This document shows, one piece after another, positions 1 to 64,000 of a stretch of DNA of 64,000 bases. This DNA is from Marsupella aquatica. Lineage: Eukaryota; Plantae; Marchantiophyta. A model generated the notes under the pieces. That model worked only from the letters and a program-made list of their open reading frames with translations, ran no database searches and was not told the origin of the DNA. The DNA lies in contig OZ316892.1 in NCBI GenBank assembly GCA_973895155.1, positions 15,977,040-16,041,039 on the forward strand, in the 5' to 3' direction. Within the stretch, counting starts at the first letter, position 1. Each line of letters opens with the position of its first letter. The translations under genes were made by a program, and so were the position numbers.

Positions 1-1820
1 AGAAGTCATAGCACAAGCAGCAGCCTCTACTTTCTCCACCAAACCCCCTAGAAAGCAAAACATGAAGGCTTGGTTTGACGAGGATTGTGCTAGAGCAAGG
101 ATGCAAGCAAGATCACATTCAGGGGAAAAGAGACTTTTGGCATTCACTATGTACAAGAACTTCATCAAACACAAGAAGAGGTGTTTCTTGAAGAGTCATC
201 AACAATCACTATGTGAGGAGTTCATCAAATATCCAAAACGTTTTTGGGAGAGAATGCAATCAGGCAAGACTACTCCCCCCTTGGATCACCAGGACCTGGT
301 AACTATGTCACATCCTTGTATTTCTTTCCAGATGCTAGTGGCATGCCTTTGCCCTTGGGGACACCATTCAGTTTACAGAGAGGGAGGTGAAGGTGCATCT
401 TTCCCACATGCAACATGGGAAAGCTAAAGATCTGTTGGGCCTGAACTTGGAGCTTCTTTTGTGGGGAGGACCCTCTTTACTAACAAACTTGGTGCATGAG
501 CTGAATCAAGCAATGGCTTTAGGTTTACCTAAAGCTTGGATGACCAGAAGAGTGGTGCCTATCTTCAAGGCAGGCAACAAGGACGATGTGCACAACTACA
601 GAACCATCATGGTAGGCAATACTTTTGCTAAAGTTTTGGGAGGACTACTTGAAGCCAGATTAAGCTCTTGGTTGGAGAGTGAGATGAAAAGGGCACCTTC
701 ACAAGCAGGTTTTTAGGAGAGAATTCAGCACTATGGATCACATTCTCTGCTTGAGGGTGTTGTGTGAAAAGGCCAAATCTCCACATAAACCATTATTTTG
801 CTTGTTTGTGGACTTCTCCAAGGCCTTTGACAAAGTTTCCCGATCCAAGCTTTGGGATAGGATGGTGGAGTTGGAAGTGCCTGAAGAGCTCAGGTTGGCT
901 GTTTCTAAATTGTACCAAGAAGTGCGCATCAAACTTTCAAAGGAAACCTCTGAAGAAATCTGGAGCACTCTTGGGGTGATCCAAGGTTGTCCTCTCTCAC
1001 CAACTCTCTTTGGCATCTTCATTGATCAGCTACACAACATTTTGGAGGAGCATGGTGGAGTTGGCACTCAATTGGGTAGGTTTGTCCTCCAACTTCTTAT
1101 ATTTGCAGATGATGTGGTCCTACTTGCTCATGCTCAAGAAGCTTTGCAAAGACATCTCAATGCCTTGGAGGAGTTTTGTCAAGCAACAGGGATGGTAGTC
1201 AACCTCAAGAAGACCAAGTGTTTGGGCATTGGCACACGACAAAATCCAGAGCTCTACTTCCAAGGGAATCTGGTGGAATTTGTGAGGACCTACAAATACC
1301 TTGGGGTGGAGTTCTCTCAAAACTTGAGTTGGGCCTCATGTGTAAAATCTAGGGCTGCCAATGGGTACAGAGCTTTTATGCATTCATGAACAAATGCAAA
1401 AGAGCTGGTCTACACACTTGGAGGTTAAGGAAACATCTCTTTGGAGCTTTGGTGAAACCAGTCATTCTTTATGGAGCACCAATTTGGGGAGCAGGTGTGT
1501 CTAAATCTGGGTGGCAACAGATTGAGGGGCTGCAAAAGCTATTTCTTGAGATGGAGCTTGGGATCAAGTCACAAACCCCATATGCACTTACACTTGCAGA
1601 GGCAGGCTTGTTTCCTTTGGAGGTGGAGGCACTCTTCCACACACTCAAATACATCATGCGTGTAAGAGAGTTGGAGGGAAAACAGATTTCCTTTTCATGC
1701 CTTGCGCTCATCTTCAGCTAAAGGGTGGTATGCAGATGTGTGCAGGTGGGCCCATGCTTGGGATTTTCCTGAACATGAATGGCCAACACACCCAACCAAG
1801 CTAAGAGCAAAACTTGAGCA
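1..1820 (+). pseudogene. LINE family A ORF2 fragment (reverse transcriptase region), frameshifted
   Basis: ORFs 62-427, 387-716, 733-1389 and 1386-1721 together give RT motifs (FVDFSKAFD, GVIQGCPLSP, FADD, YKYLG). Nearly identical to the reverse complement of ~52373-54193. Confidence 0.95.
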
Positions 1821-3481
1821 TTAGATACCCTGGCATTAAAGTCCCCCACTATCCATGTCTCCCCTAGTGGTGATATATCATGAATGACTTGGATTAACCT
1901 ATGAAATGGATAATGTGCATCAGCAATTCCCATCTTATAGACATTCATATTAAGGGGAGCAAAGTAGGTGACAATCAGAAATGATGGAGTACCTCTGGTA
2001 TGAAGTCTCACCACCATGAACTGCTTGCTGGGATCTTCATATTCAATAGAGGTGATGTGTTGAAGTTGATTCTTGGTGTAGACAGCAATGCCTCCAAACC
2101 CTCTTCCCCTTGTGGTCTTCTTCTCATTGAAGATGGATTGTATGCAAGTAAGCCTTTAATGCTAGGTAGAGCATTTCCCTCATATTCCCAAGTCTCCGTG
2201 AAAAGCAAGATGTCAAAATTCTCAAACAAAGGTTCCCCTCCAATTGCTGTTTCTATGGAAAGTCCTGAAACATTCCATGCCATGACTCTCAAGGTCCCAA
2301 TCCATCATTTAGAAACAACTCTCTTCTTATTGGTAACAACAGCTTGTCCATTGCGCAAGTAGGCTACCAATCCTTGGTCTTTGGCTACCCTCACCTTCTC
2401 AAGCTCAATTTTCCTTGCTTGGACTTGTGTGGGAGTCAGATCATCATCCAACCAAATCCTTAGCCCTTTAAGCATGCTCCTGTTAGCCATCACTCTAGCT
2501 TTCTCGGATTCAGCTGCAAACTTCACCAAGATTGGACGTGGAAGGTCCCCCTTCTTTTGCCCAATCCTATATGCTTGCAAAATGATAGGGTCATGCACTT
2601 TCATCTGAGATTGGAAGAATGAAATTGCTACCTTCTTGGTGTCTTCCTTCTCCTCCTCAACAAGGCCTGATATTTTGCAGTTGCTGACTCTTGCATGCTG
2701 GTTCTTGTGTTCTTCTTCTAGTGCTCTCCTCTCCTCCTCCTTGGCTTGGACAAATTCCATATGTGATTGTTTTGCAGCCTGTGCAAAGGTTTTGAGCTTC
2801 TCCTCAATCTCCCCTACAGCCTCATGTATCACTGATTTCTCTGGGCACATACTCTTCTCCATGTCTCCAAAACACGATGCAAGCAATGAGAGTTGCTTAC
2901 CATTCTCCTGAGTTTGAGATCGAAGATCACTAATCAACCTCTTTTGCTTGACATTCTCATTCTTTAGCTCCGTCACCTCCTTGCTGAGCGTGGTAATCTC
3001 AATTGTGGAGTTTTCAGCCACAACTAAGATTTTCTCAAGCAAAGCCTTGAGATGGGCAATCTCCTCCGTTGCCATCACAAAGCTGAAACTGTTGTTAGAA
3101 TGTACTCTTAGACGACAAATAGAAATTGGGAGCAGTAGAGGATGTCAGTTGCAGCTCTACCTTTGCCAGTGATACACTCTCGCTGTTTGCAACACTCTGC
3201 CAAAATCTGAGCTCAAACCGCAGCCGATTGCCCTTCCAACTCGAAGTGAAATTTCGCCCCAAGCTCAGAATCCCGAAATTGGACACGTAGCAGATCGTGC
3301 ATGCTAAAGTGCATACCAAACGATGTCGGTTGCAGCTCTAACTTTGCCAGTGATACATTCTCGCTGTTTCCAATGCTCTGGCAAAGTCTGAGCTTAAACC
3401 GTAGCCAATTTCCCTTCCAACTCGAAGTGAAATTTTGCCCCAAGCTCAGAATTGCGAAACTGGAGACGTAACAGATCGTGC
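1821..3481 (-). mobile_element. LINE family A 5' part (5' UTR monomers, ORF1, start of APE endonuclease), inverted relative to 1-1820
   Basis: Near-identical direct repeat of ~54656-56315. APE N-terminal motifs MRVMAWNVSGL, FTETW and IVGDFNAR. Confidence 0.95.
2305..3078 (-). CDS. LINE ORF1 protein (coiled coil plus RRM-like nucleic-acid-binding domain)
   Basis: Intact 257-aa ORF directly upstream of the APE. Heptad-rich N-terminus followed by ISGL.E, AYRIG, PRPILVKF and IWLDDDLT, typical of LINE ORF1. Confidence 0.85.
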   Translation of the reverse strand: MMATEEIAHLKALLEKILVVAENSTIEITTLSKEVTELKNENVKQKRLISDLRSQTQENGKQLSLLASCFGDMEKSMCPEKSVIHEAVGEIEEKLKTFAQAAKQSHMEFVQAKEEERRALEEEHKNQHARVSNCKISGLVEEEKEDTKKVAISFFQSQMKVHDPIILQAYRIGQKKGDLPRPILVKFAAESEKARVMANRSMLKGLRIWLDDDLTPTQVQARKIELEKVRVAKDQGLVAYLRNGQAVVTNKKRVVSK

Positions 3482-3577
3482 TGTGTGTTCTATTCTCCCT
3501 AGGACAGAGCACCAACGTAGCAGCCCAAGATAGATCTAGCAAGACTACATGACTGGACTATACTGGTGATATGTAGC

Positions 3578-5987
3578 TCAGCAGACGGGGAGACTTGAGA
3601 TGCAAGCTTGTGCAATGCTGATGACACCGTTTGATGAGGGGAACCCAACTTTCTTCACTCTATTTTGACACTCATCTCTCTCGGAACTACCGCCAAATGA
3701 CGCGTTGCACTGTGGACCGGCCCCAAATTTTGATGTCCGATGCAGATGCCATGAACCTTGCATGACTTCTGTTTCAAGAACTGGAGATTGGAGCGATGTC
3801 TGTTGAAGTACAGTGGGAGCGCTTTGTGGGTATTGTGTTGAACGTGATTGATGTCGACCCTGCAGTGTCCTGAAATCATTATGTTCTGCATCCCTCGAAT
3901 CATCATTTCCTGAGAGATTGACAATGGAAATGTCATCAGGTTTCTTCCGATACGGAAGCAAACATTGTGTGGTGCAGATTTTTACGCTTGAGTGATCTGG
4001 TATTTGGCGATGTGATAAGGACTGTGGGAGTCTTGTGGCGAGACAATCCCAGTTGCAGGTCCTTTCCTCTTGACAGACTATTACAACATCTCTGTTGAGA
4101 GGAACGCTTCTCTCCAAGTCAAACTCAGCTGCATTGGAGAGGAGCATGTTCATCGCATCCTCGAACAACTTTGGGGAACCTGCCTGGTCAGCTGAACGGA
4201 AAGCCAATTCCCATATTGTAGGACCTCTTCCTCTACTCAATCCTTTCCGATATGCGGTATATGCTGCAACCTGAGATATAGCTCAATTCTGATCCATTTC
4301 ACATGCCTCGAAGAGCCCAACTTTTTTTTATTACCCATGCTTTCATTCCTGCGTGAACAAACTCTGATCCAGTACAGTTAGGAATCCTAGCGCCTTCTTC
4401 AGCACTTTTGTTCTGGAACAACAAAGCATAAACACTAGTAAGAATCCGCAAAACATACTAGCGCTAGGCGCTAGGCAGAACATTTTGACAAAACCATCAA
4501 TATTATTGTGTAATCACATGTTTATGAAAATAAACAGGTCAATATTTGAGAATCAATGACATTATTTGGATTCTTTGGATGGAATGTTGAGGAATGTCAT
4601 CTGAAAAATGTACTTCTACAAAGGAATCTCACTTGCATATTACTAGCGCCAGGCGCTAGTACTCACCAAGCGAATAAAATTTCCCCACTGCCTCCAACGC
4701 ACCACCCACCATGATATCCAACTCTGAAACATTTGGAGCTTTCTAGGTAAGCAGTTACCCGACTGCCACCATAGGTCCGTCCTCTCCCGTTCAAGGTTTG
4801 GGTGCCCTAAAAAAACATTTTGGAATGCTAACCATCCGGCTTGGGCATGAATGGTCATTCATTTCATGACATCCGGCTTGGGCAAAAGATCCACCCCAGA
4901 CCCATGGCCTTTGGAAGTCATCTTAAATATGTGAGGTCTGTCTTCTTGAGATCCTTGACCTGGAAGGATGTACCTCTGTAGAAAAGGCATGTTGATATTC
5001 TTTTGATATTCTTTTGATATCGAACAAGAAAACCCAACTCTCCACGGCCTTTCTGGTCCTGCCTAACACTCCAGAATAGAGATGCAAACTTCTGTGGAGT
5101 AGAAACTATCATTAGAGACTGGAAAATCTGTCTCTCCGATATCTTCAATCTCACCCAGGCTCTCACACAAAGACTGTACAAAAGATCCTGTCGCTAGATT
5201 TTTAATCCCGTCAGGCGTCCAAGTCGGATTGCCTTCCAATTTATTTTTTATGACATCTTCAACTACCTTTTCCGCACTCCGAGAAAATACCTTACGACAA
5301 GGATGGTTGTGGGTACCCATATGAATCACAAGGCGAGACATGTGACTATAGGTATCTGAGTCAAGGAGAACTTGAGGATACATATAAATAGTCTTGCAGA
5401 GTATGCCTCTACAATAAAAGGGAGCTGCTGGCAATAATGACAAACAACTCCACCTTGCTCAATGAACGATCCAACACGGTGAGAGCCTCCAAGTTTTGGG
5501 GTACCAGCCCATGCCTTTGCATTCCTCCTCTTCTTTCGGCGAAAGTAGTCACAAGTTTTATTCTTGCACTTAATAAATCCAGTACAAGTAACTTTACCGA
5601 ATTCCCAGTATTTCCCGACAATGGAGGCAACTAAAACACTACGTTTCCATTGTACTTTGGAGGCAAACAAGGTACTTGTTCATGCCGGAAGTTTCCAGCC
5701 GAAATGAACCTTGACAGTTCGCTGGACCCACTTGACTTGAGCAGCGCGTCCATTGCACTTCTTCGATATACAATATGGGATTGCGATGATGGCATCTCCT
5801 CTTTGACCAAGACCATGTCAGGCACCAAAGGCTCCACAAGGGGGATCCTTGGTGGCTCCTCATCGTCACTATCGGAAAGAGTAACTACATCCACCAGATC
5901 CCTCTGAGGGGATTGCCGATCTCCTTGATTTGGTTCCCGAATGACAATGGAGTAGCGCAACCCAGCATTAAGGTGCCAGAATCTCAC
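3578..5987 (-). pseudogene. Putative MULE-type transposase with GCM/WRKY-like zinc-binding domain; catalytic core apparently deleted
   Basis: Broken ORFs give CTGFIKCKNKTC, CHYCQQ and RLVIHMGTHNHP, then KMTSKGHGSGVDLL, WISWWVVRWRQWG and RGRGPTIWELAFR. One GT-AG intron at ~4413-4666. Frameshifts and stops present. Confidence 0.55.
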
Positions 5988-7181
5988 GCCATCATCGACA
6001 TCAAAAAGTGCAACAGATTCAAAGCCATTGGCTTTCGTTCCCTCCTAAACGATTGCCTCTATGTCATTCATGCACAAATCAAACCTTCGACAAAGATAAA
6101 CCTCACTTATTTGCTTGTACCTTTCGGCCACAGACACTGGAATGGAAACAATGTCACCGGTGGACATACGGGTAACTACGATTGACTAAGACATCACAGA
6201 AGCCTTGGAAGCAAATGAGCGCAGGAATATTATGAATCAAAATTCCACCAGCAAGGACTGTTCCCTAACAGTTCCCTAAAGCCGTTATAATAAGACAATC
6301 CTCTGACACCATAAATGTATTTTGTCGTTATATCAATATCATTTATGATCAACGTCATTTATAATAAACGTCATTTAGGAAGAACCTTTTTGTTCTAGAA
6401 ACATCAGATGATGAATAGCGTCAGGCACTATTAAAAACAATCCAAAAGTAGAGGCCCATGCAGAGTCAATTTATGTGTAGCGCCCGACGCTATTAATAAC
6501 AATCCAAAAGTTTAGGGTCCGTCTAACGTCAATTTGTGTATAGTGCCAGGCGCTAATAAAAGCAAATGACATAAAACAAATTCCTAAAGGAGACACTGGA
6601 TGATTAGCGCCAGGCGCTAATATTAATTTTATTCATATTATGAACGTATACAATGGTAAAATTTGAAGTAGGAGCCTGAAGGCTGAAAAAGCTTTGTTTT
6701 TTGCTAGCGTCGAGCACTAGTTTTCTTTTGTATCAGAAATATGAGAAAACCGGGTTTTGGGGAAAGTAATGGCGTATTAACGCCTCTTATGGCTCTATAT
6801 TGAATTTCCAACTGGCGTAAAAATTGAAGACTTTAGGCCTTGGAAATTACTAGCGCCCGACGCTACTATTTGGTGAGTAAAAATGAATTTGATATATTCT
6901 CAGGTTTTCCTTTCAATGGTCATATTCAACGGTAACTATAGGTTGCGTGACCCTCAATACATTGATCCTCTTTGGTGTTGTCGAATAAGATAATGACATG
7001 TGTCACAGATCCAGGCCAGGGGTTCAGTTTCCTTAGCGTATATGTCATGCTCTGTGCTCCGGATTCTTCTTATTTCCCATGTTAAGTACAGTACGATTGA
7101 ATCTGTGTGACGGGTTTTTGCCGTTTGTGGTATGGAAAGAGCGCGATGGTTGTCAGTACTTCCTTTGCCCTTGTGCGAACA

Positions 7182-10100
7182 ATGGACCCTGCCTTCTCTT
7201 CCTCTCAATGCTTTAGTGGAAACGGACACAGAGAGGTCGTTCCCTCGCAAACATCTGAGTGCTCATTTTTAGGATCTGTGTATAGTCATCGAGTGACTCG
7301 ATCCACTGCTTCGCGAGCTCCTAAAGCACAACCCGTTGTATCATTCCCAAAGAGCAAGAGAGGGAAGATGGATGATTCTGATTCGTTTGCTGTGGAGGAC
7401 TTCAGAGAGACATCGCTTACTATTTATGATGTGATCTCCAAACACATTATGTCGTTTGGAAAAGATTTTTGAGGACATGACAAGGATCCGCCAAGGATTC
7501 CAATGTGCCGACTACTTCATATGGAAGTAGTGCGGACATTACAGAAGGGAAGTCCTTCGATAGAGAAGCTGAAAGACTCCTTTCAGAGCACAGGATACAA
7601 TTCTAAGATTGGCATGTTGTTTTACGTTCAACCAACAGATTCCAATGGAGAAGTCCAAATCTGCACACTAGAGATTCGTGCTTCCTGGGATGCAATTTGG
7701 GTTGCAGAGAATGAAAAGTTTGAGGCAGAATGTGCTGTAGACCCTGACTTTGCAGTTTTGCAGGATAAGATGTTTTCTGTGTTTGATGGAAACCATCAAC
7801 TCTATGCATGGTCCATCGTCACGAAGGAGAATCCGGATGATGTTAAATACCATCCTCGCGTCCAATGCACAATATTCAAGGGAGAAAAGGGGTCCTTGAT
7901 CGAGATTGAGATGGTGATGCACACTGTTAACCAGTAAGTGTGTCTTCCAACATATTTCTATTCTAATCTATGATCACAGTGTTTCACTAGCGCCAGGCGC
8001 TACTGACTCCCTCTCTTGTTTTCAGGCTTGGGCAGGCAGTGGTCGAACCGTCTTGGATACTTGACGCAGACTGTATCAACCAAATTCTCTCAAATGAACT
8101 CGATTACTACAAGTCTATCATTGATGATGCAAACTTCAAGAAGTTTGGACAAATCATGCAGAAAACACGGAAGGGATCGTGGTATACGAAAAAAATGCCT
8201 CAAGAAGCACTTATGTACATCTTGTGTGAGAATAAGATCAAGTCTTATTCTTGACAGTTTAAGATGGATCTGGAACATGCTGCCTCTCAGGGTACACCTT
8301 GGTCTCCCGGAGAGATTTCAAAAAGACATGCAACGATGATGAAGGAGGCAACAAAGGATTGGGCTATAAAGGTGTCAAAAATCACTCCTCTATTAAGCCT
8401 CGCTTTTGAGGATTTCATGCGAACATGTGCCAAGATGTACCTCCTCATAGAGAAGAATAAGAGAGAGAAGAAGCCGGATGCAGTTGTCTGTACAATGGAT
8501 CGAGCAAGATTGTTTACCGCTGTCTCTACCCTCAACCCCAAGCTGAGGAGTACCCTTCTGGTTGCCCATTGTACACCGGAGCTGAGGAAACAATTCTTCC
8601 ATCCATAGAGCGTTAATGACAATCCAGTGAAGCAATGGTGCCATACCTGGCAAACTTGGAACATTGTGGAGGGAATCGCTATTGGTTTGCTGCAAACCTC
8701 CCTACGCCAGGTCAGTGATATAGTTCCCGCCAATTGGTTGCAGGAGTGGGAGTGTAAGTCAATTGAATCGCTTATTGAAATAGTCTCAAATGATTTCAAG
8801 AAATTCGGGGACGCTGTGGAAGGCAAGTTTTTTAATACAATGTGGCCGTCCAAGTATCTCGACAAGGCTGACTACACCCTCAAGAATCAGAAGAGGGCCA
8901 AACGATACCTGTACCATTTCTTCATGCATATGGAGATTGTGAAGCCAGATTACTTTTGGGCATACCCTGCTACTTTCCAAAAGTGGATCGTTGTTCCCGA
9001 AGGAGACATATTGGCCGACGTGTATTCAATGTATCCTGCTGAAGGGTGTCTTCCACCAAGGAAACTATCAGAATGGGAGAGAATTCATTGTCCTTGGTAT
9101 TTGGACACCGATAGATGGGACTCTCCATTCGGAGACACTGAGAAAGACGCATTTCATAAGCTTTTGAAGTCTCAGGTCCCTCCCAAGTTTGTGTCAGACA
9201 TGAAGCAAGTAATCGAAGGTGATGTGAGCAAGTCGGCAGCAGAATTGCAAACGGTGTGCAAAACTACGGTTGTTCATGTTGATCAAAGTTGCAAACCCAG
9301 AGCCAAAGTAAAAACCAAAGCGGCGGCACCGAGTACCTCAACGCAGTCCGCCAAAAAACGTAAGTTGTCATTCAGCTTGTAGCTTCACATTTTGGTTAGC
9401 GCCAGGTGTTGCTATATGACTATGTCTCTTGGTTTGTTTTTTCAATTGGTTTGGACAGCGTTTGGCGCTATTATTCAGCATTGAATAAATTTTGCTCTTT
9501 TTCCTTTATGTGGGAGAAAGTCTGACGCTGCAACCAACGAAACAAAAGTAGATGCCACTCCAGAGCCTTCCGAAGCCAATACCGGTGCCCAGTCAGACCC
9601 AGTAACTGCAATTGACAAAGTGAAAGAGATCGTCCCTCTTGATGCAACCAGTACAAAGAAGAAGAAGAAAAGGGCAATTCAAGCTGGAGAATCGTCCCGA
9701 GATGATGCCGTTGGAACTGGTGTTCAGAGAGATGTGGGAACCTTCAAGAGTAAATCTTCTAGGCATTGCATGGTGGAAACAAGTATCCAAGAATTTATTG
9801 ATACTGCTTTCAACAAAGCAACGAAACCAGATTGGGTGACTGATGCAAAGAATTGGGGAAAGGACTTAATCAAGTCGGATTCCTGAGAAAAGGGAGTAAT
9901 CAGAGGAGGAAAAGAAAGATCGTTTGGTGTCAATGCAGGATTCATCTATCTTCCTACTGGACTTAAACCTATGCTCATGGACCGTCGGGTTCCAAAGTGG
10001 AATGTACCAGACCACACAGTTCCCAATTAGTCAAAGTCAAAGTCAAATTCTAAGCTCCACGACGACCCAATGAGTCAAGGGAGCTGTGGCAAAAAAGCCA

Positions 10101-11068
10101 AATACAAAGCAAAGAAATGAGTCAAATGCTCATGTGAGGATCTCTACATCCTCACTAATAACAAACTAAGGACCTTAAGAGTCACTAATGTGTAATGCTA
10201 TCACATCGTTTTCTATCCACTGCCATGATATACAATCCAAGTTGCTTTGGTGGCAACCTAAATAGATCATGCAGATCAGAAACAAGGATTTGATGTGCTA
10301 TTTGAACCTCCTCATACCGTCTACATGCTATGAATACATGATATTCATTCTCAATGCTGCCACTATCACAAAGTCTACACACCCTATCCTGCCTCCTAAT
10401 TCCCTTCCATCTACCTTCCTCTACCTCCAAGTGATGTGAGCTGAGTCTATATCTAGCAATCACTTGTCTCAACCTCATAGAAATGGGAGCTCTAAGATAC
10501 TCTTGTTCTTCATACAACATCATGGGGTTTACATCCCTCATAAAATACTGTAATCTAGGGCTAGGATCACTCCAAAGTTTTCTAATAGCTTTATCACGCG
10601 ACCCTTTCTTCAAAGCGACCCTTTCCTTTCTGATGATGGCATGCTTGCGATCTTGTATTCGGATGACCATGATCAGGTCTTGCAGGTCATTTCAGCATGC
10701 CAGCAGTCAAAAAAGTTCCATTGTGTCAATTCTCACAATGTCGTCATGTCTATGCCCATGTATAGAGCAAAGAACGATATTCAGGTACAGATCATTCCAT
10801 CTCTTGTTTATTGTTAGCATTCGGCGCTAATTTAGTCTTTGCTGTAGTTCTCAAAACATTACCCGTCGGTTGATAATTTTAGCCAACGTGTGCGATGCGT
10901 GCAGGTATTTACCCTCAGGCTAGACATATTTTGTCGGACTTCTTCAAAGGAAAAGGTACCAAAGGATCCAAGGTTTAAGCCTCTATCAATAAGTGAAGAT
11001 CCTTCGATCTCTAACTTGATTGGGCTCCCAACCTTGAAGACAGATCATTGCCTGGAGTTGGATTTTGT
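7182..11068 (+). pseudogene. ParB/Srx-like domain plus amino-methyltransferase-like gene, copy 1 (5' part, truncated by an LTR element)
   Basis: One reading frame through in-frame stops. Intron 7934-8025 (GT-AG) restores frame; further introns begin at ~9360 and ~10785. Contains FSVFDGNHQLYAW and later FGVNAGFIYLPTG. Confidence 0.65.
10029..10599 (-). mobile_element. LINE family B 3' fragment with (TTTGAC)n tail
   Basis: ORF 10185-10670 encodes YRLSSHHLEVEEGRW...CRLC...ENEYHVFIAC, homologous to the family A ORF2 C-terminus. Absent from the duplicate gene copy at ~16655. Confidence 0.9.
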
Positions 11069-14000
11069 TGGGGAGTTGATTTCATGTCGAGGGAGATTCA
11101 GAGAGTGGCCAGACTATTTACCACTTGCCTTGATGGTGGACAGACTAACGTGTAGTTCAGTCACAGGATATGCGCCAGCTGAGTTGATGATGGGACATTT
11201 GCCCTTGATGCCGATTGAGGAGGACGTGAAGAGCTAGAGAACGATTGGATGGAGAGACCATGTCAGTCGTAAGGAGTTGCTTGCTACCAGGATTGACCAT
11301 TTGAATCAGACACCTGAGAAGGTTCGAGAGGCGTTAGAGAGAATGAGGGTGGCGCGCATGAAGAACAAGGACTACTTTGACCGGAAGCATCGAATTTGAC
11401 CACGAGCGATTGAGGAGGGCAATTGGGTGCTTATTTATGAGAGCAACCTTGAAAATCAGCATTCTATGGAGAAGAAGTTTGCGCAGAGGTGGCAAGGACC
11501 GTTTGTAGTGATGAGGATTCATCCCAATGCCAATTACTCCATTTGAGAACTCGACAGAACGGAACATCATGGCAGTTACGCCGGCAAGAGAGTGAAGATT
11601 TTCAAGCGAAGGCAGCAAGAATTGGAGGACACCTTGGAGGATTTTGATGGTGAACATGGTGAAGATGCAGTTCAAGAGAGTGACATTCGTGGCGAAGAGA
11701 AATGATTTTTGAGTCTTGCTTGTCTTGTTTATTTTGATTGTAGGAATCTGGAATTGAGATTGAGGGAAGTAGAGAGAGATAAAATTAGAACTTTATTCAT
11801 ATGATAGTTTAGTTGAGAGTTAAGGAACTTATTTGGATTTAAAATTCTGGTTTAGAGTTTTCCTATGATATGAGTTTTGGTGGAAGAATGTTTTCACCTT
11901 TAGAATTGATGAGAGAATGTAGACTTAGGCTTATGTTATCATATTAGGGTTTATTTTTGCTCATTTTTTTTAGATTCATTTAGAGTACCATTATTGGTAA
12001 TGGGAGATTATGTCAGGTTGTTCATTGCTTGGCTTGAGGTTTACTCGACTCGGTTCAACTCAGGTCAGGTCAGGTCACTCAGGCTCATGGATCATGTAAT
12101 TTGAGATGGGACTCCGGAGATGATGGTGGTGTAGGCCGGAGGCTACACAGGTTTGGTGGGGGTGAATGTCATCGGGAAAAATGTTTGACAATTGAAGTGG
12201 AGTGTGCTGGATCTAGTCGACTTGCTTTTTTCCGGCTCGGAATGTAATAGTTCTCTGTTTGTGAAAGAAAGAAACAAAGAGGAAACTGAACTTGAGATGA
12301 AGGTTAGTGAGACAAAAGAGGAATAAAAGGATGAAAGTTGAAGCTTAGGCTTAAGGAATTTGAGGCATTTAATGTAGAAGTGACATATGGCGGCCTGGGA
12401 GTATTCGAATTCATAAGGACATGTTGGAGATGGCAGTTAGAGGCGCAAAGTACGTTAGAGGGATTCACGGGAAGACAAATGAGACGAGGATGGGAGAAGG
12501 AATTGAGAGCTTGAGGATCGTGAATGCTGTTGGGAAGTATGTTTTTCAGGTGATAGAGGAGAGAGTCGGTAGCTGTGATGTTGTGTGAGCGATGTGTGAG
12601 TGGCGAAAGTTTTATTTTGGGGAGTAAGGAATCGTTTCGGATATGGCAAGGATCGATGGGAGATAGTATCGAATGGAAGCAAGGAGGTAAAACTTGGAAT
12701 GCTAAAGACGAAGGAAGATAATAAGGAAATCAGGCACAAAAATGAAGTTCGGGTGAGTGAAGAGAGTGAAGCTGGGGGTGGTGATTGCTGTGAGATAAGG
12801 ACTTTTGGAAGATTGAGGTGAGGGAGAGGTGATGCTGAGGTCCGAGAAAAAGGGATAGCAGGGAGATCATGGTCGTTGTGAAGATTTTTCTTTCGAGTGA
12901 AAGAAGGAAAAGCTAAGATTGAAAAAGAATTTTGAATGCGAGATCTTTAAAGCTGAGTTCGGGGAGCAAAAATTGTAAGAAATAGTAGACTGAAAGGTTC
13001 CGATGGAGAATTGAGCAGAGGCTGAATTCAGGAGAATCAGTGGAGTGGGGAGAAGAAACAAAGAAAGTTGACGACGAGAGAAGCAAAGCTATGGGGAGTT
13101 CGTAAGGGAAAAAGGAAGATAGTTGATTGGAAGAAAACGTTTCTTGTTGAATGCTGTTGATCTTGTTTTTTGGATGAATGTTACAATGATGAGTTTTTAG
13201 GGAATTCTTGAGTAGAGGCTGCGGCACACGATAGTTTTAGAAGATTTTGGAGAAAGAATGAAAAAGGGGCCTTGTTGCTGATCGTTGATGCTGATGGAAA
13301 AGTTTACATGCTAAGATTCAGGTGAGGAGAGACAGGAACGAGCCGGGCGCTAATGGGTGAAAAGGAGGGATCAGCCGAAGTGGAGTGTTGTTGTAGTGTG
13401 GAGGTCTTGAGAAATTTTTGGGTGAAGGCGGAGGCTTACAATTGAAATTGGAAAGAAGAGAGTGAGAGCTAAGAAACAAAAAAAGCAAAGATCGTGGCAT
13501 AATTCAAAGGCAATGGCGCGTTGGCGGGTTAAAGCAAAAATCAGAGAACTGGATAGGAATTCAGGGATGAAATTTTTGGAAATTCAGGAGTGAAGGCTGT
13601 TGCACGCGAAAGAGGTTCGGAGAAGATGAGAATGAAGTAATCGAATGTTGTTAGTTCTTTTTGTTAAGAGATTATTTGTGGGATTTTTGAGAACGAAGGA
13701 GTAAGGAGTCAACAGACCAAACGCCCAGGTCTTCAAGGAACTTTGAGAAGTGCTTAAACAGACAAGGAAATGTTATTTTAGTGTTTAGGACAGAAGTTGA
13801 GATCGAGGGAGAAAAGTAATTGAACAATTTGAGAACGTGAGGAGACTGACTTGCCAAACGCTAAAGGAATGAACTTTGTTGCGATCAAGAAAAGAAAATC
13901 TGGAGAAGTCTTATGAGCTGACAATCAATTTACCCTAAGGAACACGGATTTGAGTGAAGCAAAAGAGAAGGGACTCTGTCAAAAATAAAATAAAATTGAT

Positions 14001-15014
14001 GTGATAATTTTGATAAGGCATCCGAGAAGAATGCAAGGTAACTGAATACTAAAAAGATGAAGGCAAAGGACCCTTGTGAAGCTTCGACTGATGAAAACAG
14101 ATTGGGAATGATGAGTTCATTCAGAATGAGCCGCGGACCGTTTAAGAAGTGAAAACATAAAGTTTGAACTTGAATGAGACTAGAGGATGCCCTTAAGAGA
14201 AGAGATGGGGCTTTTCATGGAATTAATCAAGAAATTCCAACTTGAATTATGGATCACCCCGACCACCTTAGATTTTTTGCCACAGCTCCCTTGACTCATT
14301 GGGTCATCGTGGAGCTTAGAATTTGACTTTGACTTTGATTTGATGTTGTGTTGTGAATTCAGAATAAGGAAGTTGACTACATTCGACGAGTGGAACCCAG
14401 TGATTGGATCCATCTTTAGGTTAGGGATAGTCCGTTGCCATGGGGTATGAGGATAGCGGCCGTAAGTTCTTTTTGCTATGGGACTGGAAACTTGAGGAGA
14501 GAAGGAAGAAGAGCCAAGAAGAAGAGTGTAAGAGGAGCGACGACGTGAAGGAAGCTCGGCGGAGACTAAAATTGTGTCCAACATGTTTGGGGGAAACCAT
14601 CGATGAGCTTGAGGCCGAGACCTGACCTGATGATTGAGCTGAGTTTAGTGGAGAGACCTGAGTTAGGAGATGAGCCACCAAAAAACACTTTGTAAACCCG
14701 AACCAAACTTCATATTTTGAGAATGATTGAAATAAAAAGTTGAGTTTGGATTATTTTATGTGATCGAAATGATGAAATGCTCTTGTGGTAAAAATGTTTA
14801 ATTGTTATGGAAATGTGAGTGATGCGTTGAATTTAGATGAAAGTAGAAACTTAGCATTTTAAGTTAAAATAGCTTAGTGTAATTTCGTATTAAAAATGGA
14901 AACTGAGTAAGGTTAAGAAAGATTAAATCAACTTAAGAAAATACCATAATAAATCTGAGTCCCTAAAAACATTAAAAGTCTTCTTTTATACCACTTTAAA
15001 CTGGTCCCCGGACA
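11069..15014 (+). mobile_element. Ty3/Gypsy 3' fragment: integrase C-terminus, PPT and 3' LTR (12167-15014)
   Basis: WPDYLPLALMVDR...GYAPAELMMGHLPLMPIEE; PPT GGTGGGGGTGAA followed by TG at 12167. Homologous to the minus-strand copy at 29311-32393. Confidence 0.85.
14273..14340 (+). mobile_element. LINE family B extreme 3' end (~70 bp)
   Basis: TTTTTTGCCACAGCTCCCTTGACTCATTGGGTCATCGTGGAGCTTAGAA(TTTGAC)n matches the end of the 10029 copy. Confidence 0.85.
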
Positions 15015-17929
15015 CCGTTGTCTCTGCCCTCGACCCAAGCTGAGGAGTACCCTTCTGGTTGCCCATTGTACACCGGAGCTGAGGAAACAATTCTTCCATC
15101 CACATAGCATTAATGACAATCCAGTGAAGCAATGGTGTCGTACCTAGCAAACTTGGAACATTGTGGAGGGAATTGCTATTGGTTTGCTGCAAACCTCCCT
15201 ACGCCAGGTCAGTGATATAGTCCCCGCCAATCGGTTGCAGGAGTGGGAGTGTGAGTCAATTGAATCGCTTATTGAAATAGTCTAAAATGATTTCAAGAAA
15301 TTCGGGGACGTTGTGGAAGGCAAGTTTTTTAATACAATGTGGCCGTCCAAGTATCCCGACAAGGCTGACTACACCCTCAAGAATCAGAAGAGGGCCAAAC
15401 GATACCTGTACCATTTCTTCATGCATATGGAGATTGTGAAGCCAGATTACTTTTGGGCATACCCTGCTACTTTCCAAAAGTGGATCGTTGTTCCCGAAGG
15501 AGACATACTGGCCGACGTGTATTCAATGTATCCTGTTGAAGGGTGTCTTCCACCAAGGAAACTGTCAGAATGGGAGAGAATTCATTGTCCATGGTATTTG
15601 GACACCGATAGATGGGACTCTCTATTCGGCGACACTGAGAAAGACGCATTTCATAAGCTTTTGAAGTCTCAGGTCCCTCCCAAGTTTGTGTCCGATATGA
15701 AGCAGGGAATCAAAGGTGATGTGAGCAAGTCAACGGCATAATTGCAAACGGTGTGCAAAACTACGGTTGTTCATGTTGACCAAAGTCGCAAACCCAGAGC
15801 CAAAGTAAAAACCAAAGCGGCGGCACCGAGTACCTCAACGCAGTCTGCCAAAAAATGTAAGTTGTCATTCAGGTTGTAGCTTCACATTTTGGTTAGCGCC
15901 AGGCGCTGCTATATGACTATGTCTATTGGTTTGTTTTTTCAATTGGTTTGGACAGCGTCTGGCGCTATTATTCAGCATTGAATAAATTCTGCTCTTTTTC
16001 CTTTAGGTGGGAGAAAGTCTGACGCTGCAACCGACAAAACAAAAGTAGATGCCACTCCAGAGCCTTCCAAAGCCAGTACCGATGCCCAATCAGACCCAGT
16101 AACTCCAATTGACAAAGCGAAAGAGATCGTCCCTCTTGATGCAACCAGTACAAAGAAGAAGAAGAAAAGGGCAATTCAAGCTGGAGAATCTTCCCGAGAT
16201 GATGCCGCTGGAACTGGTGTTCAGAGAGATGTGGGTACCTTCAAGAGTAAATCTTCTAGGCATTGCATGGTGGAAACAAGTATCCAAGAATTTATTGATA
16301 CTGCTTTCAACAAAGCAGCAAAACCAGATTGGGTGACTGATGCAGAGAAATGGGGAAAGGTCCTTAGTTTGTTATTAGTGAGGATGTAGAGATCCTCACA
16401 TGAGCATTTGACTCATTTATTTGCTTTGTATTTGGCTTTTTTGCCACAGCTCCCTTGACTCATTGGGTAGTCGTGGAGCTTAGAATTTGACTTTGACTTT
16501 GACTTAATCAAGTATCCCGGGAAAAGGGAGTCATCCGAGGAGGAAAAGAAAGATCATTTGGTGTCAATGCAAGATTCATCTATCTTCCTACTGGACTTAA
16601 ACCTACGCTCATGGACCATCGGGTTCCAAAGTGGAATGTACCAGACCACACAGTTCCGAGTTCTTTCTTGAAAGCGATGGACCCTTTCCTTTCTGATGAT
16701 GGCATGCTTGCGATCTTGTATTCAGATGACCATGACCAGGTCTCGCAGGTCATTTCAGCATGCCAGCAGTCAAAAAAGTTCCATTGTGTCAATTCTCACA
16801 ATGTCGTCATGTCTATGCCCATGTACAGAGCAAAGACCGATATTCAGGTACAGATCATTGCATCTCTTGTTTATTGTTAGCGCTCGGCGGTAATTTAGTC
16901 TTTGCTGTAGTTCTTGAGACATTACCCATCGGTTGATAATTTTAGCCAAATGTGTGCGATGCATGCAGGTATTTACCCTCAGGCTAGACATATTTTGCCG
17001 AACTTCTTCAAAGGGAAAGGTACCAAAGGATCCAAGGTTTAAGCCTCTATCAATAAGTGAAGATCCTTCAATCTCTAACTTGATTGGGCTCCCAACCTTG
17101 AAGATAGATCATTGCTCGGCATTGGATTTTGCTGGGAACGCCTGTCTTTTGGTTGGTTTTATGCAGTCGGTGATAGAGCTTTTTACTCTTCCTGGAGATA
17201 TTGTCCTTGACTGGACTGTAGATTCAGGAAGCACATTCATTGCTGGTGATTTTTCTGGTCGTTTCATGATTGGGTTGGAAAATAGGCGTGAGTTTGTTGA
17301 GACTGCATCAAGGGTTTTCTTAGAACTTGTTGATCCCAAGCATGTTCCGATATTGCCTCGTCCTGTGACCAATTTAAGTGGTCGCAGAAAGAAAGATAGG
17401 CTTCGTTCTGTTCTCAACTTTGATTCCGATGAAGAGGAAGGTACCTCTGGAGACGTCGAAGATGACACAGAGAAAACCCAGGAGGAAGATTCTTCGGAGA
17501 AGAGCGAAGACTAAGACGAGTAATGTTCTTCCAATAAGCTTCTTTATCCTTTCAAGTGTTGTTGACAATTCTGGGTTCTTGCTCTCTTATCCCCTAAACT
17601 TATATTTTTTTCCGTTTTACTGGATCAGGTCAGAATGGAATCTGAGGAAGCATTTCCAACTCCGGAGGAGACTAGCTAGGAATGTAATTGTCACTCCTAA
17701 GAAGCCATTTGTTTTGCCCTCATACGCTGAAAATTTTGCTAGGAGGGTTGACAAAATTAGAACGCTTTGTTGGGAAACAAAAGGTCTACGTCTTCAGAGG
17801 GGAGCAGACAGAAAGTTCATGAGAAACCCTTATATAGATGATGTTTCCCAAAACAAGTACATTGATGACAAAGCCGAGTCCAAGGACAGATCTGAAAGCT
17901 CCGCATCAGAAACATCTGATAGTTTGTAG
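15014..17929 (+). pseudogene. ParB/amino-methyltransferase-like gene, copy 2 (duplicated middle plus complete 3' end)
   Basis: Duplicates ~8517-11068, then continues to VIELFTLPGDIVLDWTVDSGSTFIAGDFSGRFMIGLE (SAM-binding motifs X/I/II of beta-class N4/N6 MTases) and an acidic tail. Introns at ~15857-16006 and 16848-16968. Confidence 0.7.
16357..16505 (+). mobile_element. LINE family B 3' end (~145 bp)
   Basis: Matches the family B 3' UTR and tail; absent from the duplicate at ~9860. Confidence 0.9.
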
Positions 17930-19572
17930 GTAGCAATGGGGTTTTCTTGAAATACGTCATTTAATGTTTCAATATGTAACCATTTTGATGAATTGGCCGA
18001 TTTTAAGCCCTTTCAAGTTTTACTAGCGCCAAGCGCTCCTCAAACATACTGTCACTATTATATTTTTATTTCAGATTCTTGAAGTGTGAGTTGTGAAGAC
18101 GTGTTCTCAAGTGCAATATTGGCTAGCGCCGGACGCTTCCCAATTTTCTAAGGGTTCTTTGGTGTGGATTCTTTCCGGACTGTGGTTGCATAATGTTTTG
18201 GTTTCCGTCCAATTTTGTGGTATTAGGTGAACTTGCGGGAACGGTCATGGATCTTTGCACCTAGATGGCTTCCGAAAAGACCCTGATTGGGAGGAGGCTG
18301 GAATAGACGATGGTTGTCTAGTGGGATTAGAGTAGTAGCGCTAGGCGCTACTCAAAGGTTTTGGTTAATTATAACTGAGTTAAATAGCGTTCCGAGATTG
18401 AACATTTCATAACCCCCTTCATTAAATATCCTCCGAGAGTGCAACTGGTACAAATTATAGACTCTTCACAGCGCCCGGCGCTAGCAATAATCGTGGAGAG
18501 TTCCTACCGCTACGAGTTTCTTATATTTACTCTTGTTTTTTTTTGTGTCTTTTGTAAACACCTCGCCTTTGGCGCTAGTTTTACCAGCGTCGGGTGCTAC
18601 CAGTTTTGTTTTTCAAAAGTAACTTTGCAGAAAAACATGCAGGAAAGAGCCATCCATTTTCCTGTTACCAGTCTTTTTCCGTGTTACCAATTTCTGTTAT
18701 GAATGTCTGTTTCCTGTTTTCCTGCCTTTTGTAAACACCTCGTAGAGGACACCTACCTAGCAATCCTACTGCATTCCCCGAGAGTCATTGCATGTTGCAA
18801 TATTCGTCAATCATTTTCTTCACTCCTGATAGAAGAATATAACATCTGTCTAGATCCCTGGGATTGATGACCTCCTTGTCATCAAGAACCTCAACATCCA
18901 CTTGGTGCTATCATTGTCACGATTAGGACACGCCTCTCGAAATAACTTAATCTAATCGTGTCTCTTTAGCTTCTCCGGCAAGGTCATTTTCTCCAACGGC
19001 TAGGTTATTCGTATCGGCCTGATGACTTATGTAAGGTCTATTATCTAAATTGGGTAGGTTCCCAATTGTATTTACATTCTCAATATTGGGCATATCCTCG
19101 ATATTGGTACAAGCTTTAGCGGGTCCTTCAATGACCGGCTCTCCCTTGTCCCCTCCAATGCTGGCTTGGTTTTGTCCCTCGGCTCCTCTAGTACATCCCC
19201 TACTTTTGTAGTTCTAACTCAAATACAAAGTTGGGAACCTTATTATGTGGTGGTGATGGTGATAGAGGCTTAGTGGCTTTTCCTTTATGTCCTCTGTTAA
19301 CCTGATGGAGCTGTAGAGCAAGCTCTCACAACGTTACTGTTTGCTCATCCATCCTAGAGTTGATTGGCCAAGCCTTTTCATTGGTCTCATCGGCCACTAA
19401 ATCCCTCTAACCAATTACCACTTCATAATCCATGCGTACCTGATTTGCCTTGGTCTTGTACACCTCCAACTCTACTTCTCCAAATTCCATTGGTCCTATT
19501 CCCTTGTCCGCTTGACCCACTCAACGTCCAAGTTGGCTTGAGCTACCTGCGCTTCTTCCATTTGGGCAAAAA

Positions 19573-19826
19573 TCAAAGTCAAAGTCAAAGTCAATTCTAC
19601 GCTCCACGATGACCCAATGAGTCAAGGGAGCTGTGGCAAAAAAAAGCCAAATACAAAGCAAAGAAATGAGTCAAATGCTCATGTGAGGATCTCTACATCC
19701 TCACTAAATACAAACTAAGGACCTTAAGAGTCACTAATGTGTAATGCTATCACATCGTTTCCTATCCACTGCCATGATATACAATCTAAGTTGCTTTGGT
19801 GGCAACCTAAATAGATTATGCAGATC
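19573..19826 (-). mobile_element. LINE family B 3' fragment
   Basis: Near-identical to ~10031-10277, including the GTCAAA tail. Confidence 0.9.
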
Positions 19827-21030
19827 TCAAAAAGAAGAAATCTTGGTTCGGATTTACAAAAAAAGTTTATTTGGTTGCTCATCCTCTAACTCAAGTTTCC
19901 ATACTAAGCTCAGTTCAGGTCAACACGGTCTCGGTCTCAAGCTCATCAATGGTTTCCCCCAAGCATTTAGAACACAACTTCAGCCTCCGACGAGCTTCCT
20001 TCATGTCTTTGTTTTTCTTGCACTCATCCTCTTGACCATTCTTCCTCCTCTCCTCCAGTTTCCAGTCCCACAACAAAAAGAACTTACGGCCGGTAACCTC
20101 AAACCCCATGACAGCAAACAAACCCTAGTCTAAAAATGGATCCAATCACCGGGTTCCACTCATCAAATGAATGTAAGTCGATCAATCTTTTCCTCTAGGG
20201 TGTTTTAACACAGCTTTAATCCTTCTTGACTTGGACTTTTCTTAGGAGCACTCGTAGCTTCAGGTGTAGACTCAGTTCAGTCTCAGCCTCATACTCCAGT
20301 TTGCTCTTATTCCACACCTTCACTCAATTACCATGCTGTCTGATCCTCTTGAGTGCCACCTCTCTTATTGCTTACACTTAACTTCCTTTGTCTTCGGCTG
20401 AATATCTCTTTTCTCCTTTCCTTAGAAATCACAGTCGCGTTTCCACTTCTCTTCTCTCGACTTCCGCCCGTGAATTCCTCTCCATATCCATGTCACTCAA
20501 GTCACCAGTATGCCACTCCTTATCAACTTTACTGTCCACTTTTTCTCCATCATTTCTTGTTTCCTCCTCGAGCGAAGGGAAGTAAATTTCTTTTGTTTCC
20601 TCCGAATGCTTCACTTTGTACTTTTACGTTGTCCCTTTTCCTCTCGAGCTTTTGATCGCACCCCACTTCTCTCTTTGTTTACACTTAAGTCCCCGCATTC
20701 GGCTGATTCACTTCTCTTTTCTTACAAGCTTCCAAGCCTCAACCCTCTGTTTTGAGCCTCTACGCTCATATTCTCACACAATGGACGCTACGTTCTGCCT
20801 CATTCACGCTAAAAAAACACTCTCCAGTGCTTACTATTCTCACTTTCAGAGTTACCAAAGAGCAATAACTCATCTCTGCAACACCATTCTTTCTCCTGAA
20901 TTCATCTCAATTACTCAAAAGCTCCAAAACAGATCATGCATACACATCGCTCCCCAGTCCATCGATTTCACTTCTACCTGGTTCCTTCAAATTCCTTATC
21001 ATCCACCGTCTTCCCTTTCTCTTTTTGCTG
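19827..21030 (-). mobile_element. Fragment of an LTR related to 12167-15014
   Basis: ~19845-20165 is clearly homologous in reverse complement to ~14390-14705 (same RKFFLLWDWKLEERRK translation). The extent beyond ~20170 is inferred from composition only. Confidence 0.65.
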
Positions 21031-21032
21031 AA

Positions 21033-23426
21033 ACAACCGCTTATGTGTCTGTTGGAAGAGAAGGTTCGAATTGGTGAACTCCATGGCATTAGGATTGATC
21101 ATAATTACGAAAAAACTGCTGCACCAATTGTTTGCTGATGACACAGGCCTGTTTCTTCATGCATCTGAAAGTGAATTTCAGATGGCACACGCTACAGTGA
21201 GCACATACGAAAGGATATCAGGGGCACAATTGAACCTGGATAAATCTATCATTATCCAGATGGACAGATCACCACAGCAGGATTGGATGTCCACTTGCAG
21301 ATGTAAAGTGGCAGGCATTGGAGACATGCAAGTCTATCTAGGCTGCCCAATTGGTAATTCCTTGAAACCCACACAGGAATTAGAGTTCCTCCTTGGAAAA
21401 GTTTGCAAACGGCTCAGACATTGGTCAAATCGCTTCCTTAGCCTTGCTGGACGAATTGTCCTCCTGAAACACGTCTTAAGAGCTATTCCAGTGTACCACC
21501 TTATGGTCCTCAATCTGCAAAAGCGAGGGTTCCAGCAGTTGGAGAGAATCTGTAGGAATTTCCTATGGGGCCAAAATAAGGATGGAGTGCCAAAGAAAGC
21601 ACTCATTGCTTGGGATACCATCACCAGACCCTTTGAAGATGGAGGGTTAGCAATCAGGCCCTTTGAACTACAAGCCCAGGTTCTCAAGATGAGGAACATC
21701 CACAAATTGATCACTGATTATGACGCTGCATGGGTTGGGATGGCACATGCTCTAATCAGGCGGATGCTCAGCCTTGGACCTCACAAAAAGGAGAGAAGAA
21801 GGTGGGAGGTGGGTGCTGCTCTGTTGCTTGATCCGGGAATTCGAATCCCCAATGCCCCCATGCTGAACTGTTTGTTGAACGGATGGGACAAGGCATGTAG
21901 TAATCTGAGGTTCATACCCTCAGCCAGTACCTTGCCTCAATCTCTCTCAATTGACCAACTCTTGCGTCTTCTCGACAAGCAACTACAACTATCCAGACAA
22001 GACAACTACAAGCTGAAGAGTCTTCTAGCAAATTGGCAGGTACAAACTATTAACGACATGCATGATGCTCAGAATAGAGAATCCAGCCAATGGAAGACTT
22101 TGGCTGAAATGCAGGTAACATCAGGACTACCAGGCCACGGGGGGTACTAGCCTTGAATAGCCTGCTAAATATCCTTATTGGGAGCCAAGGAAAAGCTGAC
22201 GTCAGCCTTGCTAACCTAATAGGATGGAACTGGGAATGGGCTGATGGAGAACAACATGGCTGGAATCTCCCCACACACATTTGGGCCAGCATGAACAAGG
22301 ATCGTAACATGCCAATCCTCAATCTCAATCGTAGATGGCACTTGCTGGACACCACCGCAATGTGGCACCAGCGATGGAAACACTTGTGGAGAGGCTGGAG
22401 TGCACCTAAAGCCAGACTTGTTATTTGGAAAGTTTTACATGCTGACTTTTTTACTAATTCTCGTGCTCTTAAGTGGGGCCTCAACAATGGCCTGTGTCCC
22501 AATTGTAGCTGTACTACATTGGAGAATTCTGATCACATGTTCAGAGACTGCCCGGCTATTACTCAAAGGTGGGATCTCCTTGAACACGTTGCACACGATA
22601 TAGTTTTTGACAAAGCTGTTGGGTTCTCGCTGTTTGGCAAGATTGACACTGCCATCCGGACCCAGAAGAGAAATCCAGGGCAAATGCTTCTGCTGGCGGA
22701 AATGCTCAATACTCTTTGGCTTGAAAGATGCCCAAAAATTTTCAACGCACCCTCTACTAGATTTCCTCTACATCTCATCCTTGACAGCGCCATGCTGCAT
22801 GCTAACATTCTTCTTCAAAAGACGAAGACTCTCAAAAAGAAATCTGCTATCACGAAGGCCAGAGATGGACTTGCTACCATGGTCACTAGAGCCACTGACA
22901 GGCACAACAACACGGTTACCAGCAACCATGCAAGGACAACCTAGAATTTGGGTTATTGGTAGGATTGGTATGGGCTGCCTCACCTCCCCTTGGTTGGGTG
23001 GTGGTTGGCAAGCCTGTAGTGACAGCACCTCATACTCTGATCACAATAGTAAGCAACTTAAGAGGAGGTCTCTTTTTGTTAGGAATTGGTATACTAGGTG
23101 GGATTATTCTGAACCTAATGTCTTTGCTGTCTCTCCTTGGAAGCCCATCCATTGGAACTGCCATTTTGTGCATTGGAGATGGGATTGTAGGTGGATTCAT
23201 TTTTTGGCCATTAGTAGGTGGTTGACTAGGACTCATTCCCGCCCTAAAGTCTTAACTTAGGGCCCTGGGGCTTTGTTTCTTGGGCGCCGGTGCTGCTGCG
23301 GCCTTTGCCGGTGCTCTTTTGCTTGCTGCTGGGGTTTGCCCCTTGCCCCCCCTCTGTCCTTGCCGTGGGGTTTCTTGGGGCTTTTTTCGTGCAATAAATT
23401 AAAATTTATTATTAAAAAAAAAAAAA
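21033..23426 (+). mobile_element. 5'-truncated L1-clade LINE (RT C-terminus, zf-RVT, 3' UTR, polyA)
   Basis: HQLFADDT, YLGCPIG, LSLAGRIVLLKHVL, GGLAIR and CPNC...ENSDHMFRDC. One in-frame stop at 22150. AATAAA at ~23393 and an A-tail to 23426. Confidence 0.92.
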
Positions 23427-23980
23427 GAGTTTTGAGGGATGGGCTCTTATTGCCAGATATTGCACAATGCCAAACAGTACCATAAAATATCCGGACTTTG
23501 CTTTAATTAAGTGCACTTTACATCGAGCCTGTACATCCTCGTAGGCTACGGGATGCTTTTCACGACGCAGGAGGCAGGAAGCGAGTGAGAGGTGCCGACT
23601 CCTCCTTCCTGGAAGGAGTCGGCGTACGGGGATCGAGCGGGTTTACGCGTCTCCGTGCTGCCCGCGTGATAATCCCGCGTGTTGGGGTGCGTGCGTGCCT
23701 GCGAGCGAGATCATTCTTGTCGTTCGCGAACCTGGGAATCCTGTTCCATGGCTTCTTTGTGTCGATTATTGCTCTTGAAACAAGGAAGGGCCTGCTCAGC
23801 GGTGGTGGCAGATCGGTGGTGGCTGATCGGGATTCGTTACACAGTCGACGGTCCACTGTGGCTGTAAGTGCGGTGCAGGATCGCATCGGCCCAACATTAG
23901 ACAGACCTCATCGGTGTTCGCCGATGAGGATTCGTTGCTTAGCACCAGATACACTGTCTTGTGGCGTCGGGCGGCGTTAA

Positions 23981-25920
<1,940 letters not shown>

Positions 25921-26444
25921 ACTGGCGTTCAGATTTAAGCAACTCGCGTACTGGTGTACTTACCCTTTTTAATCACCTAATGGTGGTAATACACCATTGT
26001 TTCCGTGTATACGCTAAGCACCTGCCTACGTGGACAAGAACGTGGAAGTTATGATTGGTCGTTGAAGTGTACATCAAAGGTGTCCAATTTTCCTCGTCTA
26101 CGCTGGCCATTCGGTAGTTTACGTATCTTCCCCTAGTGAAGAATTAGAGCTATCGAATAGTTTTTGGTTTTAGTTTGCTACTCTTCTCAGTTCTCAGTGC
26201 AGTAGCTATGTCCCCTTTGCCGGGTTTTGGGTGCCTGGCGACCACCCTCGTCCTTAATCAGTGTTTTCTGGCAGCAGATGTCTGTCGGGTTTTTCTGCTT
26301 CAAATGCCAGTGAATTTTGAACGGTGTTCGCAGTGTCCGATGACTGGTGCCCTCTGGACACTGTATGCTATTTTTAGGTTATTTTTTCTGGTCACGTGCT
26401 CTTCAAGTATAGAAGATGCTTATGGGCTTACATGAGGTATGGCC

Positions 26445-26567
26445 ATGATTACTTTCTCCGCTGACACATTTCCCTTTAACTGTGTATAAGGAAGGTACAA
26501 TTTTTATGATTACCTTCTCCGCTGACACATTTCCCTTTTAACTGTGTATAAGGGGTACAATTTTTAT
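26445..26567. repeat. Tandem duplication, ~61-bp unit x2
   Basis: ATGATTAC.TTCTCCGCTGACACATTTCCCTTT...GGTACAATTTTTAT occurs twice. Confidence 0.9.
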
Positions 26568-27259
26568 ACATTTGGGCAGATTACGAAATTGGTGGTTTTG
26601 CCAGTGTATAAGTACTACAAAATATGGACGGCAAGTTCTGCCACTCCTGACTGAACTCCTACCAGTGACCTTTTCGGCTGCCTGGCTGGTCACTTATGTG
26701 ACCCCGTACGTATGTTCGACAACTTCCCAAGAATGTGCTATTCGATGGAATATATCTTTGGGTTGAGTTTGTTCGGTATGATTTGTGGATCTGGATCGTC
26801 TGCATTTTTTTCCAAAGGCTCAATTACGTCATAATGCAAGGCTGCTTGTTACCTTCGACACGAGACTGGACAATCCGCAATCTGTGATGGCATTCGAACT
26901 GGCAAGGATGGATGTCTCCAATAAGCAATATTTAGGAATGAATTTTGCTTCTACTATGGGTGACAAGACCAAGTCTGATTCGGTTGGCAACTATTGAGTC
27001 AATCTTTGATCTCCAGTTCGTATCATTCTACACCTCCATACGTCCCTCAACTTGTTTCCTCCACCTCCCCAGACCACAACTTGAACCTGGGATAAGCCAA
27101 GCCATGAACCTGGGAACCCAAATGGTTGTCTGTCAGGCACTACTAATTGGTTTCCTCCACATCGGCAGAATATAATGAACTCCCAGGAGGCACGGCATTG
27201 GCTCAATAAGAATTCTATCAATATTCAGGGTTACAATGAAATACGTTCATTAACTTAAG

Positions 27260-27780
27260 AATGACCATTAACTCCTATAATACACACTTGCAACACTTTT
27301 TAGAGTGGTTGGCACAAAAATTTAAAAATCTGACCAAATCACCATTAACTTTTGTAATACACACTTGCGTCACTTTTTAGGGTGATTGTTTTGCAGGGCA
27401 AAAAAAAACAAAAAATCTGATCAAAGAGAAGGAATAAACCAAAATTTAAAAAATCTGACCAAGAGAATGAATAAATAGTGACCCCCACTTTTTAGAGTGA
27501 TTGTCATACAAAGAGAAGGAATAAACCAAAATTGAATTATATTTACTATGAAGTAAATAGTGACCCCCACTTTTTAAAGTGATTGTCATTAAAAAATCTA
27601 CCAAGAGAATGAATAAACCAAAATTGAATTATATTTAGTGTGAAGTAAATAGTGACCCCCACTTTTTAGAGTGATTGTCATTCAAATTTGCAAGGCACAA
27701 AAATTAAAAAATCTGACCAAGAGAAAGAATAAACCAAAATTGAATTATATTTAGTGTGAAGAAAAGTGTGACCCCTTTTC
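27260..27780. repeat. Degenerate AT-rich tandem repeats (~80-120 bp units)
   Basis: Recurring CACTTTTTAGAGTGATTGTC, AAAAATCTGACCAAGAGAA and GAATAAACCAAAATTGAATTATATTTA blocks. Confidence 0.8.
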
Positions 27781-28039
27781 CAAGCAAGAAGTAAAGGGGA
27801 ATGTCAGGTAATGTCAATGCACAATAATCAAGTATTTTATGGACCATCTATATATAATACTATCCATGCATACTAAGCCCCATGCATAGAAATAGTACTC
27901 TTCATGCCTAGACATCCATACCAAATACCCCATGATAATTTATGTCCTAGGAGGAGTTTAATTGATTACAAATATGACAATGTAATAGAAAATATCAAAC
28001 CAAAAAATAGTACAAAAGGGCACAAATTTGTCCTTTTTG

Positions 28040-28460
28040 CGCGACATTTTTTTCTTAAGAATATCTTGGGCAACACTGCATCTATTTTTCTTAACGATGT
28101 CTTGGGTGACACAATATCTTTTTTCTTAAATAACAACATCTTGGGCGACACAACATCTGTTTTTCTTAATGACATCTTAAGATGACATGACATCTTTTTT
28201 CTTCACGACATCTTTTGTGCAGAGCACGCGTATTTTCTTCACAACATCTTTTGTTCTCAACGACTTCTTGGCCGACACGACATCTTTTGTTCTCACATCT
28301 TGGGTGACACGGCAACTTTCTTCTCAACAACCTCTTGGTCGACATGACATCTTTCTTCTCAATGATCTTTTAGCCGACACGGCATCTTTATTCTGAACAA
28401 CCTCTTGGCCAACACGACCTCTTTTGTTCTCAGCAACATCGGGAACGACATCTTGGCCGT
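28040..28460. repeat. Degenerate ~30-35-bp minisatellite
   Basis: Repeated (C)GACAC..CATCTTTT.TTCT.AAC.AC.TCTTGG units. Confidence 0.8.
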
Positions 28461-28707
28461 CCCAAGATCTTTTGTGCAACACACTGGTATTGACCTGTCT
28501 TATCAAAATGAAACAAAAGCCCTGATGGGAGACATACAATTCAACATTATATGTCCTGTTAAGGATTCTCTCAATATTTAGATTTACCAAGAAATGCACT
28601 CATTAAGAATCACCATCTTATCAAACAAAAACAATAGTCTGGATGGGAGATATTGTCATTGCCCATCCCCATGGACTGCCTAAAGCAACCGTTGCTTTTC
28701 CAGTGTA

Positions 28708-28972
28708 AAGAAAAAGAACCGGTTGCGGATTGCAATTGACTATTTTGATTACCTTGGGGAGAAAGTAGTCAGGATGTCATGGTGATCATGAATAATGGCA
28801 TGAAGAAAAAGAACCGGTTGCGGATTGCAGTTGATTACCTTGGGGATAAGTAGTCAGGATGTCATGGTGATCATGAATAATGGCATGAAGAAAAAGAACC
28901 GGTTGCGGATTGTAGTTGATTACCTTGGGGATAAGTGGTCAGGATGTCATGGTGATCATGAATAATGGGATG
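28708..28972. repeat. Tandem repeat, ~84-bp unit x3
   Basis: AAGAAAAAGAACCGGTTGCGGATTG...GTCAGGATGTCATGGTGATCATGAATAATGG occurs three times; the first unit is slightly longer. Confidence 0.9.
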
Positions 28973-29310
28973 ACGTCTTTCAGTTTCAAGGTCGTCAAGT
29001 TACCAAGAAAATCGGTTTGATAATACAATTGAAACTTACTTGATCATATTTTTCAGTCAAAAGTGTAAAGAGTGTTATCTGAGTCAATTTTAAAATGTTT
29101 TGAGCAAGTTCATCCAAATTTTTGCTTGTCCATCCTGGCTTTAGTTTCTATCAAACAATATCAATCTAACACTAATTATAAATAAATAAATTCTTAACTG
29201 AACTAATCTCAGTATTCCACGGTATCTATTCTGACCATATCTTATAGAGGGCATATTATCACAAACCTCCACTGGGATTCCTTGCAAATTCCCGGCACGG
29301 TAGAGTGTCA

Positions 29311-32300
29311 TGTCAGCAACAACCGCTGTCCGAGGACCAGTTTAAAGCAGTATGAAATTCTTTTTCTATGCTTTAGGGACTTGACAACATTTTTCAATAA
29401 CATATATTTCTGTCTTCGTAATATTGTTTCAATTTGTATTAAGAGGCTCTACTTATCATTAATTCAGCATAATCAAAAGTCTCAAACACTTAATATTATT
29501 TCATCCTTTCATTCTTCTTTTCTTTTAAGCTTTGATACACAGTTCTTTAGGAAAGATAAAAGAAACAGATCATTTTTTTTAGCTATAAGTTTTAGTAAAC
29601 TATTCTCATCCATTTGTTGATAACTTTTAGACTAAGCATATAGCATCTTGTAAGTGTGTTAAAGCACCACTCTTTTATTATTCATTGTTGATTTTCACTC
29701 TTCTGCTTTAGGTTTCCATGTACTTCTCACTTTTGCTTTTCATACATATCTCATTTTCTGAATTCAAAGTTCTAGTAGACTTCATTTATCCAAAGATTAC
29801 TAAGTTAAGAGATTACAAACAATATTTTTTTATGTCTTTTGTTGTTCGGTCATTCATCTGCTGGAGTTTCAGCCTCGGTTCAGATCAAATCAGGTCATTC
29901 GATTGTGCCAGGTCTGGCCAGTTGTGAGTAGGTTTCTTCCACTAAAATTCTGTCTTTTCTAAATTCAATCTTTCTTGATCTTCATAGTCTCGTGATCTTT
30001 GAATTTATGCAATCATTTTCTGCTCATCTCATCACAGGACCCTGCATTAAATATATTTCAAATTTCTTCTCTGTAATGACATACTAATCTTCCATTTCTC
30101 TATCCACGAAGTCGTCAGCATCCTCTCAATTTTTCCACATTGTCATCCTGGATCTCCTAGTGTACTCAGATTACTCCTCTTCCCACCATAGCCTCCTGTA
30201 AAATTCCCTTCAGATTGCTTTTCACTTTCTCTGAAAAAACTTCTCAATTTTATTGTCTTATTTCTACAAAGAGCCTTCACTCATCGAACAGCTTTTATTC
30301 GATCTCAATTAAGTTCCGTATGGGAAAACTTTATTTCTTTTTGCACATTAGCTTTCCCTTTTCCTTTGACCTCTTCTGTCTGATCTCTGTCTCCACGCTG
30401 CCGCTCCTTATTTTAGCACTTGGATTACTTCTGCCAAGCACTCAATTTCTCTATGATGTCTAACCACTTTTCTTTTTTCTTAGTTCTCCTTCAACGATTC
30501 TCTGATAACCTCGTGATCCTCTTTCTCTCAAACTGTCTGATCTCTCTTAATCACTGCCATTCCCTTTCACTCTTTTCAGTCAATCCTTTGCCTCCTTTCA
30601 ATAGCTTCTAATCTATTTTCAACATTTTCACAGCGACTCGTGATCCTTTCTCAATTATTCTGCCTGAATTCATTTCTCATTCTCATCGACCTTCACTCCT
30701 TTTAGCCGTTAATCGCAAGTCCTCAATCCTCAGCATCTGATTCAATAGAATGTCTTCTTCCATTCAAGTTATCCTCTTACAAAATTTCTCTCCCATTTGT
30801 CTGAATTTTTATCGCCTTTCTCTCCCTCTTTGTTCCATTTTTTCCCTGGGGCCATCCCCGATCTCCTTTCTTCCCTAGAACCATGGCAACGATCTTCTTT
30901 GGAACTCCCAATTCTTCTCATGTATTCCCTTTAAGCTCTTTCAATCTTCATTTTGCAAACGCACCAAAAAAATCCTCTCAACATCATTTTTCTTTATTAA
31001 TCCAACTCTCATTCATCCCCCAAATCTCCTCCATTGCTTCAACTCTTAACAAACACTCAAACAAACAGTGCTCCACTCTTCCTCCCTTTGCCGTGTGCAT
31101 CTCTCTTCCATCCTCATGACCCTTATGAATTTCAAAGTCTCATATTCAGCCATGTGTCAGTGGGAGAAAATTCCCCTCCAAAAGCCTTTTAAAAGCCATA
31201 GCTCTTTTATCCCTCTTCTGTCTTACTATCTTTCAACTTCAACTCAATTTTGTTTTTCCCTACTCATCCAGAGAACTAATACATCTCAAGCTGAACTTAA
31301 AGCAAGTCGACCTGATCCAACTTACTCCACTTCATTCATCAAATAATTTCCCTGACAACATTCACCCCCACTGAACCTGTGTAGCCTCCGGCCTACACCA
31401 CCATCATTACTGGAGTCTCTTCTCAAACAAAATGATCCATGAGCCTGAGCTGAGCTGAGCTGAGCTGAGCTGAACCAAGTCGCGACAACCTCAAGCTGAG
31501 TCACGGCCAACCTGAAACAAACTCCATCACAAAAGCCAAGAATATTTTCTCCTAGGATGGAACTTCAAATGTTCTCATGAAAATGAACTCAAACTAATCC
31601 CTAATATCTTAACATTAACCAAAGTCCCAAGTCACCTAACAACTTAAAGGGTGAAACATTCTTTTTCACTAGAGCTTTCCTATAAAATGAATAGTTCCAA
31701 ACAAAATAAATTAAGTTCTATCACTCACAACTACACTATCATATGAATAAAATCTCTATCTCTTTTCTCTATCTCTTTTAGTCAAAACCAGATTCATGTA
31801 AAACTAAGTAGACAAAACAAGCAAGTCTCAAAATCATGCTTCTTTGTCTCGAATGTCGCTCCTTTGAACTGCATCCTTGCCATGTTCACCATCAGAGTCT
31901 TCCAAGGTGTCCTCCAATTCCTGTTGTCTCCGCTTGAAAATCTTCACTCTTTTCCCGGCGTACCTTCCATGATGTTCAGTCCCATCAAGTTCTCAAATGG
32001 AGTAAGTGGCATTGGGATGAATCTTGATCACAACAAACGGTCCTCGATATCTTTGAGAAAATTTCTTCTCTGTTGAATGCTGATTCTCAAGGTTGCTTTC
32101 ATAAAATAGCACCCAATCTCCCTCCTCAATCGCTCATGGTCGAATACAATGTTTCTGGTTGAAGTAGTCCTTATTCTTCACTTGCGTCACCTTCATTTTC
32201 TCCAACGCCTCTTGAATCTTTTCAGGTGTCTGGTTCAAGTGGTCAATCTTGGTGGCAAGTAACTCCTCACACCCAACGTGGTCTCTCCACCCCTAACCGT

Positions 32301-32393
32301 TCTCCAACTCTTCACATCCTCCTCAATTGGCATCAAAGGCAAATGTCCCATGTTCAACTCAGTTGGCGCATATCCTGTGACTGAGCTACACGT
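29311..32393 (-). mobile_element. Ty3/Gypsy 3' fragment: LTR 29311-31360, PPT, integrase C-terminus
   Basis: Reverse-complement homology to 11140-12300 and to the LTR end at ~15000. PPT at 31361-31372. Interrupted at 32394 by another LTR. Confidence 0.8.
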
Positions 32394-33533
32394 TGTCCGG
32401 CTGACCGTGTTTTCTGGTAAGAGTATGTTGGCTCTTATGAAGTTAACTTTGCATGCCCATAAATTCTATACTAAATCCAAAATGATAATTCTAGTAACAA
32501 GGGTAGTGGATATTAAGAAAGGTTCAGGTGAAACTAAAATACTGTTAAACCCTACTTCACCATACTTGCGGACCAACACATCACGGAAATTAGTTTTCTT
32601 ACGACATATGATCCTAATATCTCCAAGAGAAAATGAAACAGGAATATCATCTGGACTCCCATTCAAATCCATGACTTCAATAAAGGACAAAGATAATGCA
32701 CTCCCACTCTTCTCGGTATGACACTACTGGGTATACTATTGGCTTGTTAGAAGCCATAACAGCAGTTGCAAACTGAGCTCCAAAATGATAGGTTAACTGT
32801 TGCCTCATGGATGGTTTGTCTAAAAGATGGACTCTAATCAAAAACGGATTACGAAGGGAAAGATCAGGGATAACTCTCTCTCCTGGATTCATGATGACTC
32901 TCCTATTCCTTTGCTATCCGGGCCAAAGGATGCCTCACTCCTAAATTCTCAAAGAAACCTTATTCCCTAAGGTCCCATCTATAAGACTACCTCTCATTCC
33001 TTTGCTATCCAGGCCAAAGGACGCCCCACTACTATGTTTAAGGCGCAAAGAGCTTCACAACCTTGAATGATAAACACTGCGGAATGAGAGGAGAGTGCCC
33101 CTCACCACTTTATTTATAGTGCACATCAAGAGGGCATGGATCAAGCCCAAGCACTTGGATGAAGGCCTTGAAGTGGCAAGCATCTAATACCTAAGAGTGT
33201 GTTAGTACTGTTCATAGTTGGTGAAACTACTTTTAGTAGGTGGAACTACCATGCGTTGGTAGAACTACTATGTGTTGGAGGACCTACTGTGCGTTGGTGG
33301 ACCTACTGTGCATTGGTGGAACTACTGTGCGTTGGTGGACCTACTATGCATTGGTGGACCTACTATGCGTTGGTGGACCTACTGTGCGTTGGTGGAACTA
33401 CTGTAGTCCGTTAATATAGCTAAAGAATTTAATAAAGTTTAAATTTAATAATCTAACTACTAAACTACTTATATAATCTATAACCTATTAAAACAAATAA
33501 TTTTTTTATAACTTAAGAGAAAATCACGACACA
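32394..33533 (-). repeat. 3' LTR of a second Ty3/Gypsy element (~1.14 kb) with internal ~20-bp tandem repeats at ~33215-33405
   Basis: TG...CA termini, PPT GGTAGGGGTGA on the minus strand adjacent at 33534, and CTATAAATA on the minus strand at ~33111-33119. Confidence 0.75.
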
Positions 33534-33584
33534 TCACCCCTACCAAACCTGTGCATCCTCCAGTATGCACCACACCTAGAATCA

Positions 33585-34550
33585 CTATATGTCTTCTTCA
33601 TCTAAAGCCTCATAGTCGTCTAGTTCAAACTCTTCCTCTGTCACAAATCGAGTTCGTCGTTTAAACAATATCACTCGCTTTCCTGCATAGGGATTGCGAT
33701 GAATTGCTCCATCAAGTTCTCTTACCACATATGTTGCATTAGGACGAACCTCCTCCACCACAAATGGTCCTCTCCAACGACGTGCAAACTTCTTCAGAGT
33801 AGAATGTTGTTGTTCCAACCCTCCCTCATAGATCAAGACCCAATCTCCATTCTGGATGGGAATTGGTCTCAAATGATGGGTCTTGTCAAATCGTCCTTTA
33901 TTCTTCTCACGAGCCTCTTTTAGCCTTAATAACGCCTCATCAATCTTCTCCTTGGTCTGGCTAAAGTGGTCAATCCTTCGCTCCAGCAACTTTTCTTGGA
34001 AGATTCTATCTTGCCATTCAATCATCCTCCAACTCTGAACATTTTCCTCAATCGGCATCAAAGGTAAATGTCCAGAGACTAATTCGGCAGGCGTAATTCC
34101 TATTGTGGTAGTGCATGTCATTCGATCTGCCAAAAGAGCAAATGGTAGAAGATTGGGCCAAAGTGATGATTTTCCTCGGCAAGATTTCACCAAGGCATTC
34201 ACAATCGGTGGATGCTCTCGCTCAATCTTTCCATTTCCTTCTGGGTTGTAGGCAGTAGTAAGTTTAAGCTTGATGTTGAATCGGTCAAAAAAATTTGTAG
34301 CCTCTTCAAAATTCAGCTCTCCTCTATCTTCTCTCATTTGCACAAAACAACCATGACGTGCTATAACGTCTTCAAGTATGAACCTGCATACTGCTTCTGT
34401 AGTGTTAGAGGTCAAAGCCCTTCCTTCAACATAGGAAGATAAATCTTCTCTTGCAAGGACAAGGTACTTTACCCCCCTAATTCCCCATGGCATGTGCACC
34501 ACATCTACTGCCCACTGAAAATGTAAAGAAAGAGGACTAGTGAGATTAAG
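33585..34550 (-). pseudogene. Ty3/Gypsy integrase core and C-terminus (split by the Athila-like insertion)
   Basis: KYLVLAREDLSSYVEGRAL, REDRGE, TTAYNPEGNGKIER and RWRGPFVV; continues at 48615 with the HHCC zinc domain. Confidence 0.9.
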
Positions 34551-34909
34551 TGTGACGCCGCCGGTACGACGGTTAATGAGTGATTCGGTCTAACTGCGCT
34601 CGGCACGCGTGTTAGGAGTGTCTTAGACCGCTATTATTAGCATAACGACAGTATTTAGGTAATCATTATGGGTAGGATATCATTAGGCAATAAGGGGGAA
34701 TTCAGGTTCGGACTGGCGGCTGGTCGCTATTCGCACACCCGAGTTACAAGCGTGGAGGGGCCCCTCCCTCGGGTCCGTATAACAAACTTAAGGAAGCGGC
34801 CACTGATACGCGCTGACTTAGACCGGCGGAGTGGCCGACACACCACAAGCGTGAGCGGTTCAGCCTATGGGCGTCGAGGAGACGTCGGGGGATCGACAAG
34901 CCCTCAAGG

Positions 34910-34917
34910 TATAAAAG
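34910..34917 (+). promoter_or_regulatory. TATA box in LTR (TATAAAAG)
   Basis: Canonical TATA ~117 bp upstream of the ATG at 35027; the equivalent is at ~44987 in the 3' LTR. Confidence 0.6.
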
Positions 34918-35026
34918 GGGAGCCAACCCTTTGTAGTGCACCAGTCCATCAGTCCACGCGCCAGCTTCGACCCCAACTCTCTTGTTTGCTCTAAGTCGCC
35001 ACTACTATCTCCTCTGAATGTTGCAC

Positions 35027-37657
35027 ATGATCCTCTCCAGCTCGGCCATTCGATTCTGGACGCAGTTCCTATCTACCGGAAGGCACTTGGCCGACTCATT
35101 GAAACACGCCAACCCGCGCCGATACAAAATCGAATGCGAGTACGAGAGAGCCATCCGCCTAGCAGGACGACACCACTACATCCTTAACTTTGACTACCCA
35201 TCTCAGAGCGAGCTTTACCGACCAGCAGAGGTATCCGGCCACTTCTTCAACGGAGACAAATATATCGGGTTCTGGGAAGCATTGCTTCGGCTTCCGGACG
35301 AGGTCTTCAATATCCCGGGTACGATCGACTTGCAGCGACATCACTTCGACCACATCCCTGCTCAGGTTCGGGCTATCATCAACAGCGAGTCCAGCACTAC
35401 CCGTTCGACAAGGTCGTCTGCACTCGCTTCGGAGAACTTCTACCAGCACCTACAGAGCTTCATAGGAACTCGGCCAGCAACCAACATGACCAACTCAGTT
35501 GTACCCGCACCCGTACCCGTACCCATACAACCTCAGGCTCAGCTTCAGCTTCAGCCTCAGCCGCAGCCTAGCCAAACCCCACCACCGATAGCCCAGCCAG
35601 CACAAGTACGCTCCGTCATCAACGCTGTGGATCTTAGCGATGATGACGAGGCTACCCTACCCTTGACCAGGCGGCCCAGAGGAACAAGCGCTCAAGGGGC
35701 CGATACTATATCGTCCCCACCCCCTGCTCTGACCCCAGGAGCGGCCCCGGCAGACAACATGGTGACCGTGGCCGACCCGGGCCCGTTACTAACGGCAGTA
35801 GCACTACCCAGGCCCGATCGGGAGGATGGGGAGGTGTCACCTTCCCCGAGCCAGTCACGGGGGAAGAAGAGGAAGGAATCCACCACTGCATCCGGGTTAC
35901 CGTTGGCCACGGTAGCCGTGGCCAAGGTGACGATGCACCGCATGGGGGAAAACATTCACAAAAAATCCTCCATCCCAAGCATGCGGTGTACCTGAAGACT
36001 CAGGGATTCGAGCACCTCGCCTCCCTCCCCTGGAACACTTGCAGGTACTACGGGGAGGACATGACGGAGTTCGTCAGGAATTATGATGATGCGCGTCAAC
36101 ATACTCGGCTGTGGGGAAGGAGTATGTCCCTCACGGAAGAACAGCTTAGGATGATCTTCGGGTTACCCGAAGGTGACCATCGAGTCGAATCACGGGCTCC
36201 CGGGGGCAAGGGAGCCAAGTACCAATCTTCAAGTTTTCCCTCAGAGGGAGCAGTGGACAACGGGTTCGTGATGAAGACCTGCCTCATCCCCGAGATAGCT
36301 GAGCGTCTGGAGTTCCAAAGGTACGCCCTCCACATGATGGAACCCCGGGGGAGATCTCCGCCGCCCAGGTTATCCAGGTCGAGAACTATCGACCTAGGAG
36401 GTGGGCGTCGTACTTCGCTAAGAAATTCCATGAAGAGATGGAGCGGCGAAGGAAGACGTTGTACATTGGCGGGAAGGCGTATTTCGCTAGCCACATCGAG
36501 ATCATTCTTGAGTGGTACGCCCGGTTTGATCGACGAACCCTTCCCCGTGTCAACGTTACAAAGCTGGTCCCAGCTAGGTGGGTTTTCCCGGCCTTGGAGA
36601 GATGGCCCCAGCCCGAGGCCCAAAGTCCAGCGGACACGCCAGCTTCACCCACCCCACCTCCACAAGTAGCTGTAGTCGTAACCGAGGAGGTATCGGATGG
36701 GTCGGGTGTCGCAACCGTGATGCAACCCAACAGGCCGGGCTATGTACAGAAGTCGGTACGGCGGAGGTCTTACCCGAGCCCGGTTCTCCCAAAGACCCAC
36801 CGGTGGCTATTCCGGAGAACCGGACATTGCTACAGGAGGACGCTCCAGCCCCTTCCAACGTTACGTCCCCAGGGCTGGACGTCACTGCCCCGGCCCCCGC
36901 GCGTGTTGACGTCTGCCCGTGCCCAACTCCGGACAGGCACAACCTGGACCACCCAAAACTCTTTGTACCGGGTACATTTTTGAATGGGCTTCTGGGAGAT
37001 TTCTCTCATCAAATTTCTCGGGATACCGGGGAGTTCATGGCCCGGAAGGTAGCCTGTTTCTTCAATCAGGAGTTGGTTGCCGCAGTAAAGGCAGGTCGGG
37101 CCCAGTCAGAGGCCCTTCAGAGGATAGAGCGGTACCGGGTGGAGTCCGTGTACCTAAAGAACGAAGTTGCGGCTCAAGAGGCTGAGCTTTGGCAACTACG
37201 ACCCAAGGTTGCAGCCGCCGATGAGTTGTTAGCAAAGGTGCACGCTCTTACCGCCCTAGCCGAACAGGCCAAAGCTGGGAACGAGGCCGAGATTACATGA
37301 CTCCGGAACCAGATTGACAGTTTGAAGAATCAAACTGTCACCTGGCAAAAAGACCTGGAGGAGGCCGAGGAACGGGCCCAATGGGACACAACAGAGATAG
37401 CCACGCTGCAGGCCGAGGTGGCGCGGCTCCAAACCGAGGCCGAGAAGCAGGACCAGCTGGCGGGTAAACTGACAAGTGACGCCCAGCAATTGGAGGAGGC
37501 TTGTCAGGAGGCAGTAGAGGAGACGGACGCGGCAAGGCGAGAGAATGAATCTCTGCTGGACCAGGTCCAGCTCCTCAAGGCGGACAATGACAGGCTTCGA
37601 AGGCAGCGGGATGGCCGCTCCCATTCAGGCGGCTCTGGCAAGCGTGCCAGGCATTAG
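35027..37657 (+). pseudogene. LTR-encoded accessory ORF, 5' LTR copy (frameshifted)
   Basis: Fragments 35018-35995, 35986-, 36438-, 36578-37300 and 37322-37657 are collinear with the 3' LTR copy. Confidence 0.75.
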
Positions 37658-38566
37658 CGGCGGAGTAGGAATAGATTAGGATTAGGACTAGCTTAGTCAG
37701 GCTCTTGGGACAGGCACCTGCCTTAGGTACAGCATCGCTGCCGTGCTGTCCAGCCTGCGTAGATTAGGATCTTCTAATAAGACACAGCCGTTTCCGGCCT
37801 GACTGTTAGCTTAGTTAGGACCTTAGTCAGTGAATCTTCGGCGAGAGGACACCCCGTCCCTCGGCCCTTAGTATTTAGTGCACCCCTCGGTAGAGGCAGG
37901 GGGGTTTTTTAGTTGCAAAGTTGGGCATCCGCGGTATGTGCGGGGAGTCCCGACCTCTGGGAATGAAAGAGTACCAAGGGGAGGGGGTAGGACTAAGCTC
38001 GTCGGGCGAGTGCGGAGCCGGGCTCCGTTGTAGTGTGCACCCTCGGCCTTGAACCTGTTCATTCCGGGGCTGTCGGGTCAACTAAGTGTACGCATATGTT
38101 CCCTTTGTAGTAAAATCCTTTCTCATCATTTTCCTTCGTGTAAATCGAGATTGTATGCATGTGCGCGTGTATGTGTGTGGGTTTCTCGTATATGGGTGGC
38201 AGCGCCAGGCCAAACGCACTACCCGAGACGTGCACAGGGTGCAGCCTGTGGGTAAGTGGTTGCGAGCATGGGTTGAGGACCTGTATCATCGAATCCGGAT
38301 CAAAGGCGGACAGCACGAAGGCTTAGAAGCCCTTAAGCCGGGGTTGATCCTGCTATCGACTAAGGTACGTTCCGGCGGCGGAACACAAACCATACCTAGG
38401 AGGTGTCCGTATTTAGCAGTATGCGCACTTAGCGCTAGTTTACGAGAATAAGGTGCATTACGTGCTTCCCTTCCTGCCCGAACCCTCAGATTTACGAGGG
38501 ATGTGCCCGTCTAAGCTGAAGTCTGAGTTAAGGCCGCAGCCGATGACGTGACATAGCCTTTGTTTT

Positions 38567-38585
38567 TGGCGCTAGATGGAGGGGG
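38567..38585 (+). other. Putative primer-binding site TGGCGCTAGATGGAGGGGG
   Basis: TGG-initiated motif 13 nt after the 5' LTR end; primer tRNA not assigned. Confidence 0.5.
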
Positions 38586-38677
38586 CACTCTACATATCAT
38601 AGAGGGGAGACATGTGCGTATTCACCTAGGCAGGATACATCAGGACGTAGTACTAACCATCGCATTTATATGAGTAA

Positions 38678-41600
38678 ATGCCCGTCACTCGTTCTCAAGC
38701 AGCTTACTTGAGGAGATTGACCAGCGAACGAGAAAGTGCAACCACGACAAGTTCCGATTCTTCGGACTCGGAAGACTCGCACTCGCCCCGACGTATGAAC
38801 ATACCCCCGGGACCTTCGGGGTCCGGTTCGACCGGTCCTCCTGCGGTTCCACCACCACCACCAGCACCACCACCTATGGCAGCCGCTCCACCGATGGCCC
38901 GCGCTGCTCAAGCTCCTCCACAAATATCGCAACGATCGCGATTTCATTATCGACCTTTCAAGGGGCGTCATGGGGATGATCCGGATGAATGGTTGGATGA
39001 GTTTGAAGCCACTGCTAAAGCTAATGGGGAAGACGCCATTAAGCTAACCGTCCTCCCGGGAGTGATGCGGGGAGAAGCTCGTCCATGGTACAACTCGTTG
39101 CCACCCAGAACTACATGGGCACAATTCCAAGCTGCATTGCTGCAGGAGTTTCGTGCCATTGGATCGGAACAGCGTTCTCTATTAAAGATTGGCCAGATTC
39201 GCATGGGAAAGAAGGAGTCCCTGCGGAAGTTCATTCAGAAGTTTCAGAAACTTGCGGCCAAGATCCGGCCCAGGCCGGGAGACGCGCTCCAGCTTACATG
39301 GTTCCTTCATGGTTTGCCCACGAATATGCAATTCTGGGTACGCCAGAATAATCCGATTTCAATGCAGGCGGCCATAGCATGTGCCGAAACTTACCGGGAG
39401 TCCACCTATAACTCCCGGCGGAGCCAGCGAGCACGCCGCAAGAAGGGTAAGTACGAGACCTTCAGTGATAGTGACTCCAAATCGGACGAGAGGAAGAAGA
39501 AACGCAAGAAGAAAAAGAAACATCGTTCGACCTCGTCCAACTCGGAGACGGAATCCAGTTCGGATTCAGCTTCAAGCACCGGATCCTCTACCTCCAGTTC
39601 ATCAGGAAGTGACTTGGAGAGCGAAAGCCGGAGAAAAAAGAAGAAGAGACGAGTGAAGAAGGAGGGGAAGATCAAACCCCGGGCGCGGAGAACGATACCA
39701 GATCCAAAGGCTGCCGAAGCAGACAAGCTGAACGAAATCACGGATTGACTCAAAGCACTGTCAGTACATCTTGCGGAAAAGCCGGTGGAGAAGAAGAAGC
39801 CATCTGAGATTCGAGCCCATGCGTGGTGTTCAAAGTGCTTCCAATCCGGCCATGTGGTGCAGGAATGCCCAAGGTGGAAGAATCGAGTTCACCAAGTAGA
39901 GTTGGATGATGTTGACAACCCGGGTCCCGAATCGGAGTCCACAGAGTATTTCTTTGAGGACCCTCCTGATTCCGTGTACCAGATTTCAACGGTAGGTCCG
40001 CGTAATTTAGCGAGTAGAACTGCGTACCCCTACCCAAACAATGGCCGGAGTTTCCAGGTTATCAGTAACCCGAGCATCCCTCCTAAGCCAGGGATTTGGC
40101 GATCCCCGGTTTGTTATAACTGTGAAAAGCCAGGACACTTTGCAAGGGAATGCACCGAACGAAGACGTCAGGGAGATGGCCGAGGCACCCCACTATGTCA
40201 AGTCTGCAAAACAGAGGCTCATTCCACGGCCAACTATCCGTTGGTAATCGCTGCTCGAACAAGCGCAGCTAGACCGGCCCAGGCTGGACCGACCATGAGC
40301 GATGCAGTCGTCCAAATGATTGCTGTAGAATGGCAAGATGACAACACCGAGTGGGTGAATTTGGTGGACGTAGCAGAGCACCCTGATCCATTGGATGAGG
40401 CCGAGTGCTACCAAGTGTCGACAAGGGCCGAACGGAAGGAAGAGAAGACGGAGGAGAAACGAAGGAAAAAGCAAGATACTACTCCGGTGCAGCCAGCGAT
40501 AGATATACCCCCGGAAAAGGACGATGACTACCGACGGGACGACCCGAAGTTATTTTTCCCCCGCATCGAAGAATTGGTAAAGAAATAGCTGGAGGCCTAC
40601 GAAGCTCAGGAATACCAGAAGGCAATCGATAAGGACATCAAAGCAACCGAGACCGCCCGGCGCCAGGAGCAAGAGAAGCAAGAGGAAGCCAAGCTGTAGC
40701 CGAAAGAGGATAAAAAGGAGAACTACGATATTAAGGAAGACGTGAAGAGTTGCCCGGTTACAGCGACGGTGGGGCAACTGCTGCAGAACAACCCACAGTA
40801 CAGACGGCAACTAAGGGAGTTGCTCATGGGTCGCCGAAGGAGGAGACTACCCCGAGTTGGGATCGCGGACTGCAACATGATATGCGAGGACCTTGGAGCG
40901 CCGAACATCTCGATCGAAATTAATAATTGTACCATCAAGATGGTTCTTGTAGACGGAGGAGCAGGAGTCAACATCATGACTGAAGAAATGTCAGTCAAGT
41001 TAGGATACCTCACGTATCAACCCACAGCCTGAGCTATCAGATTAGCAAACAGGGCAAGGGTCCTCCCATTAGGCACGCTCACACGAGTGCTCACTCTGGT
41101 GGGAGGGGTGGAGTTCTATCTCAACTTCCTAGTTATGAGGCCGGTTCGTCCCTCCTCTTACCCGGTTCTTCTGGGCAGGCCGTGGCTGTACGGTGGCCGC
41201 GTAGTCACGGATTGGGGAAAGACGGAGCTACGGTTCGGGGAACCCACCGTACGGGTATCATGGGCAATGGACGATTATCAAGGAGAAACCCCACAAGGAC
41301 CCGAGGAATATGATTCGGAGACCTCGGAGGAAGAGGAACTCAATATGATTGAACTCATCTCGTCCCTGTCCGAGGAAGATGTCTTCAGAGTTGAAGCAAC
41401 CCGCGAAACACATCTCCTAAATTACCCGAGGGCTGCCATTGAGTCCACCCCAAGCACATCCACTGCCGGGGATGAGGAAACGCACGAACAACTCGTCGAG
41501 ACGGAGGACACGGCTCCAGCTAAGCAGGGAGCCGAGGCTGCTTCTACCGTTGCAGAGCCTCGTGACCACGAACCAGCCCAACAACCGCCCGAGGCTGAAA

Positions 41601-44600
41601 ACTCGAGACCGAGACATAAGAAACGAGTCTCATGGGATCCGTCCATTCCTCAATTGGAGGAAGTAACTCCAATCCCGAGACCAATCCCGGTTCCACCCAT
41701 GTACGGAGGAGTTCGGTTAGCCGAGCTTGATGCGAGCCTGGACCCGAGCCTGCGAAACCAGGTTGAAGTCATCAGAAAGGAGCACTACCGGAAGTACACC
41801 ATTGGGATGGACAAATCTTTTAACCTGGGCTACGCTCTGACAGGGGAGGCTGAAAAATCCATCCAAGCTTTGCTCAAGGAATATGAAGATGTGTTTGCAT
41901 GGAGTCATCATGATTTAACAGGCGTCTCCCCCGAGTTGGGAGAACACACGATCGATCTGAACCTAGGAGCCCATGCGGTACGGCAGCGACAACGTCGCAT
42001 GAACCCGAGGTACTCCATCTTAGTGAAAGAGGAAATTGATCATCTCCTCGCCGCCGATATCATCTACCCGGTAATGGCCAGCGACTGGGTCTCTCCCATT
42101 GTCATTGTACCAAAGAAGGGAGGTACGGATGGAAAACCTAAGATTCATATTTGTCAGGACTACCGTAAGCTGAACGACGCAACCCGCAAAGACCATTACC
42201 CATTACCATTCACGGATATGGTTCTAGATATGGTAGCCCGAAATGAAATCTATACATTTCTTGACGGGTATTTAGGTTATAACCAAATCTGGATTCGCCT
42301 CGCGGATCAGCTCAAAACAACTTTCACTACGGAGTGGGGGACTCTCGCATTTTGGAGGATGCCTTTCGGTCTGTGTAACGCCCCGGCCATGTTTCAGCGC
42401 CTGATGATGAATATCTTCCATGATTTCCTACGGGAATTTCTGGAGATATTTATCGATGACTTTGCCATCTTCGAAACCGTTGCCATGCACCCCGAACACC
42501 TAAGACGAACGTTGCAACGATGCCGAGATGTCAACCTCAAACTACATCCCGCTAAATGCTTCTTCGGGGTAGAGGAGGGGGTGTTACTCAGGCATCGTGT
42601 GTCCAAACGGGGCATTGAGGTGGACCAAGATAAAGTTGCGGCCTGGATGGCAGTGGTGTTCCCCATGGATCAAAAAGTAGTACAATCCTTCTTGGGCTGC
42701 GTAGGGTATTACCGTCGGTTCATTAAAGATTTTGCTAAAATAGCTTTGCCCCTAACAGAGATGATGAAAAAGGATGCGGTGATCGAGGAGACCCCAAGGA
42801 GACGGTTGCTTTCAAAGAACTCCGTAAAAGACTCACCACCGCACCTATCATGGTCACTCCGAACTGGAACAAGGAGTTCCATGTGTATGTCGACGTGTCA
42901 GGGTTCTGTATCGGGTCTGTGCTTAGTCAGCTTGATACAGACGGACACGATCACCCCATCTACTTTGCTAGCCGACAATTATTCACAGCCGAAAAAAGTT
43001 ATTCCCCCACGGATCGAGAGGCACTGGGCATAATCTACTCATGTAAGAAGTTCCGGCACTATCTGCTCGGCTACAAGGTCATCTTCCACACGGATCACGA
43101 CAGCCTGAAGTACATGGTTAACAAAGCAGACGTAACGGGATGGATAGCCCGTTGGGTGCTACTTCTCCAGGAATTTAACTACGAAGTTCGGGTTCGGCCA
43201 GGAAAGGCACACCTCAATGCCGACTTCTTTTCACGGCTGGACGGCGTACCAGTCGATCAGCCAATTGATGATATTTTTCCGGATGAGGAGTTGTTCCACG
43301 TAGGGGAGGGGACACCAACGTGGTACGGCTTGATAATCACCTTCCTTTTAACAGGCTGCATCCCTGACGGCATCAATCAGGAGGCCGCCGTTGTGTTTCT
43401 ACGGAAAGCTGGGCCTTACGTCATGGTACAGGGTCACCTACATAAGGAAGGAGTTAATGGGAAGTTACAACGCTGCTTGGAGTATAAGGAGACGCTTATC
43501 GTGATGCGGGCCTTGCATGAAGAAGAAGCTGGAGGCCATTTCGTGGCGGTCACGACAGCCCGAAAGATTCTGGACTTGGGGTATTGGTGGCCAACGTTGC
43601 ATCGGGATGTACAGCGCTTCATTAAGGGCTGTGACCTGTGTCAGCGGGCTGGGGCCCCGAGACGGGCTCATCATCACCCGCTCACATCTGTGCTTCCATT
43701 GGCACCATTCGAAAAATGGGGAATTGATTATATCGGGCCGTTTACTCCCGTTACCCGAAGGCGAAGATGCAGGTACATCCTACTAGCTATTGATTACTCC
43801 ACCAAGTGGGTCGAAGTGCGGGCTATGGTAAAGGACGATGCCGCAACCAGTGCCAGATTCTTATACGAACAGATTTTCACCCGATTCGGCCTGCCCTTAG
43901 AATTGGTAAGCGACCGTGGAACCCACTTCCTCAATGACACCGTAGCCCAGCTTACGGAGCGTTACCTAGTCAAGCACCGCAAGACTACCCCGTATCATCC
44001 TAAAGCCAACGGGATGGCGGAGAGAGCAAATGGTATCATTGGGAAGATCCTCAACAAAACTGTAGCTGCGCACAAAATGGATTGGGATGATAAGTTGTAC
44101 ACAGCGGTGTACTCGTATAATCTCGCTTACAAAACTACTACAAGTCACAGCCCGTACTTTCTCGTGTTCGGCCAACATTCGTTGGTGCCTATCGAGTTTG
44201 AAGTACACACTCCACGAGTCAGCATTCGAGATCGCTTACCTGAATCTGAAAGTTCATCAGACCGAGCTTATCAGATTGAAGCCTTGGAAGAAGCACGGCT
44301 ACTAGCAGCTCGACACGCCGTGAAGAAACAGGCAACTTCGAAGAAGCAGCACGACAAAGGACTACGGAGGGTCGACGTCGTGGCAGGCAATCTAGTCCTT
44401 CTGTACAATAGTAGGTACATGCAGTTTCCAGGGAAGCTTCATACCCGGTGGTTAGGGCCCTTCCTTGTCAATCAGATCTACCGTAACGGATCTTTAGAGC
44501 TTGCGACGTATGCCGGCGATTTACTCCCCACGCGAATCAGCTACGATCGTGTAAAAAAGTACCACCATCAAGATGACAACGCCGAGAGTGATGTTCGCGA

Positions 44601-44661
44601 GGACGCTTCACAATTAAGCAGGGAGCTATGTGACGCCGCCGGTACGGCGGTTAATGAGTGA
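38678..44661 (+). pseudogene. Gag-Pol polyprotein (in-frame stops and one frameshift near 42795)
   Basis: Retrotrans_gag core, CCHC knuckles, protease LVDGGAGVN, RT DYRKLN...FIDD, RNase H DVSG...TDH, and integrase HHCC plus GIDYIG/SDRGTHF/NGMAER. The stop codon lies inside the 3' LTR. Confidence 0.95.
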
Positions 44662-47600
44662 TTCGGTCTAACTGCACTCGGCACGCGCGTTAGGAGTGTC
44701 TTAGACCGCTATTATTAGCATAACAACAGTATTTAGGTAATCATTATGGGTAGGATATCATTAGGCAATAAGGGGGAATTCAGGTTCGGACTGGCGGCTG
44801 GTCGCTATTCGCACACCCGGGTTACGAGCGTGGAGGGCCCCTCCCTCGGGTCCGTATAACAAACTTAAGGAAGCGGCCACTGACACGCGCTGACTCAGAC
44901 CGGCGGAGTGGCCGGCACATCACAAGCGTGAGCGGTTCAGCCTATGGGCGTCGAGGAGACGTCGGGGGATCGACAAGCCCTCAAGGTATAAAAGGGGAGC
45001 CAACCCTTTGTAGTGCACCAGTCCATCAGTCCACGCGCCAGCTTCGACCCCAACTCTCTCGTTTGTTCTAAGTCGCCACTACTATCTCCTCTGAATGTCG
45101 CACATGATCCTCTCCAACTCGGCCATTCGATTCTGGACGCAGTTCCTATCTACCGGAAGGCACTTGGCCGACTCATTGAAACACGCCAACCCGCGCCGAT
45201 ACAAAATCGAACGCGAGTACGAGAGAGCCATCCGCCTAGCAGGACGACACCACTACATCCTTAACTTTGACTACCCGTCTCAGAGCGAGCTTTACCGACC
45301 AGCAGAGGTATCCGAGTACTTCTTCAACGGAGACAAATATATTGGGTTCTAGGAAGCATTGCTTCGGCTTCCGGACGAGGTCTTCAATATCCCGGGTACG
45401 ATCGACTTGCAGCGATATCACTTCGACCACATCCCTGCTCAGGTTCGGGCTATCATCAATAGCGAGTCCAGCACTACCCATTCGACAAGGTCGTCTGCAC
45501 TCGCTTCGGAGAACTTCTACCAGCACCTACAGAGCTTCATAGGAACTCGGCCAGCAACCAACATGACCAACTCAGTTGTACCCGCACCCGTACCCGTACC
45601 CATACAACCTCAGGCTCAGCTTCGGCTTCAGCCTCAGCCGCAGCCTAGCCAAACCCCACCACCGATCGCCCAGCCAGCACAAGTACGCTCCGTCATCAAC
45701 GTTGTGGATCTTAGCGATGATGACAAGGCTACCCTACCCTTGACCAGGCGGCCCAGAGGAACAAGCGCTCAGGGGGCCGATACTATATCGTCCCCACCCC
45801 CTGCTCTGACCCCAGGAGCGGCCCCGGCAGACAACATGGTGACCGTGGCCGACCCGGGCCCGTTACTAACGGCAGTAGCACTACCCAGGCCCGATCGGGA
45901 GGATGGGGAGGTGTCACCTTCCCCGAGCCAGTCACGGGGGAAGAAGAGGAAGGAATCCACCACTGCATCCGGGTTACCGTTGGCCACGGTAGCCGTGGCC
46001 AAGGTGACGATGCACCGCATGGGGGAAAACATTCACAAAAACATCCTCCATAGCATGCGGTGTACCTGAAGACTCAGGGATTCGAGCACCTCGCCTCCCT
46101 CCCCTGGAACACTTGCAGGTACTACGGGGAGGACATGACGGAGTTCGTCAGGAATTATGACGACGCGCGTCAACATACTCGGCTGCGGGGAAGGAGTATG
46201 TCCCTCACGGAAGAACGGCTCAGGATGATCTTCGGGTTACCCGAAGGTGACCATCGAGTCAAATCACGGGCTCCCGGGGGCAAAGGAGCCAAGTACCAAT
46301 CTTCAAGTTTTCCCTCAGAGGGAGCAGTGGACAACGGGTTCGTGATGAAGACCTGCCTCATCCCCGAGATAGCTGAGCGTCTAGAGTTCCAAAGGTACGC
46401 CCTCCACATGATGGAACCCCGGGGGGAGATCTCCGCCGCCCAGGTTATCCAGGTCGAGAACTATCGACCTAGGAGGTGGGCATCATACTTCGCTAAGAAA
46501 TTCCATGAAGAGATGGAGCGGCGAAGGAAGACGCTGTACATTGGCGGGAAGGCGTATTTCGCTAGCCACATCGAGATCATTCTTGAGTGGTACGCCCGGT
46601 TTGATCGACGAACCCTTCCCCATGTCAACGTTACAAAGCTGGTCCCAGCTAGGTGGGTTTTCCCGGCCTTGGAGAGATGGCCCCAGCCCGAGGCCCGAAG
46701 TCCAGCGGACACGCCAGCTTCACCCACCCCACCTCCACAAGTAGCTGTAGTCATAACCGAGGAGGTACCGGATGGGTCGGGTGTCGCAACCGTTGATGCG
46801 ACCCAACAGGTCGGGCTAAGTACAGAAGTCGGTACGGCGGAGGTCTTACCCGAGCCCGGTTCTCCCAAAGACCCACCGGTGGCTATTCCGGAGAACCGGA
46901 CATTGCTACAGGAGGACGCTCCAGCCCCTTCCAACGTTACGTCCCCAGGGCTGGACGTCACTGCCCCGGCCCCCGCACGTGTTGACGTCTGCCCGTGCCC
47001 AACTCCGGACAGACACAACCTGGACCACCCGGAACTCTTCGTACCGGGTACATTTCTGAACGGGCTTCTGGGAGATTTCTCTCATCAAATTGCCCGGGAT
47101 ACCGGGGAGTTCATGGCCCGGAAGGTAGCCTGTTTCTTCAATCAGGAGTTGGTTGCCGCAGTAAAGGCAGGTCGGGCCCAGTCAGAGGCCCTTCAAAGGA
47201 TAGAGCGGTACCGGGTGAAGTCCATGTACCTAAAGAATGAAGTTGCAGCTCAAGAGGCTGAGCTTCGGCAACTACGACCCAAGGTTGCAGCCGCCGATGA
47301 GTTGTTAGCAAAGGTGCACGCTCTTACCGCCCTAGCCGAACAAGCCAAAGCTGGGAACGAGGCCGAGATTACACGACTCCGGAACCAAATTGACAGTTTG
47401 AAGAATCAAACTGTCACCTGGCAGAAAGACCTGGAGGAGGCCAAGGAACGGGCCCAACGGGACACGGCGGAGATAGCCACGCTACAGGCCGAGGTGGCGC
47501 GGCTCCAAACCGAGGCCGAGAAGCAGGACCAACTGGCGGGTAAACTGACAAGTGACGCCCAGCAGTTGGAGGAGGCTTGTCAGGAGGCAGCAGAGGAGAC

Positions 47601-48614
47601 GGACGCGGCGAGGCGAGAGAACGAATCTCTGCTGGACCAGGTCCAGCTCCTCAAGGCGGACAATGACAGGCTTTGAAGGCAGCGGGATGGCCGCTCCCAT
47701 TCAAGCGGCTCTGGCAAGCGTGCCAGGCATTAGCGGCGGAGTAGGAATAGATTAGGATTAGGACTAGCTTAGTCAGGCTCTTGGGACAGGCACCTGCCTT
47801 AGGTACAGCATCGCTGCCGTGCTGTCCAGCCTGCGTAGATTAGGATCTTCTAATAAGACACAGCCGTTTCCGGCCTGACTGTCAGCTTAGTTAGGACCTT
47901 AGTCAGTGAATCTTCGGCGAGAGGACACCCCGTCCCTCGGCCCTTAGTATTTAGTGCACCCCTCGGTAGAGGCAGGGGGGTTTTTTAGTTGCAAAGTTGG
48001 GCGTCCGCGGTATGTGCGGGGAGTCCCGACCTCTGGGAATGAAAGAGTACCAAGGGGAGGGGGTAGGACTAAGCTCGCCGGGTGAGTGCAAAGCCGGGCT
48101 CCGTTGTAGTGTGCACCCTCGGCCTTGAACCTGTTCATTCTGTCGCTGTCGGGTCAACTAAGTGTACGCATATGTTCCCTTTGTAGTAAAATCCTTTCCC
48201 ATCATTTTCCTTCGTGTAAATCGAGATTGTATGCATGTGCGCGTGTATGTGTGTGGGTTTCTCGTATATGGGTGGCAGCGCCAGGCCGAACGCACTACCC
48301 GAGACGTGCACAAGGTGCAGCCTGCGGGTAAGTGGTTGCGAGCACGGGTTGAGGACCTGTATCATCGAATCCGGATCGAAGGCTTAGAAGCCCTTAAGCC
48401 GGGGTCGATCCTGCTATCGACTAAGGTACGTTCCGGCGGCGGAACACAAACCATACCTAGGAGGTGTCCGTATTTAGCAATATGCGCACTTAGCGCTAGT
48501 TTACGAGAATAAGGTGCATTACGTGCTTCCCTTCCTGCCTGAACCCTCAGATTTACGAGGGATGTGCCCGTCTAAGCTGAAGTCTGAGTTAAGGCCGCAG
48601 CCGATGATGTGACA
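44629..48614 (+). repeat. 3' LTR (3986 bp)
   Basis: Direct repeat of the 5' LTR, preceded by purine-rich AAGCAGGGAG. Confidence 0.95.
45104..47733 (+). pseudogene. LTR-encoded accessory ORF, 3' LTR copy
   Basis: Stops at ~45350 and ~47674 plus a 4-bp deletion at ~46051; a 538-aa uninterrupted segment spans 46060-47676. Confidence 0.8.
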
Positions 48615-51600
48615 TTAAGTCCATCTCTAAACCAAACTTTAGAGTAATATTGACAACTCTCACAAGATCCAACATAGGATTTTACATCCACATACATGCC
48701 TGACCACCAGTACCATCTGTGAACCCACTCATAGGTAGCTCTAACTCCTTGATGTCCTGCTTCAACAGCATCATGAGAATCCCATAAGACTATCTTCTTC
48801 TCTTCATCTGTATCAAGAACTCTACAAGGAGCCTGAATAGAGGTCACTACATGAATAGATGGCTCTACCAGCAAATTCTTCCACAAACTCATCTACTATA
48901 GGTCCTATTCCAGTATTGCAAATAGTAACCTTATTAGGTGATTGCATGTCCTGAATAAATCTAAGTTTAGCATTTTTCTTACGAATGGTAAACCAACAAT
49001 TAGAATAAGGTGCATCTGCTCTTTCCAAAATCCTAGTGGAAAGTTTCTCCTTCAATAGATCAATAAGTTTAGGTAACAAAGCCTTGGGCACTGGAATGGG
49101 TTTCAAGTCCCAAGGAACATGTGGGATAGTGAAAATTACCAAAGGAGTAACGACACTAGGATCCACACATCCCATCTCTTCAGGACAAAAGGCAAAAACC
49201 TTATCATGCTCACCAATCATTTGTCAAAACTCCTCTCTCGCTTCTTTTGTCAGCAACCCATCATCACCAATCCTTAGTTGATTAAGGGTCTCCTTTGTGA
49301 ATTTATGGCCAATCTTAGTCCGATCTCTAAGACTGGTCTCTTTACCTGCCTTCTCCAAAATCTCCCTAGCATCCAAAGGTAAAGGAATTGCTGCTAGTCT
49401 CACTTTCTTCTCCACTATTTTGTACTTGGTGTTGACCTCAACAAATTGAGACAACTCGCCATACAGCTCATGATTGATTTCCATATGAGCTTTCCCTTCT
49501 AAAAGACCTTCAATTATTTCTTTCAAAGACACTTCTACTCCTTCTTCATCTAGAAGACCTTCAATCTCTTCACTTTCCTCTAGCAATCCATGTATTTGCA
49601 TAGTATCCTCAATCCTTGCAATTTTCTTTTTGAATTTTTTAGTAGTTTCACACACTTTCACATAAGAAATTCAACAATTTAAGCTTTCACCTTCAAATGA
49701 GCTTACCAACAAACTATTCACATTCCAAGTCACCAGCGGGTCATTGGCGACGGCGCCTCGCCTTCCCGCATTGCTTAACAAGACGCCTTTCGGAAATCCT
49801 CATTTTTGTCCTTAGGTTCAGGTCCTCTCAACTCTTTCCAATTCCTCCAATGTCCAGGTTTCACTACAAGAAATTGGATAACCCGCAATTCATCTCGACT
49901 CCTCACTTTTGTCATATGAGTGTCATCTGGTAGGACCTTGTACTCCATTCGAGCTTGAGTAATGTAAGGCTGTCCTAGAATGAGATCATAGGGCAAGCTA
50001 TCATGCACAAAGATGTTAGTTGGTTCTATCACATGGCCAACCTTCACTGATACTCCAGGGCATCCTCCCCAAAGCATATTCTTTGAACGATTGATTGAGT
50101 TGACAGACCATTGAGTATCACAATCAATCATCCATTGCCCAAGATCATAGATGCTTCTTGACATCAGATTCAACTCAGATCCTGTGTCAATCAATGTTCG
50201 AGCTTTGCCCTCCATTCCTACAAGCTCTACCTCCACAACTGAGCAAGTTCTTGCCCAAAACGGCTCCAAGATGGATTCCTTGTCGTCTCCTGAATCAGGA
50301 TTCTTCCTAGCTTAAAGCACACATGACCCACACACTTTGTGAGGCCTTGAGCACCTCTTCACGACTAATTTTTGCCATATCCTGGGTCATTGCAAATCCT
50401 GTTGTTGCTTTCGCCAATGGTTTCCACCTCTCCAATACCTCAACTCCTAACATCTTTGGTTCAGGAACTTCCTTTGTCGAAGACCCTAGCATCTGTGGTC
50501 TATGGATCTTCTCCGCATTCACTTAATACACTTCACACTCCACACTGGCTTGAAAAACATTTGAACCTTCTCCATCTTCATCAACATCAGAAAAAACCTC
50601 CATTCCCAAGACATGAGGTCCTTCCTTGTAAAATTGTTTTCGTTTCACCTTTGCAAGTAATGCATCTTGAGCCTTGGAGTTCATGCAAGCAAAAAACTCC
50701 TCATTGGTGACTCCGCTCACCTCCGCTTTCCCAAACTTCTCAGCAACTTGATAATACACAATGTGTTGCTCAACATCTTTTCTAAACCCAACCCTAAACC
50801 CTTCCACCTTCTCTTTTTTTACCACTTCCATCTCCTTTGAGGATGAAGGAGTCAAAGTAGGCTCCTTTGTTGTATTTCCTCTATCTTCAAATTGAACACT
50901 CCTCCTTGTTGGGACTCCTGATGATGGCTGCAAAATAGAGGGTCCAGGCTCAACCCTCTGTTTTCCTTTGGCACGTTCTTCCAAAGGTTCTGATGACTTT
51001 TGTTTCTCCTCCACCATAGAATCCCATAGAGATCCCACTTTTGCAGTGAAAGAAGAGATCAACACTGGATCACTCCAACCTGACTTCCTCCTTACAAACT
51101 CTGCTAGTCTCTTCTTGTCTGTCTCTGTTGATGAAGAACTCCCAAAGAGGGTGTAAACATCTGCTTCATGCTCATCCTGATCTCCAAAAGCTGCTGCAAT
51201 GGCTGAAGTATGATGTTCAGTCATTCTTCTCTCCACCAACACCTTCATACCGCCTTTGTTTGTGTTTATTGAAATAAGTTCTCCTGAATCATGATAAGCA
51301 AGCTTTCTTATGCCATCATAATCAATGAACTTGACTATTCTCTCTCTCAAAGCAACAGAAAGCTCCCCGCATTCACGCCTTGAGTGCTCCTTACTATCAC
51401 ACCAAATAAAATTCCAACTCCTTGCTCCGCCAATGGAACTCTCAACTCCTGGACCACCTCTTGGTGCTGGTCTTGATGCACCTCCTCCCATCTGCTCGAA
51501 GGTTTGGGTGGCAAGAATGGTAAGATTTTCATGAGTTCAGACAACTCATCCATTTTATCTATGCTTTTCTCACCCCTACCAGTTGTTGACTCCATTTTCT

Positions 51601-51809
51601 CCATTCTCCTCATAGAAGTCATAGGTGCAACCGCATCTAGAGCACCTTCATGACTCAGCTTCTTTCTTCTATGCTTTTGGTTGACCCTAAGCACAACAAT
51701 CTCAATCTCCTTCCAAGTTGGTGGACTGGCTCCACGACTTGGGTTCATCAATTCCAGAGCAAGCTCCAACTCGTCTTGAAACTTCTCATCAGCAGCTCGA
51801 ATAAGTCAT
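48615..51809 (-). pseudogene. Ty3/Gypsy gag, protease, RT N-terminus and integrase zinc finger (RT C-terminus and RNase H missing)
   Basis: Protease LIDTGSELN; RT IPHVPW...RFIQDMQ...DLYSG followed directly by H..EAGH...CESC. Continuous with 33585-34550 across the TSD. The 5' end is cut at the LINE. Confidence 0.88.
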
Positions 51810-51924
51810 TGGTAATGTATTATAAGCTCCGGGACCATGAAAGTCAAAGGAGCTGCCACAAAAAGTAAAGTACAATGCAATCAAAGAAAAGAGCAACCAA
51901 AAGAGATTGCTCAGAAGAGGACAA

Positions 51925-54900
51925 CTATGTCCTCAAAGAAACTATGGACCTAGAGAGCCCTGAAAGATTTTCCAAACCTATTCTCCTTTCCCTATCCACC
52001 GCAAAGATATATCTTCCAAGTTGCTGAGGGGGCAGACCAAACAATGCATACAAATCTTTCACCAAGATTTGAGATGCCATCCTAACCCCCTCATAAAACT
52101 TGCAAGCAATGAATACATGATATTCATTCTCTATACTAGAGCTATCACATAGTTGACAAACCCTCTTTTTCCTGTCAATATCCTTCCATCTCCCTTGTTC
52201 TACTTCAAGGTGGTGTGAGCTTAGTCTATACTGAGCAATAAGTTGTCTAAGTTGTACTGAGATAGTGCTAGATAAGTATTCTTGTTCTCAATATTTCTTC
52301 ATGGGGTTCACATCTCTCATGTAGTATTGCTGCCGTGGGCTAGGTTCATGCCAAAGTTTGTGCAAAGCCTTTTGCTCAAGTTTTGCTCTTAGCTTGGTTG
52401 GGTGTGTTGGCCATTCATGTTCAGGAAAATCCCAAGCATGGGCCCACCTGCACACATCTGCATACCACCCTTTAGCTGAAGATGAGCGCAAGGCATGAAA
52501 AGGAAATCTGTTTTCCTCCAACTCTCTTACACGCATGATGTATTTGAGTGTGTGGAAGAGTGCCTCCACCTCCAAAGGAAACAAGCCTGCCTCTGCAAGT
52601 GTAAGTGTATATGGGGTTTGTGACTTGATCCCAAGCTCCATCTCAAGAAATAGCTTTTGCAGCCCCTCAATCTGTTGCCACCCAGATTTAGACACACCTG
52701 CTCCCCAAATTGGTGCTCCATAAAGAATGACTGGTTTCACCAAAGCTCCAAAGAGATGTTTCCTTAACCTCCAAGTGTGTAGACCAGCTCTTTTGCATTT
52801 GTTCATGAATGCATAAAAAGCTCTGTACCCATTGGCAGCCCTAGATTTTACACATGAGGCCCAACTCAAGTTTTGAGAGAACTCCACCCCAAGGTATTTG
52901 TAGGTCCTCACAAATTCCACCAGATTCCCTTGGAAGTAGAGCTCTGGATTTTGTCGTGTGCCAATGCCCAAACACTTGGTCTTCTTGAGGTTGACTACCA
53001 TCCCTGTTGCTTGACAAAACTCCTCCAAGGCATTGAGATGTCTTTGCAAAGCTTCTTGAGCATGAGCAAGTAGGACCACATCATCTGCAAATATAAGAAG
53101 TTGGAGGACAAACCTACCCAATTGAGTGCCAACTCCACCATGCTCCTCCAAAATGTTGTGTAGCTGATCAATGAAGATGCCAAAGAGAGTTGGTGAGAGA
53201 GGACAACCTTGGATCACCCCAAGAGTGCTCCAGATTTCTTCAGAGGTTTCCTTTGAAAGTTTGATGCGCACTTCTTGGTACAATTTAGAAACAGCCAACC
53301 TGAGCTCTTCAGGCACTTCCAACTCCACCATCCTATCCCAAAGCTTGGATCGGGAAACTTTGTCAAAGGCCTTGGAGAAGTCCACAAACAAGCAAAATAA
53401 TGGTTTATGTGGAGATTTGGCCTTTTCACACAACACCCTCAAGCAGAGAATGTGATCCATAGTGCTGAATTCTCTCCTAAAACCTGCTTGTGAAGGTGCC
53501 CTTTTCATCTCACTCTCCAACCAAGAGCTTAATCTGGCTTCAAGTAGTCCTCCCAAAACTTTAGCAAAAGTATTGCCTACCATGATGGTTCTGTAGTTGT
53601 GCACATCGTCCTTGTTGCCTGCCTTGAAGATAGGCACCACTCTTCTGGTCATCCAAGCTTTAGGTAAACCTAAAACCATTGCTTGATTCAGCTCATGCAC
53701 CAAGTTTGTTAGTAAAGAGGGTCCTCCCCACAAAAGAAGCTCCAAGTTCAGGCCCAACAGATCTTTAGCTTTCCCATGTTGCATGTGGGAAAGATGCACC
53801 TTCACCTCCCTCTCTGTAAACTGAATGGTGTCCCCAAGGGGCATAGGCATGCCACTAGCATCTGGAAAGAAATACAAGGATGTGACATAGGTTACCAGGT
53901 CCTGGTGATCCAAGGGGGGAGTAGTCTTGCCTGATTGCATTCTCTCCCAAAAACGTTTTGGATGTTTGATGAACTCCTCACATAGTGATTGTTGATGACT
54001 CTTCAAGAAGCACCTCTTCTTGTGTTTGATGAAGTTCTTGTACATAGTGAATGCCAAAAGTCTCTTTTCCCCTGAATGTGATCTTGCTTGCATCCTTGCT
54101 CTAGCACAATCCTCGTCAAACCAAGCCTTCATGTTTTGCTTTCTAGGGGGTTTGGTGGAGAAAGTAGAGGCTGCTGCTTGTGCTATGACTTCTGAGAGCT
54201 CAATCTGATCATCCAGGGTATGGAGAAGATGTTCAAAGTTGGCTTTGAAGATGACTTCTCTATCAGGGTCTAGAAACAGAGGTTTGGGTACTGGCTTTCT
54301 ATGCACTTTGTTTGGGATTGTGGTCAGGTCAAGATGGAACAACAAAGGCAAGTGTGAAGACTCTGGTTGTTGATCAAGTATTTGAAAGTCAACCACTCTA
54401 GTGGCAGAGGTAGGTGAGGCAAGAAGGTAATCAATGGTACTACATCCTTGTTTAGATCTAAAAGTGTAACCAGATGATTGGGGAAATCTCTCAAGCCCAT
54501 TCAATATTCTTAGATTACAAGAAGCCCCCAAATGCAAAAAGTGACGTGTCATGTCATTTGTTCTGGTGTCAAGAGCCTCTCTCACCCAAGGTATCTCTTC
54601 ACTACATGATGACCAAGGTAAAGTTCCTAAGTCCTCACTTTCAGTAAATTGTTCATTAGATACCCTGGCATTAAAGTCCCCCACTATCCATGTCTCCCCT
54701 AGTGGTGATATATCATGAATGACTTGGATTAACCTATGAAATGGATAATGTGCATCAGCAATTCCCATCTTATAGACATTCATATTAAGGGGCAAAGTAG
54801 ATGACAATCAGAAATGATGGAGTACCTCTGGTATGAAGTCTCACCACCATGAACTGCTTGCTGGGATCTTCATGTTCAATAGAGGTGATGTGTTGAAGTT

Positions 54901-55126
54901 GATTCTTGGTGTAGACAGCAATGCCTCCAAACCCTCTTCCCCGTGTGGTCTTCTTCTCATTGAAGATGGATTGTATGCAAGTAAAGCCTTTAATGCTAGG
55001 TAGAGCATTTCCCTCATATTCCCAAGTCTCCGTGAAAAGCAAGATGTCAAAATTCTCAAACAAAGGTTCCCCTCCAATTGCTGTTTCTATGGAAAGTCCT
55101 GAAACATTCCATGCCATGACTCTCAA
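51925..55126 (-). pseudogene. LINE ORF2 (APE endonuclease plus reverse transcriptase)
   Basis: 839-aa open segment. A 2-bp deletion at ~54792 relative to the copy at ~1957, and a TGA at 52288-52290 where the 56842 copy has CGA. Confidence 0.93.
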
Positions 55127-55138
55127 GGTCCCAATCCA

Positions 55139-55912
55139 TCATTTAGAAACAACTCTCTTCTTATTGGTAACAACAGCTTGTCCATTGCGCAAGTAGGCTA
55201 CCAATCCTTGGTCTTTGGCTACCCTCACCTTCTCAAGCTCAATTTTCCTTGCTTGGACTTGTGTGGGAGTCAGATCATCATCCAACCAAATCCTTAGCCC
55301 TTTAAGCATGCTCCTGTTAGCCATCACTCTAGCTTTCTCGGATTCAGCTGCAAACTTCACCAAGATTGGACGTGGAAGGTCCCCCTTCTTTTGCCCAATC
55401 CTATATGCTTGCAAAATGATAGGGTCATGCACTTTCATCTGAGATTGGAAGAATGAAATTGCTACCTTCTTGGTGTCTTCCTTCTCCTCCTCAACAAGGC
55501 CTGATATTTTGCAGTTGCTGACTCTTGCATGCTGGTTCTTGTGTTCTTCTTCTAGTGCTCTCCTCTCCTCCTCCTTGGCTTGGACAAATTCCATATGTGA
55601 TTGTTTTGCAGCCCGTGCAAAGGTTTTGAGCTTCTCCTCAATCTCCCCTACAGCCTCATGTATCACTGATTTCTCTGGGCACATACTCTTCTCCATGTCT
55701 CCAAAACACGATGCAAGCAATGAGAGTTGCTTACCATTCTCCTGAGTTTGAGATCGAAGATCACTAATCAACCTCTTTTGCTTGACATTCTCATTCTTTA
55801 GCTCCGTCACCTCCTTGCTGAGCGTGGTAATCTCAATTGCGGAGTTTTCAGCCACAACTAAGATTTTCTCAAGCAAAGCCTTGAGATGGGCAATCTCCTC
55901 CGTTGCCATCAC
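55139..55912 (-). CDS. LINE ORF1 protein
   Basis: Intact 257-aa ORF with two amino-acid differences from 2305-3078. Confidence 0.85.
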   Translation of the reverse strand: MMATEEIAHLKALLEKILVVAENSAIEITTLSKEVTELKNENVKQKRLISDLRSQTQENGKQLSLLASCFGDMEKSMCPEKSVIHEAVGEIEEKLKTFARAAKQSHMEFVQAKEEERRALEEEHKNQHARVSNCKISGLVEEEKEDTKKVAISFFQSQMKVHDPIILQAYRIGQKKGDLPRPILVKFAAESEKARVMANRSMLKGLRIWLDDDLTPTQVQARKIELEKVRVAKDQGLVAYLRNGQAVVTNKKRVVSK

Positions 55913-55974
55913 AAAGCTGAAACTGTTGTTAGAATGTACTCTTAGACGACAAATAGAAATTGGGAGCAGTAGAG

Positions 55975-56821
55975 GATGTCAGTTGCAGCTCTACCTTTGC
56001 CAGTGATACACTCTCGCTGTTTGCAACACTCTGCCAAAATCTGAGCTCAAACCGCAGCCGATTGCCCTTCCAACTCGAAGTGAAATTTCGCCCCAAGCTC
56101 AGAATCCCGAAATTGGACACGTAGCAGATCGTGCATGCTAAAGTGCATACCAAACGATGTCGGTTGCAGCTCTAACTTTGCCAGTGATACATTCTCGCTG
56201 TTTCCAATGCTCTGGCAAAGTCTGAGCTTAAACCGTAGCCAATTTCCCTTCCAACTCAAAGTGAAATTTTGCCCCAAGCTCAGAATTGCGAAACTGGAGA
56301 CGTAACAGATCGTGCATATCAAACAATGTCGGTTGCAGCTCTAACTTTGCCAGTGATACATTCTTGCTGTTTCCAATGCTCTGGCAAAATCTGAGCTCAA
56401 ATCGCAGCCGATTGCCCTTCCAACTCGAAGTGGAATTTCACCCCGAGCTCAGAATCGCGAAACTAGAGACGTAGCAGATTGCGCATGCTAAAGTGCATAT
56501 CAAACGATGTCGGTTGCAGCTCTAACTTTGCCAGTGATACATTCTCGCTGTTTCCAATGCTCTGGCAAAGTCTGAGCTTAAACCGCAGCCGATTGCCCTT
56601 CCAACTCGAAGTGAAATTTCGCCCCAAGCTCAGAATCGCGAAACTGGAGACGTAGCAGATCGCGCATGCTAAAGTGCATACCAAACGATGTCGGTTGCAG
56701 CTCTAACTTTGCCAGTGATACATTCTCGCTGTTTCCAATGCTCTGGCAAAGTCTGAGCTTAAACCGCAGCCGATTGCCCTTCCAACTCGAAGTGAAATTT
56801 CGCCCCAAGCTCAGAATCGCG
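55975..56821 (-). repeat. 181-bp tandem monomers forming the LINE 5' UTR (~4.7 copies)
   Basis: Unit starts at 55975, 56156, 56325 (preceding unit has a 12-bp deletion), 56506 and 56687. About 1.9 copies also lie at 3141-3481. Confidence 0.95.
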
Positions 56822-56841
56822 TTTGGACAAAGGAGTTCAGC

Positions 56842-57425
56842 AGGCTTTGCACAAACTTTGGCATGAACCTAGCCCACGGCAGCAATACTACATGAGAGAT
56901 GTGAACCCCATGAAGAAATATCGAGAACAAGAATACTTATCTAGCACTATCTCAGTACAACTTAGACAACTTATTGCTCAGTATAGACTAAGCTCACACC
57001 ACCTTGAAGTAGAACAAGGGAGATGGAAGGATATTGACAGGAAAAAGAGGGTTTGTCAACTATGTGATAGCTCTAGTATAGAGAATGAATATCATGTATT
57101 CATTGCTTGCAAGTTTTATGAGGGGGTTAGGATGGCATCTCAAATCTTGGTGAAAGATTTGTATGCATTGTTTGGTCTGCCCCCTCAGCAACTTGGAAGA
57201 TATATCTTTGCAGTGGATAGGGAAAGGAGAATAGGTTTGGAAAATCTTTTAGGGCTCTCTAGGTCCATAGTTTCTTTGAGGACATAGTTGTCCTCTTCTG
57301 AGCAATCTCTTTTGGTTGCTCTTTTCTTTGATTGCATTGTACTTTACTTTTTGTGGCAGCTCCTTTGACTTTCATGGTCCCGGAGCTTATAATACATTAC
57401 CATTACCATTACCATTACCATTACA
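56842..57425 (+). mobile_element. LINE family A 3' fragment with (CATTAC)5 tail
   Basis: Reverse complement of 51810-52370; ORF ends at 57287. Confidence 0.95.
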
Positions 57426-57433
57426 TTGCATTT

Positions 57434-57582
57434 TGATTAACCAAATGTAGCAGGCTAGCAGAGGGACGAAGGATAGGGCCAACACTAATGCACAGCAGTG
57501 AACAACTATGATTAACCAAATGTCAGTAGCAGGCCAGCAGAGGGACGGAGGATAGGGCCAACACTAATGCGCAGCTGTGAAA
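57434..57582. repeat. Tandem duplication, ~75-bp unit x2
   Basis: TGATTAACCAAATGT...GATAGGGCCAACACTAATGC occurs twice. Confidence 0.85.
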
Positions 57583-59340
57583 GACTGACAAATAGAAAGC
57601 AAACGAGAGCTTCAAATATAGAACATCAAACCTTCAGCAGCGGTCAATGGGCTTTGATTCACAGGTCGCCTGGCTTGGTCCCTTGTCGCAGCTCGCCCAG
57701 CTCCACAACACCGTAGACAAGGAGTTGGCTGGTCCAATTTCCACCATGCAGTGTTAGCAAAACTGCAATGCTTGATCTTCGCCCTCCGCCCTTTGCCCGA
57801 ACCCCAAAATAGACCTCAAAGTAGAAAGCCAGCAAAGGGTTGAGCAGAAATCCCTAGAAAATCCCGCCTCTAAAGTCCATTGCTCGTGGTTACAAATGAT
57901 GGCAACGGAACATTCGGGCAACCCAACAGTTGAACTGACCTCAATCACACCTGCACCTGGTTGGCAGCTCCGCAGACACTAATTGTAGCTCTAGTTGAAG
58001 ACATCATTTGAACAGCAAATCAGTCACAGCTCATGAATCCGTTCAGACTAGCATCATGGGTACTACGTCGGAGCACTGCGCAAGAAGCCAGGAAAAAACT
58101 GCAAACATGGGGACCCACAGGCAAGAAATCTGGACCTCCGACACAATCTGGAAATCCTTTCGCAAACAACTGGACCTCTCCTCAACAACTTGCGATGGTA
58201 GTAGCTCGCAATGGTAGCAGCTTGCGATAGTAGCTCCCTTCAACAAGCTTGGTAGTGCGATAGGAGCAACAACTTACAGAGAAGACAATGACCTCCCCTA
58301 TGAGACTGATTGAAAGACCTCAATACAATTACTGAAGCAGGGATACAGAACGGGGAGAAGCCTTTCGCAGTTTGGGACGGCGAGAAGTGTGAACACTTAG
58401 GGCAGGGCCCGCAGGAAGGTCACTCAGTCCGAATGAGCCACAAGCTTATCGCCCAAAACCACGCAAACCTGAAGTTGAAATTAGCACTATGAGGTAGCAA
58501 GCTACAAAATAGCATTTCCCACATTCTTAATGCATGGCATCGGAGCTCATTCCGCCTAGAAAACCAAAGCCACTACCAAAACTAACTTGCAAATGGAAGT
58601 TTGGACTAACCAGGGTGATTCAGGGCAGTTCAATGTCACTATGGCAGGTGCATTGCTGCTCGTAGCTGCAATGTACCTTAGCGCTCCCGGTCCCTCCACG
58701 GCTGCAACTTCCCAAGACCGGTCGGTCCCAGCCAGTCAGTCTTCTCTGAATCTTGGTGCGCCCACGTTGTCTCAATCCAAAGCTGTCAGCTCTCAGGCAG
58801 GAGACAAATCTCCGCTTGCCTTTGCGCCAAAAGCTGTCACTGGCCTCAAGAGCCTCTAAGGCAATGTCCGCAACGCCTCAATGTCTCCAACACCTCAATG
58901 TCCTTACCATCAAGCGCTTCTCAGGGATGCCTCAATGTCCTTACCACCTCACGACTGTCAAGGTCCCAAACCAGCGCAAACCACTTGCTGAACTCCTTTG
59001 TCCAAACAATTGTAAGGGGCATGCAGGTAGAACTGTCAAAAGCGCTCGCAGGAGTGGATGGCAACAATTGACTACAATCGCCTCCCAGCTTCCCTCGCAA
59101 AATGTTAACCCTAAACCCTACTTGTATGCTCCACTCATAGAAGCAAAGCACAATGTTCTGTCGCACAATGGGGCCCGAACACATGGGCGCAAGTACTCGA
59201 TAGTTCCCTTCACAAAAACCCAATAATCACCTGATGACCAAAGCACACTCACCCTAACCCAATACTTAGTGCAAGCAGTCATGTAAGCTCGTTTCCGTTG
59301 AGGTGACCCGTTGAGCATAATAAGTACGTTTGCGCCAGAG

Positions 59341-61438
59341 TGTTAGGCAACACACAAAACTAAAGAGGGTTAAGGATAACTTTAAATAAATCCCTTTGTG
59401 ACAAAGTCATGGCCACTTAATTAGTTGTGGGCCCCCCTAACCCTCCCCCCCCCCTTGTGGAATTAATCTTGGATCAAAAGGCACCATCATTTACACTCAA
59501 ATCAATCAAGTTGTGGACTGTTCATTGTGTCAATTAGTGCCCATGACCCTGTCAAAACAACACTAGTTGGCAATGCGGAATATATCATGGTGTGGGAGTT
59601 GTACCTAGCTAGGGTTATAGTGATGCATTAGTTCCGGTTCTGGTTAGAAACCACCCTAAGCCCTCCAGTACAGTTGTACCCTAAGTTATGAAAAGTACCC
59701 GTTACATGGATATTTATGGTGCAATGTTAGTTAAGGTTGGTGATATATACAAGGCATGTCCTTAAGCACTTAGGCCCAAAAGTAGGATGTCGCCCGGTCC
59801 TTCTTAAGTATACTCTTATCATGAACCCTTGTAAGACTTTGTCTTATACTAGTCTTTGTGTGGACCTTTAGAGTGATTCCAAGAACAAAACCCATGATGT
59901 CCTAGAGTGTTCACCCTTCACAAAGTAGCAAGGTTACTTTTCATAGTCTTTAACTAAACCGGAAAACACTCAAAGTCTTTTATAGTCTTTAACAAAACCT
60001 TGGCAATGGGTGCAAGTCATTTAAAGTATGGAAGAAGGACTTAGTGGGCTTAGTCCTATAAGGTATGGTCTAAATTACCCCGGTTTCTACTAGTGCAAGA
60101 GAATCTTAGTGAACTCCCAATCCTCCTAGCTTGTGCCAGCCTCTAGCCACCATCGATAGCTTTCCAATGTATTTAAAAGTACTCCGATTGAGTCTAAACT
60201 AAGCGAGTTATTCAGGTTTCAGCAGAACCCATCGATATCATCACTTTAAACTAGGGTCAGCCTTATCTCAAGGCTCCGTTACTGGTGTAAACTTGGTTTG
60301 CTTGACCCTGCATGTGTAAACTCAGGTGTACAAAGCCAAACAGTAACCCCGTGAGACTACAAACGTAAAGGCCCAGTACTCCTGTGAAATATAAGCCCTG
60401 TGAAATATAAGCCCTGGTCTTGACAGTAAGTGCATGGGTGAACGGAGAGAAAGAACTCATGGAAATAGGAGAATGAATGCTTCCAATCTATGGCAGAGTC
60501 GACTGCCTGATTCAGTTTGGAGCAAGGAGAGAACTAAGCTAGAACTTAGAGAACTGAACTTGTTTGAAGGGATTGTGGGTTATTTGAAGGAAGTCTGGCC
60601 AGTGCTTCCGTTCAGACCAGCCCTTCATTCTCACGAAAATATCTCCCTTCCATGTGTTCTTCTCTCAACTGTCGGTTGACCTTGGTAGCATTCAATTTGT
60701 GAGTCCAAAGAGCAGCCATTCTAATCTCAAAAATATACCTATGGACCTGATCCTGCATTCAATTGCTGAAGTCCAAAGAGCAGCCATTCTAATTTCAGAA
60801 TATATCTATGGACCTGATCCTGCATTCAATTGCTGAAGTCCAAAGAGCAGTCATTCTAATTTCAGAATATATCTATGGACCTGATCCTGCATTCAATTGC
60901 TGAAGTCCAAAGAGCAGCCATTCTAATTTCAGAATATATCTATGGACTTGATCCTGCATTCAATTCCTGAAGTTAAGGGCCACAACTCAGATTTCTTGTC
61001 AATCGCCCTAGTTGAGGAAATGGTCTTCTAGCTGTCCACTGTGCCACCTCAAAGTTCCCCTATAGAAGGTGCAAGTTGATTTCGCCTGAAGAGCCCCCTT
61101 GTTAGCGGTCGATGACTTTTCCTTTCTGTAAAATATTCTCTCTGATTCAGAAATTTCAATCTGCCCTATTAATTTCCCTTCCAGCCTTTGCTTTCCCTTC
61201 GATCTCCTCCTTTAATTCGTGCTCCAGGATTTCCTCTTCTAGTTCAGGTCTTCTGATTCTCCTTGAGCCCAACATTCCAGCCCAGTTCTTCTTACTTGAT
61301 TTGGTGGAGTATTGGCTCTCCATTCAGCTGTAGTGTTGAGCTCCATTCTCCCTTCAATTTCACTTTGATTTTTGCTCTATTGAATTCTGGGCTCAACACC
61401 TGGCCTTAGCTACACTGATTACTGTAATTAGTATCACA
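59341..61438 (-). repeat. Putative 5' LTR of a degraded minus-strand LTR element whose internal region is 57426-59337
   Basis: TG...CA ends and PBS-like TGGCGCAAACG on the minus strand 3 nt inside. No second LTR or recognisable protein domain, so the call is tentative. Confidence 0.45.
60703..60972. repeat. 67-bp tandem repeat x4
   Basis: GTCCAAAGAGCAG.CATTCTAAT...GATCCTGCATTCAATT.CTGAA starting at 60703, 60771, 60838 and 60905. Confidence 0.95.
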
Positions 61439-61772
61439 CACAATATTTACGAACAAAGGATTTTGAAGGATATCACCATAATTAATGTGTGTGAGACTAT
61501 ATAAGAAGTGAGAGTAAATACATGTTATTCTAAATTAAAGTAAGGGAGATTATTTTTGGTGACCCACAAATAGTGTGTGATGAATACTCAATTAATGTGT
61601 GTAACTTATGAATTTTTCCAGCCAGTAAGATGTATTTGCAAGGGCATATAAAATCAAACATTATTTATTAAAATCAGGTTAAGAATACAATCAAAATCAT
61701 ACTATGACAATTGACTAAACTCATACTATGACAATTGACTAAACTCCCTACTCATACTCCTGTAATTTAAGT

Positions 61773-63629
61773 CTAATCCAATCCATTTCCAGATCCAGAA
61801 TTGTCATGTCCAGATTCATCATCTTGTGATCCGAAATCATTGCCTTCAGACTCAAAATCCACAGGCGGTTCCTCTTCTGAATCATAATCAGTACTGCTAA
61901 TCTGTGGTGGAATTACAGGAACAATGTCAATCTCTGTATCTTGATCAGGTACATGTCCCATAGAAGGCACAGGTGTGCCTTCAAAATGAATCCTGTATTT
62001 TTGAATCAAATTTTGAAGATCTGGATTCAATTGCTATTCATGCCACACTCCATTGATATCAAGGGAAAGACCACAATGAATCATAGCCTTCCTTGCATAT
62101 GTTATACCAGTGTGCTTGTCTCGTTGTTGATTGACCTTCTGTACAGATGCTGCAGCAAGCTTTAAGAAAAATCGTTTGCCAAGATTCTTCACTGCTCCAG
62201 AATTCTGCCCACTGCTTCGACCAGAATTTTGAAATCCATTTCCACTCATGATCGTCTTCAACTTGTGCTTCTCCCAGGCATCTGTCCACGCATCCTTGAT
62301 CTTGGAGATCACAAATGAATCACAAGGTTGCGTCTTATCAGTGGAGCATGGAGGTAAGTTGCGTATGGTAGCATTCAATCTCTGCAACGTGGTGAAAGAC
62401 GCTTCTGTATAGTCATGGCCCTTGAAATTGTCGACAAAAATCACTCTTGTTTGCCCACCTTGAAGATTGGTGACTTGGCAGCGTGGTTCATTCAACCATT
62501 GATTCCAGACAGCTCTCGTCATGAAACCATTCTTTGCAGATCTGTAAGCAACACCAGGAATTGTATCCTCCACATTCCTAATAGGATAAGAGCAACGATC
62601 ATTCTGGAAAACAATCATAGGAACCTCTATGATAGATCGAGACCCTCCAGTGAGACGTACGATCATGGTCATGCCTTGCCCACCAGAAAATACATCTGCA
62701 TACTTGACATTGTCATCACCATGAAATCCCAGTGTCTTGCCATTGTCAATGTTGACAACGAAATGAGTTTCGTCAACATTTTCAACAAGGTCTTCATTCA
62801 GGGTCCCTGCTTCAAACTCTCTCTTGCGTTGTCCCAAATGGAAAGCGATCTCTTTATCTATGTGCTCTTGCTTCTCTGCACTCACCATCAGTTTCCCTGT
62901 TTGTGCCCTTCCAACAATGTTGCACTTCCCCATAAATCTCTGAATCCAATGAAGTGTAATCTTTTCTGAGATAGGAATTCCTCCTGACAGAAATGTTGAA
63001 GAGAATTGCGGATGAGTTGATTCGTCAAGCACTTGCTTTGCCAACTGCTGCAAAAGCTTCAGTGAAAATTTCACTCCTGCCTTTCGTAATCGATTGAACT
63101 CGTCCACCGTAGACTGGTACAACCACGTAACCCAATCCTCTGTCTTCTTGCCTCGACCTTCTCTTGCCTTCCGCAACATCTTTCGAATGATTCCATCTTG
63201 ACGAACATTGATGGATATGTCTGTCTCTTTGTTGATTTGCAACCAAATTGCTTGATTCTTCCACCAATCTGCAGCCTTCTTGAGATTTGCATTCTCACTA
63301 CCTCGAAATAACGCTGTGAACTCCTTAACAGTCCTTGAACACAGTCCAGCTTGGCCATTCGCCTCTCTATCTTGCCTCATCCACAAAACTACCTTCTTAC
63401 GATCTTGCATGGTCACGACGCACTAAGGTGCTCTCTTACGCTTTGTCTGGACAGCTTCTGTACGTGCAACTGATCGATCTAGAGAAAGAGCTTCAGGTAA
63501 TGAGTTTTCTGGAACATCTTCGACAAGCTCTGCAGGTTGTGATGAAACTCCAGTCCTCCCTATGTTCCTCACTCTAAGTCGAGATCGAGCAAATGCAGAT
63601 ATTAGAGGCGATGCAGAATGGAAATCCAT
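61773..63629 (-). pseudogene. pogo/CENP-B-like (DDE_1) transposase with two in-frame stops
   Basis: ORFs 63423-63629, 62034-63416 and 61773-62030 share one frame. Motifs WIQRFM, NVDETHF, IFVDNFKGH and TQPCD. A candidate terminus TA|CAGTACAC lies on the minus strand at 63961. Confidence 0.88.
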
Positions 63630-64000
63630 TGTGGAGAATGCTGCGATGCAAAAACTTGAGAAAACACACCGAAATTTGGCGAGAATGTTATGAGATTGGT
63701 AAACAAGTTTTGCGAAGTGTTTAGGTCACGGATAGGGCCGGCCAAGGGTTGGGATGGTAGAGGGGAGTGTAGGGCAGAAGATTGGTAGAAATTTAGGCAA
63801 AGTTGTGGTTGGGAGTGTCTTAGGTTTGCTCCACCAGTGTCACCTATAGTTTGGTCCTAAGTTTGACCCTGGTTTTGTAAAAGTCATCCATCAGTTTGCA
63901 AAGAAGCATTCCTTTATACTCTCACATGAAAACAAAAACTGTTGTCTTAAAAAGTGTACTGTAGTGATATTTTTTATTAATGTATAGGAGATTAATAAGG

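Follow-up and report, generated by a model that had tools for sequence, protein, structure and literature searches.

A decayed, apparently Mutator-like transposon, probably from a seedless plant, lies with its divergent cargo gene in the 64-kb stretch of DNA analysed here (the window), and we found that its own non-coding DNA is dotted with copies of one 15-bp palindrome, TAGCGCCNGGCGCTA. Related cargo families have different palindromes in comparable locations, and the cargo protein combines a ParB-type domain with a methyltransferase-type domain. We lean towards reading the palindromes as parS-like docking sites for a dimer of the cargo protein, in a VANC-like anti-silencing system run by a protein unrelated to VANC.

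Structure of the element and distribution of the palindrome

The layout of the element is given in Table 1. We infer that its right end lies near 18785; a contig of run X1 with no other letters starts at 18756, and no TIR or TSD was seen at this end. The right-hand region also contains a short additional ORF at about 17630-17929. The transposase apparently lost its catalytic core through a deletion near 4720-4780: contig ends are loose at 4720 and 4775-4777, and the core of the transposase at the related locus L055 (FMADSAQ...CLFHW) gave no tblastn match in the window. The two genes are tied through an HxGxHNH stretch, in that HMGTHNH of the window transposase matches the L055 transposase over 13 aa (E 6e-5). 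Pfam scans gave no MULE match, only ZSWIM1-3 RNaseH-like at E 0.03, and it is from sequence motifs that we take the gene to be a putative MULE transposase.

Table 1. Features of the element in window coordinates.
Feature	Position	Strand	Remarks
Putative Mutator-like transposase gene	3578..6166	-	broken by stops and frameshifts, as seen in translation
Transposase exons	exon 1 about 6166-4667; exon 2 4412-3578	-	
Transposase intron (GT..AG)	4413..4666	-	palindromes 4459-4473, 4644-4658 (the latter within a perfect 21-mer)
Divergent intergenic region	6167..7181		palindromes 6416, 6478, 6541, 6605, 6705, 6851
Cargo exon 1	7182..7933 (start approximate)	+	disordered N-terminus and ParB/Srx-fold domain; motifs VR, DGNH[R>Q], MHxxN; in-frame stop at 7470
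Cargo intron 1	7934..8025	+	perfect palindrome 7988-8002
Cargo copy 1	8026..11072	+	helical region, methyltransferase N-half (split by insertion at about 10024-10603); truncated at 11072; palindromes 9397, 9456 (intron 2), 10815 (intron 3)
Retroelement-like insert between duplicated cargo segments	11073..15013		no palindrome copy at <=2 mismatches
Cargo copy 2 and methyltransferase C-half	15014..17514	+	duplicate of 8516-11072, 92-96% identical
Cargo copy 2, introns	15857-16006; 16848-16968		palindromes 15894, 15953; palindrome 16878
Right-hand region	17515..18785		palindromes 18024, 18124, 18336, 18469, 18585; extra 4-mismatch copy at 18563

At up to three mismatches the element holds 20 copies of the palindrome, which represent 17 independent sites because an internal duplication makes 9397, 9456 and 10815 the counterparts of 15894, 15953 and 16878. 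Across the 64 kb there are 10 copies with at most one mismatch (shuffle mean 0), 15 with at most two (shuffle mean about 0.03-0.07; none of 100 shuffles reaches 15) and 22 with at most three (shuffle mean 0.59). The initial annotation had raised the objection that the motif might be equally frequent in unrelated DNA, an objection that fails within the 64 kb. As a point against the docking-site reading, tandem arrays outside the element can score higher than local shuffles as well (at about 27300-27660, 10 compared with 7). Twenty of the 22 copies fall in the element's own introns, intergenic region and right end, which amount to 3,096 bp, compared with none in 7,451 bp of exons, a tally that rests on our own exon model; this agrees with the annotated figure of about 20 copies in non-coding segments only. 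The remaining two, at 13338 in the retroelement insert and at 40651 beyond the element, have three mismatches each and are at chance level, and in the rest of the window, about 49 kb, there is no copy at two mismatches or fewer. The placement annotated segment by segment held for the two copies in the transposase intron, the six between the genes, those in the cargo introns and the five on the right; the label 'subterminal' for the latter is only approximate, as the ends of the element were not found.

Only three copies are perfect 15-mers, and the longer perfect palindromes annotated earlier are indeed present (21 bp at 4641-4661 and 19 bp at 6603-6621). Likewise, variants are mostly of the annotated C>T or G>A type (23 of 32 mismatches), with eight of the other nine at the outermost base. 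This copy of the element is dead, and its sites carry 5mC-type decay. Other family copies have a perfect or closer word at 6416, 15953 and 16878, the first of these reading the perfect word (6421 T>C, 6427 A>G).

Palindromes in related loci

The window's word was searched in 80 related loci and found in none, and cargo-bearing loci yielded eight other palindromes, 12-22 bp long, with a near-diagonal table of loci against motifs. In a cross-scan of 25 hand-picked loci, for which loci, motifs and thresholds were chosen after earlier output had been seen, 11 had their own palindrome in 5-15 copies near or inside the cargo gene, nine had only one or two copies and five had no copy of any motif. 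Each of the motif labels that were placed on the tree is confined to a single cargo clade or a single row. The proposed check, that related families should carry different palindromes, thus came out positively, with the motif tracking the cargo clade where tested. A high-scoring 25-bp satellite (L031) and an array (L023) were left out of the family-motif count. Pairs with both sides changed in the L058 family were considered as covariation and rejected, because symmetric C>T/G>A decay makes such pairs and the scan let them through. When single pieces of the window's transposase or methyltransferase were used in tblastn against the 80 loci, almost no matches resulted; ORFs of L055 and L070 served as queries to find the transposases in these loci. 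Viral contigs gave no relative of cargo or transposase, and a search of genome contigs for a cargo-less relative returned two weak, uninformative matches and no control element.

Might the palindromes be by-products, left by drifting tandem repeats or by an independent MITE, or else hairpins or cruciforms that no protein reads? Many copies do lie within tandem units: those at 6416, 6478, 6541 and 6605 are spaced 62-64 bp apart, with 6416-6502 and 6478-6565 75% alike (TRF called no array at these units), and palindrome-bearing units of 51, 75, 127 and 138 bp occur in relatives. Perfect copies can also form small hairpins (-10 to -13 kcal/mol). Several observations nevertheless make this origin very unlikely. 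One word turns up in contexts that are not homologous to each other: in the window, the introns of both genes, and at L055 and L058, each with its own word, the upstream and intron arrays. Conservation in the L006 array is higher in the arms (0.98) than in the rest of the unit (0.80) or in the best other 12 columns (0.90). The 20 window copies show 32 one-sided changes and no compensatory ones, and copies at two mismatches or fewer are absent from the 49 kb of other window DNA. Column consensus falls from 0.88 in the arms to 0.46 in the flanks, indicating unrelated flanks (the matches were selected by motif), and no TIR, TSD or shared-internal repeat family surrounds the copies, which tells against the MITE origin that the initial annotation had named as an objection; there was also no Rfam match.

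A host transcription or chromatin factor recruited by the sites is the least probable reader that we considered. A conserved host reader might impose the TCGG-NN-CCGA core common to six of the eight related motifs, but the outer arms, together with core and spacer in two families, vary with cargo clade, and one assembly can hold several motifs (the contig names of L006, L025 and L037, for instance, begin with a common prefix).

Transposase, cargo and motif are co-inherited, so clade tracking cannot tell which of the two proteins reads the site. Binding by the N-terminal or zinc-binding region of the transposase, serving end pairing or an AtMu1-like self-activation, would account for the clade pattern equally well. 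It would also suit the five window sites near the right end and the two in the transposase intron, and the AtMu1 transposase is described as binding motifs and activating cognate copies, an example of a MULE transposase doing so by itself (10.64898/2026.08.24.746577). Yet AtMu1 binding, according to the same account, peaks at TIRs, whereas many sites here and in relatives are internal. At L055 each of the nine sites is found either no more than 1.5 kb upstream of the ParB exon or in the DNA preceding the methyltransferase exon; the transposase and the 2.8 kb past it have none. Sites also gather around the cargo gene at L006, L037, L038, L039, L053, L058, L070 and L071, all of them decayed loci with undefined ends. 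Site placement in relatives therefore favours the cargo as binder, and we regard the transposase as an unlikely one.

The cargo protein

The cargo gene belongs to a large, unannotated family, of which Riccia sorocarpa has at least 23 long paralogs; a word search with the window's methyltransferase half found no longer homologs. Folds were predicted for Riccia homologs that are about 27-35% identical to the window protein. The ParB-domain model of homolog P0155 has a pLDDT mostly above 83, and the cargo-homolog model matches the ParB fold of 7bm8 with Z 8.8 and rmsd 2.4 over 100 aligned residues. The best 12 VIA structure matches are to ParB, Noc, KorB, PadC or ParB-N domains at Z 7.0-8.8, although Z 7-8 is, by the structure-search tool's own note, commonly reached by unrelated models. 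Foldseek with the 906-aa model gave no match at E 0.001 or better. In an alignment of 43 cargo sequences the GxxR arginine is kept in 38, the VR arginine in 39 and the terminal N in all 43, while the window copy has Q at the GxxR arginine position. These boxes of a predicted nucleotide-binding domain are followed by a helical region which, in the model, may loosely overlay the DNA-binding half of ParB: whole ParB and Noc chains overlay the model to about residue 390 at rmsd 8-9, and a helix-turn-helix-like pattern is discernible by eye at model residues 186-222.

Cargo copy 2 with its methyltransferase C-half matches Pfam PF01555 at E 6.9e-6, and across cargo pieces and full-length homologs N6_N4_Mtase is the only credible Pfam family, with no VANC-type domain. 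Together with the ParB fold (Z 8.8 in the homolog model), this upholds the annotation of the cargo as a ParB-MTase-like protein. A homolog model, of low confidence in the methyltransferase domain (pLDDT 51), has a beta-class amino-methyltransferase fold resembling CcrM (6pbd, E 1.2e-9) and the Adineta N4CMT (8s9o, E 8e-8), and motif IV precedes motif I (near 17209-17235), as in the beta class. PHROG DNA methyltransferases match the cargo at E 1e-6 to 1e-5; the nearest phage methyltransferases are weak matches (E 0.006-1). Three phage genomes encode stand-alone methyltransferases of about 250 aa, with at most two copies of any palindrome, and are therefore no test of ParB fusions.

Canonical motif IV of beta-class methyltransferases is (D/N/S)-P-P-(Y/F/W). 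The corresponding position in the window is YLPTG (16581-16595). Possibly the cargo is an active amino-methyltransferase that, bound at the sites, deposits 4mC or 6mA on the element encoding it, in keeping with its resemblance to CcrM and N4CMT. The motif IV aspartate is retained in 25 of 26 matched related proteins (DLPSG, DMPTG, DLPTG or DMPSG), as it is in DVPFG of Adiantum and in DYPEN, DIPEN, DVPS and DIPW of related loci, and the methyltransferase exon looks constrained (17 of the 24 differences listed are synonymous). Activity nonetheless appears quite unlikely. Y replaces the aspartate in four of four runs of the window's family, with no majority alternative; S, T or E stands at the DPPY aromatic position in most relatives; and inactive transposon-borne MTase domains have a precedent in DIRS1, according to PMC4738411. 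The initial annotation had also suggested self-marking through CCNGG and GCGC in the core as methyltransferase target words. This part did not survive: with relatives lacking both words and YLPTG lacking the catalytic residue, self-marking by methylation seems doubtful from sequence.

Comparison with known systems

The arrangement resembles VANDAL elements, which as described in PMC5735166 are Mutator-like, carry an accessory gene and have family-specific short non-coding motifs, often in tandem. VANC21 binds such motifs, which lie in introns and in intergenic and terminal non-coding stretches, and their accumulation is attributed to tandem repetition (PMC5735166). However, the VANC motifs given there are 8-9 bp and non-palindromic (YAGTATTAY, AGTTGTCC), and Pfam and fold results set the cargo, with its ParB and methyltransferase folds, apart from VANC. 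Demethylation has been demonstrated for VANC (PMC5735166), while for the cargo anti-silencing would be a role proposed by analogy.

The CTP-gated DNA clamps ParB-parS, Noc-NBS and KorB-OB likewise combine a GxxR-boxed ParB fold and a following helical region with palindromic sites of 12-22 bp (10.1101/2025.10.10.680097), and clamps of the Noc and KorB type serve roles other than segregation. The cargo differs from these clamps in being eukaryotic, intron-containing and transposon-borne, in its size (about 1,200 aa, including a long helical insert and, at the C-terminus, a methyltransferase fold) and in the lack of a ParA family in a Pfam scan of 14 element ORFs. Phage and bacterial fusions of ParB with an N6/N4-methyltransferase, as presented in PMC4738411 and 10.1101/2025.10.10.680097, share its order of ParB first and beta-class methyltransferase last; such fusions, including those of ParB-terminase loci, are a plausible ancestor of the cargo, from which it differs in its degenerate motif IV and in its carrier, a plant DNA transposon. 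Where these two sources treat eukaryotes, they name ParB-HTH-MTases only in chlorophytes and chytrids, from a different MTase group, and credit land plants with few N6A-MTases. Marchantia DN4MT1 and bdelloid N4CMT also bring a bacterial-type amino-methyltransferase fold into a eukaryote, N4CMT being among our fold matches; yet DN4MT1 is a host gene with TSPPY (10.1101/2021.02.12.428880), and YLPTG or D-x-P-(S/T/E/F/W) stands in the cargo, together with a ParB domain. Our literature searches found no description of the present arrangement, and such proteins may be listed in the supplements to PMC4738411 and to the ParB survey on bioRxiv (10.1101/2025.10.10.680097).

Proposed mechanism and significance

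On the docking-site reading that we favour, a two-fold symmetric cargo dimer would read a two-fold symmetric site, with specificity drifting from family to family. NTP binding would shut the clamp, which could then spread from many loading sites across the whole element. The outcome, the least certain step, would be protection from host silencing that keeps the family's own copies expressed, much as VANC does, KorB-like self-repression also being possible; the methyltransferase domain may serve for binding or as a scaffold and not as an enzyme. The fullest version, which we put forward only tentatively, is that seedless-plant Mutator-like transposons captured a phage-type ParB-methyltransferase as a nucleotide-gated sliding clamp that loads at family-private parS-like palindromes, spreads along the element and shields it from host 5mC silencing; it would be the first eukaryotic ParB clamp.

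Self-recognition by transposons and their escape from silencing have been worked out in only a few flowering-plant systems, and how the VANC effect spreads over kilobases is left open in PMC5735166. If true, docking of an encoded ParB-type clamp at palindromes would represent a novel means by which a transposon recognises its copies and controls them. Such a clamp, loading at palindromes, would make load-and-spread a concrete mechanism, place a bacterial NTP-switch clamp in the plant nucleus and account for the control of an entire 10-kb element by a short motif. It would also supply at least nine natural protein-site pairs from which a recognition code might be read. The matched proteins and sites of the different families permit direct swaps and could become orthogonal DNA-targeting tools, and an unannotated cargo gene family would gain a testable target.

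Results

The palindrome TAGCGCCNGGCGCTA occurs 15 times in the window with at most 2 mismatches, against 0.07 expected and a maximum of 1 among 100 shuffles, and 22 times with at most 3 mismatches, against 0.59 expected. Twenty of the 22 fall within non-coding DNA of the element, in the same segments where the initial annotation had placed about 20 copies; by our own exon model this corresponds to 20 in 3,096 bp of non-coding DNA and 0 in 7,451 bp of exons. The remaining two (13338 and 40651) carry 3 mismatches each. Because an internal duplication of the cargo, the element's accessory gene, doubles three sites, 17 are independent. Only three copies are perfect, and C>T or G>A makes up 23 of the 32 mismatches, as the annotation had also said of most variants. 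Changes across the arms were one-sided in 32 cases and two-sided (compensatory) in 0. The palindrome pattern is a real feature. In contigs from four public sequencing runs, other copies carry a perfect or closer word at 6416, 15953 and 16878, and a recurrent G>A variant at 16887 accounts for 37-75% of depth. Divergent contig pieces align to the element in their thousands (run X1: 6,060), which is consistent with a multi-copy family, depth itself not being copy number.

Features of the window
Feature	Position	Strand	Remarks
Broken transposase	about 6166-3578	minus	One intron; core apparently deleted near 4720-4780
Cargo gene		plus	Divergent from transposase; three introns; part duplicated, broken up by insertions
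Cargo ParB domain	7473-7934		Atlas neighbours: fungal DUF3723 and cnidarian clusters at 0.95
Internal cargo duplication	8516-9863 = 15014-16360; 10604-11072 = 16663-17136
Palindromes			Transposase intron 2, intergenic 6, each cargo intron 1 or 2, right region 5
LINE copies	1-3481; 52373-56315		99% identity; segment 1-1820 inverted relative to second copy
Short repeat with AGTCAA-unit end	10029-10277; 14273-14347; 16357-16504; 19577-19826		Four insertions in or beside element; two near same point of duplicated cargo exon, in opposite orientations
GC-rich retroelement, presumably gypsy-type	34551-48615		Presumed gag-pol ORFs 38678-44661, flanked by direct repeats about 10.07 kb apart, roughly 4 kb each, with long ORFs inside
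Open frame, 462 aa	62034-63422	minus	Resembles a pogo-type DDE transposase
Tandem array, about 92 bp	27293-27659		Weak palindrome CACTTT-N2-AAAGTG, score 10 against shuffle maximum 7
Tandem array, about 19 bp	33199-33423
Tandem array, about 67 bp	60732-60973

As the first LINE copy fills the start of the window, the left end of the element lies out of view; the right end is presumably near 18785. The arrangement of this LINE suggests a recent insertion with internal inversion. A short HxGxHNH stretch ties the window's transposase to that of L055, a related cargo-bearing locus, whose core (FMADSAQ...CLFHW) we take to be Mutator-like, a label without Pfam confirmation.

Related loci comprised the best 80 of 146 confirmed relatives from one metagenome scan, many shorter than 2 kb. 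They form 54 nucleotide clusters, seven of which have an opposite-strand transposase upstream (L023, L039/45, L043/50, L055/56, L069/71, L070 and L073). The window's word was absent from the 80 loci at up to 2 mismatches and gave at least one match at 3. Once 24 near-duplicates had been set aside, an unbiased palindrome search of the other 56 loci again picked out the window's word (score 37, shuffle maximum 7) together with others, among them GGTGCC-N6-GGCACC in L006 (17 copies; 47 against 5), and a decay-tolerant search of 27 loci yielded further family palindromes. For a cross-table, nine motifs were scored on 25 loci; the choice of loci, motifs and thresholds was made after these results had been seen. 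Here 11 loci held 5-15 copies of one family word, a positive outcome of the check for different palindromes in related families that the annotation had proposed; nine held 1-2, and five (L020, L031, L043, L073 and L074) held none of the nine motifs. Off-diagonal counts were small, mainly reflecting the L037 word nested inside the L058 word, and the rest of the window scored 0 for each motif. TCGG-NN-CCGA is common to six of the eight other words, with differing outer arms. When 54 ParB domains were arranged in a tree, every labelled motif occupied one clade or one row (the later-found L038 and L044 words were unlabelled and L077 was excluded by length); since kin share labels, this pattern represents co-inheritance and is not proof of co-evolution.

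In related loci, sites precede the ParB exon and also occupy stretches that separate cargo exons; tandem units of 51-138 bp are frequent among them. A neutral or structural origin of such palindromes seems very unlikely to us, and within the unit of the L006 array nothing is better conserved than the arms (0.98 vs 0.80 for the rest; best other 12 columns 0.90). L031 (4844-6131) and L023 (12126-13137) have short-period satellites on the downstream side of the ParB exon, at the place taken by palindrome arrays in other families; these satellites may represent decayed arrays of sites or have no relation to them. In L006 (1123-1548) and L037 (527-1006), basic ORFs of similar appearance come before the arrays and the ParB exon, so these arrays may lie in a first cargo intron rather than in intergenic DNA. 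In the 20-kb L055, all 9 sites adjoin the cargo and none adjoins the transposase. Reading of the palindromes by the transposase has a precedent in AtMu1, but that precedent is TIR-centred (10.64898/2026.08.24.746577), and we consider this reading unlikely.

A search with the first cargo domain returned 224 representatives (E <=0.001); six of ten looked up were from Riccia sorocarpa and one from Adiantum nelumboides. The window's cargo exons align to the Riccia protein P0153 (1,207 aa) at 26-35%, and these relatives suggest that the window comes from a seedless plant. The N-terminal 480 residues of a model of another Riccia homolog, P0155 (123-sequence alignment), were mostly at pLDDT 60-98. 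Foldseek gave this model no significant match, its top nine rows being Noc or ParB (eight) and sulfiredoxin (one). When the 165 chains aligned by Foldseek were realigned with VIA, the top 12 rows were ParB-family chains (7bm8: Z 8.8, rmsd 2.4, 100 residues), and whole ParB and Noc chains, DNA-binding halves included, could be aligned as far as residue 390 or so, with an rmsd of 8-9. From these VIA alignments, the predicted ParB domain is well supported and an HTH is a candidate feature. DGNH is kept in at least 40 of 43 aligned ParB domains per position, the next R in 38 and the terminal N in all 43; the window's cargo has Q in place of that R. Atlas leads were DUF3723, cnidarian and ParB_N clusters. 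Our literature searches returned papers that mention DUF3723 together with Starship elements and none that pairs it with 'ParB'; several eukaryotic mobile elements may carry domains of the ParB type.

The cargo C-terminal domain matches PF01555 (E 6.9e-6), and its low-confidence model (pLDDT 51) matches beta-class amino-methyltransferases (e.g. CcrM, E 1.2e-9). To judge from its residues, motif IV is degenerate: among 26 matched proteins, 25 have D-(L/M)-P-(S/T)-G and one has DVPFG, and the window's family has YLPTG, where none of the four runs shows a majority alternative at the Y codon. With 17 of 24 listed differences in the motif IV exon synonymous, the domain looks constrained, yet is probably non-catalytic in the window's family. 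Active self-methylation by the cargo, despite its methyltransferase fold, is in our estimation distinctly unlikely. Many Riccia cargo fragments (P0151-P0201) bear the UniRef label 'Trimethylguanosine synthase'; their predicted fold points instead to beta-class DNA amino-methyltransferases.

Discussion

We favour, by somewhat more than an even chance, the cargo as reader of the palindromes, because the sites are two-fold symmetric with a variable centre, lack compensatory changes, are family-specific in sequence and accompany a resident ParB-family protein. Bacterial members of this family load at palindromes (10.1101/2025.10.10.680097), and the cargo protein would likewise read the element's symmetric sites. 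A host factor reading words that differ between families strikes us as hardly probable.

Docking of the cargo would probably result in anti-silencing of the element. We take this as the likely outcome since the arrangement of palindromes is that of VANC targets, which occupy introns, intergenic and terminal non-coding DNA and are built by tandem repetition (PMC5735166). KorB-like repression would be the alternative outcome (10.1101/2025.10.10.680097). For the preferred outcome, we infer cargo binding, nucleotide use, sliding and an effect on silencing. The likeness to VANC would lie in the way of working; the element is not a member of that group, its accessory protein being unrelated. With ParB the cargo shares the nucleotide domain and a candidate HTH, but no ParA was found among the 14 element ORFs scanned. 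Prokaryotic ParB-N6/N4-methyltransferase fusions have the same domain order as the cargo.

In full-text searches of non-subscription literature, judged by titles and abstract beginnings, we found no description of a plant Mutator-like ParB-methyltransferase cargo or of such palindromes. That the cargo serves, in a eukaryote, as a sliding clamp protecting its own element is a tentative prospect, on balance doubtful. The arrangement would be a new form of transposon self-recognition, assembled from bacterial parts.
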